A stretch of DNA of 64,000 nt. It comes from a virus. Of this stretch, positions 1-64,000 are shown piece after piece; within the stretch, counting starts at the first letter, position 1; the number at the start of each line of letters is the position of its first letter. Location of the stretch: positions 7,061-71,060 of the IMG/VR virus record IMGVR_UViG_3300043444_000400; one strand, written 5' to 3'. The translations under genes were made by a program, and so were the position numbers. The notes under the pieces were generated by a model. It was not told the DNA's origin. It saw only the letters and a list, made by a program, of their open reading frames with translations, and did not search any database.

Positions 1-2
1 AT

Positions 3-200
3 GGTAATGTTGGGGAAGCTGTATGTAGTGAAGAAGAACTACAGGAGATGTGTCCTGATATCTTCAGTGTATTTCCTAACAAAGTAAAAGAAGAACAAGC
101 TAAACTCGCGCAAGAACAAGCTGAACTGGAAGAGCTTCTGCGTCAAACTCAACTGACTATGCAAGCTGTCCAAGAAAAGCTGGATAGTCTGAAGATGTAA
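3..200 (+). CDS. 3' end of a coiled-coil protein (partial, starts before window)
   Basis: Open frame from pos 3 (GNVGEAVCSEEELQ...EQAKLAQEQAELEELLRQ...KM*), TAA at 198-200, followed by a hairpin. Confidence 0.7.
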   Translation, partial: GNVGEAVCSEEELQEMCPDIFSVFPNKVKEEQAKLAQEQAELEELLRQTQLTMQAVQEKLDSLKM

Positions 201-206
201 ATTTGT

Positions 207-242
207 AGGGAATCTGGGCCTCTCTGGGTTCCCTTAATTTTT
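207..242 (+). terminator. Rho-independent terminator-like hairpin
   Basis: AGGGAATC...GGTTCCCT stem followed by TAATTTTT, directly after a stop codon. Confidence 0.6.
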
Positions 243-260
243 GTTAGTAAAGGTAAACCA

Positions 261-407
261 ATGAATTCTTATTGTCACGATAAACGGATGGGTTGTTCTT
301 GGAGCTACGTTGCCGGGGGCTGTTTGTCTGCGAATCGCTACAGGTGGCTGCGCGGGGATTCCAGCAGCATCCTAGGTCTTCGTTTAATGTTAGTGGAGTT
401 TAACTAA
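261..407 (+). CDS. 48-aa microprotein, CLec/FGE variable-region-like motif (array unit A)
   Basis: Manual translation MNSYCHDKRMGCSWSYVAGGCLSANRYRWLRGDSSSILGLRLMLVEFN; AAGGT SD upstream; not in ORF track. Confidence 0.7.
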   Translation: MNSYCHDKRMGCSWSYVAGGCLSANRYRWLRGDSSSILGLRLMLVEFN

Positions 408-562
408 TGACTAAAGAATATATCCCCTATGCTGGGGGTACATGGTATCTTATCCCTAGAATCTGTAAGTCTGAGTCTCGTGATTGGTGGCAACGCAGTA
501 ATTCCCACGATAACGATAACGGGTTACGGCTAATGTTAATTGAGGTACAAAAAGATGAATGA
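407..562 (+). CDS. 51-aa microprotein, CLec/FGE variable-region-like motif (unit B)
   Basis: MTKEYIPYAGGTWYLIPRICKSESRDWWQRSNSHDNDNGLRLMLIEVQKDE; TAATG coupling with unit A, GGAG SD. Confidence 0.7.
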   Translation: MTKEYIPYAGGTWYLIPRICKSESRDWWQRSNSHDNDNGLRLMLIEVQKDE

Positions 563-698
563 TTACTATGGTGGTTCCTGGATTTACTTTGCTAAGTTTT
601 GTCGGTCTAATTATTGTTATTTAGCACGACACAACCACTCCTACAATTATGGTAGTTTCAGATTAATGTTAGTTAGGGTTAACAAAGATGGAAGATAA
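555..698 (+). CDS. 47-aa microprotein, CLec/FGE variable-region-like motif (unit C)
   Basis: MNDYYGGSWIYFAKFCRSNYCYLARHNHSYNYGSFRLMLVRVNKDGR; GAGGT SD lies inside the end of unit B. Confidence 0.7.
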   Translation: MNDYYGGSWIYFAKFCRSNYCYLARHNHSYNYGSFRLMLVRVNKDGR

Positions 699-759
699 GT
701 CTTATAAGTTTGGTCTTAGGTTAGCTTTAGTTGAGGTTATTCCTGATGCACTTAGTTAA
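688..759 (+). CDS. 23-aa truncated array unit D (only the GLRL-x-LVEV tail)
   Basis: MEDKSYKFGLRLALVEVIPDALS; overlaps units C and E with the same coupling pattern. Confidence 0.45.
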   Translation: MEDKSYKFGLRLALVEVIPDALS

Positions 760-916
760 ATACACAGGGGGTTCTTGGGTCTCATTTACTTGGCATTGTC
801 AATCGAACGAATATGGGAAATGTACAAGTTCTAGTAAGAATGTATATACGGGATTTCGTTTACTATTGATTGAGGTAAAAAACAATGGTATATATTCATG
901 TAGGTCGTTATCGTAA
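746..916 (+). CDS. 56-aa microprotein, CLec/FGE variable-region-like motif (unit E)
   Basis: MHLVKYTGGSWVSFTWHCQSNEYGKCTSSSKNVYTGFRLLLIEVK...; ATG 746 follows a GAGGT SD. Confidence 0.7.
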   Translation: MHLVKYTGGSWVSFTWHCQSNEYGKCTSSSKNVYTGFRLLLIEVKNNGIYSCRSLS

Positions 917-1094
917 GATTCCTTTCAAGTTATACACAATAGCTTTAGGTTCTTGTTGTAAAGGCGGAGGATGGAACAATAGCGCTTGGAACACAAGGTC
1001 TAAGTACATAAAAGAACAGGGGAATGGTCATAGTTCAAATCGTGGATTCCGCCTTATGTTAATTACGAAAGAAAATGAAAATAACAATCCTTAA
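885..1094 (+). CDS. 69-aa microprotein, CLec/FGE variable-region-like motif (unit F)
   Basis: ...KGGGWNNSAWNTRSKYIKEQGNGHSSNRGFRLMLITK; GAGGT SD. Confidence 0.7.
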   Translation: MVYIHVGRYRKIPFKLYTIALGSCCKGGGWNNSAWNTRSKYIKEQGNGHSSNRGFRLMLITKENENNNP

Positions 1095-1377
1095 GCATAT
1101 TGATATGATGTGTGAAAGAACAGCCCCTGGTGTAGGTTTAGAAATAGAATGGACTCACTTTTATCCAACTACTTTGAATGTAAGCCCTTATTTTAGAGAC
1201 CCTGATTTCAGACTAGAGATTTATGAAGATGATATGCCTTGGTATATCTTAAGAGATTATTATGGTCCTTATGTCATAAATATAAGTGCGGTTGAAGATC
1301 ATTTAGAAGAAGGTGACATAGAAATTTGTGATGCCCTTCGTGAATACCTAGTTAGATGGCAGAATGAGGATAACTGA
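1075..1377 (+). CDS. hypothetical protein
   Basis: ORF track, overlapping-gene packing. Confidence 0.65.
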   Translation: MKITILKHIDMMCERTAPGVGLEIEWTHFYPTTLNVSPYFRDPDFRLEIYEDDMPWYILRDYYGPYVINISAVEDHLEEGDIEICDALREYLVRWQNEDN

Positions 1378-1792
1378 TATGGAGCATAATGAGTATGATG
1401 GTTTTGAAGCCTTTCTTCCCATAGCAGAAGACTTTGACACTAAACATTGGCTTATTACCGATGATTACGGATATGGGATAAGAATTTTAACCAGAACCTA
1501 TTTTCTAGGACTTGCTTGGGTTAGTGTCGCTATTCAAGACCGTAAATCTTATGCAGAGGATGGAACCGAACTTAAGTACAAAGTATTTATTGAAATATAT
1601 ACTTTGATTGGGGCTAATATTAGATTCTGGTGTAAAACCAACTACCTGTTTTATCTTAGTAACCCGGATAAGAAATTTGGACCTTTCACTGCATCTAGAG
1701 ACAGGTTTTTCATTACGCCTAACTTTTGGTTTCACTTAATGGATAAAGTGCCTCAACCTATCAACTATATACGGAGCAAATTCAATGTATAA
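1364..1792 (+). CDS. hypothetical protein
   Basis: ORF track, operon packing. Confidence 0.65.
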   Translation: MRITDMEHNEYDGFEAFLPIAEDFDTKHWLITDDYGYGIRILTRTYFLGLAWVSVAIQDRKSYAEDGTELKYKVFIEIYTLIGANIRFWCKTNYLFYLSNPDKKFGPFTASRDRFFITPNFWFHLMDKVPQPINYIRSKFNV

Positions 1793-2474
1793 AGCAATTA
1801 GCCTTAGTCTTAAGTTGTTAGCCAATGCACTTGTAGAAACTGACCATACAATTGATAATGGTTTACTACTTCAAGACGAATACCTAAATATTTCTTTCGT
1901 TATAGATAAATTAGATTCTTCTCATGCGAATCTAATTCGTACTAACATAGGGATACATTCGGATTTTCTAGACCCTAAACAGCTTGTTAGCTGGATTTTA
2001 GAGACAAAACGGCTAACTATGAATGAACTAATAGAAATGCCAGAAAGTGAGATTCAAAAAGAGATTAATGAAATAGAACAACAACTTAGAGATATTTTAA
2101 CCTCAAGTCTTCCTAATTTTCTTTCCTCAGAAGACGTTGATAATAGTAAGCTCATGGATTGGTGTCTTAAGTATGCACAAGATAAAGTAGAGCCTCTCTT
2201 AGTAGGAGCTATGAATAAGCTATCTGAGACATCTTTAAGCCTCCCCAGTGGTCATTGCTACCCCGATATGGTACTTCTCTTCACTCCTATTTACGAAGAT
2301 GATGGTCTTTGTTACTTAAGGTTAACTAAAGAGACTTGCGAAAATATAGTTAACCAGTTTGGAATCTTTACTTTGTTTCTATCTCTAGCTGATGTAGCAA
2401 CTAGCCCTAATCACTTTGGTCAACTAATTGTTAATGAGGTACTTACAAGCGCGTTAGCTCAACTTATCAAGTAA
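1785..2474 (+). CDS. hypothetical protein
   Basis: 229-aa ORF, GGAG SD. Confidence 0.7.
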   Translation: MYKAISLSLKLLANALVETDHTIDNGLLLQDEYLNISFVIDKLDSSHANLIRTNIGIHSDFLDPKQLVSWILETKRLTMNELIEMPESEIQKEINEIEQQLRDILTSSLPNFLSSEDVDNSKLMDWCLKYAQDKVEPLLVGAMNKLSETSLSLPSGHCYPDMVLLFTPIYEDDGLCYLRLTKETCENIVNQFGIFTLFLSLADVATSPNHFGQLIVNEVLTSALAQLIK

Positions 2475-2488
2475 AGTGTGTATTCTTA

Positions 2489-2770
2489 ATGAGAAACAAG
2501 CCTAAACGTGAATGCGGAAGTTGCAGACACTGGGTAAAGATTAAGAATGAACGATTTGGTAGAGGACTATGCACTCTACTAGATGTTATGTCTAAGGCAC
2601 AACAAGGTAAGAAATGTAAACACTGGAAGGGGATTAAATACAAAATGTCACATTACTACTTTGAATTATCCATGGATGATGAGCAAGACTTAACAGAAGT
2701 AGGTCTAGAAGCTTTAGGTCTAACCTTTGTTAAAAGTAATGATGTTATTACTAAAGAAGACCTCTTATGA
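2489..2770 (+). CDS. small Cys-rich (Zn-binding) protein
   Basis: CGSCRHW...GLC...CKHW pattern. Confidence 0.55.
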   Translation: MRNKPKRECGSCRHWVKIKNERFGRGLCTLLDVMSKAQQGKKCKHWKGIKYKMSHYYFELSMDDEQDLTEVGLEALGLTFVKSNDVITKEDLL

Positions 2771-2791
2771 TAACCCTAACCTTAGCTGTAT

Positions 2792-3151
2792 ATGATAACT
2801 ATAACTTTTAAGTCTTTACAAGATGAATTCCCTAAACCAGGAGATGAAATAGCGTATATTACAAGTGAAGGGGGAATAACTAGTATAAGATTTTCTGAAG
2901 TCGTAATGTACTGGATGAAAGAAGAAGGGAATTGTATAGAGTATATAGATGAAGAGTGTGAAGGGTATACTCCGTTAACATTTCTTTCTGATGGAGAATG
3001 TCTAGACAATTACTTACTTGAGGGTGAGACTGATTTGTTCTATTGGACATATTTTAAGGAGTATTATGAAACAACGAAAGAAATATATGGAAAGGAACCT
3101 GAACCATATGATTATCTTAGAAGATTGCTATTTGACCCAATAGTAAAGTAA
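2792..3151 (+). CDS. hypothetical protein
   Basis: ORF track. Confidence 0.65.
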   Translation: MITITFKSLQDEFPKPGDEIAYITSEGGITSIRFSEVVMYWMKEEGNCIEYIDEECEGYTPLTFLSDGECLDNYLLEGETDLFYWTYFKEYYETTKEIYGKEPEPYDYLRRLLFDPIVK

Positions 3152-3188
3152 TATAAAGTTGTCCAGTAGTAAAGTAATATAAAGTTGT
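3141..3188 (+). repeat. 22-bp perfect direct repeat upstream of the tmRNA locus
   Basis: TAGTAAAGTAATATAAAGTTGT at 3141-3162 and 3167-3188; followed by inverted repeat TATAAGTA/TACTTATA (3193-3220). Confidence 0.85.
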
Positions 3189-3230
3189 TGGGTATAAGTA
3201 CACAGTCTTGTATACTTATATTTACGATAT

Positions 3231-3292
3231 GGTACTAAAAAGTATTAATGGAGTTAGCAAAGACAGCGGTTCAACTCCGCTCACCTCCACCA
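3231..3292 (+). ncRNA. ssrA: two-piece (permuted) tmRNA, acceptor piece
   Basis: GAC-A-GCGG-TTCAACT-CCGC-T-CACCTCC-A-CCA: T-arm plus 3' acceptor strand with encoded CCA; its 5' part (GGTAC, AGTATT, TTAGCAAA) pairs with the coding piece. 5' end approximate. Confidence 0.88.
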
Positions 3293-3385
3293 GGGGCAGT
3301 AGCTCAATTGGTAGAGCGAGAAGCTTATACCTTCTGTATGCACCAGATTAGTGCGCGGTTGTGGGTTCGAGTCCCTCCTGCCCTA
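3293..3385 (+). tRNA. trnI: tRNA-Ile(UAU) with long variable arm, forming the tmRNA intervening segment
   Basis: GGGGCAG/CTGCCCT acceptor, GCTC/GAGC D stem, AGAAG-CTTATAC-CTTCT anticodon arm (TAT 3326-3328), 25-nt V region, GTGGG-TTCGAGT-CCCTC T arm, discriminator A. Confidence 0.9.
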
Positions 3386-3389
3386 CCTT

Positions 3390-3600
3390 GGGGGTGTCCT
3401 GGTATCGATTTGTTAATGAAGTGAAATACTGTACCCGGTCTAGAGTCCAGGACCGACCCTATGTATATACTACATAGGTGAAGAAGGACAAAATCGTGTA
3501 AATGCGAATCAAATCAAACCTTTTGCTCGTAAGACCTCTCTTGCTGTAGCATAATCATTGAACTGGGGTAGCTCATAAGGGTTACCCTAGTTCTTCTTTT
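3390..3600 (+). ncRNA. ssrA: two-piece (permuted) tmRNA, coding piece
   Basis: 5' GGGGGTG-TCCTGGTATCGA pairs with CACCTCC giving G3.U70 (Ala identity); pk1-like pairings CGGTCT/GGACCG and GTCC/GGAC; tag frame after TAAAT; ends at terminator. Confidence 0.9.
3504..3554 (+). other. tmRNA proteolysis tag reading frame ANQIKPFARKTSLAVA*
   Basis: Resume codon GCG preceded by TAAAT; resembles cyanobacterial ANNIVxFARK...AA tags. Confidence 0.88.
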
Positions 3601-3601
3601 T
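3560..3601 (+). terminator. Rho-independent terminator ending the tmRNA transcript
   Basis: GAACTGGGGTAGCTC-ATAA-GGGTTACCCTAGTTC followed by TTCTTTTT. Confidence 0.85.
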
Positions 3602-3621
3602 GCTGTCATTTGGATTGTCTT

Positions 3622-3789
3622 ATGTTGGATCTTGCTTCGATTGGACAACTAGTTCGCCAACTATCTTTTGTTTATGCTGTATTTATGGCCTGTGACAGTA
3701 CCTATAAAAAGAATATTCATGCACAGATTTTTTTCTGTTCTATGGCCATAGTTATTCAACTACAACTTATTTTCGTTGGATTACGCTAA
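3622..3789 (+). CDS. small hydrophobic (membrane) protein, 55 aa
   Basis: Manual translation MLDLASIGQLVRQLSFVYAVFMAC...AIVIQLQLIFVGLR. Confidence 0.45.
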   Translation: MLDLASIGQLVRQLSFVYAVFMACDSTYKKNIHAQIFFCSMAIVIQLQLIFVGLR

Positions 3790-3932
3790 TGATGGACTTA
3801 TCTTTTTGGACTTATCTGGGTATAACTTGTTCTCTCTTTAATGCCTTAATTGACTTTGACCGTGAGAATTACTCGTGGTCTCTCTTCTGGGTTGTTTGGA
3901 CTATCTTGCTAGGAGTGAACAATTTGTATTAA
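3789..3932 (+). CDS. small hydrophobic (membrane) protein, 47 aa
   Basis: TAATG coupling; MMDLSFWTYLGITCSLFNAL...WSLFWVVWTILLGVNNLY. Confidence 0.45.
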   Translation: MMDLSFWTYLGITCSLFNALIDFDRENYSWSLFWVVWTILLGVNNLY

Positions 3933-4012
3933 AATGCTGTATAATTAACAGCAACACCTGTGAAAATCAGGTGTATATGCCCTGGTAGCTCAGTGGATAG
4001 AGCAATCGCCTT

Positions 4013-4657
4013 TGCAAAAACACCTAAGTAAGCTATAATTAACTTAGTTTATAAGGTGAACAAATGGAGCCTATTTGTTGGAAGGTTGAGAAGATTGTAA
4101 GTAAAGGTGACTATAACTATGCTGTGGTAAAAGGACACCCAAAAGCTAATAAGCTAGGGTATATTTTAGAACACAGAGTAGTTATGGAGAATCATCTTGG
4201 TAGACTTCTTAACTCTGATGAGGTTGTTCATCATATCAATCATGATAGAAAGGACAACAGGGTTGAAAACTTGGAAGTTATGACCGCAAAACAGCATCAA
4301 CTGCTACATGGAAAAGAGATAGGTAGGAAATACTGTCACTTAAAATGCCCTGAATGTGGTGTTGAATTTTGTAAAGAAATTAGAGATACTTTCTTACAAA
4401 AAGGGGGCAGGTTTACTACTTGTTCGGCAAAGTGTAGAGGAAAACTTTCAAGAAAAATCCAACTCGGAAGAGAAACTCAAATAGTGGAAGCCGCCATATC
4501 GGAGAACATCCTTGCTATTTTCAAAAGATACAAGGGCAACTCCGAGGTAACTGTCTTACAACAGGAACCGTAGAGACTATACGCGGCTCACCTGAAATGG
4601 TGAAGAAATAGTCCAGCCTACAACTCGAAAGAGGTCATAGTAATATGATGTGGGATG
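4013..4657 (+). mobile_element. group I intron carrying an HNH homing endonuclease
   Basis: Exon ends in U, intron ends in G; P3 GCCGC(4490)/GCGGC(4583), P4 TCGGAG/CTCCGA, P5 CCTTG/CAAGG, P7 GACTA(4575)/TAGTC(4609), P8 TCACC/GGTGA. Confidence 0.88.
4064..4573 (+). CDS. HNH homing endonuclease with C-terminal Zn finger
   Basis: EHRVVME...VVHHINHDRKDNRVENL HNH motif; CPEC...CSAKC. Confidence 0.9.
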   Translation: MEPICWKVEKIVSKGDYNYAVVKGHPKANKLGYILEHRVVMENHLGRLLNSDEVVHHINHDRKDNRVENLEVMTAKQHQLLHGKEIGRKYCHLKCPECGVEFCKEIRDTFLQKGGRFTTCSAKCRGKLSRKIQLGRETQIVEAAISENILAIFKRYKGNSEVTVLQQEP

Positions 4658-4715
4658 CTAAGCGATCGGTCGCAGGTTCGAGTCCTGCCCAGGGCGCTAA
4701 CTTTAGAGGTTAATA

Positions 4716-5039
4716 GTGATGGAAAAGATTAAGGTTGTAGATTACTATGACCATGAGCCTACTGCTTGGGATTCAGGTCTACGAGAAACCCCTATAGACC
4801 TCTATTTTGAGTTTGAGCCATATAGCGGTTTTTCTATAGTCAAAGGCTATAACTTTACTTGTGGGGAATATACTCTTACAGCTAAATGCCCCTATAGTGA
4901 CGAGACTTTTGACTTTGTTTATGAAGAATGGTGGGGAACATCTCTTCAAGAGTGGTTTGAGGATAGCGTAGATTCTTATCTAAATAAGAACAAAATGTCC
5001 CAAATGAAACTTAACTTACAAGGAGAAAATCATGACTAA
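4716..5039 (+). CDS. HicB-like domain protein (array member 1)
   Basis: PYSGFSI...FDFVY...SLQEWFEDSVDSYL, resembles the HicB N-terminal domain pattern. Confidence 0.5.
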   Translation: MMEKIKVVDYYDHEPTAWDSGLRETPIDLYFEFEPYSGFSIVKGYNFTCGEYTLTAKCPYSDETFDFVYEEWWGTSLQEWFEDSVDSYLNKNKMSQMKLNLQGENHD

Positions 5040-5655
5040 TCTGATTACTCTGTTTAAGAATTCTGAGAACGAGATTTCACATTTCAAGATTAACGGGGAC
5101 CAAGACTTTATTGAGGAGGTTCTTTTTGTTGTTGACTTTATTCAATATGAGAAATCAGAAGATGCCCTTACTTCAGGAAAGCCTCTTAGCTTTGATGTAA
5201 GTGGATGTTATGGCAATTACTACCTTCTTTTAGCTCTCTCCTCTATTACTCAGTATTTTGAATTTCAGATTGATGGAGTAACTAAACGAATTCCTTCTAC
5301 AGTTCTTCCTCCAGCTAAGGAAGTATTCGATAAATACCCTGATTATGAATATAAGAATTGGGGGAAAGATGACCTTGGGGTGGAGGAAATTCCTTGGCAA
5401 GATGTTATCCTTGCTAGCATTATTGAGGATTACATTCTAACTAATGAACCAATTGTTCTAGAGTATAAAGGTTTTACTTGTACTCTTACAAAAGACCCTG
5501 CGAACGACTGGAATTATACAGCAGTTGTAACTAATCAAGGTGTTGTTTCTTTTGAAGGTCAAGGTAATTTAACCTATCTTGAGACTCAATTTCCCGAATG
5601 TGTAGACTCAAAACTTCAAGGAAAGCGTATTTACACTATGTCCGTCTACTACTAA
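5032..5655 (+). CDS. protein with C-terminal HicB-like domain (member 2)
   Basis: LEYKGFTCTL...GVVSFEGQGNLTYLETQFPECVDSKL. Confidence 0.6.
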   Translation: MTNLITLFKNSENEISHFKINGDQDFIEEVLFVVDFIQYEKSEDALTSGKPLSFDVSGCYGNYYLLLALSSITQYFEFQIDGVTKRIPSTVLPPAKEVFDKYPDYEYKNWGKDDLGVEEIPWQDVILASIIEDYILTNEPIVLEYKGFTCTLTKDPANDWNYTAVVTNQGVVSFEGQGNLTYLETQFPECVDSKLQGKRIYTMSVYY

Positions 5656-5720
5656 ATTAGTTTTTTGTATTAGGGGTTCTTCATTGAGGAGAACCTCATT
5701 CATCAAAAAGGGGATTCACA

Positions 5721-6296
5721 ATGTCAAACTTCTTGTACATCAATAAAGATTTTGAGTGTTACGTTAAGGGTGATTCCACTTTTGTCTATGCCTTTATGAA
5801 AGCTGTTAAAGCTCAAGGCATAGCAGAGGTTGTGTTGAATGAAGAACAGCAAACCATATCCGCTAATTATTACCTCAATGCTCTTTATATCCTAGATATG
5901 ATAGCAACTATGAAGAAGCTATGTCCTGACTTCAAAGTTGTGTTTTGTAACGTCACAGACATTATTATGTCTAAGGAATTTCCAGATAAAGAATATCTGG
6001 ACTTCATTGAATTTAATCATGACATAATTCTGTCCTATATTGTTCATGCCAATACGAAGCGAGGAGCTAAAGCATTACGCTTTTGTTTCAACAATGACAT
6101 GATAGAAGATGTGCTGACATTTAGTTATAAGGATTTTCAGGTTTCTTCTGTTGAGTATAGCGAGATTTATGACAGTTTTGCAGGACTTGCAAGTCATAAA
6201 GATGATGTAACTAAAGAAGTTGCCTTTGTTGGTAAAGATGTAGAAGACCTAAAACAAGCTTTCCATGGTGCTGTAGATACGTATACGCAGACATAA
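5721..6296 (+). CDS. protein with C-terminal HicB-like domain (member 3)
   Basis: FSYKDFQVSSVEYSEIYDSFAG...VAFVGKDVEDLKQAFHGAVDTY; N-terminus paralogous to 5032..5655. Confidence 0.7.
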   Translation: MSNFLYINKDFECYVKGDSTFVYAFMKAVKAQGIAEVVLNEEQQTISANYYLNALYILDMIATMKKLCPDFKVVFCNVTDIIMSKEFPDKEYLDFIEFNHDIILSYIVHANTKRGAKALRFCFNNDMIEDVLTFSYKDFQVSSVEYSEIYDSFAGLASHKDDVTKEVAFVGKDVEDLKQAFHGAVDTYTQT

Positions 6297-6330
6297 GAGG
6301 TATAACAGTACAAAAATAAGAGGTATAACA

Positions 6331-6774
6331 GTGTTTGATTACATTCAGCCTTATGAAGGATACTCTTTCATCTGGAGTTATGTATGGCCTAGTCTTACAC
6401 AGAGAGGGCTTTCTACAGAAGTAAAAATACGAATCTGGTTTCCTTCTACTTCTTATCAACAGTTCTTTTCAACAGTAGACTATGTAAAAGCACATAATCT
6501 TAATCAATGGACTTTTAATTCCACCGTGGACTCATATATCAAGAGAATGGAACAAGAAGAACAAGGAGATTTTACTCTTATTAGCCAAGATGTAGGGATG
6601 GTTGATTTATTTACCCCTGTTATTACCCAGAAACACAATGAGGTATATCAAGGTACAGCTAAAGCAAATGACCTACAAGTTGATTTCTATGGACGTTCAG
6701 CGCTAGAATTAAAAGCTAGTTTGTACATGGAAGTACAAAGTCTATATCGTCGTATTCAAGGTTATGAGGACTAA
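6331..6774 (+). CDS. HicB-like domain protein, possibly two domains (member 4)
   Basis: QPYEGYSF...FNSTVDSYI and YQGTAKANDLQVDFYGRSALELKASL. Confidence 0.55.
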   Translation: MFDYIQPYEGYSFIWSYVWPSLTQRGLSTEVKIRIWFPSTSYQQFFSTVDYVKAHNLNQWTFNSTVDSYIKRMEQEEQGDFTLISQDVGMVDLFTPVITQKHNEVYQGTAKANDLQVDFYGRSALELKASLYMEVQSLYRRIQGYED

Positions 6775-6779
6775 GACGT

Positions 6780-6989
6780 ATGTTTGAATTAGAAGACTAT
6801 AAAGGATTCCATGTTGAGTGGATTGAACCTAATGATGATGGTTCTTTTACAGGGAAAGCCACAAAAGATAATTATCAAGTTACTTTCGTTGGTACAGATA
6901 AAGATTATCTGGAACAAGCTTTTCATGAATCAGTAGAAGATTTGTTTGAGTTTGTTGATGGGTTAGAGCAAGAAGGATTAGATGTATGA
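6780..6989 (+). CDS. stand-alone HicB-like domain (member 5)
   Basis: EDYKGFHVEWIEPNDDGSFTGKATKDNYQVTFVGTDKDYLEQAFHESVEDL. Confidence 0.7.
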   Translation: MFELEDYKGFHVEWIEPNDDGSFTGKATKDNYQVTFVGTDKDYLEQAFHESVEDLFEFVDGLEQEGLDV

Positions 6990-7399
6990 CAGAGAAATTC
7001 TTCAGTCTAGAACCTATCGATGGCTGTACCTGTGATTGTTATGTGGAAACTTATGAAGACACAAGTACTGTCTACTACGGGCTAGTTCAATTAGTTAACA
7101 GTGAAAGTTGTGCTGATATTAGTTCTTATACTTTAGATGGACTTAAAGAGAAGTTCAGATTGATTGTAGAGCTAGATGCACAAACTGCTAAATTGAATGA
7201 GACCTTGATTTTAGAGCAGGAAAACTGGACAGGTGAAATTGTAGCTTGCCTTATTGACGGGGTAGTCCTTGGTGTTTTCAAAGACGATTGGTGTAATGGT
7301 GAGTTCTTTATCCCGGTAGAGGTACTGAATCACATACAAACTTATTTTAAGACAATTGTTAGCTTACTAGAAGTTGGTATCACTGTTTACGGAGATTAA
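6986..7399 (+). CDS. divergent HicB-like domain protein (member 6)
   Basis: YVETYEDTSTVYYGLVQL...DISSYTLDGLKEKFRLIVE. Confidence 0.45.
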   Translation: MTEKFFSLEPIDGCTCDCYVETYEDTSTVYYGLVQLVNSESCADISSYTLDGLKEKFRLIVELDAQTAKLNETLILEQENWTGEIVACLIDGVVLGVFKDDWCNGEFFIPVEVLNHIQTYFKTIVSLLEVGITVYGD

Positions 7400-7404
7400 T
7401 CCTT

Positions 7405-7767
7405 ATGTCTGCTATGGAATCCCCTGCATCTCATTATCTTAAAAGCCCTCAATTATGGGTGAAGCATCCTAACGGAGAATACTCAATTCTTCCTAACGTA
7501 CATCACACTATTCCTGTAATTGACCATGTTGATTGGCGTTCATCTAAACGAGTTCCTGTTCTCTATGATTCAGAACCCTGTACAGGATTTAAGGTCCATA
7601 GTATCCCGGATACTTGTGCATTAATCGGATATGCTTGTAATGTCTTAGGGTTTGGTTTATATCGTGACGGAGATAAGTTAGACCATGACGCTTTTTGTGC
7701 TTCCTTGATGAATGAGTATCTTTCAAAAGGAGAGTCTGAAGATGAAAATCACCTTCCCCTTGTTTAA
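7405..7767 (+). CDS. hypothetical protein
   Basis: ORF track, GGAG SD. Confidence 0.65.
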   Translation: MSAMESPASHYLKSPQLWVKHPNGEYSILPNVHHTIPVIDHVDWRSSKRVPVLYDSEPCTGFKVHSIPDTCALIGYACNVLGFGLYRDGDKLDHDAFCASLMNEYLSKGESEDENHLPLV

Positions 7768-8125
7768 TTACACTCTTAGTATTGAGCTAACAACGAAAGA
7801 AAACTCTGTTAATCCTTCTGTAGCGGAAGTAGGAAAACAGATTCTTGAAGCTGTTTCTCTAACCACAAAGACTAAACCAATTCCATACCACTTAGACATT
7901 AAGAATTGGTACACCCCTTATGCCAGTGATTTCATTGTCCTTAATTCTGTAACCAAGGATATGGTGATTGAGCTAGAGAAATATTTATCTCACCTAGGGA
8001 TGAATAATAAAGCTCAAGTTTTCCATAATGAAGAAGACCACACTGTACGAATTAACTTTGCCTCCTCTTTGTTCAGTCGAGATAACTTTACCCATTACCT
8101 ACAATACATTCAAAAACATGTCTAA
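7742..8125 (+). CDS. hypothetical protein
   Basis: ORF track; start moved to MKITF after a GGAG SD. Confidence 0.6.
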   Translation: MKITFPLFNYTLSIELTTKENSVNPSVAEVGKQILEAVSLTTKTKPIPYHLDIKNWYTPYASDFIVLNSVTKDMVIELEKYLSHLGMNNKAQVFHNEEDHTVRINFASSLFSRDNFTHYLQYIQKHV

Positions 8126-8447
8126 AAAACACGCACCATCTCAACAAATTAAGCCCCTACAAGCTAAGAATACCTCTCACAATCGCTATAGTCGTGTAGG
8201 AGATTTGATTATTCCTGGAGTTCTTAAGCCCGGTCAAGTTGTTGTAGGTAAGTCTCAGTTCTTTGATAAGTGGTTTGTCTATCGAATTACCGATGGCCTC
8301 AAACCTCTAGCATCACGTTTTACATTTGACAGTCAACCGGAGGCTCAACATTATGCAAGTCAATGGACATACACTACAGGACGATGGTTCTTTTCCCCTA
8401 AAGTTTATATCCCACAAGATGATTCTTCCTTTGAGGGATTGGACTAA
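8118..8447 (+). CDS. hypothetical protein
   Basis: ORF track; likely start MSKKH overlapping previous stop. Confidence 0.6.
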   Translation: MSKKHAPSQQIKPLQAKNTSHNRYSRVGDLIIPGVLKPGQVVVGKSQFFDKWFVYRITDGLKPLASRFTFDSQPEAQHYASQWTYTTGRWFFSPKVYIPQDDSSFEGLD

Positions 8448-8760
8448 TCCAGGGTTATATGGGACTTGGAAAGAAGTTCACCACGATGTCACACAGGATT
8501 TTTATCTTTCGTGTGACTTCCCTGTTCTAGGGGTTAGTTTGAATGGCTCTGAGTTTCTTGCTCCTAATGTAGAACATGGAGTAATTAAGACTCTTGAGAA
8601 CGGTAAGACTTTGAACCTAAAGATTTCCCCTTGCCATAACATCTACTATCTGCATACGGTGGTAGCTCGTACCCTTGAAGGTACATATGGTATTCATGTA
8701 AAAAACGAGACAAAGGAGTACAGTGGTAACCAAAGGAGTGAACTCGCACTGTTGGTTTGA
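8419..8760 (+). CDS. hypothetical protein
   Basis: ORF track; likely start MILPL. Confidence 0.55.
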   Translation: MILPLRDWTNPGLYGTWKEVHHDVTQDFYLSCDFPVLGVSLNGSEFLAPNVEHGVIKTLENGKTLNLKISPCHNIYYLHTVVARTLEGTYGIHVKNETKEYSGNQRSELALLV

Positions 8761-9208
8761 TTCAACCCTGTGTGTAGTTTCTCTAGCTAAGAGCTTAGAC
8801 TCAAATACACAAGGTGCAATCGGCTTTGTCTATGTTTATGATGACACCGTATTTGAGAAATTAGTACAAGTCATCAAGAACATTGCGCCTTTACCTTGTG
8901 TAGCTACTAATATAGGGAAAGAATCTCAAATTAAGATATATTTCCCTACTACATGGACTGCACATAGGGTTTGTAGATTCCTAGACCAAGTTTCACAAGG
9001 AATTAGTAGTAAGGCAAAAGTAAATGTTGATAAACGTTTTAACTTTCCCTCTACTAAGATAACTAGGTATCAAATCTTCAACAAAGACGTAGATTATCAT
9101 CCTATTGATAGTTCATTTGTTGAATGGTGTGATGCTGTTCAAAAATTAGAAAGATTAACGGAGGAAGAAGAAGATGGCGAAGAAGGATTCCAGTTCTTCA
9201 TCGAATAG
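8723..9208 (+). CDS. hypothetical protein
   Basis: ORF track, GGAG SD plus GTG start. Confidence 0.65.
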   Translation: MVTKGVNSHCWFDSTLCVVSLAKSLDSNTQGAIGFVYVYDDTVFEKLVQVIKNIAPLPCVATNIGKESQIKIYFPTTWTAHRVCRFLDQVSQGISSKAKVNVDKRFNFPSTKITRYQIFNKDVDYHPIDSSFVEWCDAVQKLERLTEEEEDGEEGFQFFIE

Positions 9209-9368
9209 CACGAATAGTACCTCTCGTATTGCAATTGTTACTTGTAAATGCAATCATGCATTTCAAGACCTAACATACGGGATTAAGCGCCGTGTAGCAA
9301 ATCGGTGTGGTACTAAAGATAACTACAAATATCGTTGTACTGTGTGTCTTACTGAGCATAAGAAATAA
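9174..9368 (+). CDS. small basic Zn-binding protein
   Basis: CKCNHAFQD...YG...RVAN...YRCTVC. Confidence 0.65.
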   Translation: MAKKDSSSSSNSTNSTSRIAIVTCKCNHAFQDLTYGIKRRVANRCGTKDNYKYRCTVCLTEHKK

Positions 9369-9375
9369 CAACATG

Positions 9376-9411
9376 AAACTCCAGCTTAGTTATATCCCTA
9401 AGCTGGGTTTA
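9376..9411 (+). terminator. terminator-like hairpin
   Basis: CCAGCTTAG-TTATATCC-CTAAGCTGG followed by GTTT. Confidence 0.55.
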
Positions 9412-9453
9412 TAACAGGTAATCCTTTGCCCTACATTCTAATAGGTAATTCAC

Positions 9454-10041
9454 ATGCCTGTAATTCTTTCTTCCACAACCAAGAGTAGTACATATGACCT
9501 TAGTGAAATTCCTAAGGACTGTATACCCTTAGCACTTAAGGACCAAGAGGTTGCTAAGTTACTTCTTGATGCCTTCTACCAACAATGGTATAAGTTTGGT
9601 AGTCCACCATTTATTAAGGAGAAAACTCTTACACAGAACAAAATGGAGTGGGTATTTGTAGAACCTTACGGATATCTACATTTACCTAAAACCATTGGGC
9701 GTTACTTCCTACTTAAGGATAATACTTCAGCTAGTCTACCTTTACCTTGTCGTAATCTATTAAGCCGACATGATATGGGTACTGTTGACCTTAGTAAAGT
9801 AGAGGTTAAGAACTTCTTTCCTGAAGCACATATAAAACCTTTTGGGCAGGAATGTTCCACAATCTGTCTATATAGCCCTTCCTCCGTTGTTTCTCTTTTA
9901 GTTCAAACCCGAAGTTCTCGTCTAGAGAAAATTCTTCTAGGGTCTACTTTTCTTTCGTTTTTACACAGTCAAGGCTTTGAAGTACCTCTTCAAGGCTATT
10001 TTTGGCGCAATCTTAAATCAATGGAGTCCTCAAATGACTAA
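9454..10041 (+). CDS. hypothetical protein upstream of the Ubl cassette
   Basis: ORF track. Confidence 0.7.
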   Translation: MPVILSSTTKSSTYDLSEIPKDCIPLALKDQEVAKLLLDAFYQQWYKFGSPPFIKEKTLTQNKMEWVFVEPYGYLHLPKTIGRYFLLKDNTSASLPLPCRNLLSRHDMGTVDLSKVEVKNFFPEAHIKPFGQECSTICLYSPSSVVSLLVQTRSSRLEKILLGSTFLSFLHSQGFEVPLQGYFWRNLKSMESSND

Positions 10042-10636
10042 TCTCATGCCGATTTCTGAATGGCTTCCTTCTTTTAATAATGAAGGTCAAGAATTTATTG
10101 CTGACCAAATTGCTACATTCTTTATGGACCATGAAGAGATTCATAAGGAGTTGATTGCTGTTCGAGGCCGATATAACAGTCTAACGAAAGAAGACCTTGT
10201 TAACTGGGTTGAACACGAAGGTAATCTGTATAAGACTGCCTCTGATATGTCTTGGTTCATCATCCATCCAAACTCCTATCTTTGGACTAATGGGCATTGG
10301 AGTGAACGATATAACGCTACGGTTGGTCCACTTCGTACTAAGTGGTCTAAATCAGTCGGTGACTTAACTCTTTTGGGTTGCATGGAGATTACTCGTGATT
10401 GGCCTGAAGCTCAGTTGATCATGACTAAGATGGGAAATGCAAACCGTCTGTACAGTATGAATAAGGCAACCTTCTACTCTCCTCTGTTTTTGCTCTGTGC
10501 ATATCTGACAGGTTCTCAAAGTCAGAACTTTATGCACAATCACTTTCGTTCGTGGCTCATTAGCAAAGGGTATGATGTAAATTTTCATCCCTACAATGTT
10601 AATGAAATCCATGACTTTCTTTATGGGGCGGAGTAG
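10034..10636 (+). CDS. hypothetical protein upstream of the Ubl cassette
   Basis: ORF track; start MTNLM after GGAG SD. Confidence 0.7.
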   Translation: MTNLMPISEWLPSFNNEGQEFIADQIATFFMDHEEIHKELIAVRGRYNSLTKEDLVNWVEHEGNLYKTASDMSWFIIHPNSYLWTNGHWSERYNATVGPLRTKWSKSVGDLTLLGCMEITRDWPEAQLIMTKMGNANRLYSMNKATFYSPLFLLCAYLTGSQSQNFMHNHFRSWLISKGYDVNFHPYNVNEIHDFLYGAE

Positions 10637-11134
10637 ATGACGACGCAAAGCAAGTTGTGGCAGATTTGGGAACAGAATGCTCATTATCCAGAACGGCTAA
10701 ACATGAATAGCTGTGTTGTAATGCGGGTATTCTGTCCTTCAGCATTCTCTGAATTTAACTTTAACAAGCTTGATTTTGAGTGTCTTGTTAAAGCAGGTCT
10801 GGAAGTTATTACAAAAACTCAGCTTCCTTACTTTGAGAAGTTAATGGCTGTTCCTGATGAATGTATTTTTATCTCTAGCCCTCTAGAAAAGAATACACAA
10901 ACACAGGTAGCTAATTCTATCTTTGGTTTGTTTAATCAAGCTTGGACTATGCATGGAGGAAAATTAACACCTTTCTCCTACTATGTATGGGCTTCGGGGG
11001 ATAAACCAGAGACAGGTTTCTATGAAGACTTCATTGCATGGCGTATGCAACAGTGGAGTCATCGTTATCGAGTTCTAGAGCTTTCAAAGAAGTTTAACTT
11101 CAATGAGAGTATCTATAAGTTTACTAATGGCTAA
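10637..11134 (+). CDS. hypothetical protein upstream of the Ubl cassette
   Basis: ORF track, abuts previous stop. Confidence 0.7.
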   Translation: MTTQSKLWQIWEQNAHYPERLNMNSCVVMRVFCPSAFSEFNFNKLDFECLVKAGLEVITKTQLPYFEKLMAVPDECIFISSPLEKNTQTQVANSIFGLFNQAWTMHGGKLTPFSYYVWASGDKPETGFYEDFIAWRMQQWSHRYRVLELSKKFNFNESIYKFTNG

Positions 11135-11162
11135 CACCTACAAATCTTAAGGAGATTATCTC

Positions 11163-11486
11163 ATGTCTTTTCTTTCTAACCTTCTCGGTCGCATTTCTGG
11201 TCAGCAAGCTCCTGAGCAACTGAATATCCCTGCTATGGAGCCTCAGCACTACGTACAGGTAACACTGTCTACCAAATATGATGTGCAACTGACTGAAGAG
11301 CAAGAGGGATTGAACCTTGTTACCTATCTGACTGAGTACACTGGTCAGAACGTAGCTTCTCATAACCTTGTGATTGTCTTCCCTGAGGGTGAATCTCTCT
11401 ATGGTGAAGCAGCTAAAGCCTATGTTGTATCTAAGCCCTACCCTGTATCTGTCACTACGCAAGATAGCACTCAGGATAATGGGTAA
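11163..11486 (+). CDS. putative ubiquitin-like (beta-grasp) modifier with C-terminal Gly
   Basis: 107 aa, ends ...QDSTQDNG*; strong AAGGAG SD; directly upstream of JAB, E2 and E1 genes. Confidence 0.6.
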   Translation: MSFLSNLLGRISGQQAPEQLNIPAMEPQHYVQVTLSTKYDVQLTEEQEGLNLVTYLTEYTGQNVASHNLVIVFPEGESLYGEAAKAYVVSKPYPVSVTTQDSTQDNG

Positions 11487-11491
11487 ATAAG

Positions 11492-11565
11492 TTCCTAGAT
11501 TTTCTTTCGTGACATTTCTCTTACGACTACACTTCCTAGATTGTTACAAACAAGCTTCCTAGATT
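11492..11565 (+). repeat. three copies of TTCCTAGATT
   Basis: Exact copies at 11492, 11533 and 11556 in the Ubl-JAB intergenic region. Confidence 0.8.
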
Positions 11566-11582
11566 AACCCTGTGAACTGGTG

Positions 11583-11613
11583 AAGGAACCTCTTTAATTA
11601 GGGGTTCCTTTTA
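11583..11613 (+). terminator. terminator hairpin between the Ubl and JAB genes
   Basis: AAGGAACCTCT-TTAATT-AGGGGTTCCTT followed by TT. Confidence 0.7.
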
Positions 11614-11636
11614 TTTATAGCTAAGGACTATATATC

Positions 11637-12593
11637 ATGTTGATTGAAGATGGTGTACTTAACGCTGTTAAAGACCCTTACGGTACGATTTACACAGTAC
11701 GAGATAGTTTATGGTGTAACTATTTAGACAGAGCTACAATTCACGAAATTGTAGAAGCTGCTAAATTAATTGACCCTAACTTCTTTGTTACTAAACTTCC
11801 TATTGTTAATGATAATGATTTAACTGAAATTGAATACAATCTAGACATCCTTATTCCTAAAGAACAATTTCTTAGTCTTACTGGAATCTTTCTGTTGTAT
11901 GCGGAAGACCGTTTAGAAGTTGGTGCTTTAGGGTTATATAGGGAGTCTGATAGAGATTGGCAATATCTTATCCCTAAGCACAAGGTGACGAATTCAGTTA
12001 ATGTTCAATCGGGTAGTAATACGGAGACTTGGCCTTATGTAACTTTACAGGGGGAAGAGACTACCTTACGTGATATGTATGCTTCGGGCTATGTAATTGC
12101 CTCTCAGGAACATAGTCACCATTACATGTCCCCTACTCCAAGTGCTCAAGATGATATTGATGAAATCAAATCCTCTAAAGGTATTCGTCTTTGTAGAATC
12201 TTTGGTTCCGTTAATCACAGCAAAGGTGTATGGTCTTGGAAAAACAATTTCACTCTAGCTACCCCTTGGACTCGTTATACGGGATTGAAAGAACAGGATT
12301 ATGTTGAACCTTATCAACATCATGAAGCTCTAGAGTACTTTCCAAAAACGAAAGAAGATTTGCCCCCAAAGATTGTTGAATTTATTGAAGCAGGAATTCC
12401 TAAATACAAATCATTCTATGCGGGTGGACATTCAAATATTTCTACCCTTCTTAATGATGAATATGAGGAAGTTTGGGTGCGAAATGAAAAACAGTCGAAG
12501 ATTCCACCTGAATTTAATCCTTCCGACTACACACGATCTCAATTGCTAGATATCTCTAGTCTTATCATTAAGGAACTTCGTAAACGTCTATGA
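11637..12593 (+). CDS. JAB/MPN+ metallopeptidase (PRTRC protein A-like deconjugase)
   Basis: Upstream E (LEVGAL) plus HSHHYMSPTPSAQDDIDE = HxH-x7-S-x2-D JAMM motif. Confidence 0.85.
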   Translation: MLIEDGVLNAVKDPYGTIYTVRDSLWCNYLDRATIHEIVEAAKLIDPNFFVTKLPIVNDNDLTEIEYNLDILIPKEQFLSLTGIFLLYAEDRLEVGALGLYRESDRDWQYLIPKHKVTNSVNVQSGSNTETWPYVTLQGEETTLRDMYASGYVIASQEHSHHYMSPTPSAQDDIDEIKSSKGIRLCRIFGSVNHSKGVWSWKNNFTLATPWTRYTGLKEQDYVEPYQHHEALEYFPKTKEDLPPKIVEFIEAGIPKYKSFYAGGHSNISTLLNDEYEEVWVRNEKQSKIPPEFNPSDYTRSQLLDISSLIIKELRKRL

Positions 12594-13306
12594 ATATTGT
12601 GCTACCAACGGGAAAGCGTAAACCTGTAGCTTACGCTGTCAAAGAGAGTTATATTTACTTTGTTTTTGATGAGCGTGATGATCAATTCATTGTAAAGTCA
12701 AATAACAAAAGTACGTTCTTCTTTGATAATTGTCGAGATTGTCAGTTACTACTTAAAGGTCTATGTAGTGGGGGAAGTCCTACACCTCCTCCAATTATTC
12801 CTGACTCAACAATACGAGTTCCTTGTACTTATTATTATAAGTACGATGATAAACCCGTATTCTTTCGTGCCAAGTTACTACCCCATGTCTTTCGTTTCTA
12901 CTGTGGGTCTAGCTTAAATTATTCTCGTGTGAATTTCTACTTTGTTGGGTCTACTTCTACTACAGAATGTCTAGACTTATCCCCCTACCTAATTGGTAAC
13001 ATGATTGATACAGGACAACTATGTACTGAGGCAAGAGCTACTAATAATGATGTAGGTCTTTGTATTGATACTCTATTTGACAAATGCGTCTGGAATGCTG
13101 ACCATTGTGGTTATTGGTTAGACATCATTCAGCACCATTCAAAATCCGAAAAAGGAATCGATTATTCATCTCAGCTTCAGATTGAGTGGATTAAGGAGTT
13201 TAGTAATAATTCTCCTTTGGTACAAGAAACTTATCCGAAGATGGATTACATCAAATGTGATGACTTAGTTGAGATTGAAGCAAATCAAACACACATCAGC
13301 GTCTAA
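12590..13306 (+). CDS. prokaryotic E2-like conjugating enzyme (family D / PRTRC protein B-like)
   Basis: LLPHVFRF...PYLIGNMIDTGQLC resembles the PxxNxxxxGxxC E2 active-site motif; WNADH tail; gene context. Confidence 0.6.
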   Translation: MNIVLPTGKRKPVAYAVKESYIYFVFDERDDQFIVKSNNKSTFFFDNCRDCQLLLKGLCSGGSPTPPPIIPDSTIRVPCTYYYKYDDKPVFFRAKLLPHVFRFYCGSSLNYSRVNFYFVGSTSTTECLDLSPYLIGNMIDTGQLCTEARATNNDVGLCIDTLFDKCVWNADHCGYWLDIIQHHSKSEKGIDYSSQLQIEWIKEFSNNSPLVQETYPKMDYIKCDDLVEIEANQTHISV

Positions 13307-13327
13307 GAACCTATATCCTTATACAAT

Positions 13328-14350
13328 ATGACACGCAACATTGACATTTATCTAGTTGGCTGCGGTGGAATCGGTGCCAATTTTTTATCTAGTTTTTCTC
13401 AATTCATTCATGGTACAGTTGACCTTCAGAACAGACTTCGTACTTTCTATCTTTATGACGGTGATGTAATTGAGGGTAAAAACTTACAGCGTACCCCATT
13501 TGCACCTTATCAAGTTGGTAAGGCTAAGACTCAAGCCCTATATCAGAATTACAACAATACAAATCTACTCCCTCTGACTCCCTGTAATGTCTTTATCAAT
13601 GCTGAAAACATTAATCTTGTTTTTGAACGCTCAAATGATGAAGATGTTGATTTATTGGCTCTAGTTGTTACAGACCATGTATGGGAACGTGCCTATATTC
13701 TTAATTACCTTATGAACTCTATGGTAAATAAGAACATTATGTGGGCTACAGCGGGGAATTCTTTGGATAAGGGTACAGCTTTGTCTTGGATTAAGAAAGA
13801 TGGAGTAAATAACCCATTTGAATACAGTACTCCATTTGATTTCTCTGAGAAGTATCGAGATATGTTGAATTATCCTGGACGTGACCATTTAGGCGGTTTA
13901 GGGTGTGGCATGACTTGGGGTACAGAGCAAGAAGCAGGTCAGAGTCTTATGATTAACCTCATGTCTCAACTTGCCTTACTCTATATCGTTAAAGAGTACT
14001 TCACATCAAGACGCTGGGTTCCTTTCGTTGAATACCAGGATATTGATGGTCAGATTCAGCTAATTAATAAGCCTGGATGGGAACCTGTAAACCTAGATGA
14101 CGATGCTAGCTGCTTATGCACTATTAAGGAAGAACCTCCTTTTACAGCCCTTGCGTTGTTACGAGAGCTAGGAGTAACTTTTGATGACCCTTCTGATGAA
14201 GAGGAGGGTGACCTTTACACAGAGGAAGACCGTGAATTATACGATGATATGGAAGACGAGGACGATGACCCAGATTACAGAGATTACCCTGATGAAGACT
14301 TAGATTACCCAGAAGCCTATGACATGACTGACCTAGACTATATGAACTAA
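13328..14350 (+). CDS. ThiF/E1-like activating enzyme (PRTRC type) with acidic C-terminal tail
   Basis: LVGCGGIG, YDGDVIEGKNLQR, VGKAK, TDH..ER, WATAGN, candidate catalytic Cys in GLGCG, QSLMIN. Confidence 0.9.
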   Translation: MTRNIDIYLVGCGGIGANFLSSFSQFIHGTVDLQNRLRTFYLYDGDVIEGKNLQRTPFAPYQVGKAKTQALYQNYNNTNLLPLTPCNVFINAENINLVFERSNDEDVDLLALVVTDHVWERAYILNYLMNSMVNKNIMWATAGNSLDKGTALSWIKKDGVNNPFEYSTPFDFSEKYRDMLNYPGRDHLGGLGCGMTWGTEQEAGQSLMINLMSQLALLYIVKEYFTSRRWVPFVEYQDIDGQIQLINKPGWEPVNLDDDASCLCTIKEEPPFTALALLRELGVTFDDPSDEEEGDLYTEEDRELYDDMEDEDDDPDYRDYPDEDLDYPEAYDMTDLDYMN

Positions 14351-14383
14351 TAGACTCTCTAGAATATACAAGGAGAAATCACC

Positions 14384-14887
14384 ATGACTAAGCTCACCGA
14401 ATTACTAACTGCTGAACAAATTCAACAACTTAAGGAGGGTATCATCACTATTGACCAGATTGTAATTGCTACTCCTGAAAAATCTGAAGATAAATCTAAA
14501 AAGTACTATGATGTACTTGAAGGATGGCTTCAACAAGTGACGAAAGGAAAAACACCTGATGATAGCTGTGCTGAGTTCTGGTTCGTTCTATCCACTATTG
14601 GACGGATTAATTACCTAGAAGATAAGTTTAATAAAGAAGAGGAGTTGAGAGATTTCTCTTCTTTCGTTTCTGCTATTGAAGCAGAACATACGACAGCAGA
14701 AATCTTTGAAGCTTTAGTAAATACAGTTTCTCTGCATCCTAAATTCCTTAAGAGTTTAGTCAATAGTAGTTTGGTTACTAAACCTCGTCGTAAGCGAAAT
14801 GAGGTTAAGCAACCTATCGCTAATTCTGAACCCGTAGAACTTACTAAAGCTACAGAAGTTGTTTCTGATACACCATTTATTGCGTAA
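14384..14887 (+). CDS. hypothetical protein
   Basis: ORF track, AAGGAG SD. Confidence 0.7.
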   Translation: MTKLTELLTAEQIQQLKEGIITIDQIVIATPEKSEDKSKKYYDVLEGWLQQVTKGKTPDDSCAEFWFVLSTIGRINYLEDKFNKEEELRDFSSFVSAIEAEHTTAEIFEALVNTVSLHPKFLKSLVNSSLVTKPRRKRNEVKQPIANSEPVELTKATEVVSDTPFIA

Positions 14888-15212
14888 GGAGATTTATAAG
14901 GTGGGTTATAAAACTAATTATTACCCACCGCAACCTTTGTCTGAGAGTATTAAGCCTAAAGATAAAGTTATTGCGGTTCGTCAAGACATACCCTTCAACC
15001 CAAAGGATGATACTACTTATAGACCTGATATTGGTGATAAAAGCTGTTATCGTATCTACACAGTTCAACAGGTTTATGATACTTGGATTAAATTGTATCA
15101 AGTAGATGTGAATTTTAGTCGTAGTACAGGGGAACCCCTTCTACAAGATACTTCTTTTGTTTCTTTAGACTACAGATTTTGGGATAACTACACTATAAAA
15201 AGTCTATGTTAA
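14859..15212 (+). CDS. hypothetical protein
   Basis: ORF track; start uncertain. Confidence 0.55.
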   Translation: MFLIHHLLRKEIYKVGYKTNYYPPQPLSESIKPKDKVIAVRQDIPFNPKDDTTYRPDIGDKSCYRIYTVQQVYDTWIKLYQVDVNFSRSTGEPLLQDTSFVSLDYRFWDNYTIKSLC

Positions 15213-15988
15213 TTTCAATTCTTAATGCAGACTGTTCAGCTAGTGAGTTCATTATTGGTACTCCCAATGGTGAGCTAAGGCAAAAACATAATGTAAGAAA
15301 GCTTTACAGTGATGTAACTTTTGTAGCACAGGCACTCCTGAACAACCCTGCTTTTAGTAATAAGCCTCTTTTTGTAGAAGCTCTTATGCGAAATAAGATG
15401 CTAGATTCCTCATACTCTATCCTTGAAAGGTCTATTAAAGAGAGCTTTAACCATAGGGGTATTAATGTAGAGACCTTTAAGGAAAAAGTAGGTAGACACA
15501 GATGTTATAAGCTAGTAGAGAATCTATATAGAGGAGTATATAACCCTTATGTTTGGGATTTATACAGCCATCTAACTTCTGTTAATCTACAGACTCTTCT
15601 ATCTGATGAACTATATATTACTGATACAGGAATGGTTGTTGGCTACCTTAAAACATCTGCTAAAGGACACTTTAACGGAGGACAGGTAGTTCTTGATAAC
15701 GAGGTATATAGGATTGAATCAGAGGGACTTATTAAGGGGATTGTCTTTAGTCCTATAACAAAATCTAGTTTAGATGGAGGTAAATGTTATGTCTGTCTAA
15801 TTCCTATCTTTGCTTTTCGTGAAGATGGTATTGCAGCATTAAGAATTATTGGTCTACAACAAGATTCAATAACAAATACTAAAGTTAAAGCTAGTCAAAT
15901 GGAAAGTACAAAAGACCTTTCTTTTGATACAATGGTTCAGTCATACACAGACGTGCCAAGTATTTACACAAGCTTTTGGCACAATTAA
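15206..15988 (+). CDS. hypothetical protein, weak RIIB-like similarity
   Basis: LVENL...WDLYSHL...YITDTGMVVGYLK recalls the rIIB ELYxFL...ITxDGxFLAYK pattern. Confidence 0.4.
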   Translation: MLISILNADCSASEFIIGTPNGELRQKHNVRKLYSDVTFVAQALLNNPAFSNKPLFVEALMRNKMLDSSYSILERSIKESFNHRGINVETFKEKVGRHRCYKLVENLYRGVYNPYVWDLYSHLTSVNLQTLLSDELYITDTGMVVGYLKTSAKGHFNGGQVVLDNEVYRIESEGLIKGIVFSPITKSSLDGGKCYVCLIPIFAFREDGIAALRIIGLQQDSITNTKVKASQMESTKDLSFDTMVQSYTDVPSIYTSFWHN

Positions 15989-16008
15989 CGAAAGAAAAGG
16001 AACAAACT

Positions 16009-16449
16009 ATGTCAGTTGAAAATAAAATTACTGCTACTTTCTGGGTTACAGGTAAGAGTAAGCAGGTTAAGAATGTTAACGGGAAAACTCTTGTTAGCTT
16101 TTCCGGTGGTAAATTCGTGAGTGCTAAGACTTCCGAGTATCTTAAGAGTAAGAACCAATACCCTGAATACATTAATGTCAGTGTTTGGGAAGGAGATAAG
16201 ATGTTCGATGAAGTTAATGCTATCGAACTTGGTGAAAATGAAAGTCGATTGATGAAAGTCACCGGAGGTTTTGAAACTCGTGCATATATTGGTAAAGACC
16301 AAACTGCTAAAGCTCAACTAGATATCAAGTTTCTTGAGTCTATTGAATTGCTTGAAGCTAAGGGAGATACAAATAACAGCATGAGTAGTCGTGCAGCAGG
16401 AGCAGCTAGTCAAGCAGCAAATGCAGCTTCTGACGATATTCCCTTCTAA
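16009..16449 (+). CDS. ssb: single-stranded DNA-binding protein
   Basis: OB-fold-like (YINVSVW, VTGGFETRAY), acidic tail ending DDIPF. Confidence 0.85.
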   Translation: MSVENKITATFWVTGKSKQVKNVNGKTLVSFSGGKFVSAKTSEYLKSKNQYPEYINVSVWEGDKMFDEVNAIELGENESRLMKVTGGFETRAYIGKDQTAKAQLDIKFLESIELLEAKGDTNNSMSSRAAGAASQAANAASDDIPF

Positions 16450-16527
16450 TTAACCCTTCCCTCTTAATATCTACGTCAAACGGTTAGGCCATGGTAGTAT
16501 GTAGCTAACATTTAGTTACTTATTATC

Positions 16528-17469
16528 ATGGCTATTTCAAAATTAAGCGATATTGTGACCACTACAGACCCTGAAACAGGTATTCGGTCTTACATAGATA
16601 AAAACTCTCTAGAAACTCAATATAAGTCTGTAACAACTATTATTGGTAAGTTTGAAGACAAAGAGTTTCTAAAGGTATGGAGAAATCAAGTAGGAGAAGA
16701 TGCTGCAAAAGAAATTATGCAGAACTCAGCTTCTTTAGGGACTAGAGTACATAAAGCAAATGAGTTATATTTTACTTCCCCTTCAGATAAATACTTAAGT
16801 TATACTCATGACCTTGATACTCAAACTTATACTCGTCATCGTTGTTATTTACCTTTATTGGCAAACTTAACTGTTCTAGGACATTATGATACTCCTCTGC
16901 TAGAACAGAAGTTAATTACTGAAGTTGTTATTGAAGGTTCTAAATATGGATTTGGAGGGACACCCGATTTAGTTGGAACAATGGCAATTGATAGAGCTTG
17001 TAAATTGTTCTACCCTAATTGGCACCTTAAGAACACGATTGATGAATCTTTCTTTAATAAGCATGACTTAGAAAGAAAGCAAATTACTTTCGTTGCTGAC
17101 TATAAGAACTGGAGAGGTAATAGTAAAGGAAGTTCTGATTTACTTAAAACTTTCCTTCAGTTATCCGCCTATATGATTCTTGTTAATCAGTTCGTTGATG
17201 ACCCATTTAAGGTTCGTCATGGTTTTATCTTTGGGACTACAGGGGATAACAAGTTAGCAATTTATTATTTGAACTTTACCAAGATGTGCTGGTACGCACA
17301 ATGGTTTTTATATTTCTGTAAAGCTTTCTATGATGATACTCCTATGAGTTGGTCTGATTTTAAGTACGAATCATTCAAAGACAATAAATACAAACCTGTG
17401 AGGTTATATGTCAAAGGCGTTAACATGGGAGAAGATGAAGACCCTGATTCCACAGAATCTTCTGCATGA
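16528..17469 (+). CDS. PD-(D/E)XK exonuclease (phage exonuclease / Cas4-like)
   Basis: SVTTII...GTRVH...E...GTPD...DYK...QLSAY. Confidence 0.85.
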   Translation: MAISKLSDIVTTTDPETGIRSYIDKNSLETQYKSVTTIIGKFEDKEFLKVWRNQVGEDAAKEIMQNSASLGTRVHKANELYFTSPSDKYLSYTHDLDTQTYTRHRCYLPLLANLTVLGHYDTPLLEQKLITEVVIEGSKYGFGGTPDLVGTMAIDRACKLFYPNWHLKNTIDESFFNKHDLERKQITFVADYKNWRGNSKGSSDLLKTFLQLSAYMILVNQFVDDPFKVRHGFIFGTTGDNKLAIYYLNFTKMCWYAQWFLYFCKAFYDDTPMSWSDFKYESFKDNKYKPVRLYVKGVNMGEDEDPDSTESSA

Positions 17470-18271
17470 ACTAGACCCTGTATTAGCATTACTTAAATCC
17501 TATAATTATCGAGTATTTATCTCTGGAGGCACTCTAACAATTGGGTGCCTTAATTATTTCTGTAATAGGGAAATCCCTGATTCTCATATTGAAGACTTAG
17601 ATATCTTTGTTATAGGAGGTTATACTCAATCTTTTTATAAAGCTCTTAATGATATTGGTCTATATGAGGATAAGTATAATAACTCTTATCGGTATGCAAG
17701 TACCTTTGCAAATTATAAGACAAGAGACCACAAAATCAATGTTCTGTTATACGAAAGTAAATATGATGAAGAAGGAATACTGAATAGATTTGATTTGTTC
17801 TGTAATCAGATTGGATATAACGTAACTAATGAGTGCTTTCATTTTAGTAATCAGTTTATTAACTTTCTAGATACTGATGACCTATTAGTTCATAAGTGGC
17901 ATGATAACAGAACATTTGCAAGGATGTTTTATAAGCAAGCACAGTATAAGCTTAAGCCTAACTGTATGGACCCTTATCTGCTAAGCTTTATCACACCTGG
18001 GTATTTTACACTTAACTACAATAACAAGAGTAATGAATGGTTAAAAGCTAGTGCTATTCTTTCCATTAATACTTGGGTACAGGATAAACCTTATGTATCA
18101 GTTGAAAAAAGCAGTACTAATATGGTTCTTGTTTTTGATGAAGACAAATTCCCCGAAGACCTACATGTGCCAAAGCGAACTGTTACTTTTGATGAGGCTG
18201 GATCCTCCGAAGACTTATATAGATCAAAGCGAACTGTTATTTTCTATAGAGAACCTAGTCTAGACTTATAA
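17408..18271 (+). CDS. nucleotidyltransferase (CCA-adding / poly(A) polymerase head-like)
   Basis: FISGG...DLDIFV and RFDL motifs. Confidence 0.65.
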   Translation: MSKALTWEKMKTLIPQNLLHELDPVLALLKSYNYRVFISGGTLTIGCLNYFCNREIPDSHIEDLDIFVIGGYTQSFYKALNDIGLYEDKYNNSYRYASTFANYKTRDHKINVLLYESKYDEEGILNRFDLFCNQIGYNVTNECFHFSNQFINFLDTDDLLVHKWHDNRTFARMFYKQAQYKLKPNCMDPYLLSFITPGYFTLNYNNKSNEWLKASAILSINTWVQDKPYVSVEKSSTNMVLVFDEDKFPEDLHVPKRTVTFDEAGSSEDLYRSKRTVIFYREPSLDL

Positions 18272-18275
18272 AATT

Positions 18276-19145
18276 ATGTTTAGACTTATTGACCATATAC
18301 ACCTACTGGATGTACAAGAACGAAAGAATAGCTATGTAAAAGCTGTATGTCCAGTATGTCAAGGAATAATTAAGTTCAACACCAATACTCATAGTTCTTA
18401 TTATGGTGCTTATAGTTGTTATTCACAAGGATGTAGTTCTAAGGACATACGAAAAGCTTTAGGGTTAGTAGAAGATAATCCTTACGATTTCTATGTATCT
18501 TCAACACCTAATGAATTTATTCCTTCCCCTATAGATATACAAAAACCCGTTATTCTATGTAAGGTAACTAATTATGCTAAACCTAAGCAGTATTCTTTTT
18601 TCTCAATTGATTATCAAAACAATATTAACCTTACATATTATAAGTACACGGATAAAGTTAGAGTTAAGCGTATTGATACTCCAGATGAAAAAATCCCTGT
18701 ATTTGAAATCTTTGTAGATGGTCAATGGGTTAGCAAAGATACCGCTAAGTACATGGACTTATACCCTCTATATACAAATGGTACAGACCTAAGTACAGGT
18801 AATACAGTATTTATGGCAGAAGGTGAGAAGACTACAGATTATCTTTGTAGTTTAGGTCTACCTTGTTTTACACCTTGTGTAATTGGTTTTAACGTTGATT
18901 ATCTTTCGTTAACTCTTCAATCCTATTACGCAAGACACATAAAGAATGTGTATTATTTTCCTGATAATGACTTAGCCGGTGAGAGGAAAGCTAAAATAGT
19001 ATTACATGCTTGTTGGAATTCAGGCATAGGAGCTAAATCTATAAGCTTAAACGAGCTATTTCCTACTAAAGAGCTATTCAAAGGTATGGACTTAGCTGAT
19101 ATAGATAAAGAAGAATTATTATGTAATCTTAATGGATATTTTTAA
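18276..19145 (+). CDS. DNA primase (Zn finger + TOPRIM)
   Basis: CPVC...CYSQGC; EGEK; PDND..G; DLAD. Confidence 0.85.
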   Translation: MFRLIDHIHLLDVQERKNSYVKAVCPVCQGIIKFNTNTHSSYYGAYSCYSQGCSSKDIRKALGLVEDNPYDFYVSSTPNEFIPSPIDIQKPVILCKVTNYAKPKQYSFFSIDYQNNINLTYYKYTDKVRVKRIDTPDEKIPVFEIFVDGQWVSKDTAKYMDLYPLYTNGTDLSTGNTVFMAEGEKTTDYLCSLGLPCFTPCVIGFNVDYLSLTLQSYYARHIKNVYYFPDNDLAGERKAKIVLHACWNSGIGAKSISLNELFPTKELFKGMDLADIDKEELLCNLNGYF

Positions 19146-20784
19146 CATGGAAGAAAATATTTTTAACCCTAAAGAAGAACGGTCTTTTGTTATAACGAAA
19201 GAGAATATTGCTCTGCTATCAGATGATGAACGTTTAGCAATATTTGAAGCCCAGTGTAAAAGTATTGGTTCTGTTAAGGATATTCTAAAGAGAAAGTTCC
19301 TAATCAAGAAACTAGCTAGTTTGTTCTGGAATACTTTAGGGTTTAATGAGAAAGATATTAGAGATTGGATTCTTCTTAGTGAAAGAGAAGAAGAACGAGC
19401 TAAGTTTAAGCGTTTATGGAGTCTACAAGATATTGTTGACCATGATGTAACTTCAGCTTCCGATATTCTTCCAGGGGTCTTCCGTGATGGAGGACTACTC
19501 TATATTTTTGGAGGTAAAGCTAAGACTGGAAAAACTATTCTACTCTATTACATTGCAAGCTGTATTGTTCAAGGTAAAGAGTGCCTTGGTAGACCAGTGA
19601 AACGAGGTAAAGTTGATATCTTTCAGTTGGAAGAACCCCCTGGTCTATTTGTTAAGCGTCTACAAGAGGGTGGACTGGATAAAGACCAGCCTATTATTAA
19701 AGAACTTATTGATAATGATTATTTAAGAGTACATACAGATTTTAATATCACAACTGATTTACAGTGGCTTAAAGATTATTTGCTTGAGCGTAAACCACGT
19801 CTTGTCATTGTTGATTCCTTTCGTGCTGCTACACGCGATAGTGAGGTTAGTGAGAATAGTGCTGACTTTGGTAAATACGCCTATGCTCTACAGCGAATTG
19901 CTTCTATTACAGGGGTAACCATTGTTGTTATCCATCACCTTAACAAAAGTGCTGACCCTAGTAAAGGTGCGGATGGATTATCTGGTACAGGTTCTCTTGC
20001 GGGTGCTAATGATGGTATGGTGTTTCTCTACCCAGGTAATTCTGAATACAAGACTGATGAATGTACTCATGTAGTTGAATTATTGACAATTCCTCGTGAA
20101 GGTATTCCTTGTCATTTGGTTATTGGAAGAGACCCATATAGTAACCCTCATGGCTACTGGGAATATAAAGTACTTGATGAACTTAATGTAGACCCTGATA
20201 TTGTTAAATTCTCCAACCGTATTCTTAGTGTTCTATGTCGTCATGTTAATGAGCTTCTGTCTAAACATGATTTAGCTCAGAAACTTGGTATTGATTCAAG
20301 TAATAAACCCTTTAACTTTGCCTTAAGTCGTTTAGTTGAAGGTTGTCAAATTAATCGTACTAAGGAAAGAACCAATACGGGAACTATTTTTTATTACGGT
20401 GTAGATGATAATAACCCTTGGCCCTCGTACTTTAAGGGTTCTAGAGCTATGATTAATGACCTTGCTGATAAGGCTACGAGAATTACTACGGAGCAAGAGG
20501 CTAAGGATTTTGTAGGTAAGTTAACTCGTAGTGAACAAGCTTCTTTATGGGATGCCCTAGAAGAATCTGAACGTAATCGTTTCCTAAGACTTTATAATCC
20601 ACCTAAGTTTATTGAAGGTCAATGGGTGAGAAATACTGAAGGGGACATCTTATTGGTTACGAAAGTAGAGTTCTGTAATACTGCTAAAGTATGGAATTTC
20701 TATTGTGATAACAGTATGGATAAAAGTTATACAGCAGATATTCTTTCGTTAGAAACTAATTATAGTGAGGCAGCAGTTTTGTAA
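19132..20784 (+). CDS. RepA/AAA_25-type replicative helicase
   Basis: Walker A GKAKTGKT, Walker B VIVDS, VIHH..K, SGTGSL. Confidence 0.85.
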   Translation: MDIFNMEENIFNPKEERSFVITKENIALLSDDERLAIFEAQCKSIGSVKDILKRKFLIKKLASLFWNTLGFNEKDIRDWILLSEREEERAKFKRLWSLQDIVDHDVTSASDILPGVFRDGGLLYIFGGKAKTGKTILLYYIASCIVQGKECLGRPVKRGKVDIFQLEEPPGLFVKRLQEGGLDKDQPIIKELIDNDYLRVHTDFNITTDLQWLKDYLLERKPRLVIVDSFRAATRDSEVSENSADFGKYAYALQRIASITGVTIVVIHHLNKSADPSKGADGLSGTGSLAGANDGMVFLYPGNSEYKTDECTHVVELLTIPREGIPCHLVIGRDPYSNPHGYWEYKVLDELNVDPDIVKFSNRILSVLCRHVNELLSKHDLAQKLGIDSSNKPFNFALSRLVEGCQINRTKERTNTGTIFYYGVDDNNPWPSYFKGSRAMINDLADKATRITTEQEAKDFVGKLTRSEQASLWDALEESERNRFLRLYNPPKFIEGQWVRNTEGDILLVTKVEFCNTAKVWNFYCDNSMDKSYTADILSLETNYSEAAVL

Positions 20785-21035
20785 TGAATAAATTTGAATT
20801 CTTTCTAACTGAGTGTAAATTATATAATCCTAATATTTTATCTGGGTATAAGTTATGTGCAGGTACAGAAGAAGCAAGAGTGTATAACAACAACAAATAT
20901 AACCTACATATTAATCTTCGTAATGATGGAACTGTTACTGCTAGGGTTACTGAGCTATATACAAGTAAAACTAAGAGTTATGAATCTAAGCTATGTCCAA
21001 CTAAGTTCGTAGAGTTTATGAAACCTTATGCTTAA
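20784..21035 (+). CDS. hypothetical protein
   Basis: ORF track, TAATG coupling. Confidence 0.6.
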   Translation: MNKFEFFLTECKLYNPNILSGYKLCAGTEEARVYNNNKYNLHINLRNDGTVTARVTELYTSKTKSYESKLCPTKFVEFMKPYA

Positions 21036-23235
21036 GCAGCAATTAACTTGGAGTGACATTATTTCTCCTGATACTCCTCTACTCCCAAATATCTACTACC
21101 CATCCAATACAGAAGAATACAAGGAAGTTCTTACTGTTTTTAAGAACTCTAACGTTATTGCTTTTGATATTGAGACTTTTGGTGCTGAAAGTTGGGAAGC
21201 TCTATATGCTTGGAAAGGTAAGATTAGGTCTTTTCAAATTGGAATTAAATCAGATACACAGACATATGTAATTATTGTTGATTTAGGCGGTTGGAAAGAC
21301 CAGACTAATAAAACAACGAAAGAAAGAGTAGCTGAGCTTTGTGAAGACCCTATTTACAAAGAAACCATTGATACTCTAGAACAAAAACTATTTGATATTA
21401 ATGTTCAAGTTATTGGAGCTAATCTGGTCTTTGATGGTACTTATGTAAGAGTTCATCTGGGTTGGATTATTAGACAGATTAGAGATGTTGTAGTTTTATC
21501 TAGAGTTCTATGGGGAGGGGTTGGTAGCCGTAAGATTGACACTAAAGCAGTATGTGACTTATCTCATAGTTTCAAAGCTATTGCCTCTAGAGTTGGTATC
21601 AACATTGAGAAAGGTTTTGGTGCAAGTAACTGGGGATGGACTTTATCCAATGCTCAAGTTAACTATCAAGCCGAAGACGTTATATATCTCTTTCCCGTGT
21701 ATGAACGTCTTAAGTCTTTAATTATTCAAGCTGGTTGTGTTTATTCTGCTTATGTAGAGTGCCAATTTGTCACTACGGTTATTGAAATGCAGTATCAAGG
21801 TTTTCCAGTTGACTTAGAGTTAGCGGAAGAGTTTGTTACTAATAATAAATTACAAGTAGATAAATTAGTTGCTCTATGGGAAGAATGCTTTCCTAATATC
21901 TCTTATAGTTCTAATCCTCAAGTTCTTGATTGTCTTAACTCTAAGCTTACTCATAAGATTATGAGTGTAGATAAACAAGTTCTTAATACTCTAGATACAG
22001 AAGGTCTTAGTGATAAGGAGATAGAAGCTGTTGAAGGCTTAAAGAAAATTCGTAAGTTAGAAGTTTCTATTAAATACGTCCAAGGTATTTTAGATTATGC
22101 TTTTGACGGTGGTACTGGTAGAGTTGCTGTAAGAACACAATTTCATCAGAATGCTCCTGCTGGTACAGGTAGAACTTCTGTTACAGCTTCTATTGATAAA
22201 CATCCCATCGGGGTTCAATTACAGAATCCCGCTAAAGATATCCGTTATCTCTTTCGTCATACCAATCCTGATAAGGTCTTATTTACCTATGATGCCTCTG
22301 GTAGTCATATGCGTATTGCGGCTCAATATGCGGCTGATTATTGGTCCTCACTAGGTAATGACCCCTCTGAAATGCTTATTGTTAAGATTTTCAGAGATGA
22401 CTTTGATGGGCACTCTGTATTTGGAGTAGATATTGCTAATCGTTTATTTGGTAAGAACTGGACTGAAGCTCAGTTCATGGCTAAACGAAAGGAAACTGAT
22501 GCGGATGGTAACCCTACAGCAGATGCAGTGATTGCTAAGTTTTGTAGAGAGAAAGGAGCTAAACCAGGATTTTATTCTTGTATTAATGGAGCAGGATGGA
22601 ATAAGAATTTATCTACTTTTGTAGCTAATGGTTTTACTTGTGATGTAGAAGATGCTAAGTATATTACTTCTAGATTGGAATATCATCACCCTGGTCTCTT
22701 AGGTTTTATTAAATCTAGACCAGAAGTAATTAATAGTATTGATATATTATTCCCTTTCGTTGATCGTAATGGGAATGATATGAGTTCACAAAAGTATTCC
22801 TACGTTCAAGCTCTTACGGGTAGACGACAATATTTGCGAAAATATCCTAAACGTAAATATGATAGAGACCTTAAGAGATTTCTTGATAATGAATATGAGG
22901 TTAATAACAAGGGAGAGATTATTTATGAGGTTAACTATACCAATAGTATTGCTGCTCATTGGTTATTAGTAGAATCTGATGTTATGAAAGAGGTAGCTGC
23001 TAGACTTCAGAATGAATTTCATGAACATCCTGAATGGGGTGCGGTTATCTTTAATATGGTTCATGATGAATTTAATGGGGAGTGTAATGTAGAGTATAAA
23101 GAAGTTGTAGGTAAGTTAATTCAGACAATCTTCAGAGAATGTTTCTCTAAGTGGGTTAAGATTATTCCTGTCCTTGATGAAAAGTTTGAAGAAGACCCTT
23201 GTTGCGGTTTTATGGCTAGTTGGGATGAAAAATAA
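21028..23235 (+). CDS. polA: family A DNA polymerase with 3'-5' exonuclease (divergent motifs)
   Basis: ExoI DIET, ExoIII YQAED, TGRTS, LQN, motif A YDASGSHMR, motif C VHDE. Confidence 0.9.
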   Translation: MLKQQLTWSDIISPDTPLLPNIYYPSNTEEYKEVLTVFKNSNVIAFDIETFGAESWEALYAWKGKIRSFQIGIKSDTQTYVIIVDLGGWKDQTNKTTKERVAELCEDPIYKETIDTLEQKLFDINVQVIGANLVFDGTYVRVHLGWIIRQIRDVVVLSRVLWGGVGSRKIDTKAVCDLSHSFKAIASRVGINIEKGFGASNWGWTLSNAQVNYQAEDVIYLFPVYERLKSLIIQAGCVYSAYVECQFVTTVIEMQYQGFPVDLELAEEFVTNNKLQVDKLVALWEECFPNISYSSNPQVLDCLNSKLTHKIMSVDKQVLNTLDTEGLSDKEIEAVEGLKKIRKLEVSIKYVQGILDYAFDGGTGRVAVRTQFHQNAPAGTGRTSVTASIDKHPIGVQLQNPAKDIRYLFRHTNPDKVLFTYDASGSHMRIAAQYAADYWSSLGNDPSEMLIVKIFRDDFDGHSVFGVDIANRLFGKNWTEAQFMAKRKETDADGNPTADAVIAKFCREKGAKPGFYSCINGAGWNKNLSTFVANGFTCDVEDAKYITSRLEYHHPGLLGFIKSRPEVINSIDILFPFVDRNGNDMSSQKYSYVQALTGRRQYLRKYPKRKYDRDLKRFLDNEYEVNNKGEIIYEVNYTNSIAAHWLLVESDVMKEVAARLQNEFHEHPEWGAVIFNMVHDEFNGECNVEYKEVVGKLIQTIFRECFSKWVKIIPVLDEKFEEDPCCGFMASWDEK

Positions 23236-23513
23236 TGACAAAAGAAGATTTTATTACTGAAATACTCCCTATACTTGGTACTTTGGGTATTTCCAAAAAT
23301 TATGTAGAGAAAAATACAGTTATTCAAGAAATGGAGTATAGAGGGAAGCCGATGCTGCGGTATAATTTGGCTTTCGGTAACTGTGATTTATTTGTTGACG
23401 TAGGGGATGCAATATCTGCAACTTGGTACTTCTATAATGGCCGCTATGGGACTACCGGCTCTTCATTCAAACAAGTATTTATTGGTTATGCCTCTATAGT
23501 TAGTGAGACCTAA
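23235..23513 (+). CDS. hypothetical protein, MTKEDFIT paralog family
   Basis: First 25 nt identical to the next gene. Confidence 0.7.
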   Translation: MTKEDFITEILPILGTLGISKNYVEKNTVIQEMEYRGKPMLRYNLAFGNCDLFVDVGDAISATWYFYNGRYGTTGSSFKQVFIGYASIVSET

Positions 23514-23518
23514 GTTGT

Positions 23519-23818
23519 ATGACAAAAGAAGATTTTATTACTGTGATATGCCCGGTACTTAATCTTTTAGGTATTACGAAAGAAGATATTGAGAATCTTA
23601 CTGAAGCTCGTACTTATAAAGAGAAAGAACGGCTGTGGATAATCTATGGGTTTCACTATGGCCACTGTAGTATTGAGGCTCATTCACAAGAAGGTAGACC
23701 TGTAGGTTGGTCTATAACTAACAATCATGATAGATGTGAAATACAAGGCAATTCTTTTAATAGTTGTATTCTTGGTATGTTTGGCCTAGAATCCACTACT
23801 CTGTTTCATTTCTTTTAA
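23519..23818 (+). CDS. hypothetical protein, MTKEDFIT paralog family
   Basis: Paralog of 23235..23513. Confidence 0.7.
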   Translation: MTKEDFITVICPVLNLLGITKEDIENLTEARTYKEKERLWIIYGFHYGHCSIEAHSQEGRPVGWSITNNHDRCEIQGNSFNSCILGMFGLESTTLFHFF

Positions 23819-23821
23819 TTT

Positions 23822-24121
23822 ATGGGCACTAAAACTAGACGCACTATAGCTTTGGGTTTATTCTATAGCCCATTAAGTATACAGAATACGTATAATAATT
23901 TTCTTATGTGCGCAATTGATGTATACGATGACCTTTGGACTAAGTATGATGTTAACTGGAATTTTTGTTTTTATTCAGAAAAAGAGCGTAACATAACCTC
24001 TCATAATTGGGTTAGTTGGCATGATGACAATAGGTATGAAGGGTTTGTCTTAAGCCTAACGACACCCATTCTTAAAGTTATATTCTATTTTGGTAAAGAT
24101 ACAGGTGGGCCAGGATTTTGA
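23822..24121 (+). CDS. hypothetical protein
   Basis: ORF track. Confidence 0.6.
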   Translation: MGTKTRRTIALGLFYSPLSIQNTYNNFLMCAIDVYDDLWTKYDVNWNFCFYSEKERNITSHNWVSWHDDNRYEGFVLSLTTPILKVIFYFGKDTGGPGF

Positions 24122-24222
24122 TGATTTCCTAAGAGAAGATAATACCCTAGATGAATGTACTAAGGTTGCTTTATCTAGGGTTAATTTTTTCTGTAAATTA
24201 GTATTTTTTATTTTTATGATTA

Positions 24223-24522
24223 ATGAGCCATAAAGCTTTTACTAAAAACTTATCTAGAGTCTTAGACATCTTAGAGCTTAAGCTTAAGGATGGTGAACTA
24301 TATATTAATTCCAATACTAGATGTGGTGTGCTAAGTGAATACAGTTATGCTTGGACTTCAAAAGATAAAAATTTCCATGTGAGAGTTTTCTTAGCTGATT
24401 GGTATTCCCCTTTTACTCAAGCTTTATGGGAATTCTTTTATAAGGATAAGTTTATCTTTAGTAATGATTACTTTGTACAGTTCTTAATTGAATTAAGGAA
24501 ATGGAAAGATGAGTATAGTTGA
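24223..24522 (+). CDS. hypothetical protein
   Basis: ORF track; possibly a distant MTKEDFIT family member. Confidence 0.6.
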   Translation: MSHKAFTKNLSRVLDILELKLKDGELYINSNTRCGVLSEYSYAWTSKDKNFHVRVFLADWYSPFTQALWEFFYKDKFIFSNDYFVQFLIELRKWKDEYS

Positions 24523-24820
24523 ATTTATATCCGGTATTAAGATCATTATTAATAAACTTAAACTTCCTGTTGAAACCGACAACTTAATTGTTACCACTTC
24601 TCTTAAGGATATTAAGAGCTTTAATAGTAAAGGTGAATGTATAGATTGTATTGGCCCTTATGAAATCTTCGAGTGGGGGTTCGGTAACATAGAGATTCGC
24701 ACTACTAAGTATGATGAATGGGTCTTTATTGTTCGCCCTAGCGATGAAGTTTTAGCAATCTCAAACATTGGGGTTGACCACTTTATTAGTCTTTTGATGA
24801 AGAAGAAAAAAAGCGATTAA
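24509..24820 (+). CDS. hypothetical protein
   Basis: ORF track. Confidence 0.6.
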   Translation: MSIVEFISGIKIIINKLKLPVETDNLIVTTSLKDIKSFNSKGECIDCIGPYEIFEWGFGNIEIRTTKYDEWVFIVRPSDEVLAISNIGVDHFISLLMKKKKSD

Positions 24821-24832
24821 GGAACTTATACT

Positions 24833-25648
24833 GTGAGTAATAACAATGTAGCAGTAATCAGTGATATTCACCTTGAATATAGAACTGAAGATAATGTTAA
24901 TGAGGTTCTTGAATACCTAAGGTCTCTTAGCGGTAAAGCTATTTTTGTAGCAGGGGATGTATGTCCTGTAACAGCTCCTTGGTATAAAGACTTCTTTCTT
25001 TCGTTGTCTAACTTTAATCAAGTATTCTATGTCCCTGGTAATCATGAATACTATGGAACAACCTTAAGTGAAGGGAATAAGGTAATTAGTTCTGTGTTTA
25101 AGGAGTTAGGAAGTAAATATGTACGAGTTGAGTCTACTCGACAATACTTGTTAACTGTAGACCGGGCTGAGTATCATCCTTTATTACCTGAACAATACCT
25201 AGTGTTAGGTGATACCTTATGGTACGGGGGTACGGATAATAGATTTAGCCCTAAAGAAGATGGAAGTTACACTCTATATAATCCTGACTGTTATCTATTA
25301 CAAGATAACCTTAATGATTTTAGACATATTAAAGACTGTACTGTTAATGATTTCTTAAACTTAGGAACACAACAAATTAATAACATCTTAAGCTTAAGAG
25401 ATAATACACAAGATGTAATTCTCTTTACACATCATATTCCTTTCTCTTTTGCTGTATCAGATAAATATAAAGGTGAAAGACTTAACTGCTATTTTGTTAA
25501 TCACATTAGTAATAACTTTTATCCTAAAGTTGTTATTCATGGACATACACATGAAAAGCGATGTCACGAATATTTGTCCAACGGTAGCCTATTGATGTGT
25601 AATCCTCAGCCTTACAAAGATGTTTGTGTAGAGTGGTTTAATCTTTAG
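24833..25648 (+). CDS. calcineurin-like metallophosphoesterase
   Basis: SDIH, AGD, PGNHEYY, THH, HGHTH. Confidence 0.9.
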   Translation: MSNNNVAVISDIHLEYRTEDNVNEVLEYLRSLSGKAIFVAGDVCPVTAPWYKDFFLSLSNFNQVFYVPGNHEYYGTTLSEGNKVISSVFKELGSKYVRVESTRQYLLTVDRAEYHPLLPEQYLVLGDTLWYGGTDNRFSPKEDGSYTLYNPDCYLLQDNLNDFRHIKDCTVNDFLNLGTQQINNILSLRDNTQDVILFTHHIPFSFAVSDKYKGERLNCYFVNHISNNFYPKVVIHGHTHEKRCHEYLSNGSLLMCNPQPYKDVCVEWFNL

Positions 25649-25651
25649 CTT

Positions 25652-26125
25652 ATGGGAAGTATAGAGTTTGTTCTGTCTATTGTTAAAGATAGAGGGATGA
25701 TACATCAAGCTACTTTGTTTGATTTAGCACGTACTGAGTTTCCAGGTTCTATTGCCTATGAAGCTATGATTAGGCTGTTAGAAGAAGGTAAATTCCTAAA
25801 AGTTGGGTCGTACTTTGTATTTTTGGAAGACATCCACGGTGAGAAGTATCTAAAAGTAAAGGAGCCAAGACATCAAATGCCTACTGACGAAGATTTAACA
25901 CCTGTAGAAAAGTTTGTTGCTGATGAAGTCTATTCTTTTGGATATAGACGAGATTATGAACTATACCAGGAAGCAGCGTTAAACTATTCAATGAAAGAAA
26001 TTGACCAAGCTATCAAAAAGTTAGGTCTTGTAGAGGTTGAATACCCAACCCCATTTATGCCCGTTCCTTACAGGACATGTAAGATGTATTTTCCTAAAGG
26101 TACGAAAGTAAACTTTAACAACTAG
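25652..26125 (+). CDS. hypothetical protein (possible winged helix)
   Basis: ORF track. Confidence 0.6.
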   Translation: MGSIEFVLSIVKDRGMIHQATLFDLARTEFPGSIAYEAMIRLLEEGKFLKVGSYFVFLEDIHGEKYLKVKEPRHQMPTDEDLTPVEKFVADEVYSFGYRRDYELYQEAALNYSMKEIDQAIKKLGLVEVEYPTPFMPVPYRTCKMYFPKGTKVNFNN

Positions 26126-26135
26126 GAGACCTGGT

Positions 26136-27155
26136 ATGTTTGCAATTCAAGGTTCTGACTACACGCATTTTGTTCCTCCTACAGGTGTTACAAATAATCT
26201 TCCTGTTGGAATCTACCACTATTCTTACAATACTGTACGTGAACAGCATAGCTTATCATTAGAGACTAGTCAGCTTTGTGTTAAGAAAGACATTTATGGT
26301 TTTCATACACATTTTGAACAACGTATTCTTAATACGTGGAATAAAACAAGTAAGAATCTGGGAGTTATGCTATATGGTCCACGAGGAGTTGGTAAATCAT
26401 TCTTTCTTAATAACTTACTAGCTAAGTTGAGTCTTCCTGCCATCATCATAAATGATGGTGTATATGATAATTTAGAAGCCTTTACCAAATTTCTTTCGTG
26501 GTATCCTGAACAGAGTTTTGTTCTTTTGTTTGAAGAGTTTGATAAGCAAAGCTTAGATAATGGGTACTCTTGGCCTCTTTTAGGTATTCTTGATGGAGCT
26601 AATAATACAGCCCGTCTTCTCAGTATCTTCACTACTAATCATTATCGACTTAATGAGAGGATAAGCTTTGTTATTAACTTGACTAATCGTCCTGGGCGGA
26701 TTCGTTATAAGTTCTACTTCAAACCTCTTAGTGAACAACAGGTTAGTCAGATTACAGATAGCTTAACTTTAGACCCTGATATTAAAGCTAAAGCATTAAC
26801 TGTAATTAGCAAGTTAGATACAGCTTCTTTTGATTTGGTAAGTACTATTGTTAACGAAATCATTCTGTATCCTGACTTATCGGTTTCTGAAATTCTAGAC
26901 ACTCTTTGTATCTACACACAGAGTACTATTCTAATCCAGAGAAACTACTCAACAATCGGACATGTTTTAGGGGTTAATAAAGTTAGTGACTTGTATTACA
27001 AAAATGTAATTAAGTATTTTGAATACACAACAAACTCTACTCTCTCTTTTCAGGTTACAGAAAAATGGAAAGACACAAATGATGAATTGGTCGCAACTAT
27101 AAATGTAGGTGAGGATGTCTACACTTTTGTATACGACAATGGCTTGAATGATTAA
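26136..27155 (+). CDS. AAA+ ATPase
   Basis: GPRGVGKS, FEEFDK, TTN, NRPGRIRY. Confidence 0.85.
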   Translation: MFAIQGSDYTHFVPPTGVTNNLPVGIYHYSYNTVREQHSLSLETSQLCVKKDIYGFHTHFEQRILNTWNKTSKNLGVMLYGPRGVGKSFFLNNLLAKLSLPAIIINDGVYDNLEAFTKFLSWYPEQSFVLLFEEFDKQSLDNGYSWPLLGILDGANNTARLLSIFTTNHYRLNERISFVINLTNRPGRIRYKFYFKPLSEQQVSQITDSLTLDPDIKAKALTVISKLDTASFDLVSTIVNEIILYPDLSVSEILDTLCIYTQSTILIQRNYSTIGHVLGVNKVSDLYYKNVIKYFEYTTNSTLSFQVTEKWKDTNDELVATINVGEDVYTFVYDNGLND

Positions 27156-27362
27156 CTAACCAAAGGTAAAACAATGAAAGGGTGGTCTTTGTTTTTATTC
27201 AGCATCAAGTGTGCATTTATCTATACAGTGGTAGGTAGCATAGGAATACGTATGTTACAATACGACATAAACCCATTCCAAAGTATGCTTATTCTGTTGT
27301 TGATGTATATTGCTGTAGCGATTACCTACAAAGCATAGTAAGAGTAATCACCTATATTATGT

Positions 27363-27560
27363 ATGATAAGGCTTCAAATCAAATTCTATAACAAACCAAC
27401 GTATCTCCCTCTAGCAGCTAAGATTCTTCCTGATAACGTTGTAGAGTTTACGTTGCCTTATCATACTGACTTACCTAAATTTGAACAATTAGTTAGTTCT
27501 TGGGATACGTCTGGTAGAAAACCTGTAGTACAAAAGATAATTTATGAAACAGAATCATGA
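27363..27560 (+). CDS. hypothetical protein
   Basis: ORF track. Confidence 0.55.
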   Translation: MIRLQIKFYNKPTYLPLAAKILPDNVVEFTLPYHTDLPKFEQLVSSWDTSGRKPVVQKIIYETES

Positions 27561-27907
27561 TTAATACAATTTTAGCTTTAGGAATTACTTTCGTTGGACC
27601 CTATAACCAAGCTCTGTATGAACGGTCCCCTAGTCCAATGTATAGACCTGAGTATTATTTATGTTCAAATCTTCATACTAATTATGGACATTGCTATAAA
27701 GTAACGAATATTCCCGTAACAAATAAGCCTTACCCCTTTACAACTAACTTTCCTTATCAGCTACAGTTTACTTGCAATACCTATACATACTCGGTGTATG
27801 ATAGTAGGTTTAATGCTAATGGTTATTACTTCTATACAGATTGGTTTAACAATAATCCACCAGCAAAGCTTATTACAGACTGTACTGGTGGAGGATTACA
27901 ATTTTAA
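27557..27907 (+). CDS. hypothetical protein, possibly secreted
   Basis: Hydrophobic N-terminus, four Cys. Confidence 0.55.
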   Translation: MINTILALGITFVGPYNQALYERSPSPMYRPEYYLCSNLHTNYGHCYKVTNIPVTNKPYPFTTNFPYQLQFTCNTYTYSVYDSRFNANGYYFYTDWFNNNPPAKLITDCTGGGLQF

Positions 27908-28200
27908 TCAACTACAATCTTATACCCTTTACTAGACTCCTTTTTATTCATAATTACAGTGAGCATTCCATCTTGGTATGAAGCTGTAATTCTTTTTGTG
28001 TCTACAGAACTAGGGATACTATAGAGACCTGAGTTCTTTACATGCAGATAAGGACGTTCATCGTAGAAACGAACATTAACCTCTACATCTTCTTTCTTAG
28101 TACCAGCAATATTAAATTTAGCTGTAAAGGCATCTTTAGTTTCGTTATAAGAAGAAGTGAACATAGAATCGATTACATCAAATAAAGTGTAGTATTTCAT
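27904..28200 (-). CDS. hsp20: small heat-shock protein (Hsp20)
   Basis: NIAGTKKEDVEV...IPSSVDTKRITASYQDGMLTV alpha-crystallin motif. Confidence 0.88.
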   Translation of the reverse strand: MKYYTLFDVIDSMFTSSYNETKDAFTAKFNIAGTKKEDVEVNVRFYDERPYLHVKNSGLYSIPSSVDTKRITASYQDGMLTVIMNKKESSKGYKIVVD

Positions 28201-28289
28201 AATGCTTATCGGTATAGATTATCTTTAACCATATCGTATTTTATATTAACCATAAAGACAAGTAGAGTTTACCGTAATTGAGGTTTACC

Positions 28290-28544
28290 ATGTGGAATAA
28301 ATTAGAGGATTGTTATTTTAAGCTTGATTGTTACCTTGATAAAGTAGTATTTGAATTAAAGTCTAATGCTATTTTGTGGCATATTTACATCTTTCATATG
28401 CCAGAAGATGAGGATTTACAAAAAGCTTTCTTTAATATTCTCATGAATGCTCCTACTGTCTTCACGGATTATTATTTTTTTATTGCCTACATTCGTAAAG
28501 ACTCTTATCTTAATCATAAATTTTGGCTTAAGGATAAACTTTAA
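28290..28544 (+). CDS. hypothetical protein, LW(Y/H)xxxF paralog family
   Basis: Similar to the C-terminal part of 28544..29002; GAGGT SD. Confidence 0.6.
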   Translation: MWNKLEDCYFKLDCYLDKVVFELKSNAILWHIYIFHMPEDEDLQKAFFNILMNAPTVFTDYYFFIAYIRKDSYLNHKFWLKDKL

Positions 28545-29002
28545 TGAACAAGAATAAACAAGAACAATTAGAAGCTAACGGATGGAAAGTTGGGACTGTA
28601 GCAGAGTTCTTAGGGTTAACACCTGAGGAAGAAGACATGGTAGAGGAGCAACTTTATAATCAAGACTCTAACCTTTTAATTGGTATTGACCACGTACTTA
28701 GTTTCCTAAGTAGTATTTACCATTGGCCCTACAAAGTTGCTTGGGAGGTTGATCGTTGGGTAACGAATTCTTTTCGCTTTGATTGTCTTCTGTGGTATCG
28801 ATATATGTTTCATACGGACCATGAAGAGTATCATAATAGAGCCTATTTTGATCAGCTAGGTAATTTTGATTATTATGAAGAAAAAGAAGGCTATGCTGAT
28901 GCCTGGTGTAATTTTCTTGATGATGTAGAGGCTAGATTCGACTGGGACCATCCAGAAAATGAATTTAACTTATTGAAACCCACAACTACACACTTTAGAT
29001 AA
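28544..29002 (+). CDS. antitoxin-like N-terminal peptide fused to an LWYR-family domain
   Basis: MNKNKQEQLEANGWKVGTVAEFLGLTPEE matches the N-terminus of XRE-HTH antitoxins of RelE/HigB-type toxins; no HTH follows. Confidence 0.65.
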   Translation: MNKNKQEQLEANGWKVGTVAEFLGLTPEEEDMVEEQLYNQDSNLLIGIDHVLSFLSSIYHWPYKVAWEVDRWVTNSFRFDCLLWYRYMFHTDHEEYHNRAYFDQLGNFDYYEEKEGYADAWCNFLDDVEARFDWDHPENEFNLLKPTTTHFR

Positions 29003-29005
29003 ATA

Positions 29006-29014
29006 TGTTATAGT
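29006..29014 (+). promoter_or_regulatory. extended -10 promoter for the tRNA pair
   Basis: TGTTATAGT ending 7 nt before tRNA-fMet. Confidence 0.5.
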
Positions 29015-29021
29015 GGTCAAT

Positions 29022-29094
29022 AGCGGAGTGACGCAGTGGTTAGCGTGACGGGTTCATACCCCGTAAGTCCTAGGTTCAAATCCTAGCTCCGCCA
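29022..29094 (+). tRNA. trnfM: initiator tRNA-fMet(CAU)
   Basis: A1xC72 mismatch, three G-C pairs closing the anticodon stem ACGGG-TTCATAC-CCCGT, CTAGG-TTCAAAT-CCTAG T arm. Confidence 0.92.
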
Positions 29095-29095
29095 C

Positions 29096-29200
29096 GACTA
29101 GGTGCCGGAGTGGTTGAACGGTGATACATACTAAAGACTCTTGAGGGAGGTATGATACTCAATTCTTAGGAGTCCCTGGGTTCGGATCCCAGTCTAGTCT
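29096..29200 (+). ncRNA. tRNA-Ser-like RNA lacking a canonical anticodon arm
   Basis: GACTAGG/TCTAGTC acceptor, Ser-type D arm CCG-GAGTGGTTGAA-CGG, T arm CTGGG-TTCGGAT-CCCAG; central part is a 12-bp hairpin plus a potential pseudoknot. Confidence 0.7.
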
Positions 29201-29360
29201 TTTCATAAACTTAATATGAGGTTTCACCAATGGAAATTGCTCCTTTTGTGATTGCATTCTTTCTGTTTTGGGATTTTTCCAAACCAACGAAAGAAAAGAA
29301 GAAACCAAAGAAAGAAGCTCTTTACACAATTGAAGTCTACGAAAATAAGGAGTCTAAGTA

Positions 29361-29768
29361 ATGGCTATCCAGTTTCTTAAAGTAGAAGTTACTAAGTACG
29401 CTAAGTGTGGAACTATTAACCCTTATTCAGACCAATGCTGTGTTGTTAAGATTTGGTCTCGTTGGATAGAGGGTACAGAAGCTCTTAGCACTGTGTATGC
29501 TCCTAGCTATAAGCCTGTTCTTTATTACGATTCAGACTTAGAAGTTGTTGATTGGGATACTACATCTAAACAATACTGGATTGAACATCCTACTATGCCT
29601 TATCTACGAACTCGTAATGACCTGATTAAATACCAAGAGTATATTCAACTTAACCCAATTACTACAACTACTCTTGACTTAATTAGTGAACACATTAAGA
29701 AGAAAGACCAATTAGACAATCGTAGTTGGTTGGAGTTAATTCGAGTCCTTGATATATTTTTGGATTAA
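29361..29768 (+). CDS. hypothetical protein
   Basis: ORF track, AAGGAG SD. Confidence 0.65.
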   Translation: MAIQFLKVEVTKYAKCGTINPYSDQCCVVKIWSRWIEGTEALSTVYAPSYKPVLYYDSDLEVVDWDTTSKQYWIEHPTMPYLRTRNDLIKYQEYIQLNPITTTTLDLISEHIKKKDQLDNRSWLELIRVLDIFLD

Positions 29769-29770
29769 TA

Positions 29771-30211
29771 ATGCATAACTTTCTAATTACTTGTGTTAAG
29801 CATAATTTTGTAACGGTTGGACTTAGAGAGAATCTAGACAATCTTCACTTCTGGTTAAAACTAATGTTCACATTGGAATCAGATGTTAGATATAGTAGAG
29901 TATTTTTTGATTGGTTAGCCGGTGAATATGATACTACGGAGGATTATCCTGAGTGTGACCCTTTCCATATGAACTATATTGACTTTCTAGATGATTCTGA
30001 TACATCTCATCCAGTAGGGGTTATTGCTCATGAATTAAGTCATTTTACAAATGATTTAATCTTTACCCTAGTTCTTTGGTATAGGATTGTTTTCTTTCGT
30101 GGGGGTGAAAACTTTACGGAGTTGTTCTATTATTTTTTAGGGCATACCCCATGCAATGACTTATACAATACTCCTCTGCGTAACCAATATATGTTTTGGA
30201 ATCATCTATGA
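29771..30211 (+). CDS. hypothetical protein, LWYR family
   Basis: Clear tandem duplicate of 30208..30648. Confidence 0.7.
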   Translation: MHNFLITCVKHNFVTVGLRENLDNLHFWLKLMFTLESDVRYSRVFFDWLAGEYDTTEDYPECDPFHMNYIDFLDDSDTSHPVGVIAHELSHFTNDLIFTLVLWYRIVFFRGGENFTELFYYFLGHTPCNDLYNTPLRNQYMFWNHL

Positions 30212-30648
30212 ACAATTCCCTAATCTCAGGTCTTTCAGATAATCTTGAAAACTTCAGTGCCTGGTTACGCCTACTCTGGACTTTAGATACAGACCCTAAG
30301 TACACTAGAGTGTTTTTTAATCTCATATCAGGTGAGTATTCTCTATCTGAATATCCTGATAGTGACCCTTTTAGTGAAGACTATATGGATTTTATCCGTG
30401 ATTGCTACTATGACCATCCGGTATGGCCAATTGCTTATGAGCTAGGTTGGTTCATGGATGACTTAGTTCTTACTATTCGTCTTTGGTATCGAATCATTTT
30501 CTTTCGGGATGGTGAGAATTATACAGACCTACTGTATTACTATCTGGGTCATACACGATGTGGGAACTTAGATGATGATTGTGGCATCTTAGGACATCAG
30601 TATATGTTCTGGGACTATGTTTGGTGGTGTGATACGTACTTTATCTAA
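30208..30648 (+). CDS. hypothetical protein, LWYR family
   Basis: Clear tandem duplicate of 29771..30211; ATGA overlap. Confidence 0.7.
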   Translation: MNNSLISGLSDNLENFSAWLRLLWTLDTDPKYTRVFFNLISGEYSLSEYPDSDPFSEDYMDFIRDCYYDHPVWPIAYELGWFMDDLVLTIRLWYRIIFFRDGENYTDLLYYYLGHTRCGNLDDDCGILGHQYMFWDYVWWCDTYFI

Positions 30649-30663
30649 GAAGGGGTTATTACC

Positions 30664-32001
30664 ATGAGCTATGAAGCTATTGTTTGTCGAATTAAGACCT
30701 ACCCTCATCCTAATGCGGATAAGATTCAGTTAGGGATGGCTCAGGGTAGTCAAGTTGTGATTGGTCTTGATATTAAAGACCAACAGTTAGGGGTATTCTT
30801 TCCTTCTGATGGTGCATTGACGGATGAGTTCTGTACGGCCAACAACCTATATCCCATATATGATGAGAATGGAAAAAAGACTGGAGGAGGTTTTATTGAT
30901 CCTAAGCAGCGACGTGTTAAAGCTCAAACTTTTCGAGGTCAACGTTCTGAAGGATTCTGGTTACCTTTATCTCATTTCACCTATACGGGATATCCTCTAG
31001 GCGCATTTCGAGAGGGGTATACGTTTACAAGTCTTAACGGGCATGAGATTTGTTACAAGTATGTTGTACCTAGTGAAAGGCTACATATATCTCATTTCTC
31101 ATCTACCGGGTATCTCCTAGGGGCATTTCAAGGAAGAAAGATTCTTTCTAATAAGAAAGAGCTAACTCAGCTTCCTATGCACTTAGAGACTAAGAAGTTC
31201 CGATATGAAGTAGAGGCACTTAAGCACAAAAAGAATTGTACTTTCTATGTTACAGAGAAGCTACATGGTACATCGGGTCGTACAGGGTATGTACAGGTAG
31301 AACGAAAGAAAACTTGGTGGATGAATCTACTTGAGAAATATCTGAAAATTAAGATTGATACAAATGAGTATCAACTAGTTACAGGTACACGACAAACACT
31401 CCAATTTGGTTATTCTGGACGTGATTCTTATCGTTATCTTGTAAGTGATGTTCTTGCTCCTTTTATCAAGAAAGGAGAATCCGTTTATTATGAGATTCTA
31501 GGGTATAAGTTGGATGGGGGTAAGATTCAACATGATATGTCCCCTAAGGCAGTAGATAAGGAGTTTGCTGAACAATGGGGTGACAGTATGAACTGGTGTT
31601 ATGGGCGTACACCAGAATCCCCCCTATTGGTAGCAATTTATAACTGGACCCTTATTACAGAGACAGGAACTAAATTTACTTACCCTTGGGACTACATTAC
31701 CTACAGAGTGAATAAGATTGCTCAAGTTCTAAATAATCCTAAAGTTGAGGTAATTACTGTGCCTATGCTACACAGGTTCACCTCAGAGGATTTGAATATT
31801 ATGAACTTATCGGGTTTCATTGAACTGCTAACAGAACAACCTTCTACTTTTAATACATGTTATCGAGAAGGTGTCTGTATCCGAGTAGAACGGAATGGAA
31901 CTCTGTATGATATTTACAAGAACAAATCTTTTCCCTTTCGTATGATGGAACAAGGGAATAAGGATAAAGATATTATTGACATTGAAGAAACCGAGGGATA
32001 A
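30664..32001 (+). CDS. RNA ligase (Rnl2 / DRB0094 family)
   Basis: N-terminal HPNADKIQL OB-like domain; TEKLHGTS, YYEI, EGVCIR, KNKS motifs. Confidence 0.88.
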   Translation: MSYEAIVCRIKTYPHPNADKIQLGMAQGSQVVIGLDIKDQQLGVFFPSDGALTDEFCTANNLYPIYDENGKKTGGGFIDPKQRRVKAQTFRGQRSEGFWLPLSHFTYTGYPLGAFREGYTFTSLNGHEICYKYVVPSERLHISHFSSTGYLLGAFQGRKILSNKKELTQLPMHLETKKFRYEVEALKHKKNCTFYVTEKLHGTSGRTGYVQVERKKTWWMNLLEKYLKIKIDTNEYQLVTGTRQTLQFGYSGRDSYRYLVSDVLAPFIKKGESVYYEILGYKLDGGKIQHDMSPKAVDKEFAEQWGDSMNWCYGRTPESPLLVAIYNWTLITETGTKFTYPWDYITYRVNKIAQVLNNPKVEVITVPMLHRFTSEDLNIMNLSGFIELLTEQPSTFNTCYREGVCIRVERNGTLYDIYKNKSFPFRMMEQGNKDKDIIDIEETEG

Positions 32002-32380
32002 TTCTAATCCAATAAGGTATACCAGAAACTTAAAAGACGGTATACATTATTTCACACCTTATTACAATGAGGAGAAAAACAATTTGGATGTTACATTACC
32101 ATCTAAATTAGTTGAGTTTATAGCTTCCTGTGATAGCCCTTGCATATCTATAGACTTACATGACAGAACTCTTAGATTAAATATTAACCATGATGAACTT
32201 TGCCTAGAGCTTAGTTTTGATAATCTTACTAACGAGAGTTTCTTGCACGAACTAAAGCTAAAAGTTAGTGCTCTTATGGAATCAGAATATGTCTGTTTTA
32301 TAGACCTACTAAATGATGACCATGTTTTTCTTAAGTATCTAGTTGAGAATGAGGTTCTAAATGGAAATCACCATCCCTGA
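31976..32380 (+). CDS. hypothetical protein, family shared with 34476 and 34766
   Basis: ESFLHELK...FLKYLVENEVL pattern. Confidence 0.6.
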   Translation: MTLKKPRDNSNPIRYTRNLKDGIHYFTPYYNEEKNNLDVTLPSKLVEFIASCDSPCISIDLHDRTLRLNINHDELCLELSFDNLTNESFLHELKLKVSALMESEYVCFIDLLNDDHVFLKYLVENEVLNGNHHP

Positions 32381-33545
32381 AACTATTGCGTCATGGTTAA
32401 AGCTATTCCCTAACAGTGAACTAGGAGTAGACTTCGAGGAGATTTATCTTAATTTTGGAGGCTATATTATTGTAAGAGTTGATAGAGGGAAAGACTTAGA
32501 ATTTCCTCTAGTTGATGGTCTTAAGCACTATGTGGATTGTGTACGTTCTTCAAAGAATGAAGAGCTAAAAAAGATGAGTATTCCAGAAAAATCTCTGGAA
32601 CAAATATTTACTAAAGAACAATTTGACTTTCTATGTTCTTTAGGAGTGATTACCCTTAGTAAAGAATACATTATTGCACCTTATATGGAGAACCAAATTA
32701 TGCCTTTACAATTACCTACTGCTCCTCTTGCTCCTACTAACTTAGAGCCTTCCTTAATGCTTCTTTCTGGTCCTCCTAAATTAGGTAAGACCTCTGCAAC
32801 CTTACAACTTCCTAATAGTTTTCTTATTGACTTAGAAGGTAGTGCTACTAAGTTTGGAGGGAATTACATTAATCTTATTGAACAACTTCCTTTAATTAAC
32901 CACGAAAGAAAATTGGCTAAACAATCACCTGTAGGTCTTGGTACTCTATACTTTGAAAGTATAGAGCTTATTAAGACTGCTAATATTGACGCGGGTAAAC
33001 CCATTTATGACTTCATTATTCTAGATAATACTTCTGTAATTGGTGAACTAGCTTATCCTTTAGCTACAAAGATGTATAAGGAGACACTAGCGGGTAAGAA
33101 TTTTAGAGGGTCTGATGTTACAGCAGAACTTCCTATGGGTGCTGGATGGAATTGGTATTCCAAAGCTTTTCTTTCGTTAGTTAAACCTTTAGAGTCTCTT
33201 GCTAATAAGTGTGTAATTATTCTTGCTCATACTAAGAATACTGAGGTTACTAAAAATGGGTATGGGACTTTCTCTATTACAGACCTAGAGATTTCTGGTA
33301 ATAAGAGTAAAGCGAGTATTCTTCGTAATTGTGATACTCAAGGACTACTGGTTCGTGCTAAAGAGTTAACTGATGATGGACGATACCAGAATATGATTAC
33401 CTTCCGTAGTCGTGATGAAGGTGACATTATTGGTTGTCGGTCTCCCTACCTAGCTAATAAAGACATTATTATCTCTGATTGGCATCCTGAGACCTATGAG
33501 GTACGGACTTACTGGGAACGTATTTTTCCTTCTATTAAGGAGTAG
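32361..33545 (+). CDS. AAA_24/Sak4-like ATPase with N-terminal paralog-family extension
   Basis: GPPKLGKT, LIDLEG, IILDN, IILAH; second possible start at 32700 after GGAG. Confidence 0.8.
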   Translation: MEITIPETIASWLKLFPNSELGVDFEEIYLNFGGYIIVRVDRGKDLEFPLVDGLKHYVDCVRSSKNEELKKMSIPEKSLEQIFTKEQFDFLCSLGVITLSKEYIIAPYMENQIMPLQLPTAPLAPTNLEPSLMLLSGPPKLGKTSATLQLPNSFLIDLEGSATKFGGNYINLIEQLPLINHERKLAKQSPVGLGTLYFESIELIKTANIDAGKPIYDFIILDNTSVIGELAYPLATKMYKETLAGKNFRGSDVTAELPMGAGWNWYSKAFLSLVKPLESLANKCVIILAHTKNTEVTKNGYGTFSITDLEISGNKSKASILRNCDTQGLLVRAKELTDDGRYQNMITFRSRDEGDIIGCRSPYLANKDIIISDWHPETYEVRTYWERIFPSIKE

Positions 33546-33550
33546 TTTTT

Positions 33551-34474
33551 ATGCATGAAGCTTACAAGGTTTGGAAGTCTCTTATGTTCGTTAAAGGGCA
33601 AACTGAAAGTGGGACTAACTGGAGACGGGATAAGTTCTTTAAGGTTCTAAATCAGCCTTTTTACCAAAGAGATTATAAGTATGGACCTAAGAAAGCATTT
33701 ACTGAAGCTGTATGGGTATTTGTTAAGTTTATCTCAAAGGATGTAATAACCCCTAAAGTAGAAGACCTGGTATACCTATATTTCAAACACTTTGATTTTG
33801 TTGCTGACCTTTTAGAAAGAGAACACTGGGATAGGGTATATTATATTTACTTCCTTTTAGGTCTTCCTTTTAAGAACTTTAATAGCTGGAAATGCCTGAT
33901 TTGCAATAAAGATATTAAGTCTCTTTACTTATATCGAAATAGTTTTTGGAATTACCTTAATTTTGGTTATTTTGAAATAATTCATGAAGTTGGATACTCT
34001 AATGATATTTATCATCAAGGTATTCCAATCATTCATCATCTTCCTAGTGATAGAGCTTTATCTTGGGAAGAGTGGGTTGAATACTATGGGGCTTATGAAG
34101 ATGAACAGAGTCTACAGAGTCTTAGGTATTTCTACAATAAAACTAACTCTACCGGCTATCTTGAGAACGGTATTGTTAGATGTTGGGATGACTTTACTCA
34201 GAGCCACACGACCTTTGATGGTTTAGACTGGGGTATCTTAGAGCTACGAGATTGGAATCCTGGATATGAATATAGTAGAAAGTATGGCATAGAGGTAGAC
34301 ACATCGGGTAAATATCAATTTACAGTGACTATCCGAGGTATTGATGATTATAGTTGGACTAAGGACCATACTACTTTAGAAGAAGCTTATGAAACACATA
34401 GGTTAGTAGCTAAAGCTCAACCCATTACTTATGGGTATCTTGTTAAGGATTTAGGTTTTCACTTCAGTAACTAG
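33551..34474 (+). CDS. hypothetical protein
   Basis: 307-aa ORF. Confidence 0.7.
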   Translation: MHEAYKVWKSLMFVKGQTESGTNWRRDKFFKVLNQPFYQRDYKYGPKKAFTEAVWVFVKFISKDVITPKVEDLVYLYFKHFDFVADLLEREHWDRVYYIYFLLGLPFKNFNSWKCLICNKDIKSLYLYRNSFWNYLNFGYFEIIHEVGYSNDIYHQGIPIIHHLPSDRALSWEEWVEYYGAYEDEQSLQSLRYFYNKTNSTGYLENGIVRCWDDFTQSHTTFDGLDWGILELRDWNPGYEYSRKYGIEVDTSGKYQFTVTIRGIDDYSWTKDHTTLEEAYETHRLVAKAQPITYGYLVKDLGFHFSN

Positions 34475-34475
34475 T

Positions 34476-34775
34476 ATGATTTTTATATCTTTAGCATCAG
34501 GTGGATGTGATTACAGATGTGTAGGTTTTGATATAGAGGTCTTACAGCTTATTGACTTACTTAAGGATAACTACATTGAGTGGGATGACATATTTCACCG
34601 AGTAAATGTAGAAATCTACGATATAGTGATTACCCCAGATGTAGGACTACATGTAACTATGGAATCTTTTATCAATAGCCTAAAGGATAAGAAAGTTCAT
34701 GAGAGGCTAGTTAAATATCAAGAGACGGCTTTTCTAGATAAGTTGGAAGAATTAGGTGTTAACCCATGGGAATAA
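34476..34775 (+). CDS. hypothetical protein (paralog family)
   Basis: TMESFINSLKD...YQETAFLDKLEELG. Confidence 0.65.
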   Translation: MIFISLASGGCDYRCVGFDIEVLQLIDLLKDNYIEWDDIFHRVNVEIYDIVITPDVGLHVTMESFINSLKDKKVHERLVKYQETAFLDKLEELGVNPWE

Positions 34776-35086
34776 GCTATCTACGTATTCCATTTGAAGA
34801 AAATACCCCTGTTTATTTGGATTGTCGAATTGTAGAACTTCTCTCTTATTTGAACTATCCAAAGATTATTAATGCGGGGTCTTTGCTCTTAGAGATTGAG
34901 CTAACAGACTATACGAGTATCCATTTCTATATATGTGACCAAGGAAAAATCACATTAGAAGCTTTTCTAGATAGACTGAAAGATGTTTATGACCATCTGC
35001 TTGATTATGGAGAGACACGATTTCTTGATAGACTAGTTGAGCTTGGTCACTTAAAAACTAATATCGTGTACGAGTGGCCTCAATAA
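34766..35086 (+). CDS. hypothetical protein (paralog family)
   Basis: TLEAFLDRLKD...YGETRFLDRLVELG. Confidence 0.65.
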   Translation: MGISYLRIPFEENTPVYLDCRIVELLSYLNYPKIINAGSLLLEIELTDYTSIHFYICDQGKITLEAFLDRLKDVYDHLLDYGETRFLDRLVELGHLKTNIVYEWPQ

Positions 35087-35138
35087 TATAAGGTAACTTC
35101 CTGGATATTTCTCTTTCGTTGTTTGTATATTAGATTTT

Positions 35139-38100
35139 ATGACTTTTAATCTTTCTAATCCATTAACTCGTTATCCTGTAAATGCTCGTACTTATCGACG
35201 AATTGAGGACCGATGGGAGTTTCTAGAGCAAGACCAAAAGAAAAGACAACTTGATTTCACTCTTCGTATGGGAGAGTATACACAGGAACAAGAAGAACTT
35301 GTATCTGATTTCTTTAATAAGGAAATTTCTAATACTAGTGGACGTGTTTGGTGGGCAGCCGGTAGTAATAAAGAGAATGACCCGTTTGGTTATTATGCTT
35401 TCTATAACTGCTCAGGAACTATGTTTGTTAGTTTCTATGATTTTATTCGGTCTTTTAACAATCTATTTCTGGGTTGTGGACAAGGTGAGGTTATTCGAGA
35501 AGTTAATCTTAAGAAGCTTTCTAAAGTAGTAAATGTATTTAATCTTGAATTTACAGGTTATTTTGGTGAATACGGATTTGATAACCCTTCCTACACTGAA
35601 CACACTAAGTTATATCTAAGTGAAGACCAATCCTTAATCACTATTGAAGTTGGTGATAGTAGAGAAGGTTGGGCAAGTGCAACTAATGCATTGTTTGAGC
35701 TTTACACAAATGGAGCATACTTTTTAGAGGATAAAGATAAACTTGGTATCCCTTTACTTACGAATGTAACGAAAGAAAAATTACAAGAGGCTCTTCTTAA
35801 TGGGTACACCATCCATGTATGTCTAAGTTCTATTCGTCCTTACGGTACTCCCTGTAAAGGATTTGGTGGAATTGCTAATCCTGTATATACGGAAGAGTTC
35901 TTTACACGACTAACTAATATTCTTAACCGTGTAGCACTTACTGAATCCCAACAAATCAATACTTTAGATTGTGCTCTTATTAATAATGAGTTTGCAGCAT
36001 GGGCTGTAGCGGGAGGACAGCGACGAAGTGCAAAGATTGAACAGTTTGACTTTGATGACCCTACGGCTGATGCCAAGATGAATCTGTGGACTCAGCTTGA
36101 TGATGGGACTTGGGTAGCTGATGAAGAGAAGAAATCACTCAAGTTCTCTAACTTTACTAAGTTGTATTTTCATAAACCTACACTAGAAGAAGTAGAGAAT
36201 GCAGTTCGTACACAATTTATTTGTGGTGAAGGAGCTATTCAGTACGTACCCGTAGCTTTAGCACGAGCAAATGTTGATTTGTTTGAAAATGAAGATGCAA
36301 TTGTTAAAGTTAACGAAGCTGTAGATAATCAAATTAGTTTTGAAGAACTATTTAGTACAGCATATAAGGATAAGTTTGGTAAGGAAATTGATGAACGAGA
36401 GTTAACCCATAGAGTCAGTAGATATCAGCTTAACCCTTGTTTTGCTCCCGGTACTATTGTAATGACTCGTGAGGGCTACTTCCCTATTGAAACTCTCGTA
36501 GGTAAGGAAGTTGAAGTTTATGATGGTACAGAATGGCGTAAAGTAGATAACTTCCGTGTTACAGCTACCGACCAAGATGTTTATGATGTAGAACTTCATG
36601 ATGGGTCTATTATCACAGCAACCGCATACCATAAGTTTATTCTTGTTGATGGTACTGAAAAACAACTTAAAGACTTGGAAGTTGGTGATGAGTTAATGAC
36701 CACAGATATTCCTCCTGTAGAAGGTACTATTAAAGCTAAAGGAGCTTACCTTAAAGGTTTCCTTATTGGTGATGGTACTAGTTCAAATGGAAAAGGTGCC
36801 ATGTGTAAAATCTATGCACCAAAGATGGTCTGTCTTGACCGGCTATTTGCCTCCCAACGTGAAATGAATGGCCGTACAGGTAGTTATGAAGTTGGACTTA
36901 CACCTTCAGATCGTCTGAAAAGCCTAACTGCTGTAGAAGAAGACCTTAATCCTTGGTGTTACAAGTATAAGCATGAATTCCCTTACGAAGTTCTTAACTG
37001 GGACAACGAAAGTAAAGCTAATTTTATTGCAGGTTTGTTTGATGCTGATGGAACTGCTCAAGATAGCAATAGTGGTTTCCGTTATCAACTTACAAGTATC
37101 TCTCGTCCATTCTTAGAGGGTCTAGTCTTACTCCTCCGTACTCTAGGAATTAATTCTAAGATTGGGCCTGCTCGTAAAGGAGGTGTTAAGGATTTTGGTC
37201 CTGAAAGAGGAGGTTTGTGTAACTGTAAAGATACTTATCGGATTAGTCTAAGTCAAAAAGATTCCATTAAGCTTGGTCAATTGTGTACTTTTGAACGGCT
37301 TAAGGACTTAGGAGACAAAGCTACTCTTAATAGCTTTAAGAATAAGACAAACCAAGTTAAACAGATTTCTTTTAACAGTAATGCTCCTGAAGTCTATTGT
37401 TGTACTGTAGAAGGGACCAACAGATTCAGTATTCATGCGGGTTTGTTAGTGGGCAACTGTGGTGAAGTAGAAGGTAGTGACTTCATGTGCAACTTATCTT
37501 CTACCCACTTACGCCCTCTTATTAGAGAATTTATTGTTAACAAACTTAATGCTAGTGACTTAGCACCTCTAATGTATAAGGCTTTCTATGCTTCTGCTTT
37601 GATTATGACCCCATTGCTTAAGCATAAATTTCCTGATGAGAAATTTGCCTACTCACGAGAGATTGACCCTATTGTCCTTGCAAGCTTCACAGAGGGCTTT
37701 GAATTCTTCTCATGGCTATTCGGACCTAAGTGGTGTGAATGGTGGCTTGCTGCGCCTTCTGGATACGAATCAGACGATATTACATGTCCTCCAGAATTGT
37801 ATGGAAGACCTGATGAGTGGGTTCAAGAACATTATGATTTTAGTGAGGAAGAACATGAGCGAATTTCTTTCGTCACCTCTGTAGTTAAGACTATTCTGTC
37901 TAGTAAACCAGAAGTTAAAGAGCTACTTAAAAATGATGTAAGCTTTAATATTTTTGATACAATTGACTCCTTCTTATCTAATAAGAGTTGGGGTCTAGAT
38001 TTGGGTTGGATGTTCACTACTTATGAACGTATTATCCTTACCTATTGGAAATTAGCTGTACGAGATGGTGTATTTGATTATTGTGATGAACAAGGTCTAA

Positions 38101-38756
38101 AGCGCCCTAATCGTTATAGTGGGTTAAAGCCTGAAGGTTCTCAAACTCTTCTTACTGGATACACTAATAGCTGGGAACCCCCTAAAGCTGCTTACTATAT
38201 CCGTCGTATTACGATGGACCCTGCAACGGCTGTAGCTAAAGCATGTTATGACTTTGGTTATGAAGTAGTACCTGGACAAACTGATACCGATGAGAATGGT
38301 GTTCTTCTTAACGACCCATTTGACCCTCGTGTTAAGACTTGGCTCGTAGAAATTCCAATTCATGTAGACACAGTTCCTGATTGGTTTGATGGTAGTGAAG
38401 TTAGTGCATTAGCTCAATATAAGTTCTGGATGCAATGTCAGACCTACTATACGACTCATAATACGTCGAGTACGATTTTGCTTAAGGAGAATGAGGTTGA
38501 AACTCTAGCGGCTCAAATCTACGCTGATATTCATAACAACAAACCCTATATTTCTACAGCCCTACTTTCTCGTATGGGAGATACATTCCCTCGTCTACCC
38601 TATGAGAAGTGTACGAAAGAAGAATATGAGCGGCGTATGAATAAAATTGATACATCGATTGATTTCTACAAGTTAGTTGCTAAATATGATTCAGCTAAGG
38701 ACTCCTTTAGTGGCCCTAGTGGATGTGATAGTGACTTCTGTGAAATTAAGTTTTAA
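35139..38756 (+). CDS. nrdJ: class II (B12-dependent) ribonucleotide reductase, intein-containing
   Basis: SGRVWW, YNCS, GDSREGW, VAGGQRRSA, NP|CGE split by intein, KPEGS, C-terminal CDSDFC. Confidence 0.93.
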   Translation: MTFNLSNPLTRYPVNARTYRRIEDRWEFLEQDQKKRQLDFTLRMGEYTQEQEELVSDFFNKEISNTSGRVWWAAGSNKENDPFGYYAFYNCSGTMFVSFYDFIRSFNNLFLGCGQGEVIREVNLKKLSKVVNVFNLEFTGYFGEYGFDNPSYTEHTKLYLSEDQSLITIEVGDSREGWASATNALFELYTNGAYFLEDKDKLGIPLLTNVTKEKLQEALLNGYTIHVCLSSIRPYGTPCKGFGGIANPVYTEEFFTRLTNILNRVALTESQQINTLDCALINNEFAAWAVAGGQRRSAKIEQFDFDDPTADAKMNLWTQLDDGTWVADEEKKSLKFSNFTKLYFHKPTLEEVENAVRTQFICGEGAIQYVPVALARANVDLFENEDAIVKVNEAVDNQISFEELFSTAYKDKFGKEIDERELTHRVSRYQLNPCFAPGTIVMTREGYFPIETLVGKEVEVYDGTEWRKVDNFRVTATDQDVYDVELHDGSIITATAYHKFILVDGTEKQLKDLEVGDELMTTDIPPVEGTIKAKGAYLKGFLIGDGTSSNGKGAMCKIYAPKMVCLDRLFASQREMNGRTGSYEVGLTPSDRLKSLTAVEEDLNPWCYKYKHEFPYEVLNWDNESKANFIAGLFDADGTAQDSNSGFRYQLTSISRPFLEGLVLLLRTLGINSKIGPARKGGVKDFGPERGGLCNCKDTYRISLSQKDSIKLGQLCTFERLKDLGDKATLNSFKNKTNQVKQISFNSNAPEVYCCTVEGTNRFSIHAGLLVGNCGEVEGSDFMCNLSSTHLRPLIREFIVNKLNASDLAPLMYKAFYASALIMTPLLKHKFPDEKFAYSREIDPIVLASFTEGFEFFSWLFGPKWCEWWLAAPSGYESDDITCPPELYGRPDEWVQEHYDFSEEEHERISFVTSVVKTILSSKPEVKELLKNDVSFNIFDTIDSFLSNKSWGLDLGWMFTTYERIILTYWKLAVRDGVFDYCDEQGLKRPNRYSGLKPEGSQTLLTGYTNSWEPPKAAYYIRRITMDPATAVAKACYDFGYEVVPGQTDTDENGVLLNDPFDPRVKTWLVEIPIHVDTVPDWFDGSEVSALAQYKFWMQCQTYYTTHNTSSTILLKENEVETLAAQIYADIHNNKPYISTALLSRMGDTFPRLPYEKCTKEEYERRMNKIDTSIDFYKLVAKYDSAKDSFSGPSGCDSDFCEIKF
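36438..37457 (+). mobile_element. intein with LAGLIDADG homing endonuclease (340 aa)
   Basis: Starts CFAPGT after NP, ends LLVGN before CGE; LKGFLIGDG and IAGLFDADG motifs. Confidence 0.92.
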
Positions 38757-38769
38757 CCAATAGAATCCA

Positions 38770-38812
38770 ATATGTACCCTCTAGGAAGTACCCTCTTAGA
38801 GGGTATATTTTA
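38770..38812 (+). terminator. terminator after nrdJ
   Basis: TACCCTCTAGGA...TCTTAGAGGGTA followed by TATTTT. Confidence 0.75.
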
Positions 38813-38831
38813 TAGTTACAGGAAGGAATAA

Positions 38832-39180
38832 ATGACGACAACATTACAGACTTTGCATTACACAAAAGAGGGCTTGTCTATGCCTATTGCTACTATGACT
38901 GACCAGCATTTAGTAGCAACTATCAAGCTGAAATGTTCTCAAATTAAAAACCTACGCAAAGCCGACACCTCGACTATTCCTAATCACTTAAAGGTATTTG
39001 TTAAAGAGACTGCTATGACAGAGGAGCAGTTAGAAAAAGAAATGCTTAAGGAGACTGATAGACTTCTTCCTTACTTGTTTTTTTGCAATTCTTCGTCCAT
39101 CAATTAAAGATGACGTGATTAGTCTAGTTTATGACGCTCTTGGAGTAGTTGAACCTGAACCTGCGGAGACCTACTTTTAA
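38832..39180 (+). CDS. hypothetical protein with probable frameshift at a T7 run (39078-39084)
   Basis: Track ORF ends at 39107; removing one T extends it to TAA 39178-39180, overlapping the next ATG. Confidence 0.55.
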
Positions 39181-39578
39181 TGGTAAGAAAAATCTATGTC
39201 TGTGAAATTTGCCAAGAGGAATATGATACGGAGGAAGAAGCACTAGAGTGTGAAGCTCAAGGGTATATCCCCGCATTATTCCCTATTGGTACAGTACTAG
39301 AGTTACATGAGCGTTATCCTAAAGACTCTGATAATCCTTATGTAGAACGTACAATTGTTGAGATTGTAAAGGGTTATGTAGAGAATTACACTTGTTATCT
39401 AGGACGTAAGCCTGTACATGAACAGGGGTATATACTTGATGAGGAAATTCAGATTGGTAAAGAGCTATATGTAGGAGAAAATATTCCTCTATTAGACTCA
39501 CATATTAAATGGGTGGGTAAACATACAAATGAAGTAGACGCTTTTACCTACATTAAAACTAAAAACAATTTACCTTAG
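39180..39578 (+). CDS. hypothetical protein (N-terminal CxxC)
   Basis: YVCEICQEEYDTEEEALECE. Confidence 0.65.
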   Translation: MVRKIYVCEICQEEYDTEEEALECEAQGYIPALFPIGTVLELHERYPKDSDNPYVERTIVEIVKGYVENYTCYLGRKPVHEQGYILDEEIQIGKELYVGENIPLLDSHIKWVGKHTNEVDAFTYIKTKNNLP

Positions 39579-39586
39579 GAGTAGTT

Positions 39587-39997
39587 ATGCGAATTAAACA
39601 GATTGATGATACGGTTGTTTTTGATAACGGTGCGGTACTCTCTTATTTTCATGACCAGGATTGCTGTGAATATGTTGAAGCTGATTTCAGCTATTTGAAA
39701 GTTCCTAATTACCCTTATTCTATCTATGATGAGTACTTTGATGACGATTTAGTAATTAAGAAGGTGGATAATATAGGGTTCTGCCTAGTTGGAATTACAG
39801 GAAATAAATGGTTAGTCCCTTGTTATAATGTGCAGAATGGTTATTACAATGATGCTTTGGATTTGATTTTTGAAGCTCCCGGAAAAGAGAAAGTTGTTAT
39901 CGATGTTTCTGACTGCACTTCCGAAGAAGAGTATGATGACTCACAGGAGGCTCTGTTAAAAGAAGCTCTGGCCTTATTTCCGTTTGAAGAAGTATAA
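39587..39997 (+). CDS. phage hypothetical protein
   Basis: HDQDCCEYV...NGYY motif, recalled as common in phage ORFs. Confidence 0.7.
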   Translation: MRIKQIDDTVVFDNGAVLSYFHDQDCCEYVEADFSYLKVPNYPYSIYDEYFDDDLVIKKVDNIGFCLVGITGNKWLVPCYNVQNGYYNDALDLIFEAPGKEKVVIDVSDCTSEEEYDDSQEALLKEALALFPFEEV

Positions 39998-40027
39998 ACT
40001 GTAAATAATACTAAAGAGGATGATTCC

Positions 40028-40255
40028 ATGGACCAAGCACTTAAAGTTTTATTAGCACACAAGACACAGCAAGCTAAGAAGAAGGTCATTGCAATGCGTA
40101 ATGTTCTTAATGCTGTTGAATATACACCTCCTACACTCTATGTTGTAGAGGATAAGATGGTAGAAGTTACTGATGTTCAAGAACCTGTAAAACATCCTTT
40201 ACTTTCGTGGTCTGGAATTAAGGCACTTGTAGTAAAACTTATTTTAGCTAACTAA
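40028..40255 (+). CDS. hypothetical protein
   Basis: ORF track, GAGG SD. Confidence 0.6.
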   Translation: MDQALKVLLAHKTQQAKKKVIAMRNVLNAVEYTPPTLYVVEDKMVEVTDVQEPVKHPLLSWSGIKALVVKLILAN

Positions 40256-40265
40256 CAGAGGTAAA

Positions 40266-41078
40266 TTGATGGGGCTAGATACTGATTCTAGCCTTACTCG
40301 TATTCATACCGGATACAGTAAGGTTACAGCGAATGCAAAGATTTTAGGATGTTCTACTCTATTACGAGGAAATAAGATTGCTAAGTCTGACCCTGCATGT
40401 AAAGCTTATAGCAATACAGAATGGTTAAGAATTTGTGCATCTAAGTGTTTAAGTCTTCCTCTATTTAATGAATATGAGTATCTAAATCTCGATATTGACC
40501 AGCCTAACGTAACATATCTTCTTCATTGGGTTGAAGAGAATATTATTGGTTTAGGCTCATACCTCTTTAATAAAGGAAACACTGACCGATATCATTTTCC
40601 TGGTACGCTGTTATCTTTTCTCAACGAAAGAAAAGCTTACTATGAGGAAGAGTTCTATAAAGGTACAGGTAAACAAGGGATGAACTTCCCTATTGTTACA
40701 GACCCACAGTTACGTCAGCTAGATGAATTTAGAGTCTATGTTAGAGAACTAGAATCTAACTATGTACAGTGGTTAACTGATTCTCGTGTAGTTCTAGATT
40801 TATTCACTTCATTTAGTAAACCTTTAGACTCTCTTGTATTAGAGACTAGTGAAGTTGATGAAGTTAAGGATAATGAAGAACTTCATGTAGTTCTATACCG
40901 TACAGCTAGTATGATTAGGTCTCAGAAGATTCTTAATGACCTCAGTAACTTCTTCTGGTGGTATACTCAGTTTGCTTGGTTAAAGATGTACCCTCAATCA
41001 CCTATGAGGGAATGGACAAACACATATAACCCAGTGTTTGACCCAACTAAAAACAATACAGAGAATAAGAATGATTAA
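40266..41078 (+). CDS. divergent PduO-type cob(I)alamin adenosyltransferase-like protein
   Basis: STLLRGNKIAKSDPACKAYSNTEWL, RVYVRELE and ILNDLSNFFW parallel the PduO motifs TSLxxGxRVxKxxxRIEAYGTVDEL, RTVCRRAE and YLNRLSDxLF. Confidence 0.55.
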   Translation: MMGLDTDSSLTRIHTGYSKVTANAKILGCSTLLRGNKIAKSDPACKAYSNTEWLRICASKCLSLPLFNEYEYLNLDIDQPNVTYLLHWVEENIIGLGSYLFNKGNTDRYHFPGTLLSFLNERKAYYEEEFYKGTGKQGMNFPIVTDPQLRQLDEFRVYVRELESNYVQWLTDSRVVLDLFTSFSKPLDSLVLETSEVDEVKDNEELHVVLYRTASMIRSQKILNDLSNFFWWYTQFAWLKMYPQSPMREWTNTYNPVFDPTKNNTENKND

Positions 41079-41658
41079 TTTTACCTACGAACTAGTAACA
41101 GAAACAGCTAAGGTTCCTACTAAAGCACATGATAGTGATTATTGCTATGACGTATTTGCAAGTCTTACAGCGGGAAGAAAGCTAGAGTTTATTGTTGGGG
41201 ATAAACCTGATAATGCGGGAACTATGCATGTTGTTCCCTTTCGTGATAAAGATGACCAGTTATATATTGATATTGCTCCTAATCATCATGTACAGATTCC
41301 TTTGGGTTTCAAAGCTCAATTATCTCCCTGTACTGTGTATGTACCCTATAAGGTAACGCTTGATGATACCGAACTTTCCTATATGCCGGTAACTTTAGGG
41401 GCTAAGATGTATGTCCGGTCTAGTACAGCTATTATTAAGGGTTTACAGTTACAAAATAGTGTAGGTGTTATTGATTCCACTTATCCTAATGAGTGGATTA
41501 TGTGGGCACGAAATACGAGTACTCGTGTTATTCGTCTGTATGATGGGCATAAAGTAGCTCAAGTTGAATTTGGCTTCTCTCTAAATCCTAATTTTGTACA
41601 AGGTGAGGTTACGGTGAAAGACCGTACAGGTGGTTTTGGTTCTACGGGAACAGTATAA
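41071..41658 (+). CDS. dut: dUTPase (trimeric)
   Basis: YDV, RSS, GVIDSTY, VAQ, RTGGFGSTG. Confidence 0.92.
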   Translation: MINFTYELVTETAKVPTKAHDSDYCYDVFASLTAGRKLEFIVGDKPDNAGTMHVVPFRDKDDQLYIDIAPNHHVQIPLGFKAQLSPCTVYVPYKVTLDDTELSYMPVTLGAKMYVRSSTAIIKGLQLQNSVGVIDSTYPNEWIMWARNTSTRVIRLYDGHKVAQVEFGFSLNPNFVQGEVTVKDRTGGFGSTGTV

Positions 41659-41660
41659 AA

Positions 41661-41978
41661 ATGTCCTATCTCTGGTTAATTAAACAAGTTAATACACTTA
41701 ATAACCAGATGTTTGATGCCGTCCCACAGAGATATTCTGATAGAAAGAAATTTCTGTGGGATTGTTTATGCTTGCTCTATAGTGAGGGGTTAACAGAGAT
41801 TGAGAAAGAAAGAATCTTACAATCTGAGTATTATCCTTGTCTTAAGAAATTATTTCCTGGCATTAAAATTAGTTCTGCTTTATTAAGTGTCTCTATTCTT
41901 TCGTTTTCACATCCTAGACTTAAGCATGTTAAGTATTGGGATTGTAGAAGTAACAAAACAGCAAAGTGTGATTTGTGA
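41661..41978 (+). CDS. hypothetical protein
   Basis: ORF track. Confidence 0.6.
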   Translation: MSYLWLIKQVNTLNNQMFDAVPQRYSDRKKFLWDCLCLLYSEGLTEIEKERILQSEYYPCLKKLFPGIKISSALLSVSILSFSHPRLKHVKYWDCRSNKTAKCDL

Positions 41979-41981
41979 TAT

Positions 41982-42656
41982 ATGATTTATCTTTTTCTTG
42001 GTTTATCAGCATCAGGGAAGACTACGGCGGCAAACCTACTTGATAAAATGTGTAAGCATGACTTAGTTTGTGCTGTTCTAGAAATTATCCACCCTTTTGA
42101 TGAAGGAAAACGATTTCTAGAAAAAGTATATGGGTTACAGCTAGGGTTCTTAGATGACCAAAATAAGAAACATCAACTTGTATTAGGTTTAGATGGTATG
42201 CCTATGATATGGAATGATGGCCATAGTCCTACTTATCAAGACTTAATGGTTAAAGAGTATTTGTTTCGTGAAGAAGTAGACCCATTCTTTTCTAGTAGAT
42301 ATTTGAAACGTAAACTAGAGGCATACTTTAAGGTTAAGGATTACGGTGTTAATCATTTAGCTATTCACGGAGTACGAAAGAAAGAAGAGGTTGAACTTCT
42401 TGTTGATTTTAATAACTTTGATGCAAACTATAGTGGTTATTACAAGAATGAAGTAGAAGTATTATATTTCACTAGAGATACGGAATACGCTAAACCTAGT
42501 GATATTAATCTTCAAGATAATCTGAAATACCTTAAGGATAATGGTATTAAGGTGTATGAGATTGAGAATAACTTTACAACAGAAGATGAACTTAAGCATT
42601 ACTTAGGTCATCTGTTATTTCCTAAGCGGGATTTTCTAAAAGAGAGTCGAGTCTAA
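41982..42656 (+). CDS. deoxynucleoside monophosphate kinase-like P-loop protein
   Basis: GLSASGKTTAA, GVR..E, IENN. Confidence 0.7.
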   Translation: MIYLFLGLSASGKTTAANLLDKMCKHDLVCAVLEIIHPFDEGKRFLEKVYGLQLGFLDDQNKKHQLVLGLDGMPMIWNDGHSPTYQDLMVKEYLFREEVDPFFSSRYLKRKLEAYFKVKDYGVNHLAIHGVRKKEEVELLVDFNNFDANYSGYYKNEVEVLYFTRDTEYAKPSDINLQDNLKYLKDNGIKVYEIENNFTTEDELKHYLGHLLFPKRDFLKESRV

Positions 42657-42862
42657 GAATATAGTCAAGATGATGAGGGCAAAGTATTTGTTTATAGTCT
42701 TTTTCTAAAGTCTTAAGCTTAATATGTTTTGTACTCCCTTGACTATCAATTAGAAATACTCTAGTTTCACAACTGTTAGACAATAGGCTTCTGGTCTCTA
42801 CTATATCTTGTAGAAACCAGAGCTTATTATTCTTGTCAATAAATGTAGTTTCGTTATCCATT

Positions 42863-43684
42863 ATGACTTTCAAATTACCTTCCCTCCCTGTATTTGATTT
42901 ATCTTTAGTATTTTATGTTGATTCTAACACAAAGGAATTCGTTAAGCCTAAGAATCACATTTTCCCTAATGCTTACTGGATTAGCTCTGAGATTACCGAT
43001 GAAAATCAACATCTCTTTTTAGGATTTAATAAAGAAGAAATTGGAAATTGGGTTAGTAACGACTATGAGCTTAAAGCCAGTATTAACTCTAGACTTAGAG
43101 ATGGCGGAGGCTTATACTTAAGCTTTAGCAAATACCCAGAATATTACTATCCTTATCTTCATATTGCTACTGACTTATTCATTGTTGAATTACAAGAGTC
43201 AGAGTATGAAGAGAAGTATCATTATACTTCTATGCCTTATGTAGATAACACCTTTATCCTTAAGGATGCGGAAGAACATTTTAATTTATTTCCAGACCAC
43301 CCTAATATTAGTGATTATACGAATGTTACGTATTATCAGAACATTAATTACACTTATGATGACTCTACTTCTCTTCTAGCTCCTACTATTCCTAAAGTTT
43401 TAGACTTAGAACTAACTAAGAAGTGTTTAGTTCTACAAGTTGATAATCTTACCCACTTATATGTGAATAATACTTTGTGTGGTACTAAGATTAACGATGT
43501 TTGGTTCTTTATCTATGGTAGTGATATTCTTCAGTCCTCTTGTGTAAGAGACTTCAATAAACTAACGAAAGATAATGGCTATATGACTGTGCGTAGTGAA
43601 TTTGAATTACTAGATAGAGAGATTCCTAATCAACAAGCTAATATTCTACGTAGCTATCTGTTAGCTATTTTACAAGTTCTATAG
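42863..43684 (+). CDS. hypothetical protein
   Basis: ORF track; start set at MTFKLP. Confidence 0.65.
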   Translation: MTFKLPSLPVFDLSLVFYVDSNTKEFVKPKNHIFPNAYWISSEITDENQHLFLGFNKEEIGNWVSNDYELKASINSRLRDGGGLYLSFSKYPEYYYPYLHIATDLFIVELQESEYEEKYHYTSMPYVDNTFILKDAEEHFNLFPDHPNISDYTNVTYYQNINYTYDDSTSLLAPTIPKVLDLELTKKCLVLQVDNLTHLYVNNTLCGTKINDVWFFIYGSDILQSSCVRDFNKLTKDNGYMTVRSEFELLDREIPNQQANILRSYLLAILQVL

Positions 43685-43709
43685 TGAGATATTTTAGTTA
43701 AGAGGTCAT

Positions 43710-44777
43710 ATGTTCTTAAGTGTTCTAGATACAAAGGTCTTTGTTAGTCAGATTAAGCTACTTAATCATTGCAAAGAGGATAAATTATTTCTTTCGTTCT
43801 ATCCTGATAAGTTTGTCTTTGGTAATAACACATTATGTTTTATTTATTATCAGGACAATACTAATGGTGTTCTTGATAACACTTACGAATCTTGTACCTT
43901 TATCCTTGATAGCCAGATGCTAATTAAGGCTAAGGATACTAAAACTCCTAAAGGTAATTCTTATCTATTTGTAGATGAAGAGACCTTACAAGGAGGCTTA
44001 TATGTTGAGTGTCAAGGTACAGGGTATCAGTTAGCATTAGAGACTATAGAGAATACAGAGATAACAATTACCAACATTTCTTCTGAGAGTAGTAAGATTA
44101 TCCTTTCTCCTCAAGCTCTAACTAATCTGTATAACCTTAGTCGTAATTATGGTAAGGCTTATCTAACTTCTTCCTATTTAGTAGGTTTCTCTGATATAGC
44201 TTGTGGCTTTTCTAAATTAGGACTAGCAGATGAAGAGTTCTGTTATTCCTTTGAACTTAAAGCTTCTCTAATTAATGGACTGAATAAGCTTACAGACTTC
44301 TTTTTTCTTTCGTTAGAAGATAATGTTAAATTCTTTGATAACATTGAACGTCCAAGTTTTATCTTTATCAATGGTGTACAAGATAGTTTGGATGAGACAC
44401 AAAAGCTTATCTTAGAGTTATTTAACAGTATTGAACAATGTACGAAAGTTGAACTTGGTTCAGGTAAAGAATTCTATAGTATTATCAATACGGCTAAGTC
44501 TTTCTCTGATACTCTAGTTCTTACCGAGACTGGGAGTATTGGGTATATTCAAGATAGCCAAGTTATTGAATATGCCAATATTGATATAGTACTTGAGCGG
44601 GATTTGTATTTTAGTCAAAAAGAATTAGATAAGTGTCTGTATAACTTTAAGGCAAGTAAAGCCTTATCTATGTATTACGATTCTTTGGTATTCTTTAGTG
44701 CTGATAATAACTCACATTATGAGGTTATAATACCTTACAGAGTTATTAATATACATAATGAGAATACTGGGAATTGA
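43710..44777 (+). CDS. hypothetical protein, possible divergent beta sliding clamp
   Basis: 355 aa, acidic, near its end YEVIIPYR like DnaN Y(V/L)xMPxR; replication context. Confidence 0.35.
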   Translation: MFLSVLDTKVFVSQIKLLNHCKEDKLFLSFYPDKFVFGNNTLCFIYYQDNTNGVLDNTYESCTFILDSQMLIKAKDTKTPKGNSYLFVDEETLQGGLYVECQGTGYQLALETIENTEITITNISSESSKIILSPQALTNLYNLSRNYGKAYLTSSYLVGFSDIACGFSKLGLADEEFCYSFELKASLINGLNKLTDFFFLSLEDNVKFFDNIERPSFIFINGVQDSLDETQKLILELFNSIEQCTKVELGSGKEFYSIINTAKSFSDTLVLTETGSIGYIQDSQVIEYANIDIVLERDLYFSQKELDKCLYNFKASKALSMYYDSLVFFSADNNSHYEVIIPYRVINIHNENTGN

Positions 44778-45201
44778 TATAGGTACTGTGAATCTAGGGT
44801 TTGCTGTACTAGAGTTATCTAATAAAGAACTTATACACTCTAGTACGGTTAAGCTTGATAATAAAACATCATTAGGGGATAGATTAGTTAAGTTAGAATC
44901 TATCTTTAAGACTTATATAGATAAGAACAAAGTTAATGGTGTGATTATAGAAAAGCCTAATATACCTAAGGTTAACCTCTATTATCCTTGTGGCTTATTC
45001 TGTTACCTTAGTGCTAAGTCTAAATTAGAGTATCAAGAAGTTGGACCTACACAAGTTAAGAAGTTAGTTTGTGGTAACGGTAAAGCAACGAAAGAAGAAT
45101 TAGAAGACTCAATCAGATTATCAGTAAATAACATTCCCTCTGTATTTAGTAGTAATCATGAAAGTGACTCTGTAGGAATTGCACTATGTTGGAAGATTTA
45201 A
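44758..45201 (+). CDS. ruvC: RuvC Holliday junction resolvase
   Basis: ILGIDIG, IIEKP, PTQVKKLVCGNGKATKEE, HESDSVGIA. Confidence 0.92.
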   Translation: MRILGIDIGTVNLGFAVLELSNKELIHSSTVKLDNKTSLGDRLVKLESIFKTYIDKNKVNGVIIEKPNIPKVNLYYPCGLFCYLSAKSKLEYQEVGPTQVKKLVCGNGKATKEELEDSIRLSVNNIPSVFSSNHESDSVGIALCWKI

Positions 45202-45594
45202 TAATGCAACATCTGTATTTGTAGTTTTAAGTAAAGATGCAACTAAACCCTGGGAATTAGGATTATGTGAACCTTATTATGAACTAGAGACAGAAGCTGA
45301 AGAGATGTGTAAGCAACTAAATCTTACAGCAGATAAGACTATAGCTCCTTATTTTGTCGGCACTAAATTACTTTACGATTTTTAATATGACTTGGAAACC
45401 TGGAAACCCTGACATTGTTTGGTTTATTTCTAAAAAGTATAAATTTCCAACACCAATAGGTGAATATTATTGGAAAGACTTAGGTATTGGGGATGAATAT
45501 ACTGACTACTTTGATGATTATGATAAGGCTAAAGAAATTTTAGATTTCTTTATTAGAGAAGGTTATTATGTTGAGGTTTTACCCGGTTTGAAAG

Positions 45595-45813
45595 ATGAAA
45601 ATATCTAAACTTAAGTCTGATATTCTAAGTGATAATCTTCTTCTTTTAACAGAAGAAGAAAAAGATTGTGCATACAGCTTAGAGAAAATGTTAGCTTGGC
45701 AAGAAGACTACAGTGAGAATGTAGAGTGGGATGAGTTTAATCACTCTTACCTACAATGTCCTTATTGTTCTCACTGGGATGATAGCCCTTGTATCTGTTA
45801 TGCAAGATACTAA
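45595..45813 (+). CDS. hypothetical Cys-rich protein
   Basis: CPYCSHWDDSPCICYAR. Confidence 0.55.
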   Translation: MKISKLKSDILSDNLLLLTEEEKDCAYSLEKMLAWQEDYSENVEWDEFNHSYLQCPYCSHWDDSPCICYARY

Positions 45814-45815
45814 TT

Positions 45816-46211
45816 ATGAAAGTCTTTAGTATATACCTTGAAGATAATCCTCATTATTTTCGAGTTAAGTCATCTAGAGAAGATGACCCTAATAAGCCTC
45901 ACTATCAGATATTAGCTTCATCCTATGATGAAGCTTATGCTATGGCTTTAAGTAAGCATCAGTATGGAATTAATCTACCGGCTATGGCACCTGATGTTTT
46001 TGATAGAGAGGGGGTATTTCATATTCGTAAATCCTTTCGTCTGTCAGATACATCTTATACAGGTCCACGTTGGGATGTAGCTGGTATTAGAGACAAATGT
46101 AAGCCTTTCTATACAAGTTATAAAGAGGCTATGGATTTATGTGATTTATTGAATGAAGCTAATGGTGTTCCAATTTACAAAGTATATGAGGTTAAAAATG
46201 ATGAACTATAA
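45816..46211 (+). CDS. hypothetical protein
   Basis: ORF track; start set at MKVFS. Confidence 0.6.
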   Translation: MKVFSIYLEDNPHYFRVKSSREDDPNKPHYQILASSYDEAYAMALSKHQYGINLPAMAPDVFDREGVFHIRKSFRLSDTSYTGPRWDVAGIRDKCKPFYTSYKEAMDLCDLLNEANGVPIYKVYEVKNDEL

Positions 46212-46385
46212 CGAAGTTAATAATTTTGAACATCGTGGAAGTGGACGATAGAGGCATATTGATATAGGAGTACATAGGATGTTAACTATGAAAGATAAAG
46301 ACGATCAGAGTAAACCTATTAAGCGGGATGATAAATGGAAACCCGGACCTAAAGACCCTAAACCTAAACCTAAAGACAAATAACA

Positions 46386-47228
46386 ATGAAAGCCCCCTGT
46401 AAATGGACAGGAGGTAAATCAAGGGAAGCTACCAACATTATTAGGTACTTCCCTTCTACTATGCCTACAAACTATTATGAACCCTTTGTAGGCATGGGTA
46501 GTTTACTTCTTGCATATAAACCAACAAACCATATCTATCTCAATGACATTAACTCTTTTGTTAACCTACTGTGGAGATGCTTAAGGAATAAAGAACTACT
46601 TCATATAATGCTATATGAGTTAGATTGTCTCTTTCTTTTATCTAATACAGAGGAAGAATATTATAAACAGAGAGATATCTTTAATAAGTATGGAAGTTTA
46701 GATAATTCTCTAGAAGAGAATATATTTCCTAAGTTAGCAGAACAATCTGCTAGATTTATTTATCTCTTAAACTTTGGTTATAACGGTCTCTGTAGATTTA
46801 ATAAACAAGGTAAGTTTAATGTTCCTTACGGTAAACAATCCCCTAACATTGACCCTATAGTAAATAACTTAGTAAAAATTCATAATTATCTAAACTCCGT
46901 AGACTTAGTAATAACAAATACAAGCTATAGTCAAGTAGATACAGAGTTTGACCTTAGTAGTAGCTTCTTCTACCTAGACCCTCCTTATGACCAAACCTTT
47001 AACTCTTACTGGAATGATTCTGTATTTGATCAAGTTCAATTATTTAATTGGATAAACCATAGTCTAAATAAAGCTAAATGGTTAATGACTAACTCAGGAA
47101 CTGATTTAATACGAGAACTATATAGAGATTATGAGATTATTGACTTATCTTCCTTTCGTTGTGTTGGTGCTACTAAAGAGAGTAGAGTTAAGGTTAATGA
47201 TGTGATTATTAGAAATTATAAAGACTAG
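46386..47228 (+). CDS. dam: Dam-family N6-adenine DNA methyltransferase
   Basis: KWTGGKS, YYEPFVGMGS, NGLCRFNKQGKFNVPYG, YLDPPY. Confidence 0.9.
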   Translation: MKAPCKWTGGKSREATNIIRYFPSTMPTNYYEPFVGMGSLLLAYKPTNHIYLNDINSFVNLLWRCLRNKELLHIMLYELDCLFLLSNTEEEYYKQRDIFNKYGSLDNSLEENIFPKLAEQSARFIYLLNFGYNGLCRFNKQGKFNVPYGKQSPNIDPIVNNLVKIHNYLNSVDLVITNTSYSQVDTEFDLSSSFFYLDPPYDQTFNSYWNDSVFDQVQLFNWINHSLNKAKWLMTNSGTDLIRELYRDYEIIDLSSFRCVGATKESRVKVNDVIIRNYKD

Positions 47229-47236
47229 TATCAGGT

Positions 47237-47929
47237 ATGAAATATATGGGAAGTAAGTCTAGATTAGTTAAGGACATAGTTCCACTAATGCTAGCTTATA
47301 GACAACCTGATGATGTATGGGTAGAACCATTTGTAGGAGGGGCTAATGTATTTAGTCAAGTAGCTAATCCTAGACTTGGTTCTGATGCTAATCCTTATAC
47401 AATCCAAGCTCTTATCTCTATAAGAGATTATGTTAATGAACTTCCTAAGAATAACTTAGAGTTTACTGAGGAAGACTATAGAAAGCTTAGACATAGTGAT
47501 GCTTATCCTCATAAGGGTTTTGCTTCATTTACTTATAGTTATGGTGCTAAGTTTTTAGGGGGATGGGCTAGGAATAAATCCAATAGAGATTACGTTACCG
47601 AAGCATATAATAGTGCGGTTAAACAATCTCCTTTACTACAAGGAAGTGATTTAATTTGTTGTGATTATAAAGATTTAGTTATTCCTTCCAATGCAATTGT
47701 GTATTGTGACCCACCTTATAAGAACACAACTCAATACAGTAAGATAGCTAAGTTTAATCATGATGAGTTCTGGGATTGGTGTAGAAACCTACCCTGTAAA
47801 GTCTTCGTTAGTGAATATGAAGCACCCGATGATTTTACCTGTATTTACGAAAGAGAAATTGACACTTGGGTAAATAAGAAAGAGGGTAAGTATAAGAAAG
47901 CTAGTGAGAAATTATTTACTTATGCGTAA
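47237..47929 (+). CDS. D12-class N6-adenine DNA methyltransferase
   Basis: MKYMGSK, EPFVGGAN, YCDPPY, FVSEY. Confidence 0.9.
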   Translation: MKYMGSKSRLVKDIVPLMLAYRQPDDVWVEPFVGGANVFSQVANPRLGSDANPYTIQALISIRDYVNELPKNNLEFTEEDYRKLRHSDAYPHKGFASFTYSYGAKFLGGWARNKSNRDYVTEAYNSAVKQSPLLQGSDLICCDYKDLVIPSNAIVYCDPPYKNTTQYSKIAKFNHDEFWDWCRNLPCKVFVSEYEAPDDFTCIYEREIDTWVNKKEGKYKKASEKLFTYA

Positions 47930-48123
47930 TCGTTATAAATATAAACTATCTTCTAGAAGTAGATATCAAGGATTTTGTTCTTATTGTGATAGATGTTATG
48001 TAGAGAATAATAAGAAATGTGACCTTTGTGGAAGACGTAATAAAGAGAGTAAGAGCAGAGTTAAACCTCCTAAATCTTGTTTACTAGGAAATTGGTAGCC
48101 TATGATATGGAAATTGATAGTTT

Positions 48124-48852
48124 ATGGTAGAGTATAAAGTTTTTAATCTTAGAAACAAGGATTCTATCTTAGGATTTAGATGTGATAGAGGTAGTTCTTT
48201 AGGTAATCCTTATAAATTAACTAGAGATACAGAAGAGAATAGAGCTAAGGTTATTAACTTACATAATCAGTACTTTAGAGCTATCTTATTAGGAAGTTCT
48301 ATCGAGGTTGATTCTTCTCTATTAAGCTCTAAATATAAGCCCTGTGATAGATATAATTATCTTTCGTTGTTAGGTAAAGCTTTCCAAACTAATGGTTTCT
48401 CATGTTGGTGTAATCCACAACCTTGTCATTGTGATACTTATTTAGAATTTGCTAATTCTCCTAGAGTCTGTATTTCAGGTTCTAGAACTATTAAGGATAA
48501 AGATAAGATTTATTCTATTTTAGATAAATATTTAGTAAATCTTAATACACAAGCTACTAAGAGATATATTATCGGAGGAGACTGTAGTACAGGGGTGGAT
48601 GCTGTACTAAGAGAATATGCAGAAGCTAATGAGTATATGTATGTGCCCGTAGCTGCAAAGTGGAATGAACTTGGTAGAAGTGCTGGTATGCAAAGGAATC
48701 AAGTCCTAGTTAACTTATGCAATTACTTTATTGCTGTATGGGATGGACAAAGTAAGGGTACAGAAAATGCTATTAAGTTAGCTAGAAACAACGAAAGTAA
48801 AGGTACAATTAAACGTTTAGCAATAGAGGTACTAACTAATGAGTGTAAATGA
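48124..48852 (+). CDS. DUF4326-like + SLOG (YspA/DUF2493-like) fusion
   Basis: RGSSLGNPY...CWCNPQPCHCD; then ISGSR...GVD...GRSAGMQRN...WDGQSKGT. Confidence 0.75.
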   Translation: MVEYKVFNLRNKDSILGFRCDRGSSLGNPYKLTRDTEENRAKVINLHNQYFRAILLGSSIEVDSSLLSSKYKPCDRYNYLSLLGKAFQTNGFSCWCNPQPCHCDTYLEFANSPRVCISGSRTIKDKDKIYSILDKYLVNLNTQATKRYIIGGDCSTGVDAVLREYAEANEYMYVPVAAKWNELGRSAGMQRNQVLVNLCNYFIAVWDGQSKGTENAIKLARNNESKGTIKRLAIEVLTNECK

Positions 48853-49312
48853 GATTCCTAAAGTTAAGCTATATAAGATTGTAGATAGTACTCAGTTGTA
48901 TGAGTTTGAAAGTATAGATTTTAAGCATCTTAAGACAACTACACGTTCCGTTCTCTATGGTCTAGGATTAGATGATGGAGAAGAAGATGTTATATATACC
49001 TTTAAGAATTTAGAAGATGCACAGTATGCTGTTGATAATGTCACAGTAGATAGTGATACTTATGAGGAATATACGTTAGGCTCTAAATGGTATATGCGTT
49101 ACTATGGCCAACAAACTATTCATGTAAAAGTTACTGAAAATGTTTGGATTCTAGAATCTGATGGCATGTTACACGATAACATAGACCCGATATTCCTATG
49201 TAAGCTAATTGTGGTTAAAGATAAAGAGGGTTGTAGCTATTCTCTTACTTCTATTAATGATGAAATTAGAACTAATTTGAAAAAAGAAATTAAGGAATTT
49301 GGTAATGAATAA
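48839..49312 (+). CDS. hypothetical protein, GS(K/E)W family
   Basis: FKNLEDAQ...YTLGSKWY. Confidence 0.65.
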   Translation: MSVNEIPKVKLYKIVDSTQLYEFESIDFKHLKTTTRSVLYGLGLDDGEEDVIYTFKNLEDAQYAVDNVTVDSDTYEEYTLGSKWYMRYYGQQTIHVKVTENVWILESDGMLHDNIDPIFLCKLIVVKDKEGCSYSLTSINDEIRTNLKKEIKEFGNE

Positions 49313-49455
49313 ACAAGATAGTAAAGTAATGATAAATAAACAAGATAACTGGCTATTTCTTAAGCTATTATTAGCCGCTTTAACTCTTACGAGCTTAATT
49401 ATTGTTCCTGTAATTGGTTTAGCTTTAATTCTTAACCCTTAAGTTGTAAAGGTAT

Positions 49456-49929
49456 ATGTGTATTGAGATTGTTAGAGATTATATAGATATTGAAATTGTT
49501 AGTATTAAGAAACAGATTAAAACAATTATTGGTAATGTAGAAAATATTAGTGAAATTATAGATGGGTACCAATTAGTTATTGATGGTGAACTTCTTGATT
49601 ATGAATTTCTAACAGAAGAATCAGCACAACAAGCTAGTCAGAATGTAATTGATAAACGACTCCCTGTAGACCATCCTTATCAAGTAGGGTCAGAGTGGTA
49701 CTATTACACACATCGTAAGAACTTAAATAAAATTGTTAAGGTTACTGTTACTAACGTAGTACCTTGGCATACGTGGGAAGAAGACGATGATGAAGTTTAT
49801 CACTTATATCTAGGTAACCTTATTAGCTGGGTAGACAAATATGGTGAAGACTATAGTGCAAGAACTGCATATGGAAATGATGTAACCGAGATTTTACGAA
49901 AAAATATTGAGGATTTCATTGATGTCTAA
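49456..49929 (+). CDS. hypothetical protein, GS(K/E)W family
   Basis: FLTEESAQ...YQVGSEWY. Confidence 0.65.
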   Translation: MCIEIVRDYIDIEIVSIKKQIKTIIGNVENISEIIDGYQLVIDGELLDYEFLTEESAQQASQNVIDKRLPVDHPYQVGSEWYYYTHRKNLNKIVKVTVTNVVPWHTWEEDDDEVYHLYLGNLISWVDKYGEDYSARTAYGNDVTEILRKNIEDFIDV

Positions 49930-49980
49930 TAAGAATAAGGAAAAAGTTATCAAAACTGAAGCCAGAGGAATTTATTCGCT

Positions 49981-50457
49981 ATGAATAGGTATGGTGCCCG
50001 TGGGGAAAAGATTATCTATACTGAACCTTTCGTGTCTAACAATAGAGACTTTACTTTATGTCAATATGAAGAAGACTATTGGGTATATGCATTAGGGGAT
50101 AGTTATACTGAAGTCGCTTTTGAAAGTAAAGAAGAGGCAATTAAACATATTGAATCTCTTATCTACATTGATGACGTTCCCGACTACTTTACCGTAGGGT
50201 CTGAATGGTGGGTATCCGTACTACTTAACCGTAAGCCAATTATTACTAAAGCAGAGATTTTTGATATCACTACAATTTTTTGTGAGAATTACTTAGGCTT
50301 ACAGGTTACCTATACTTTTGGTTCAGAATACCGGAAGTTCTACAATATAGATTTTGAGAGAGTATGTGAAGGATATTGGGCTAAAGATAGGAAAACCCCT
50401 ATTGTAGAGTTAAGTGATTTCTTTAAGTCTAATCCAGAAGATTTTATAGTTCCTTAA
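49981..50457 (+). CDS. hypothetical protein, GS(K/E)W family
   Basis: FESKEEAI...FTVGSEWW. Confidence 0.65.
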   Translation: MNRYGARGEKIIYTEPFVSNNRDFTLCQYEEDYWVYALGDSYTEVAFESKEEAIKHIESLIYIDDVPDYFTVGSEWWVSVLLNRKPIITKAEIFDITTIFCENYLGLQVTYTFGSEYRKFYNIDFERVCEGYWAKDRKTPIVELSDFFKSNPEDFIVP

Positions 50458-50505
50458 AGTCAAGGTGCATCTACATCAAACACCTACACATACATATACC
50501 TAATA

Positions 50506-51738
50506 ATGAAAAGTTTTGTAATTGAGACTTCTTATCCCAATCTAAGTATCGTTGGTTTAGAGAACGAAAGTAATCAGAGAGTTCAGAGATTTTTTACCCC
50601 AAAGAATGAAAATGAAGGTCTTACAGGTGAGGATTTCTGTTTTGTAGCCGCACGATATTCACGTTCTGATAAGAATGTACTTGGAATTATAGACGAGATT
50701 GTAGACAAGAGTGTATCTATGTCTGAGAGAGCAAGTAAGATTGCTATTGACTACGGGCATTCTTCAGTAGCTGAGTTTGCTCAAGTTGGTATCTCCTTTG
50801 AAGGAGTGAGTGAGCTACTAGCTATGTTTATGTTAAATAAAATTAATACTTATGGGGCTTCACAACGAAGTACAAGATATCAAAAAATGGATACAGAAGG
50901 TCTTATCGGAACTAAATCTGATACAGACTTCTATAGAGAAGTACTGGAACGAGCCAAACCCTATGGTAAAGATGCTTATGATTCTATTAGATATCTACTT
51001 CTTATGGGTACTCGTACCTCTTTGTGGATTAGCACTAACCTACGTGAGTGGGCTATGCTTATTAGTCTTCTCAAAGGTTATGATGAGCTAGAGGAATTCG
51101 TAAGTATTGGAAATCTTATTGAAGAATTACTGACGAAAGAAATTGAGGGTGTTAGTCCTCCAGGAGCTAATCTTGTTCGTCATACTGAACCTCATGACTA
51201 TAAGAAAGACGTAGCTTTTACTGAAGAACTAAGCAAACGGTATCGATTGGATGACCATAATAGAGATGGGTTACTGGAATTAGTACAATCATATTACCCT
51301 CACCACTATGATGTAGTCCCTGGAATCATCGAGTTATATGCTAATCCCCTTAGCACTAACTACATGGCAACAATTCTAGACTTAGGACAGATTAGAGATT
51401 GGAATCGTCATCGTTCCCTATTACGCTACATTCCCTTTATTGAATATGGTTGTAATAAAGAACAATTATTTGAACTAGGTATTGATATTGGTATCTCTGT
51501 AGTTAATGATAAGGTAGATACTAAGTTTAATAATTATATTGAAGAGGTGTTAGCTCATGTATATTCTTTCGTTAATCCCAGTAATTTATACTCTTATCCT
51601 ATGGGATTCCATACACCAATCTACATTTCAGGCCCGATTAGCAAACAGTATTATACATATAAGTTAAGAAGTAATGATGGTGGACATACAGCTTATCGTC
51701 AGCAAGCCGCTAAGTTTCTTGCTACGTTGTTTGCTTAA
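50506..51738 (+). CDS. thyX: FAD-dependent thymidylate synthase (long, two-domain type)
   Basis: ARYSRS, YGHSSVAE, QRSTRY, TNLREW, RDWNRHR, GHTAYR. Confidence 0.88.
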   Translation: MKSFVIETSYPNLSIVGLENESNQRVQRFFTPKNENEGLTGEDFCFVAARYSRSDKNVLGIIDEIVDKSVSMSERASKIAIDYGHSSVAEFAQVGISFEGVSELLAMFMLNKINTYGASQRSTRYQKMDTEGLIGTKSDTDFYREVLERAKPYGKDAYDSIRYLLLMGTRTSLWISTNLREWAMLISLLKGYDELEEFVSIGNLIEELLTKEIEGVSPPGANLVRHTEPHDYKKDVAFTEELSKRYRLDDHNRDGLLELVQSYYPHHYDVVPGIIELYANPLSTNYMATILDLGQIRDWNRHRSLLRYIPFIEYGCNKEQLFELGIDIGISVVNDKVDTKFNNYIEEVLAHVYSFVNPSNLYSYPMGFHTPIYISGPISKQYYTYKLRSNDGGHTAYRQQAAKFLATLFA

Positions 51739-51897
51739 TGTAGAACTTCATTATGACGACTCTCTAGTTATATCTCGCTTTCCTATATATGTTATGTACC
51801 ACAAAGGGTATATGTACGTGGGTAGGTCTTTATGGGGTGTAATTAGAGAGTTTATTATTGAATTTCAAGATGATAAACATTTAGTTGGGTAAATCCT

Positions 51898-52131
51898 ATG
51901 TTTGATGATTTTGTATCTATTCGTCGATATACCAGTGACAGTGACTCTTTATTAGATGGGTACTATACACTAGGAGAATTTATCCCTAGCCCAGACCCCG
52001 TAAATATTAGTTGTACTCTAGAAACTAAATATGTTCATGTGGCTAAAGAACAATTAGCTAAATGGCAAGAAGTTTTTAGCCTGTGGAAACAATTGCAAGA
52101 GGAAATGTACGAGGTTTATTGGAAGGATTGA
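51898..52131 (+). CDS. hypothetical protein (family with the next two genes)
   Basis: EQLAKWQEVFSLWKQLQ helix shared with neighbours. Confidence 0.55.
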   Translation: MFDDFVSIRRYTSDSDSLLDGYYTLGEFIPSPDPVNISCTLETKYVHVAKEQLAKWQEVFSLWKQLQEEMYEVYWKD

Positions 52132-52136
52132 ATTTG

Positions 52137-52358
52137 ATGCCTAAAATCTATATTCATGAGAGTGATGCTGTCTACTGTTATTTTGAGACAGCGGAAGACT
52201 TTGAGAAAGAATGGGGTGTTCCTTATGATGAAGACTTACATGGAAGTGTGAGTGTTAATGTTAGTGATGAGTTATTAGAAAAGTATCGACAAATCACGAA
52301 AGAATATAGTGATATGCAATCTTTTCTATTTCAAGCTAAAAGAGATTTTTATGAGTAA
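52137..52358 (+). CDS. hypothetical protein (paralog)
   Basis: MPKIYI...ELLEKYRQITKEYSDMQ. Confidence 0.6.
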   Translation: MPKIYIHESDAVYCYFETAEDFEKEWGVPYDEDLHGSVSVNVSDELLEKYRQITKEYSDMQSFLFQAKRDFYE

Positions 52359-52572
52359 AATCCATATCTTTATAAATGACAAAGATGATTATGATTTTGA
52401 TACAAATTCTGTTTATACTGATTTCTGGGGTTCAGACATAGAAGAACATATCCCAGGGGTAATTGCTGAGTTAGATGATGATTTAATACTTAAGTATAAA
52501 GAAATTATGTCTGGTTATGAACAGATGCAGAATCATTTGTGGAAATTGTATTTTCAGAATAAATCTAAATAA
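52351..52572 (+). CDS. hypothetical protein (paralog)
   Basis: MSKIHI...DLILKYKEIMSGYEQMQ. Confidence 0.6.
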   Translation: MSKIHIFINDKDDYDFDTNSVYTDFWGSDIEEHIPGVIAELDDDLILKYKEIMSGYEQMQNHLWKLYFQNKSK

Positions 52573-52751
52573 GAGGTGTAAGTAATGCTTTACATTAATG
52601 ATATTGATAAGAAACTTTCCTTTCGTTGTAACACTAATCGTCAAAGTGTAGCAACATCACAAGCAGAAGAGTTAGATATTATAAACTTTACAATTACATC
52701 GACCCCAGACTATAAAGTTTTTGTACTAGAGGATTAAATAGAGGATTATAT

Positions 52752-53024
52752 TTGATTATGATGTTAGAGTTAAGCTCTTGTTATTACAAGGATAATGATT
52801 ATAAGGCAGTACAGATTAAGCTTAATCGTTGTCTCTTGTATATGAGTTATGAAACTTGTATTGCTTTCTTTAAGCGAGATGAACAAATTCTTTATGTTTT
52901 AGACACTAAGATTAGTAACACTACGAGTAGACATCGGAAATCTATTACGGATAGATATGTTATGAATCAGATTGTTAATCTTAAGACAGAAGAATTTAAG
53001 GAACGTTTAGCAGAGGTTATTTAA
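52752..53024 (+). CDS. hypothetical protein
   Basis: SYETCIA...SNTTSRH motif. Confidence 0.6.
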   Translation: MIMMLELSSCYYKDNDYKAVQIKLNRCLLYMSYETCIAFFKRDEQILYVLDTKISNTTSRHRKSITDRYVMNQIVNLKTEEFKERLAEVI

Positions 53025-53332
53025 TGTTAGGGCTTTATAAGTTTGAATACAATGTTTCTAGGTTTGGAACTCTTAGTGGGTTATTTATTGTTAGTAAAGA
53101 AGATTTAGATAGAGCTAATGAAATTTATCCTACAATTGGATTTTCTGAATGTCTGGGTAAGCACTCTGAGTTTGATGTTGACTGGTTTGAACACGTAACC
53201 CTAGTTAGTGAAGATGAAGAACTAATTGATAAGCTTCTTAAGACTTTTCAAAGTACAACACTAATAGGGTATGACCCTTTTGAACGAGCATTAGACCAAT
53301 ACCAGTATTCTATAGAGGATGAGGATGATTAA
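53024..53332 (+). CDS. phage hypothetical protein
   Basis: RFGTLSGLF...ECLGKHSE...GYDPF. Confidence 0.65.
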   Translation: MLGLYKFEYNVSRFGTLSGLFIVSKEDLDRANEIYPTIGFSECLGKHSEFDVDWFEHVTLVSEDEELIDKLLKTFQSTTLIGYDPFERALDQYQYSIEDEDD

Positions 53333-53504
53333 CAATTTACAGTGGTTTATTAAGACTTCCTTACTTCTAGGGTTCCTATATGGTTCTCTAGAACGTACAT
53401 CTGTGTTTATGAGCGATAATGTATTAGTAGCTACCGAAATCGCTCAATTGGTTTTAGTTGCTCTTTGTCTAGTCGGGATTATGTTCCTGTATATTAAGGA
53501 TTAA
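53319..53504 (+). CDS. small two-TM membrane protein
   Basis: Two hydrophobic segments. Confidence 0.55.
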   Translation: MRMINNLQWFIKTSLLLGFLYGSLERTSVFMSDNVLVATEIAQLVLVALCLVGIMFLYIKD

Positions 53505-53508
53505 AAAT

Positions 53509-54009
53509 ATGAAGATTAAAAATACTGTGCTTAGTCTTAGTTTGATTGGTCTATCAAGTTTTCTAGTGTCTTGTGAGGATGATCGATATGAGAACTATGA
53601 TAGTACACCATCGGGAAGTACAGAATTTACTCCCCCTGTAAATAAAGCTGAGTTTACTATTGAAGTTGCTGTAGTTGGAAATGAAGGTCAGATTGTAAGT
53701 GCTGTAGGACATCCTTTTGTAGCTGTACCTACAACTGAGGGTTCTTGTCCTTCTGATATTACAACTCTAGATGCTTCTATGGCAATTCCTCTATCTCTTA
53801 AGTCTAACAATACAGCAACTTTTAGCTCAGGTACAGCTAACGATAATAATTATTGTGTAACCAATACACATACAGTTAGTGGAGGCCAATGGATTCCTAA
53901 TGACGCTCAAATCAATGGGTGTTCTTATTATTGGACCACTATGTTAACCTTCCAAGGCTCTAGCGTTGTTCTAACGAAAGAGGATGCCTCTGTAGAGATT
54001 TGTTTGTAA
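53509..54009 (+). CDS. putative lipoprotein
   Basis: Signal peptide with lipobox LVSC. Confidence 0.7.
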   Translation: MKIKNTVLSLSLIGLSSFLVSCEDDRYENYDSTPSGSTEFTPPVNKAEFTIEVAVVGNEGQIVSAVGHPFVAVPTTEGSCPSDITTLDASMAIPLSLKSNNTATFSSGTANDNNYCVTNTHTVSGGQWIPNDAQINGCSYYWTTMLTFQGSSVVLTKEDASVEICL

Positions 54010-54022
54010 TACATGTAGTGTC

Positions 54023-55426
54023 TTACATTTGCCCATACATAGCTTGGTTAACCATAGTCTGTTTAGCAATATCTCTTTGTACTTGATAAGCCCAATCTGT
54101 TTCTGTTAGTGTAGGAACATCTAGCAGAGATAACAAGCTATTGATTACATTAAGGTTAGTTGTAGGGATAACCTGAGCAGACATAGCAGAAATTAGACTC
54201 TGAATGCGAATATTTGCTACTTCAGGGTCTAATGTTCTGTCTGATTGAAATTCACCAAAGTCATCCTTAATTCCAAAGTTATATACCAATAGGGGACGTA
54301 CTATCTTTTCAATTAGTTGGTCCTGTAGTTGTTGTACTAAACTTTCAATCTGTGCATCCAGTACCGTACTATGTTGTTTTCCTAAACTATTCATACCCAT
54401 ACTGCTACTTCCTTCCTCAAACATAAGAGATGGGATACCGTAGGCTCTTTGAATATGCTTATTTAGAATTTCAATACTCATATTCCAGAAACCTTCACTT
54501 GTAGGCATGATTAGTGGAGTTACATTGTTCTTATTATCAGTAACAATTACAGAATTATTCTCAGTAGCAATAAGTTGTCTTAGTAAGTTCATTGCAGCCG
54601 GTTCAGTCTTACTTTGACCATCATTACCTACAATAGGTTTACCTTGAGCATCAGTCATCTCAACCCATTCATTACTATCAACTTTCCCTAGCAATATCCC
54701 TGTAGCATTATTCTTAGCTGCAATCATCATCTCAGCAAGAATAGCTTGTTTAGCTAGATAATATTTATACGCAGTTTTAGCTTCAGGGTCACCAAATACG
54801 AAGTCTGAATTATATATATTAGACGAATACCCATTTACTAGATGTAAACAACTCTCATAAGGGACACGAGTTTTTACATTCTTACCATCTCTATAGACCA
54901 GATATTTGACTTCACCATCAAGACCTTCAAAAGTAGTTCTAGTTTGATCGAGTACGTTAAGACCCTTAAGTCTCCATTGCCCTTTATGTCCAGGAATCTT
55001 AGCACTAAAGATAATCTCTGCATTAGAGAATCCGTAGGCCATAGCTGAACCTAATCTACCTACAATATGGTGTAGACGACCGTTAATGTTATCAAAATTA
55101 CTTCTAACCCAAGCTTGTATGGAAGCATCACTATGGGTATACTTTCCAATCTTATTTGCTAAACGTAAACACTTAAGTTCTTGACAACTACGGATATAGG
55201 AGTCGGTCTTAGCTGCTTCAATATATTTAGGAAGGTCTCGATCATTATTAAATAACTCTTGTAGAAAGTTTTGAGTAAGCCTATTAATAGTTCGAGTACG
55301 TTGACCTTCATGAGGTACAGGGATAGAAGGTTTGAATTCTCGTAGTCTAATTCCTTGCTTCTCTCTTTCTTCAGCACTATAAGAGGGTCTGTTAGTCTCA
55401 GAATTATCCATATTTCTAGTTGACAT
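54023..55426 (-). CDS. portal protein (DUF935 / Mu gp29-like)
   Basis: 467 aa; D..I.SC.E, AMAYGFSNAEI, G..H, QLIEKIVRPLLVYNFG typical of DUF935 portals. Confidence 0.75.
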   Translation of the reverse strand: MSTRNMDNSETNRPSYSAEEREKQGIRLREFKPSIPVPHEGQRTRTINRLTQNFLQELFNNDRDLPKYIEAAKTDSYIRSCQELKCLRLANKIGKYTHSDASIQAWVRSNFDNINGRLHHIVGRLGSAMAYGFSNAEIIFSAKIPGHKGQWRLKGLNVLDQTRTTFEGLDGEVKYLVYRDGKNVKTRVPYESCLHLVNGYSSNIYNSDFVFGDPEAKTAYKYYLAKQAILAEMMIAAKNNATGILLGKVDSNEWVEMTDAQGKPIVGNDGQSKTEPAAMNLLRQLIATENNSVIVTDNKNNVTPLIMPTSEGFWNMSIEILNKHIQRAYGIPSLMFEEGSSSMGMNSLGKQHSTVLDAQIESLVQQLQDQLIEKIVRPLLVYNFGIKDDFGEFQSDRTLDPEVANIRIQSLISAMSAQVIPTTNLNVINSLLSLLDVPTLTETDWAYQVQRDIAKQTMVNQAMYGQM

Positions 55427-55479
55427 AATTGTTTTTACTGTATGATATCTTCAGACATTATAACTCTATAGATATTTAA

Positions 55480-57090
55480 GTGAATACTGAACAGAGAAAC
55501 CTACTACGAAGCCTGATTGAACCTTTAATTAAAAATACCAATGATAATTTAGTTATAAATGCTACGGTAGGATGTAAAGCTAATAATTCCTTTCGTTATC
55601 AAGGTTTATCAGTTACAGCTTTATGTGACATATATCCAGGAAATAAAGTATGGGTATTTAGAGATACCAAGAATGGTACGTACTATGGGGTGAGAGAAGA
55701 GTTTAATCCCGTACTTAACGAAAGAACATTTACAAGGAAGTATATTGCTCCAGAGCCTGTACGACGAAACATAGTGCCTTCTGTGGGATTGCTGTATCGG
55801 TATGTGCCTAGTATCAGACGGGATGAGATGGTGACCCCTACATTCAACCCGTACTATGAACAAAACCCTGAACTCCTAAATGATATTGAAATTTATCTAC
55901 TAATTGATGGCAAATACACACTGGCCACGTCAATACCTTTGGAATGGAGAGACTTGGGGACGCTAGAGTTTGTTGGGGGAGTTAGTATTGGTAGCATCTT
56001 CCCCGTTGGTCCTCCCCCTACTGGCTCAGCAACATTCAATCAAACGGGTAATTCAGTCTCGATATCTACGAGCGCATCTATGGGCACTGATACGACAGGG
56101 TGGTTTATAGAGGCCACTTACTCAGCAACGTTCAGCGGGCTAGCACTTAGGGGGTCTGTTAGTGCATCACGGTCTTTTGCAATATCGTCCGAGAATAATG
56201 GAGGGTCTGCTATTGAACTGATTCCTTTTGAAAGTCAAACTGACGTAGGTGCTTTCTTTGATGGAGTAAACACGATCGGGGGGTCATCATTCGATTTTGC
56301 GTTTACAGGGCAAAGTTCAGATACCGCGCCTTATGTTGACGAATTCAGGATCCACGCTCTGTCTAGTCTCGATTCAGCCGCAACCCTAATTATTGATGCC
56401 AGTGCTAGCGCCAGTATCAGCCTGTCCGATGTTGAAATATTGTGTGATCGTCAATGGGGTCGGTCATGGTCATACATAGACTCTCAGGGGTGGATTACGT
56501 GGGTAATTGTTTATGAAACTCCATCAGGGTCTGCTGGATACCCCACAGAGGAAGTCAGAACAGATGGCCCTAGCTACCTAGAGGAGCGAATCTACGGATT
56601 TTACGGCAAGAAGAACATCCAACGCCGTAAAATATATGCTCGTCGCTACTACGACGATGGAACCTCACAGTATGCCGAAGGTCAAGCCTTAGAGGATTTG
56701 GTCTTCAGCCCTGATCCTGTCACCCTTGAGGACTTCCGGGATAATCCCAAGAGCGTAAACCTGGAATGGGGGGCAACGGTTACCCCTCCGGTGTCCCCTG
56801 ATGAGTGCCTGAACGATTATCAGACTGACCGATTACTCAACTATCTACCAACCCGACGCAAAGCCTACGACCCCCCCACGTTCGGCATAATCAATGACAG
56901 CATCATCTCTGGGGATCCCCTCACTATCGAAGGCTATCGGGTCTCCAGTACTAACCCTACCTGTGACCTAGTGCCAGACCGTGAGTACCAGCAACGGATT
57001 CAAGCTTGGGCTAATTCAAAATTTGGGAGTGATCCAGAATCTGTAGATAATCCACCTGAGGTGTTAACTTTCTCTTACTATTCTCCGTAA
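55480..57090 (+). CDS. putative virion structural / receptor-binding protein (mosaic GC)
   Basis: S/T/G-rich beta-type middle; located in the tail locus. Confidence 0.55.
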   Translation: MNTEQRNLLRSLIEPLIKNTNDNLVINATVGCKANNSFRYQGLSVTALCDIYPGNKVWVFRDTKNGTYYGVREEFNPVLNERTFTRKYIAPEPVRRNIVPSVGLLYRYVPSIRRDEMVTPTFNPYYEQNPELLNDIEIYLLIDGKYTLATSIPLEWRDLGTLEFVGGVSIGSIFPVGPPPTGSATFNQTGNSVSISTSASMGTDTTGWFIEATYSATFSGLALRGSVSASRSFAISSENNGGSAIELIPFESQTDVGAFFDGVNTIGGSSFDFAFTGQSSDTAPYVDEFRIHALSSLDSAATLIIDASASASISLSDVEILCDRQWGRSWSYIDSQGWITWVIVYETPSGSAGYPTEEVRTDGPSYLEERIYGFYGKKNIQRRKIYARRYYDDGTSQYAEGQALEDLVFSPDPVTLEDFRDNPKSVNLEWGATVTPPVSPDECLNDYQTDRLLNYLPTRRKAYDPPTFGIINDSIISGDPLTIEGYRVSSTNPTCDLVPDREYQQRIQAWANSKFGSDPESVDNPPEVLTFSYYSP

Positions 57091-57100
57091 ACCAGAATAC

Positions 57101-57412
57101 CTAGTTAGCTAAATTACTAAGTAGATTATTTTTAGTAGATTCAGTAAGTATTCCTGTAACTGTATATAGATTGATTAGGTTGGTTTTAACTTCATCATTT
57201 CTTTCATTAAACACAGAGAGAAATACACTATAGAGTGTGTAGTTATCTTTAGGTTGACAACCTCCTAATACACTATCTAACCAAGTTGTATCTACTGCAA
57301 TATTTGTATACTGTGAGCTACACCACGAAAGAAAAGAGGATGTTTCTCCTAACATATTACTTTTATCTTGTGGTGTAAGAATATGAAAAGCTTCTTTTGC
57401 ATTTAAGGTCAT
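57101..57412 (-). CDS. hypothetical protein
   Basis: ORF track. Confidence 0.6.
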   Translation of the reverse strand: MTLNAKEAFHILTPQDKSNMLGETSSFLSWCSSQYTNIAVDTTWLDSVLGGCQPKDNYTLYSVFLSVFNERNDEVKTNLINLYTVTGILTESTKNNLLSNLAN

Positions 57413-57417
57413 AGTAA

Positions 57418-58212
57418 TTAAATCTGTACCAAATGAATGTTAAAACTTGAGTTAGCAATAGCGGCTAGGCTACCAGAGATTGCGGATACTTTGATTCGGG
57501 TCCGTGGCTTGAACAGTAAAGGTGAAATTTCTCTGCTATGAGTAGCATTGTCTAGCACGATTTGGTCTTGAAACAGGTACACCGGGGGCACCCCATCGAG
57601 CAAATCTCTCGAATCACGTTCACAGGTAGCTCGCAATCGAAAGTCTTGGCTGTGGTTTGTGGAGACTCCAGCGCCCCATCTATCGACTACGGCATAGTAG
57701 CCCTCAGGCACGGTGAACAAGCTTGATAGACTTTGGTTTCCGCCTGCTGTAATACGCTCATGGATTGCCCCACCCCCTGCAACTCGAAGGTCAATATTCC
57801 CCGCAGCCTTGCCCCCACTTCCTACGGTTTTACTGTGCAGCCAGTTGATTGCCCGACAATTGGCCATAGCTGCAATAGCTACGGGTGTTGTTCCGTTGAG
57901 CGTAACCGTTGCCGTTTGTGACAGCCAGGAATTATCCAGATAATGCACCTCTACGGTCCTTGTTCCCGTTCCCGCAGCCGCATCATTAGCAGAACTGCTC
58001 ACGACTTCCCAGGATTGTGCTCCTGTGGGTTCAGGAATGCTTGGCGTAGTTAGGTATTCTGCAATATCTTCAAGCTCAGTAGTGGTAGAAAATGCGGAGC
58101 GTCTTGCAGGGATGTTGAAGCTTTGGAAAATCTTCCCATCTAGTTGGCCCTCATAAAGCGCCCTCCAAGAATCAAAGCCATTATAAGTATTAACTCGTCG
58201 CAATAAAGCCAT
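57418..58212 (-). CDS. putative tail-associated structural protein
   Basis: VVSSSANDAAAGTGTRTV...LNGTTPV motif, recalled from phage virion proteins. Confidence 0.6.
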   Translation of the reverse strand: MALLRRVNTYNGFDSWRALYEGQLDGKIFQSFNIPARRSAFSTTTELEDIAEYLTTPSIPEPTGAQSWEVVSSSANDAAAGTGTRTVEVHYLDNSWLSQTATVTLNGTTPVAIAAMANCRAINWLHSKTVGSGGKAAGNIDLRVAGGGAIHERITAGGNQSLSSLFTVPEGYYAVVDRWGAGVSTNHSQDFRLRATCERDSRDLLDGVPPVYLFQDQIVLDNATHSREISPLLFKPRTRIKVSAISGSLAAIANSSFNIHLVQI

Positions 58213-58223
58213 AAATAAATCTC

Positions 58224-58544
58224 CTATGAAATGAACCAGTTAGAAACACCATCGGCCTCAACAATAACAGCTTCATAGGGCTGAAGCGTAAAGGAGGTTT
58301 CCCCATCAATTAGGTCTGATCCCGATCTAACAACAGTAACTGTATTGGCAGCGTTGTCAATCCGTTTTAATGTATGCAGGATGGTCGCAGATGATGCAGC
58401 AAGAGGAAGGGTAAGAACTATATTCCCCCCAGTTGCATTCAGCCTGTAACGATAGGAGTTAGTGCTAGAGAGCGTGGTGCTTGTCGAGATGGTTGCGACA
58501 GGGAAAGAGTCGATTCGAGTGTAAAGAGAAGTTAGGGTTGCCAT
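58224..58544 (-). CDS. small tail-fibre-module protein
   Basis: LTLP...RSGSDLIDG...DGVSNW module also present in 59277..63587. Confidence 0.65.
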   Translation of the reverse strand: MATLTSLYTRIDSFPVATISTSTTLSSTNSYRYRLNATGGNIVLTLPLAASSATILHTLKRIDNAANTVTVVRSGSDLIDGETSFTLQPYEAVIVEADGVSNWFIS

Positions 58545-58547
58545 GGG

Positions 58548-59273
58548 TTAGGGTCCAGTGGGGAATGGTGCTGTGGGGACAATGGAAACATTGCGGGCAA
58601 CGCCCTTGGTAATACGGACTGGGCCGATATACCCTTGAAAATAGTAAAGAGAATTTGCACCTCCCAAAATCAGGGGGAGTGTGCTGTTGTAGGGTGTGCC
58701 TGAATATGTGCCCGTGCCTATCAGGTACTGTGTTGTTGCTCCAGAGACCCCAATCCAGCATCGCCACGAATTCCCAGATCGGGTAAATGCAATATATACC
58801 CATGTACTCAGTGCTAGGGAGGGAGCACCGGTCGCAAAGTTGTTGATGAACCAGCTAGAACCAGTGGCGGATGCTGCAATTCCTAGCCCACCACTGGCGA
58901 CAAAAGGTAATACTGGGGCATACGTGTTTGCCACTGTCTGACCCAGCAGGTAGACAACGCTAGGGTTCGCTGAGGGATAAAGCCAAAATTCCGCAGTAAA
59001 ATCCCCAGAAAGATTAAATGCTTCCGAGTCGGGGGACTGGATTGAATCTCCTGTCCCATCCAGCGCGAGGCTACTCCCACCCGCAAAAGGACTCTGCGCC
59101 GTACTAATTACAGCGTCCCCATTCCAGGTTATGGGAAGGGCTAGTGGGCCTTGCTCTGTAGCGGGCTTGGAGCCATTTGTGCCCTGGAAGTTTTGCAGAA
59201 AAACCACGTTGGCCCAAAAAGGATCTCCTGTTTGTCTAAAGGCTTTTCTTCGATGTAATAAATATGGATTCAT
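58548..59273 (-). CDS. LamG / concanavalin A-like lectin domain tail protein
   Basis: GDPFWANVV, SLALDGTGD, DFTAEFW, W.YIAFTRSG, GYIGPVRITKGVAR. Confidence 0.8.
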   Translation of the reverse strand: MNPYLLHRRKAFRQTGDPFWANVVFLQNFQGTNGSKPATEQGPLALPITWNGDAVISTAQSPFAGGSSLALDGTGDSIQSPDSEAFNLSGDFTAEFWLYPSANPSVVYLLGQTVANTYAPVLPFVASGGLGIAASATGSSWFINNFATGAPSLALSTWVYIAFTRSGNSWRCWIGVSGATTQYLIGTGTYSGTPYNSTLPLILGGANSLYYFQGYIGPVRITKGVARNVSIVPTAPFPTGP

Positions 59274-59276
59274 CTT

Positions 59277-62200
59277 TTACCACCCTGTCGGCTCTGTCGT
59301 GAGTTCTAGGTATTGGATTTTGACCCCAATGAGCCGTGCATCCACTGCCAAGGTATCAGCTATATCTCGACTTACTTCAAAATAAATCCAGTCTTGTAAT
59401 GCCGGTGAACCCGCAACCGTCACGGATGCTGTGGCAGAAGTTATGTGCATTTCGTTGACTGCAATCAAGGTGTCAGTTACGGATTGAGCCGTACCATAAG
59501 CTGTGTCTAGCAGGTCGTCATCTGACAGGCTCCCTCCCTTGATAGCCCATGTTACGGTTCCGCTGCCACTCGTTGCGGTCCAATAGAAACGAGCCTTGAT
59601 TGTACCCCGGTCCCAAGAGTCAGGCATTGAAATTTGAAAACAGGCACCCTCGGAAGTCGTAGCGTCAAAATCTAGGGTGTCATAAGCAATGTCATTCGTC
59701 GTGGTCTCTACTGTAGCAATAGCGGCCCCGCTTGTTGCTCTAGGGGTCATGGCTCCCGCACCAATCCAAATCTCTCTGTATACTCCCGTTCTGGTCAATG
59801 GCCCAGTATTGGATATGGTAAGAGCATCTGTAGCGGCATTGGTTGTGAGAGAAATCCCACTTCCTGCGACGAAAGTAACCGTATCGTTTGCAGAATCAGC
59901 CACGATATTGGACTGCCCTGATACAGCAATTGTGTTGAACGAGGTCAGAGATGCGCTTCCACCTCCCGCACTGTAGTCTGTGAAAGATTCAGCGGCAACA
60001 ATAGCCCAGTTCGTGCCATAGAAAACCAGCCAAACACAGGCATTGTCGCTATCTAAAACTAGGGAAGATTGTCCTGCAATGGTTTGAACACCGTTGGGAT
60101 TGATTGTGAGTGGGGCAGCGGTAAAGTTGGGAAGTTGGTCAACAATGGCAATTTGGTCCCCGTTAGCCCCCGCTGGTAGATTTAATGTGGTTGTCCCTGC
60201 AATTTGGTACAGATTGCCTTTGACCCCCAAAACTGTAGGGGCCGTGACATAGACCGGTGTTAGTCCACCTCCACCAGGAATATTAATTGTGGCTGTGTTA
60301 CCCGAAACACTAACTGAAGCACCTTCCCCTGTGATGTTATAAATGGTTGCCTGTCCCGCTGTACCTTGGTTTACACCCTCATCCTGTAGTTGAACAAGTC
60401 TCTGCCCTCTTCCCGTGGTATACCAGTTACCTTGACCATCAGAATGAACTATAACTGATTCACCTTGATAGAAGACAACTGAAGTACTTCCATCAATCAA
60501 GTCTGAGCCAGAACGAGCTAAGGTCAGGGTGTTGTTACTGTTCCCCGGTATGACCTTGAACAGGTAGTGCAAGGAATCATCATAGTTTGGGCCGCTTCCC
60601 GTATTTGGCAAAGTCGCAGTAACAGATCCGCCTGAGACATTCACGAAAAATCTTTCGGAATTTAATCCTGGTGAGAAGTTGGCGTTTTTGGTTGTATATA
60701 GAGGGGCTGTGCTAGGTAGTATTTGAACACTCACAGCTTCTCCAGGGACAAATTCACCACTTCCTCCTGAAAGTAGACTAATCCCCCATGTTCTGTAAGA
60801 GCCTGAATCCACAGCACTAAAGATTCGGGCGTATGTGAACGCACCTGAGTCTTGTCCCGTAAGCTTAACGTAACCCCCTTGTGTTACAGAGCTTAAGACA
60901 TATCCAACAAAAACCCCGTTGCCATCAGTCTCACTAATTCTGATAGTGTCTCCAAATCCGCCCCCTGCACTTCCAAAGTTAAGTGCATCAAGACTAGACA
61001 ATTTAATCTCACCGGAAGCGGGTGTTGCATTACTGGTCAATGTGTATGTCATGTCAGACCCACCTCCACCAGAACCTCCACCAGAAACCTCAACTAATGC
61101 CCCCAAGGTTGTACCTGTGGCCCGGTAAAGTTTATTATTATCAGTTGCTATATAGAGCAATCCCGTATGTGTTGGTGTAACTAACGTAGGGTCTCCCGTG
61201 AAAGTTCGATAGCTACCGATGGGGGATAGGTTGCCTGGACCTGTGCCCGTAGAGCGATAAAGCAAGTTGGGAGTGGTGTCTGTGGATACAAAAAGTTGTT
61301 CCGTAGCGGTGGGAGTAACAATAGAAGGACTTCCCGTAAATGTATTATATGCTCTGATGTCAACTATGGTGTCTGGACTAGCATCAGTAGCGTTAACAGC
61401 CGGTCCAACAAAATTGATATTACTACGTTGAGGTAAAGGGGTTCCTTCATTCTCTACAGTTATTGCTGGAGGAGCATTAATCTCTATACTTTCGTTAGCC
61501 CCTGAATTAAGTGTAGTAAGTGTTATTCCTGTACCCGCTACAAGCTTATTACTAAGAAATCCAGGGGTTGTATCATTGGTACTGTTTTTTACCTTATAAC
61601 TTACGTTACTAAAATTAGTCCATTGTGCTGCTCCAACCGCAGGAGTCACCCCCGTACTCGTATTTGTTGCAATCCACCACATACCATTATGGGATACAAC
61701 ATCACCAGCACCATAAGCTGTACCTGAATCCCAAGCACCTTCATAACGTAAGGAATTAGCAATTACTTCTGTTAGAGTTGTAGAGATTTCTTGAATACAG
61801 CCATCATTAGGAGAATGACTAATGTTTGTAATACTTGTACCTGTGTATACGAAACAATAGCAGACTTCGTAAGTGTAATTCTCAGCAGGAATTGTGTTTG
61901 TTATAGAAGATATTACAGGGGTTACGGGGCTATAGAGACCATAGGGAGTATTTGTGGGAATCGCCGTATCCGTAGTCCCATCTTCATAAGTCAGCGTATA
62001 TATGTCAGAGGCTAAGGACGGGGTAACTCCTTGGTCAAAATAACGAAAGGAAATGGAAGAATCACCTAAATTAGTTCTCTTTATATAAAACCTAATACTC
62101 TCTGCAAAGAATGTTCCTTTAGTAGAACTCGCAATAACATCAGAATAATTACTTCTAATTTGTGTAGGGTATGTGACGGTAATGTTTAGAGTAGAATTTG

Positions 62201-63587
62201 CATCCCCATTACCTACAGAACTTAATGTACTGTATGCACTTTGTCCACTTAATGTAGAAACTAATGCACGTTGAGCTAGATTAGCTGTAAGAGATAAAGA
62301 CGTAAATACAGAACCATTCCCATCTATACTAATAATTTGGTCTTGTGTATTACTTAACAACCCTCCTACCGTAGTAGATGGAACGTTTTCAAATAAAAAC
62401 TGCTTAACAATCCCGCTACCGCTATCAACAATTACTTCTAAACCTTCATTAGGATATACACGACGAAGATTAGGGTCATCTCCTCCTAGAATTGCATCTC
62501 CTGTAAATGCACCTACACCAACTTGTACTCCTCTATTGCTATAAATAAAGGGAATTATACTTATGGTGCTATTGTAAGCGGGAATTAGTCCATTACGAGC
62601 AAGGTCTGAGTTAGTAAAGTTAGCATAAATCTTTAATTGATAAGCCTCATTAGTACCTAGAGTCTTAGGAATTGATAATGAACTACTTTTACCACCTGTA
62701 TAACTCTGTAATACCCCTACATAAGGAAGTAAAGTTACACCATCATCTTCATAAATATCAAGTTCAGCAGTAGTTTTTTCTACATAACCTTCAAACACTA
62801 GGGTTAATAAGTCAGTAAAACTAGCACTAACATCTACACCTTGTAAATCTATGGTTACTCCTACACGTTCACCTTCAGCAACATCTACAGTTGTGTCATT
62901 AAATAACCATACACGTCTAAACTTACTATCACTACCATCTACACCGTAATAATTCTGTATTAGATATTGTGCATTTAAGTCTTCAATAGCTACGTCACAA
63001 CCAAGTACAGATGAGGTGGTGTCATTAACATAAATATCAAAAGTGTTGGTTTCATAAAAAGCTAACCAATTACCACTAGGAGATGCAGCAATAACATCAT
63101 CACCATTAGGAAGAGCTACGGAAGTACTACTGTATCTGTATAGATTTCCTTTCGTTGTGTACTCTAGAACAAACCCATTTGGCATCCCTGTAGGAAGAGT
63201 AGCCGTAGAAGTTTCTATATCAAGATGAGAGTCACTACTAAGGGTTATAGAGTAGGGAAGTGTGATGGGGGCTTGAGTTAAAGTTGTTGCATCAATTTCA
63301 ATTAGTAAACTCGCATTACTAGCATCATTGATAGTGTTTACCGTAACAGCAAATCTTTCCCAATTCTCACCAGAACGAAAACAATCTGTAGGAAATACAA
63401 GTTCAATACCTTGTCCAGCAGCTACAGTACAAGAAGAAACTGTACTCGGTAAGTTATATCCAATACAGTTACGAGCTTGTAACCAGAAGTAATAAGTACC
63501 AGCTACAGCACTTGTAAAACTACCAGATACAACATTAACTGTAATGGGACATATTTGTTCTCTTCCTGAAGCGAATTGAGACCTCAT
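59277..63587 (-). CDS. long tail fibre / receptor-binding protein
   Basis: 1436 aa, T/S/G-rich, YEGAWDSGTAYGAGDVV carbohydrate-binding-like motif, AGTGITL linkers, internal repeats. Confidence 0.8.
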   Translation of the reverse strand: MRSQFASGREQICPITVNVVSGSFTSAVAGTYYFWLQARNCIGYNLPSTVSSCTVAAGQGIELVFPTDCFRSGENWERFAVTVNTINDASNASLLIEIDATTLTQAPITLPYSITLSSDSHLDIETSTATLPTGMPNGFVLEYTTKGNLYRYSSTSVALPNGDDVIAASPSGNWLAFYETNTFDIYVNDTTSSVLGCDVAIEDLNAQYLIQNYYGVDGSDSKFRRVWLFNDTTVDVAEGERVGVTIDLQGVDVSASFTDLLTLVFEGYVEKTTAELDIYEDDGVTLLPYVGVLQSYTGGKSSSLSIPKTLGTNEAYQLKIYANFTNSDLARNGLIPAYNSTISIIPFIYSNRGVQVGVGAFTGDAILGGDDPNLRRVYPNEGLEVIVDSGSGIVKQFLFENVPSTTVGGLLSNTQDQIISIDGNGSVFTSLSLTANLAQRALVSTLSGQSAYSTLSSVGNGDANSTLNITVTYPTQIRSNYSDVIASSTKGTFFAESIRFYIKRTNLGDSSISFRYFDQGVTPSLASDIYTLTYEDGTTDTAIPTNTPYGLYSPVTPVISSITNTIPAENYTYEVCYCFVYTGTSITNISHSPNDGCIQEISTTLTEVIANSLRYEGAWDSGTAYGAGDVVSHNGMWWIATNTSTGVTPAVGAAQWTNFSNVSYKVKNSTNDTTPGFLSNKLVAGTGITLTTLNSGANESIEINAPPAITVENEGTPLPQRSNINFVGPAVNATDASPDTIVDIRAYNTFTGSPSIVTPTATEQLFVSTDTTPNLLYRSTGTGPGNLSPIGSYRTFTGDPTLVTPTHTGLLYIATDNNKLYRATGTTLGALVEVSGGGSGGGGSDMTYTLTSNATPASGEIKLSSLDALNFGSAGGGFGDTIRISETDGNGVFVGYVLSSVTQGGYVKLTGQDSGAFTYARIFSAVDSGSYRTWGISLLSGGSGEFVPGEAVSVQILPSTAPLYTTKNANFSPGLNSERFFVNVSGGSVTATLPNTGSGPNYDDSLHYLFKVIPGNSNNTLTLARSGSDLIDGSTSVVFYQGESVIVHSDGQGNWYTTGRGQRLVQLQDEGVNQGTAGQATIYNITGEGASVSVSGNTATINIPGGGGLTPVYVTAPTVLGVKGNLYQIAGTTTLNLPAGANGDQIAIVDQLPNFTAAPLTINPNGVQTIAGQSSLVLDSDNACVWLVFYGTNWAIVAAESFTDYSAGGGSASLTSFNTIAVSGQSNIVADSANDTVTFVAGSGISLTTNAATDALTISNTGPLTRTGVYREIWIGAGAMTPRATSGAAIATVETTTNDIAYDTLDFDATTSEGACFQISMPDSWDRGTIKARFYWTATSGSGTVTWAIKGGSLSDDDLLDTAYGTAQSVTDTLIAVNEMHITSATASVTVAGSPALQDWIYFEVSRDIADTLAVDARLIGVKIQYLELTTEPTGW

Positions 63588-63594
63588 AAACTCT

Positions 63595-63777
63595 CTATCT
63601 TGTAAACGTATTTCTCGATGACATTATACTACGTTCAGAACTCTTAGGTAAAAGTATAGACTCACCATTAACATTAACAGTGTTAGTTCCTTTCTCGTAA
63701 GTAATTGATTGCTTATTGTATTTTTCTAAAATATCTTTCATTAAAGACTTTAGAATATTTCTTTGTTCATTATTCAT
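63595..63777 (-). CDS. hypothetical protein; N-terminus paralogous to 55480..57090
   Basis: MNNEQRNILKSL vs MNTEQRNLLRSL. Confidence 0.6.
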   Translation of the reverse strand: MNNEQRNILKSLMKDILEKYNKQSITYEKGTNTVNVNGESILLPKSSERSIMSSRNTFTR

Positions 63778-64000
63778 TTTAATTCTATTTCGTATAGGTT
63801 ATCTATTTCTTCTAGAATAAGGTCTAAAGTTATAAGTTTGTGCTAATTCTTCAGCGTCAAATACTTTAGGTTTAATCTTTAACTTAGACTCTTCTTCATC
63901 CTTATCCTTAGTAATAAGGTCTACACTAAGAGATTCGTTCCAATAACCACAAGTTATAGATGTACCATCACAAATAACAATATCAGTTCCTTCTACATTA

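Follow-up and report, generated by a model that had tools for sequence, protein, structure and literature searches.

A group I intron with an HNH endonuclease gene in the anticodon of a freshwater-phage tRNA-Arg(UCU) gene

The window analyzed here is a 64,000-nt stretch of viral DNA (positions 7,061 to 71,060 of the IMG/VR virus record IMGVR_UViG_3300043444_000400, 71,060 bases), and all features described below lie on its plus strand. Its phage origin, proposed in a first-pass annotation made from the letters alone, agrees with the source record and with PHROG matches for 10 of 18 proteins, including DNA polymerase, primase/helicase, ribonucleotide reductase and portal. Comparative sequence analysis confirmed the prediction of a group I intron that splits the tRNA-Arg(UCU) gene of this freshwater phage inside the anticodon, with coordinates unchanged from that annotation. 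The 5' exon (3979..4012) supplies an acceptor strand, the D arm, the anticodon-stem strand ATCGC and the loop nucleotides C32, U33 and U34. The group I intron (4013..4657) is 645 nt long with the omega-G as its last base (4657), and the 3' exon (4658..4696) supplies C35, U36, A37 and A38, the stem strand GCGAT, the variable loop, the T arm and the second acceptor strand, with the discriminator G present and CCA not encoded. Upstream of the tRNA gene lies a promoter-like site (3916..3945; TGAACA-18-TATAAT, 10 of 12 consensus matches), for which the evidence is weak given nine such sites in the region compared to 4.5 +/- 2.1 in shuffles.

The insertion falls between tRNA positions 34 and 35 (loop CTT|CTAA), as previously proposed; of five junctions compared (+/-2 nt), 4012/4658 alone combines a T at position -1 with a G at the intron end, and the rival junctions lack the U-1/omega-G combination. 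With introns allowed, ARAGORN reported a single split tRNA at 3979-4697 with an intron of 645 nt. The product joined in silico at 4012/4658 was called tRNA-Arg(tct) of 74 nt, with anticodon TCT and a cloverleaf fold, which supports the predicted tRNA identity. Without the intron, 7/7 acceptor, 5/5 anticodon and 5/5 T-stem pairs are formed, perfect stems being a requirement of the split-tRNA search itself. The T stem additionally covaries at all five pairs among 28 related introns. AGA and AGG, the codons read by the interrupted tRNA, make up 208 of the 482 Arg codons in the 32 long ORFs of the phage (175 for AGA, the commonest) compared to 11 of 11 in the HNH gene within the intron. The 71-kb record yielded no second tRNA-Arg; one may exist elsewhere in the genome, because the record is about 53% complete. 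A search of viral contigs with the neighboring protein encoded at 5032-5655 gave no match.

The 5' splice site is predicted to lie in a short P1 helix (4010..4069) comprising C4010-G4069, T4011-A4068, T4012.G4067, T4013.G4066 and G4014.T4065, i.e., only three pairs with the exon and two within the intron, the splice-site wobble being T4012.G4067. In 28/28 family members, C-3, U-2 and U-1 base-pair with the guide sequence GGAG (here 4066-4069). Two other candidate guides were rejected, neither being conserved in the relatives: TGTAGAGG (4443-4450) would form 8 bp with a U.G at the splice site, and AAGGTG (4053-4058) 6 bp with a U-A there. P10 was not seen beyond one pair and P1 is short; the exons must accordingly be aligned through the anticodon stem, whose role in this process is reportedly the subject of work by Zaug et al. 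from 1993. The L1 loop (4015..4063), which is 3-10 nt long in most relatives, is expanded and encloses a hairpin (4025-4030/4042-4047) and a Shine-Dalgarno-like AAGGTGA (4054-4060), and a promoter-like site (TTGCAA-16-TATAAT) with a putative promoter role spans 4012-4039.

The P2 helix (4071..4484) is formed by 4071-4077 (CTATTTG) with 4478-4484 (CAAATAG), so that the body of the HNH ORF makes up the P2 loop. P2 is present with 5-9 bp and many compensatory changes in 28/28 members, and the same helix is closed in the ORF-less members L022 and L043. The earlier claim that the ribozyme core P3-P8 is present proved well founded, as P3-P9, including the P3/P7 pseudoknot, are backed by covariation. 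P3 (4489-4494 with 4583-4588) and P4 (4499-4504 with 4540-4545) each show two-sided changes in five of six pairs, with 99.3 and 97.3% of alignment cells paired, respectively. The pair 4487-4589, tried as part of P3, was rejected since covariation puts 4589 in P8. In P5 (4509-4514 with 4531-4536) the inner three pairs are well supported and the distal ones poorly aligned, resulting in 74% pairing overall. P6 (4546-4547 with 4568-4569) is 100% paired and P6a (4551-4554 with 4561-4564) partly paired. P7 (4575-4580 with 4608-4613), which forms the pseudoknot with P3, is 99.3% paired with five of six pairs invariant and matches the conserved core of the Rfam model RF00028. P8 (4589-4592 with 4599-4602) is 100% paired, with two-sided changes in three of four pairs. 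P9 (4617-4621 with 4650-4654; two-sided changes in three of five pairs) encloses P9a (4624-4626/4631-4633; GAAA loop, two of three pairs) and P9b (4636-4639/4644-4647; GTAA loop, four of four pairs), both capped by GNRA-type loops. No helices were seen between P3' and P8 and P5 is small, features which we take to fit subgroup IC3.

The covariation set comprised 28 related introns (25 distinct rows); two bacterial introns with an ORF in P6 (L215 and L237) were left out of the alignment, in which MAFFT had misplaced both. Under the model of P3-P9 plus the T stem, 94.3% of 1269 cells were paired compared to 34.5-42.7% when partners were slid by one to three columns. Two-sided changes occurred in 35 of 51 pairs, and none of 500 shuffles reached any of the five measures. 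Because the sequences share ancestry and one of them served to derive the structure, this support is somewhat inflated. Compensatory changes also occur inside the coding part of the intron, and selection on the RNA is therefore implied.

The HNH homing-endonuclease ORF (4064..4573; 169 aa, open from ATG to TAG) fills the P2 loop and matches the Pfam model HNH_3 (PF13392) with 51.2 bits (cut-off 24.8, E-value 9.4e-14). Residues His56, His57, Asn65, Asn69, His78 and His82 (HH...N...N...H...H), presumably the HNH catalytic set, are invariant in 19/19 intron ORFs. The window ORF is full length with all six of these residues and both Cys pairs; two of the 19 related ORFs are truncated. As predicted, the frame continues across P3-P6 and ends immediately ahead of P7 (TAG at 4571-4573, P7 strand from 4575). 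The predicted overlap of coding sequence and ribozyme thus exists, but its proposed size of about 85 nt was too small. At the 3' end it covers 96 nt, from the P2' strand at 4478 to the stop at 4573, i.e., the last 32 codons also form P2', P3, P4, P5 and P6, and at the 5' end 14 nt (4064-4077), where the start region is shared with the guide sequence and P2. Among the 26 ORFs compared (the one from the window included), the same HNH lineage occurs in 14 Arg introns with 48-60% identity over the full length, whereas ORFs of Leu(UAA) introns gave partial matches only (3/11). The single Lys(CUU)-intron ORF compared gave no match to this lineage. A sequence search of the PDB at E<=1 found no meaningful HNH relative among solved structures.

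The expectation that tRNA scanners would miss the split gene was upheld, with ARAGORN at default settings reporting three genes in the window and none at the locus. Rfam searches of the window at gathering thresholds gave three matches, the locus not being among them, and a search of the whole window at E<=0.001 likewise did not report it. In a 901-nt search the Intron_gpI model (RF00028) matched 4386-4637 with 40.3 bits (E-value 1.2e-8), short of the gathering score of 50, and this shortfall counts against the assignment; the threshold is operational and no defining trait of group I introns. The P1-P2 part of the model was mis-placed because approximately 400 nt of ORF separate the two P2 strands.

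The insertion site had been called unusual, which was an overstatement given that the same intron occupies the same site in at least 30 distinct sequences. These tRNA-Arg(UCU) genes, split at the identical site, include 21 viral ones (the window included) and at least nine from bacterial MAGs; the intron is the same in the 21 viral hosts despite tRNA exons that vary widely, which speaks for mobility. Related introns also split phage Leu(UAA), Lys(UUU) and amber-suppressor tRNA genes. ORF-less derivatives keep the same helices, namely L043 (240 nt), L022 (305 nt) and seven bacterial introns (218-266 nt); the latter represent seven of the nine bacterial MAG loci collected and share the identical site and the P7'/P9 motif. 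The other two bacterial introns, L215 and L237 (616 and 640 nt), carry a different ORF in P6. One copy (L003) has decayed and is without the 3' half of the ribozyme. The 17-nt P7'/P9 search motif is common to Leu(UAA) introns at 25 loci in viral contigs and at least four loci in bacterial genomes, and most Leu(UAA) copies are ORF-less or have unrelated ORFs. A motif scan of genome contigs returned at least 120 stretches, of which the 21 with split-tRNA calls were counted; the raw number is uninformative because 99 lack such a call, and one match (L242, Nostoc) lies in unrelated sequence. At two further loci (L039 and L058), a split tRNA-Thr(UGU) reading holds only if position 33 is a C.

A search of 50,697 phage records gave two short core matches only, both in uncultured huge phages, and HNH relatives with at most 55% identity over part of the protein. 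The HNH loci of Vibrio phage 11895-B1, Psa21 and GX15bay gave no group I match; the HNH relative adjoins tRNA genes in Psa21 (L300) and GX15bay (L301), and no tRNA was found near that of Vibrio phage 11895-B1. Thus, no cultured phage with the intron was found. Nor did the literature outside subscription journals yield a paper on a group I intron in a phage tRNA gene. The element belongs to a large, barely described family of introns in phage and bacterial tRNA genes.

It is real and a variant of an already known kind of tRNA group I intron. Like the tRNA-Leu(UAA) intron of cyanobacteria and plastids, reportedly described in 1990 by Xu et al. and by Kuhsel et al., it follows U34 and a 5' exon ending in CUU; the tRNA is a different one, and the motif shared with Leu introns comes from viral and bacterial Leu copies. 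The tRNA-fMet intron of Synechocystis, which encodes I-Ssp6803I and is reportedly the subject of work by Bonocora & Shub in 2001, is likewise a tRNA-gene group I intron with its own homing endonuclease targeting the anticodon region, but differs in its bacterial host, tRNA, position and nuclease family (PD-(D/E)xK). I-HmuI/II, I-BasI and I-TwoI are HNH nucleases of group I introns in phage protein genes. Such introns resemble the present one in their phage setting, in an HNH gene inside a group I intron and in presumed nick-initiated homing, but they interrupt protein-coding genes, as does the intron of I-PfoP3I, another such HNH nuclease (PMC3428280). According to a 2014 review, all phage introns then known were in protein genes despite the many phage tRNA genes (PMC3984707). 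"Enigmatic" tRNA introns, said to be previously unreported, were described in Lak megaphages by Devoto et al. (2019; PMC6784885); these also lie in phage tRNA genes and carry no group I classification there, the comparison being one of descriptions only. A preprint by Williams (2020), whose scope is bacterial and archaeal genomes rather than phages, expands the four classical tRNA settings (Leu.3Ug, Arg.5Ug, fMet.2Ug and Ile2.5Ug; subgroup IC3) to 21. In that nomenclature the present intron is an "Arg.3Ug", lying between the third and fourth loop nucleotides of tRNA-Arg with U-1 and g-omega, and it shares with the introns described there the anticodon-loop position, the U-1 and omega-G limits and a short P1 that uses loop nucleotides. 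Unlike the ORF-less bacterial introns at the same site, the window copy has its P2 loop occupied by an HNH gene.

An intron-less version of the same locus was identified in another freshwater metagenome (run X4) on a 501-nt contig with a depth of 10.6, an observation that is new here. The X4 contig matches the window at 3931-3997 (63/67) and 4669-4975 (306/307), and 27 letters replace 3998-4668 and complete an intron-less tRNA-Arg with the loop CTTCTAA. Its anticodon stem (ACGAC/GTCGT) is unlike that of the window, and divergence is limited to approximately 15 and 11 exon bases around the insertion site. A divergent exon tract that hugs the insertion site is as expected of co-conversion and points to recent mobility. 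The same locus thus exists with and without the intron in related genomes; the contig is a single short metagenome assembly, which shows presence and absence but not whether the intron was gained or precisely lost. The suggestion that the element is probably still mobile gains support from this allele, from the intact HNH frame and from the residues invariant in 19/19 ORFs.

Taken as a whole, the sequence evidence makes it probable (roughly 80%) that the phage tRNA-Arg(UCU) gene houses a functional group I intron of the type that occupies anticodon loops of bacterial tRNAs, and that this intron has been mobile recently. In the precursor, C32-U33-U34 would pair with the guide GGAG (4066-4069) to form a short P1 with a U.G wobble at the splice site, the two exons being held together by the anticodon stem. 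Free guanosine would attack after T4012, the terminal G4657 would then take the same site, and exon joining would yield a 74-nt tRNA reading AGA. A look for RNA sequencing runs that contain the stretch gave none. In the window copy the nuclease would probably be translated from its own Shine-Dalgarno sequence and perhaps transcribed from its own promoter, both inside the expanded L1. In relatives that infect the same cell, it may nick or cleave tRNA-Arg(UCU) genes that lack the intron, whereupon repair would copy the intron together with a few flanking exon bases into the cut gene (homing).

Alternatively, the intron may splice but no longer be mobile, the HNH protein being inactive or its target lost, so that it persists as a harmless passenger and the X4 allele represents an old polymorphism or a precise loss. 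The family does undergo nuclease decay, as seen from the truncated ORFs, the several ORF-less copies and the copy lacking the ribozyme 3' half. We nevertheless consider this reading unlikely for the window copy, whose ORF retains its full length, the six invariant residues and both Cys pairs, and whose intron-less relative, apart from the few bases around the insertion site, is nearly identical downstream (306/307), suggesting a recent event. Less likely still is a dead split gene, in which folding would suffer from the ORF inserted in P2 and from the coding constraint on the core, so that splicing would be inefficient and the phage would be left without that tRNA-Arg. In favor of this reading are the short P1, the approximately 400 nt between the P2 strands and the unfolding of the core to be expected from ribosomes that translate P2'-P6. 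Against it, all helices are intact with the pairing found in ORF-less relatives, the gene has U-1, the wobble G and the omega-G, the tRNA stems are all fully paired, and the compensatory changes in the coding part have been kept. That there is no intron at all, but a free-standing HNH gene that landed between tRNA halves or a tRNA assembled from two separate transcripts, is hardly credible despite the free-standing HNH relatives beside tRNA genes of the cultured phages Psa21 and GX15bay, in view of the covarying P1-P9 architecture, the RF00028 match and the ORF-less members, which are pure ribozymes at the same site.

If the intron is functional and mobile as we propose, the shared use of P2 and the core by the HNH frame means that a ribosome and a folded ribozyme would be mutually exclusive on one RNA. 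In 11 of the 19 HNH-bearing relatives the start codon follows the guide GGAG at a distance of 5-6 nt and lies inside P2, so that the guide would double as a Shine-Dalgarno sequence; in the window the AUG overlaps the guide, a promoter-like site lies inside L1, and the HNH gene uses for arginine only AGA and AGG, which the interrupted tRNA reads. It is conceivable, if rather doubtful, that the intron couples tRNA maturation to nuclease production in a self-timed circuit in which each excludes the other. If so, synthesis of the nuclease would be delayed until its host tRNA is spliced and would compete with that splicing.

The approximately 110 nt that do double duty as ribozyme and protein code represent a compact natural case, and together with the matching natural intron-less allele they make homing, co-conversion and the conflict of translation and splicing directly testable. 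Since scanners miss the Arg(UCU) split gene and its many relatives, phage tRNA inventories are under-counted, and it is scanner-derived tRNA counts that feed interpretations of codon compensation, host range and recoding. Phage tRNA genes, among them Arg(UCU), Leu(UAA), Lys(UUU) and amber-suppressor genes, are a busy niche for group I introns.

The source record is an IMG/VR virus of 71,060 bases, estimated to be 53% complete, and 10 of the 18 proteins tested gave PHROG matches (DNA polymerase, primase/helicase, RNA ligase, ribonucleotide reductase, thymidylate synthase and portal protein). The two halves of the split tRNA gene lie on the plus strand at 3979-4012, where the last loop letters are CTT, and at 4658-4696, where the first letters are CTAA. 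For the window, ARAGORN with default settings (three genes) and Rfam with gathering cut-offs (three matches) gave nothing at this locus, and Rfam at E<=0.001 over the whole window had no match there either; the gene is thus overlooked by scanners, as the first-pass annotation had anticipated. With introns allowed, ARAGORN called a tRNA gene at 3979-4697 that is split by 645 nt. When the junction was shifted from -2 to +2, only 4012/4658 combined a 5' exon ending in T with an intron ending in G, and the exons joined at this position gave a tRNA-Arg(tct) of 74 nt; the coordinates and the junction proposed in the first-pass annotation are therefore right.

The Rfam group I model matched 4386-4637 with 40.3 bits (E 1.2e-8 in a 901-nt search), a score below the gathering score of 50. 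A model of P3-P9 was derived from the window and applied to the 3' parts of 28 related introns; L215 and L237, two loci with the ORF in P6, were left out of the alignment because MAFFT misaligned them. Of 1269 cells 94.3% were paired, compared to 34.5-42.7% when partners were slid by 1-3 columns, changes on both sides were found at 35 of the 51 pairs, and none of 500 shuffles matched any of these measures, a margin that is still large for a test biased in favor of the model by the relatedness of the sequences and by a structure taken from one of them. Several compensatory pairs were present in each of P3, P4, P8, P9 and P9b, while P7 was near-invariant and the distal part of P5 aligned poorly.

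The guide sequence GGAG is conserved 3-62 nt after the 5' splice site and pairs with C-3, U-2 and U-1 in all 28 sequences, the U.G wobble falling at the splice site, and additionally with intron base 1 in 23 of them. The resulting P1 is short in the window (plus strand, 4010-4014 with 4065-4069). Alternative guide sequences at 4443-4450 and 4053-4058 were ruled out for lack of conservation in relatives. No P10 past one pair was seen in the window; the anticodon stem aligns the exons in tRNA introns and presumably does so here. P2 starts one base past P1, has 5-9 bp and a partner strand immediately before P3 in 28/28 sequences, and shows abundant compensatory change. Its strands in the window (plus strand) are 4071-4077 and 4478-4484, and the HNH gene is therefore the P2 loop. 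Natural copies without an ORF close the same P2 across a short loop, namely L043 (240 nt), L022 (305 nt) and seven further, bacterial ones (218-266 nt).

The HNH ORF (plus strand, 4064-4573; 169 aa) scores 51.2 bits with Pfam HNH_3 (cut-off 24.8) and also matches ten PHROG families that carry the annotation HNH endonuclease; no relative was found among solved structures at E<=1. When 19 intron ORFs were aligned, His56, His57, Asn65, Asn69, His78 and His82 did not vary, and two Cys pairs were almost invariant; truncation affects two of the 19 but not the ORF of the window, which is full length. Its final 32 codons double as P2', P3, J3/4, P4, P5, P4' and P6, the conserved C-terminal peptide stretches coincide with the RNA elements P2'-P6, and the frame ends with TAG (4571-4573) within J6/7, a single base short of P7. 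The overlap of coding sequence and ribozyme that had been put at about 85 nt is real, but its length comes to 96 nt at the 3' end plus 14 nt at the 5' end. With the ARAGORN split call, the unique junction and the covarying P3-P9, the first-pass observation is confirmed and its reading, a phage tRNA-Arg(UCU) split by a group I intron, supported: this is a true group I intron, and the HNH gene that it carries runs through its core.

Each intron ORF of 90 aa or more was matched to the protein of the window (n=1, self). All 13 ORFs of tRNA-Arg(UCU) introns matched with 48-60% identity (12 full-length, the one at locus L024 truncated); of the 11 from tRNA-Leu(UAA) introns three gave partial matches and eight none, and the single tRNA-Lys(CUU) ORF gave none. 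These protein matches link the window-type nuclease lineage to the Arg intron. In cultured phages, relatives occur as free-standing genes and adjoin tRNA genes in two of three cases examined; those in Pseudomonas phage Psa21 (L300) and Caudovirales GX15bay (L301) are immediately next to them. A lineage of nucleases targeting tRNA genes, both within introns and outside them, is suggested.

The start codon lies 5-6 nt past GGAG, within the P2 5' strand, in 11 of the 19 HNH-bearing copies, in which the guide sequence of the ribozyme would also act as ribosome-binding site. The L1 loop is enlarged, at 53-62 nt, in the window and in L057 and L059, the relatives nearest to it; in the window the ATG and the guide sequence overlap, and AAGGTGA precedes the ATG by 3 nt. 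A promoter-like TTGCAA-16-TATAAT (4012-4039), a weak match to the consensus, spans the 5' splice site, with the same spacing visible by eye in both relatives; the region has 9 consensus promoter sites versus 4.5 +/- 2.1 in shuffles. We infer that a translating ribosome and a folded P1-P6 are mutually exclusive on one RNA molecule. AGA is the commonest Arg codon (175/482, with AGG at 33/482, in 32 ORFs of >=200 aa) and no other tRNA-Arg was found within the 71-kb record, hence the phage would need splicing. All 11 arginines of the HNH gene are encoded by AGA or AGG, as are 139 of 192 over the 19 family ORFs. That HNH synthesis is itself reliant on the tRNA interrupted by its intron is improbable; the codon preference may be mere AT-richness.

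A 17-base stretch covering J6/7-P7-P3' was present in 50 viral-contig stretches, and a degenerate P7'/P9 motif was found in more than 118 stretches of viral contigs and in at least 120 of the genome collection. Many of the latter are chance matches, since 99 of the 120 listed were without a split tRNA and one (L242) lies in unrelated sequence. A strict search of 289 oriented loci (7/7 acceptor, 5/5 anticodon-stem and 5/5 T-stem pairs; loop CTT|CTAA) yielded 38 split tRNA-Arg(UCU) genes. Their 30 distinct sequences comprise 21 from viruses, the window among them, and nine from bacterial MAGs, mainly Acidobacteriota and one Omnitrophota; the site, initially thought unusual, is not rare in metagenomes. 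By the P7'/P9 motif, further phage tRNA genes also contain group I introns (viral contigs L115, L131, L141; L064-L163; L109, L169): Leu(UAA) at 25 loci, the amber suppressor (CUA) at three, where the intron follows position 35, and Lys(UUU). Where suppressor tRNAs are split, annotation would miss the recoding. The tRNA-Arg(UCU) introns of L215 (405-1094; 616 nt) and L237 (926-1638; 640 nt), both Acidobacteriota MAGs, carry a different ORF in P6 instead of P2, which suggests independent nuclease invasions of one intron class. At locus L003 (1460-1990) a tRNA-Arg-like 5' fragment is directly continuous with an HNH ORF (48% identical), P7-P9 and the 3' exon are absent, and the locus resembles a copy of the split-tRNA-Arg element that has decayed or been rearranged.

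The same intron resides in tRNA-Arg genes with widely differing acceptor and anticodon stems. Contigs of four DNA sequencing runs were compared with 3000-6000. In X4, a freshwater metagenome of a different sample and study, a contig of 501 nt (depth 10.6) differs from the window at four of 67 bases in 3931-3997 and at one of 307 in 4669-4975, with 27 letters replacing 3998-4668 and completing an uninterrupted tRNA-Arg (loop CTTCTAA). Because this contig shares the flanks, the empty site is carried by a close relative of the window phage. Three base pairs of its anticodon stem differ from the window, all compensated, and divergence is limited to about 15 and about 11 exon bases flanking the insertion point. 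A contig of another run, X5, joins 4012 to 4658 exactly; its shorter side has 29 matching letters, and it may come from another organism. Precise loss of the intron or older recombination is a possible origin of the X4 empty site; such a short divergent exon tract, here seen in one contig, would be expected after co-conversion during homing. The intron is probably active and recently mobile.

Further features were noted elsewhere in the window and on a related contig. A circularly permuted (two-piece) tmRNA gene occupies 3200-3645 (tmRNA 3231-3554; Rfam RF04321, 83.6 bits versus 47; ARAGORN tmRNA* with tag peptide). A complete tRNA-Ile(UAU) gene (3293-3387) lies inside its intervening sequence, and tRNA processing would therefore split the tmRNA into two pieces; a 2025 tmRNA survey (PMC11915505) describes a tRNA at that position as a unique feature, seen once. 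This tRNA-Ile has 95 nt and a 21-nt extra arm between the anticodon and T arms, which is unusual for tRNA-Ile; a tRNA-Ile(tat) of equal length is found on L002, a related 140-kb viral contig (902-996), whose tRNA array also contains a match to the "drum" RNA family RF02958 (2541-2650; 69 bits versus 43). Ribonucleotide reductase (1205 aa, 35139-38756) and thymidylate synthase (50506-51738) match PHROGs in three separate and two stretches, respectively, and may contain inteins or other insertions.

Four classical settings of bacterial tRNA introns, all IC3, were raised in number to 21 (Williams, 2020). Phage introns then known were all in protein genes, despite many phage tRNA genes, according to Hausner, Hafez and Edgell (2014; PMC3984707), and protein genes only are named in passages of further phage-intron papers (PMC11878797, PMC12363816, PMC7886860, 10.1101/2021.08.26.457843, PMC10580990, PMC9610469). 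"Enigmatic" introns in Lak phage tRNAs were called unprecedented and left unclassed in the available text of Devoto et al. (2019; PMC6784885), and our literature search turned up no report of a phage tRNA gene interrupted by a group I intron. The element is a phage-borne, nuclease-bearing variant of the bacterial tRNA-anticodon-loop introns, of a kind frequent enough in metagenomes to be not rare, yet scarcely described.

Follow-up and report, generated by a model that had tools for sequence, protein, structure and literature searches.

The stretch of DNA analysed here holds a tandem phage gene family that derives from the toxin-binding domain at the N-terminus of YKGY-type HicB antitoxins. 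Six genes of this family lie next to one another in the window (the whole stretch of 64,000 nucleotides), at least four of them being clear members, and one further copy is found upstream in the same virus record. The family has no RHH tail and no hicA alongside. As the toxin-binding half of the antitoxin has been kept without the toxin or the DNA-binding half, the genes may serve to disarm the suicide toxins of the host.

Genomic setting of the array

The 71-kb record is from a freshwater phage and its annotation includes genes for a DNA polymerase, a primase/helicase, RNR and a portal protein. The closest phages are Nodularia siphoviruses, with merely 27% identity in the DNA polymerase. The ORF list gives six tightly packed ORFs, m1 to m6, at the coordinates that an earlier, sequence-only reading of this DNA had assigned to them (Table 1). 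The m1/m2 and m5/m6 junctions are overlapping, and a Shine-Dalgarno-like purine run can be read from the sequence ahead of every start codon of the array. A scan for promoters and terminators was not usefully above shuffled sequences (25 against 19.7 and 7 against 4.0).

Table 1. Features of the array and its left flank, in window positions unless marked as record positions.
Feature	Position	Strand	Description
upstream copy	record 3278-3757, outside window		outside-only HMM E 2.1e-4
permuted tmRNA	3231-3554		
tRNA gene split by group I intron	3979..4696	+	left boundary of array
HNH endonuclease ORF inside tRNA intron	4064-4573		PF13392, E 9.4e-14
m1	4716..5039	+	107 aa; ATG at 4719 is the likelier start; weak HicB-N-like domain at ~aa 27-98
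m2	5032..5655	+	207 aa; N-terminal ~140 aa, then C-terminal HicB-N-like domain at aa 142-196 (nt 5455-5619)
m3	5721..6296	+	191 aa; N-terminal ~130 aa, then C-terminal HicB-N-like domain at aa 133-189 (nt 6117-6287)
m4	6331..6774	+	147 aa; GTG start; m4N aa 1-80, m4C aa ~89-147
m5	6780..6989	+	69 aa; bare HicB-N-like domain
m6	6986..7399	+	137 aa; possible HicB-N-like unit at aa 22-62

The array is bounded on its left by an intron-bearing tRNA gene, both halves of which were identified by reading the sequence. The Rfam family Intron_gpI matches positions 4386-4637 with an E-value of 2.9e-8, which is under its gathering score. In related contigs the variable array starts 2 nt past the 3' end of this tRNA gene. 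No RNA holder is listed for the stretch. The neighbouring phage tmRNA and the tRNAs, together with an RNA ligase further along the window, would fit with a countering of RNA damage, as an association only.

Relationship to the N-terminal domain of HicB

The array was compared with HicB by means of an HMM built from outside sequences only (76 domain pieces from 72 outside proteins, the window's own proteins being excluded) and scored on 528 six-frame segments. The three top segments are m5 (E 1.6e-13), m3 (5.1e-11) and m2 (2.2e-9), which bears out the likeness to the N-terminal domain of HicB that the sequence-only reading had claimed. The upstream copy takes rank 4 of 528 (Table 1), and ranks 5-7 belong to m1 (0.0036), m4 (0.0059) and m6 (0.039), noise beginning at an E-value of 1.2. 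Members 1, 4 and 6 had been described as the weaker ones and are so by this measure, but the C-terminal domain of m4 (m4C) is similar to m5, with a z of 6.3, a score reached by 0 of 500 shuffles. The corresponding values are z 3.3 (2 of 500 shuffles) for m1 against m4N and z 2.1 (20 of 500) for m6N against m5. Proteins m3 and m5 are 42% identical across 55 aa. The phage profile phrog_9151, 'HicB-like antitoxin', matches three of the six ORFs weakly (m5 2.3e-4, m3 4.1e-3, m2 7.9e-3), and m2 is also matched in the representative library as P0003.

These comparisons establish, at the level of sequence, that m5 and the C-terminal domains of m2, m3 and m4 are homologous to the HicA-neutralising N-terminal domain of HicB, m4C being linked to it through m5. 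Protein m5 is the member nearest to the canonical HicB family. For m1, m4N and m6 the homology is suggestive. Protein m4 probably consists of two domains, of which m4N resembles m1 and m4C resembles m5; m6 is possibly a two-repeat protein and the weakest member of all. The motif that had been reported as common to the six ORFs lies well above chance in m2C, m3C, m5 and m4C and is weaker in m1, m4N and m6. A shared N-terminal domain in m2 and m3, on the other hand, is not supported: m2N against m3N yields a z of -0.4, a score equalled or bettered by 329 of 500 shuffles, and when the m3 family is aligned to m2 with hhalign the probability is 0.8%.

Curated models (Pfam, NCBIfam, PADLOC) recognise none of the six array ORFs. 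The HicB-related Pfam models PF05534, PF15919 and PF21748 match none of them at E<=1, and NCBIfam matches none at E<=10. PDB sequence searches with m5 and with the alignments A2 and A3 returned designed proteins and chance rows only (TTHA0281 at E 0.83). There was no match to m5 in a tblastn search of 50,697 phage records, and blastn of positions 3000-9500 picked up nothing beyond an 80-nt tRNA-like segment and two further short segments.

The fold evidence is compatible with a HicB N-terminal domain and is not decisive. The AF2 model of m5 (pLDDT 87) has the order strand-strand-strand-helix and is without the last strand of the canonical HicB unit, which is given as strand-strand-strand-helix-strand in PMC10865869. 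The solved HicB N-domains 6g1c, 6u0i, 4p78 and 6g1n, together with chain 2dsy, match m5 at no more than Z 4.7-5.2; these Z values are tied with those of unrelated small folds (ribosome hibernation factors, dsRNA-binding domains), and Foldseek found no PDB entry at E<=1e-3. Chain 2dsy is TTHA0281, which we take to be HicB-like. In BFVD the best match of the m5 model is named HicB family (E 0.018), and here too nothing is found at E<=1e-3. Models of other members were set aside. The full-length AF2 model of m3, made from 3 sequences, was discarded as unusable (mean pLDDT 44.9), the ESM Atlas model of m6 has a pLDDT of 0.48 with PurA/DUF3276-like matches under the bar, and that of m1 has a confidence of 0.66 with every named match under the bar.

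The top rows of the PDB search are dsRNA-binding domains (dsRBDs), namely those of RNase III and Dicer (E 0.07, probability 0.93), and the array adjoins a tmRNA and an intron-bearing tRNA. The proteins might then bind RNA, acting in the manner of dsRBDs on structured phage or host RNAs such as tmRNA, tRNAs or the intron RNA. We consider this improbable: these rows stay short of E<=1e-3, the first helix of the dsRBD is absent from the m5 model, and the sequence homology is to HicB and not to dsRBD families.

Canonical relatives, variation and candidate function

A profile of m5, m3C and m2C was searched against 1.84 billion representatives and gave 78 matches at E<=1e-3, 75 of which are not the window's own. 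PF05534 (HicB) starts directly after the matched stretch in 24 of these 75 outside relatives, PF21748 (UPF0150-like) is present in seven, and one or the other in 30. In 9 of 9 relatives' loci the gene directly upstream is HicA (PF07927), 8 times above the Pfam cut-off. In genome loci of relatives, HicA is at most 100 nt away in 72 of 80, and at least 41 aa follow the matched domain in 79 of 82 domain matches; of 29 viral loci, 26 have HicA and 28 show a tail that is 42 aa or longer. The outside relatives are canonical HicB antitoxins in true hicAB modules. A cluster look-up of 10 of them returned no names.

The array differs on both counts. The sequence-only reading had recognised neither a HicA nor an RHH or HTH tail, and both absences are confirmed in the 71-kb record, which is ~53% complete: PF07927 finds no HicA, two local HicA profiles reach a best E-value of 1.1-1.2, and no DNA-binding family is found in the array ORFs at the curated Pfam cut-off, the single DNA-binding model listed being HTH_62 in m5 (E 0.029, 14.8 bits against a cut-off of 27). 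In m2, m3, m4 and m5 the HicB-N domain ends at the stop codon or at most ~11 aa before it. The C-terminus of m3 falls within the helix of the domain, and m5 stops at the point where the RHH tail begins in canonical HicBs.

As the record represents roughly half of the genome, the missing part could contain a hicA. The array genes might be cognate antitoxins of one or more phage-borne hicA genes in the unsampled half, serving as the phage's own toxin-antitoxin system or in superinfection exclusion. The incompleteness of the record, the presence of the same protein as the array's on a 136-kb contig, and the Planktothrix phage PaV-LD, a published cyanophage example of a compact hicAB whose HicB is without a DNA-binding domain (PMC10865869), would all be in keeping with such an arrangement. 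Nevertheless it is distinctly improbable, as hicA stands directly beside hicB in 107 of 118 relatives' loci (some viral loci recur between the sets) and beside none of the six array genes.

The array varies between related phages. Contigs from other freshwater metagenomes retain m3-m6, and some are without m1 or without both m1 and m2; related phage contigs occur in four freshwater runs. One related contig lacking m1 has the joint 4698>5027, from the tRNA end to just before m2, and another, lacking m1 and m2, has the joint 4698>5714, from the tRNA end to just before m3. The joint-bearing contigs come from two runs of different studies and have 22 letters between the joined ends; both joints rest on just 30 letters on the tRNA side and were flagged as borderline. 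There is, accordingly, whole-gene presence/absence variation at the tRNA-proximal end of the array, which is the behaviour of an accessory locus. A 1337-nt contig spanning m4-m6 has 58 changed letters and in-frame indels, those in m4 being of 9 nt and 3 nt. At 95% and 83% identity, relatives of m3 retain the two parts of the protein and have no stops, and a relative of m5 is 91% identical. A search for m3 relatives in viral and metagenome contigs found none. Judged from these comparisons, the array genes appear to be maintained.

This bears on whether the genes are decaying or neutral paralogues, left over from captured hicAB modules and now without function. Members m1, m4 and m6 are hardly recognisable, and related contigs can dispense with m1 and m2. 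The six frames are all open, however, each has a ribosome-binding-like site, relatives at 83-95% identity are of full length, and the indels seen in relatives are in frame. A decayed array is the least probable of the explanations considered.

A quick tree of the 76 outside domain pieces and 6 window copies places every window copy on a long branch (1.4-6.5, against a median of 0.42). The window copies are not clustered in it (6 changes, with 500 of 500 shuffles as low), and no starred branch rules out a single origin for them. The exposed helix residues that are conserved in the canonical family are kept, according to the alignments, in m5 only. Proteins m2, m3, m6 and the upstream copy have extra regions beyond the HicB-N unit.

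HicAB is among the most abundant toxin-antitoxin families. Counts were made in 151 genomes sampled from the phylum to which one cyanobacterial MAG belongs. That hicAB loci are numerous in cyanobacteria is true of some of them: HicA is present in 80 of the 151 genomes, with up to 34 matches per genome, so that candidate targets are at hand. The YKGY-type HicB subtype occurs in 34 of the 151 and only once or twice per genome where present, so that six to seven decoys would outnumber the cognate loci of any single host.

This excess of copies over cognate loci might point to a different use of the fold. The HicB-N domain could have been exapted as a scaffold, that is, as a small, fast-evolving binder of host proteins other than HicA, the array products then being inhibitors of other defences or host-takeover factors. 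The very long branches, the loss of the canonical exposed helix residues outside m5 and the additional N- or C-terminal regions of m2, m3 and m6 are consistent with such a change, and small phage inhibitors (T7 Gp1.2, AcrIF proteins, Acb4) are found at similar Z values. Against it, the scores of m5, m3C and m2C with canonical HicB N-domains remain at 1e-9 to 1e-13, which is more easily explained by a retained ancestral interface, and no result indicates an alternative target. We regard this exaptation as unlikely, but as one to be taken seriously.

According to the review PMC11594946, the N-terminal domains of HicB neutralise HicA, and E. coli HicA cuts mRNAs and tmRNA. According to the same review, experiments have yet to demonstrate that HicAB defends against phages; such a role is proposed there and in PMC10865869. 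By combining these properties with the homology described above, it is possible to outline how the array may work. The reading that we favour, giving it somewhat less than an even chance, is that the array encodes free HicA-neutralising antitoxin decoys. The array proteins would be produced during infection and would bind the HicA-type RNases of the host that are released or activated by the infection. Binding of HicA would then prevent an abortive shut-off of translation. The divergent copies would match divergent HicA variants among the host strains. As m5 is the most canonical member, it is predicted to be the likeliest true HicA binder; m1, m4 and m6 are far diverged and may have switched target.

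A more elaborate form of the decoy reading, possible but doubtful, is that of a diversified and strain-variable panel of HicA decoys, the turnover of which tracks the HicA repertoires of the hosts, with the phage tmRNA replacing the tmRNA cut by HicA. If the panel exists, it would be the first anti-HicAB counter-defence and would provide the first indirect evidence for HicAB as an antiphage defence in cyanobacteria. Six to seven toxin-free copies of a HicA-binding domain would offer a direct handle on the role of HicAB in phage defence, and their divergence and presence/absence pattern could reveal the course that antitoxin specificity takes during an arms race. Should the proteins not bind HicA, the array would still be a clean case of an antitoxin fold reused by a virus.

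Comparison with known systems

The domain of the array is homologous to the N-terminal domain of canonical type II HicB (a YKGY-type N-domain and RHH, with the PF05534 tail), and the secondary-structure order of the latter is compatible with the m5 model. A canonical locus, however, has a single hicB that is accompanied by HicA and encodes a tail 41 aa or longer, whereas the array has six to seven tandem paralogues with neither HicA nor an RHH tail. The HicB-N domain is C-terminal in m2 and m3 and N-terminal in canonical HicB. The compact hicAB of classes 1 and 2, as described in PMC10865869, has a HicB that is 60-90 aa long and lacks a DNA-binding domain, similar to the 69-aa m5. There the compact HicB is linked to or overlaps hicA, whereas m5 has no linked hicA in the record.

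A second likeness is to the phage counter-defences in which a gene related to an antitoxin, or mimicking one, is carried without a toxin, as the HicB homologues of this phage are. T4 Dmd, for example, acts against RnlA/LsoA. In T4-like phages, orphan genes that resemble antitoxins overcome DarTG1 (PMC11257639), and chimalliviruses have a DarG2-like protein (PMC13309987). These are single genes of other families with a demonstrated function, whereas the array is of the HicB family, is multi-copy, and has a candidate function.

Moraphages, as described in PMC12619734, have free-standing antitoxin genes, CcdA- and HicB-like ones being named among them, for which host counter-defence is speculated. 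Like the phage studied here, they are large aquatic phages with several toxin-free antitoxin genes, and their antitoxins are associated with homing endonucleases, an HNH endonuclease lying also just upstream of the array. The HNH gene of the array, however, is that of the tRNA intron, and no tandem array formed by a single, diverging domain family is described in PMC12619734. Multi-domain HicB-N proteins from metagenomes (P0005 with three domains; P0014, P0021 and P0052 with two) likewise have no recognisable DNA-binding domain, but their domains are fused in one chain through internal duplication, whereas those of the array are in separate genes.

The sequence-only reading had called the counter-defence array undescribed. 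Tandem HicB N-domain paralogues without a DNA-binding domain were found neither in print nor in the loci examined, but orphan-antitoxin counter-defence as such has already been published (PMC11257639) or speculated upon (PMC12619734). The idea is known for other antitoxin families; a HicB array would be a new form of it.

A series of genes related to the HicB N-terminal domain

The six consecutive open reading frames described in the sequence-only reading (m1 to m6, see the table) are all present, all on the plus strand. m1 overlaps m2 and m5 overlaps m6, and a purine-rich, ribosome-binding-like site can be read ahead of every start. One such site is part of a direct repeat of about 16 nt in the m3-m4 spacer (6293-6333).

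Pfam, NCBIfam and PADLOC make no HicB-like assignment for any of the six. The PHROG family phrog_9151, 'HicB-like antitoxin', is common to three of them, m5 (E 2.3e-4), m3 (4.1e-3) and m2 (7.9e-3). In pairwise comparison, m3 is 42% identical to m5 over 55 residues and m2 34% over 50. The C-terminal part of m4 matches m5 with a z of 6.3 (0 of 500 shuffles reach the score), and m1 matches the N-terminal part of m4 with a z of 3.3 (2 of 500). These scores suggest that m4 is probably a two-domain protein. The N-terminal part of m6 resembles m5 less (z 2.1; 20 of 500). The array is thus estimated to hold four firm, two probable and one weak copy of the HicB-N domain, the N-terminal HicA-binding domain of the antitoxin. 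The N-terminal domain that m2 and m3 were thought to share did not hold up: z is -0.4, 329 of 500 shuffles are equally good, and the hhalign probability is 0.8%.

A profile of m5 and the C-terminal parts of m3 and m2, searched against 1.84 billion representative proteins, gave 78 matches at E<=1e-3, including three proteins of the window itself. Among the other 75, PF05534 (HicB family) is found in 24, starting immediately past the profile-matched stretch, and PF21748 (UPF0150-like) in 7, one jointly with PF05534, so that 30 carry either or both; 42 have no Pfam match and 3 are long, repetitive and spurious-looking. The relatives carry the motif noticed in the sequence-only reading, Y-K-G-Y, F-x-G, V-T-F-x-G and a helix ending V-D-D-Y-L.

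To avoid circularity, an outside-only HMM was assembled, to which 72 proteins contributed 76 domain pieces. It excludes the proteins of the window with their near copies (P0001-P0004), the three proteins that look spurious and 4 of 80 domain matches spanning <40 profile positions. The HMM was run on every six-frame segment of 40 aa or more in the whole record (528 in all), where noise starts at rank 8 (E 1.2). The weak members m1, m4 and m6, at ranks 5-7 of 528, are precisely the frames interleaved with the strong ones; such ranks would be very unlikely to arise by chance. Rank 4 lies about 3.3 kb ahead of the window start. It is a 160-aa open frame with a Y-K-G-F motif at its start, followed by about 95 aa without recognised nature, and by its profile match the array includes this seventh gene.

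The AF2 model of m5 (24 aligned sequences, pLDDT 87) is a strand-strand-strand-helix. Foldseek found nothing in the PDB at E<=1e-3, the top rows being dsRNA-binding domains (E about 0.07). An exhaustive aligner matched the model to the Burkholderia pseudomallei HicB N-domain (6g1c, Z 5.2, rmsd 2.2, 55 aligned), TTHA0281 (2dsy, 5.1), Escherichia coli HicB3 (6u0i, 5.0), the HicA3-HicB3 entry 4p78 (4.8) and 6g1n (4.7), scores level with those of hibernation factors and dsRBDs (best Z overall 6.4). The top BFVD match is a phage protein labelled 'RNase H fold, HicB family' (E 0.018, TM 0.65). The predicted fold is compatible with HicB without proving it; the assignment rests on sequence profiles. 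The full-length m3 model (pLDDT 44.9) is too poor for use, and an Atlas model of m6 (pLDDT 0.48) resembles two-repeat PUR-like proteins, below the tool's bar.

Features of the array and its surroundings (window coordinates unless marked record)
Feature	Position	Strand	Outside-only HMM (rank; E)	Remarks
seventh HicB-N-like gene	record G000:C1:3278-3757	+	4; 2.1e-4	upstream of window
tmRNA	3200-3645			ARAGORN
permuted tmRNA	3231-3554			Rfam, 83.6 bits (gathering score 47)
'tRNA-Ile(tat)'	3293-3387			ARAGORN; 95 nt, inside ARAGORN tmRNA
tRNA 5' half	starts 3979			acceptor strand, D arm, anticodon stem
HNH endonuclease ORF	4064-4573			PF13392, 9.4e-14; between tRNA halves
group I intron match	4386-4637			Rfam, 40.3 bits, under gathering score 50; between tRNA halves
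tRNA 3' half	ends 4696			anticodon stem, T arm, acceptor strand
m1	4716-5039	+	5; 0.0036	ORF
m2	5032-5655	+	3; 2.2e-9	ORF; PHROG match in C-terminal 55 residues
m3	5721-6296	+	2; 5.1e-11	ORF; PHROG match in C-terminal 55 residues
m4	6331-6774	+	6; 0.0059	ORF
m5	6780-6989	+	1; 1.6e-13	ORF
m6	6986-7399	+	7; 0.039	ORF
ThiF/E1-like protein	13328-14350			PF00899, 5.2e-7
DUF4326 + SLOG (YAcAr) protein	48124-48852			4.4e-11 and 9.6e-9

Genomic setting and variation of the array

The window corresponds to bases 7061-71060 of the IMG/VR virus record. PHROG matches identify a tailed-phage genome, with genes for, among others, DNA polymerase, primase/helicase, exonuclease, ribonucleotide reductase, a thymidylate-synthase-like protein, two DNA methyltransferases, RNA ligase and portal protein. 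A DNA-polymerase match could be detected solely in Nodularia siphoviruses, phages of 139-147 kb (about 27% identity over one third of the protein). Near-identical DNA occurs only in freshwater metagenome runs. The host may, at a guess, be a freshwater cyanobacterium. At 56000-62000 the GC content climbs from about 0.35 to 0.45-0.49 among minus-strand genes, including those of baseplate/virion-like proteins and of a protein of 1436 aa. The region may represent a structural module with a separate origin. The ThiF/E1-like and DUF4326-SLOG proteins are both anti-defence candidates, with a role that may relate to nucleotides or conjugation.

Ahead of the array, an intron of about 640 nt seems to interrupt a tRNA gene (3979-4696), the halves of which were read from the sequence, with no ARAGORN call. 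The stretch 3299-3378, within the tmRNA, is 96-97% identical to one annotated as tRNA-Ile in Synechococcus phage SynMITS9220M01.

Contigs from four freshwater runs of three studies were compared over 4000-8000. A 1337-nt contig spans m4-m6 at about 95% identity, with in-frame deletions of 9 nt and 3 nt, and another, about 85% identical, runs from the m3 end through m6. One related contig has 85 other letters in place of 79 nt of the m3-m4 spacer region. In two contigs, each from a run of a different study, position 4698, two bases beyond the tRNA gene's 3' end, is joined to a later array point, with 22 other letters between: one joint leads to 5027, just ahead of the m2 start, and m1 is missing; the other leads to 5714, just ahead of the m3 start, and m1 and m2 are missing. 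On the tRNA side each joint spans just 30 letters, a length that the tool flags as borderline, and gene-content variation at the array is therefore considered probable rather than certain. Relatives of m3 at 95% and 83% identity keep both halves with an invariant helix, and m5 has one relative, at 91%. That the array is simply decaying, as the missing genes might suggest, is most improbable. Every window copy has a long branch in a quick tree (1.4-6.5; median 0.42), and the copies do not cluster; in-phage duplication and repeated capture would both be compatible with this tree.

Possible HicA neutralisation and comparison with known systems

The canonical relatives belong to ordinary hicAB modules. 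The locus sets were collected through the conserved helix and are therefore biased to canonical members. All 9 loci of a first set, viral or from metagenomes, have a PF07927 HicA gene directly upstream, which exceeds the curated cut-off in 8. In bacterial genomes HicA is <=100 nt away in 72 of 80 loci, at least 41 further residues (the DNA-binding RHH tail) follow 79 of 82 domain matches, and two copies occur in only 2 of the 80 loci, each time as two separate modules. The 29 viral loci, which include near-duplicates and repeats of the first six, show HicA in 26, a tail of 42 aa or more in 28 and multiple copies in none. The phage array differs from these modules on each count. As first noticed from the sequence, it is accompanied by no toxin gene and has no DNA-binding tail: PF07927 finds no HicA in the 71,060-base record (about 53% complete by CheckV), two local HicA profiles reach at best E 1.1-1.2, and no DNA-binding family matches m1-m6 at its cut-off. 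In m2, m3, m4 and m5 the stop codon falls at, or within about 11 residues past, the domain end. The genes are very unlikely to be the cognate antitoxins of a phage hicA outside the recovered sequence.

HicB N-terminal domains neutralise HicA, according to PMC11594946. A toxin-binding part alone, without operator-binding tail or toxin, would be of no use as an addiction or autoregulation module. In the simplest use, the array products would act as free inhibitors of host HicA RNases, which, if uninhibited, would shut down translation during infection. We tentatively favour this possibility, that m1-m6 are HicA-neutralising decoys. Potential targets exist: in the phylum to which a MAG titled Thermosynechococcaceae cyanobacterium belongs, 151 genomes were sampled, of which 80 have HicA, at up to 34 matches each, and 34 the YKGY-type HicB subtype. 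Against decoys, the cognate HicB subtype occurs only once or twice per genome, fewer than the decoys, the exposed conserved helix residues are kept by m5 only, several members bear extra regions without assigned function, and experimental proof of HicAB as a phage defence is lacking according to PMC11594946. A binding scaffold that has been retargeted would be another explanation, though a rather unlikely one. RNA binding by the array products is improbable. HicA of E. coli cleaves mRNAs and tmRNA (PMC11594946); the permuted tmRNA 1.2 kb upstream of the array and the RNA ligase further along the window fit a theme of RNA-damage counteraction and prove nothing. Candidate HicA inhibition by the array is easy to test.

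Searches of open-access papers and bioRxiv yielded no account of HicB N-domain genes arrayed in a phage and no demonstrated anti-HicA counter-defence. Multi-domain HicB-N proteins occur in metagenomes, for example the library match P0005 with three domains. A lone 133-aa protein of a viral contig (L113:4809-5210) has a C-terminal HicB-N domain, a 5-aa tail and no HicA nearby, an architecture that recalls m2 and m3. The 'class 1/2' modules described in PMC10865869, one of them in cyanophage PaV-LD, also contain a small HicB without DNA-binding domain; these are linked to hicA, whereas no hicA was detected in the phage record. DarTG1 is overcome by orphan antitoxin-like genes following the same logic (PMC11257639), and a counter-defence role has been speculated in PMC12619734 for free-standing antitoxin genes of large aquatic phages, CcdA- and HicB-like ones included. 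The array would belong with this known orphan antitoxin-like counter-defence, as a variant.
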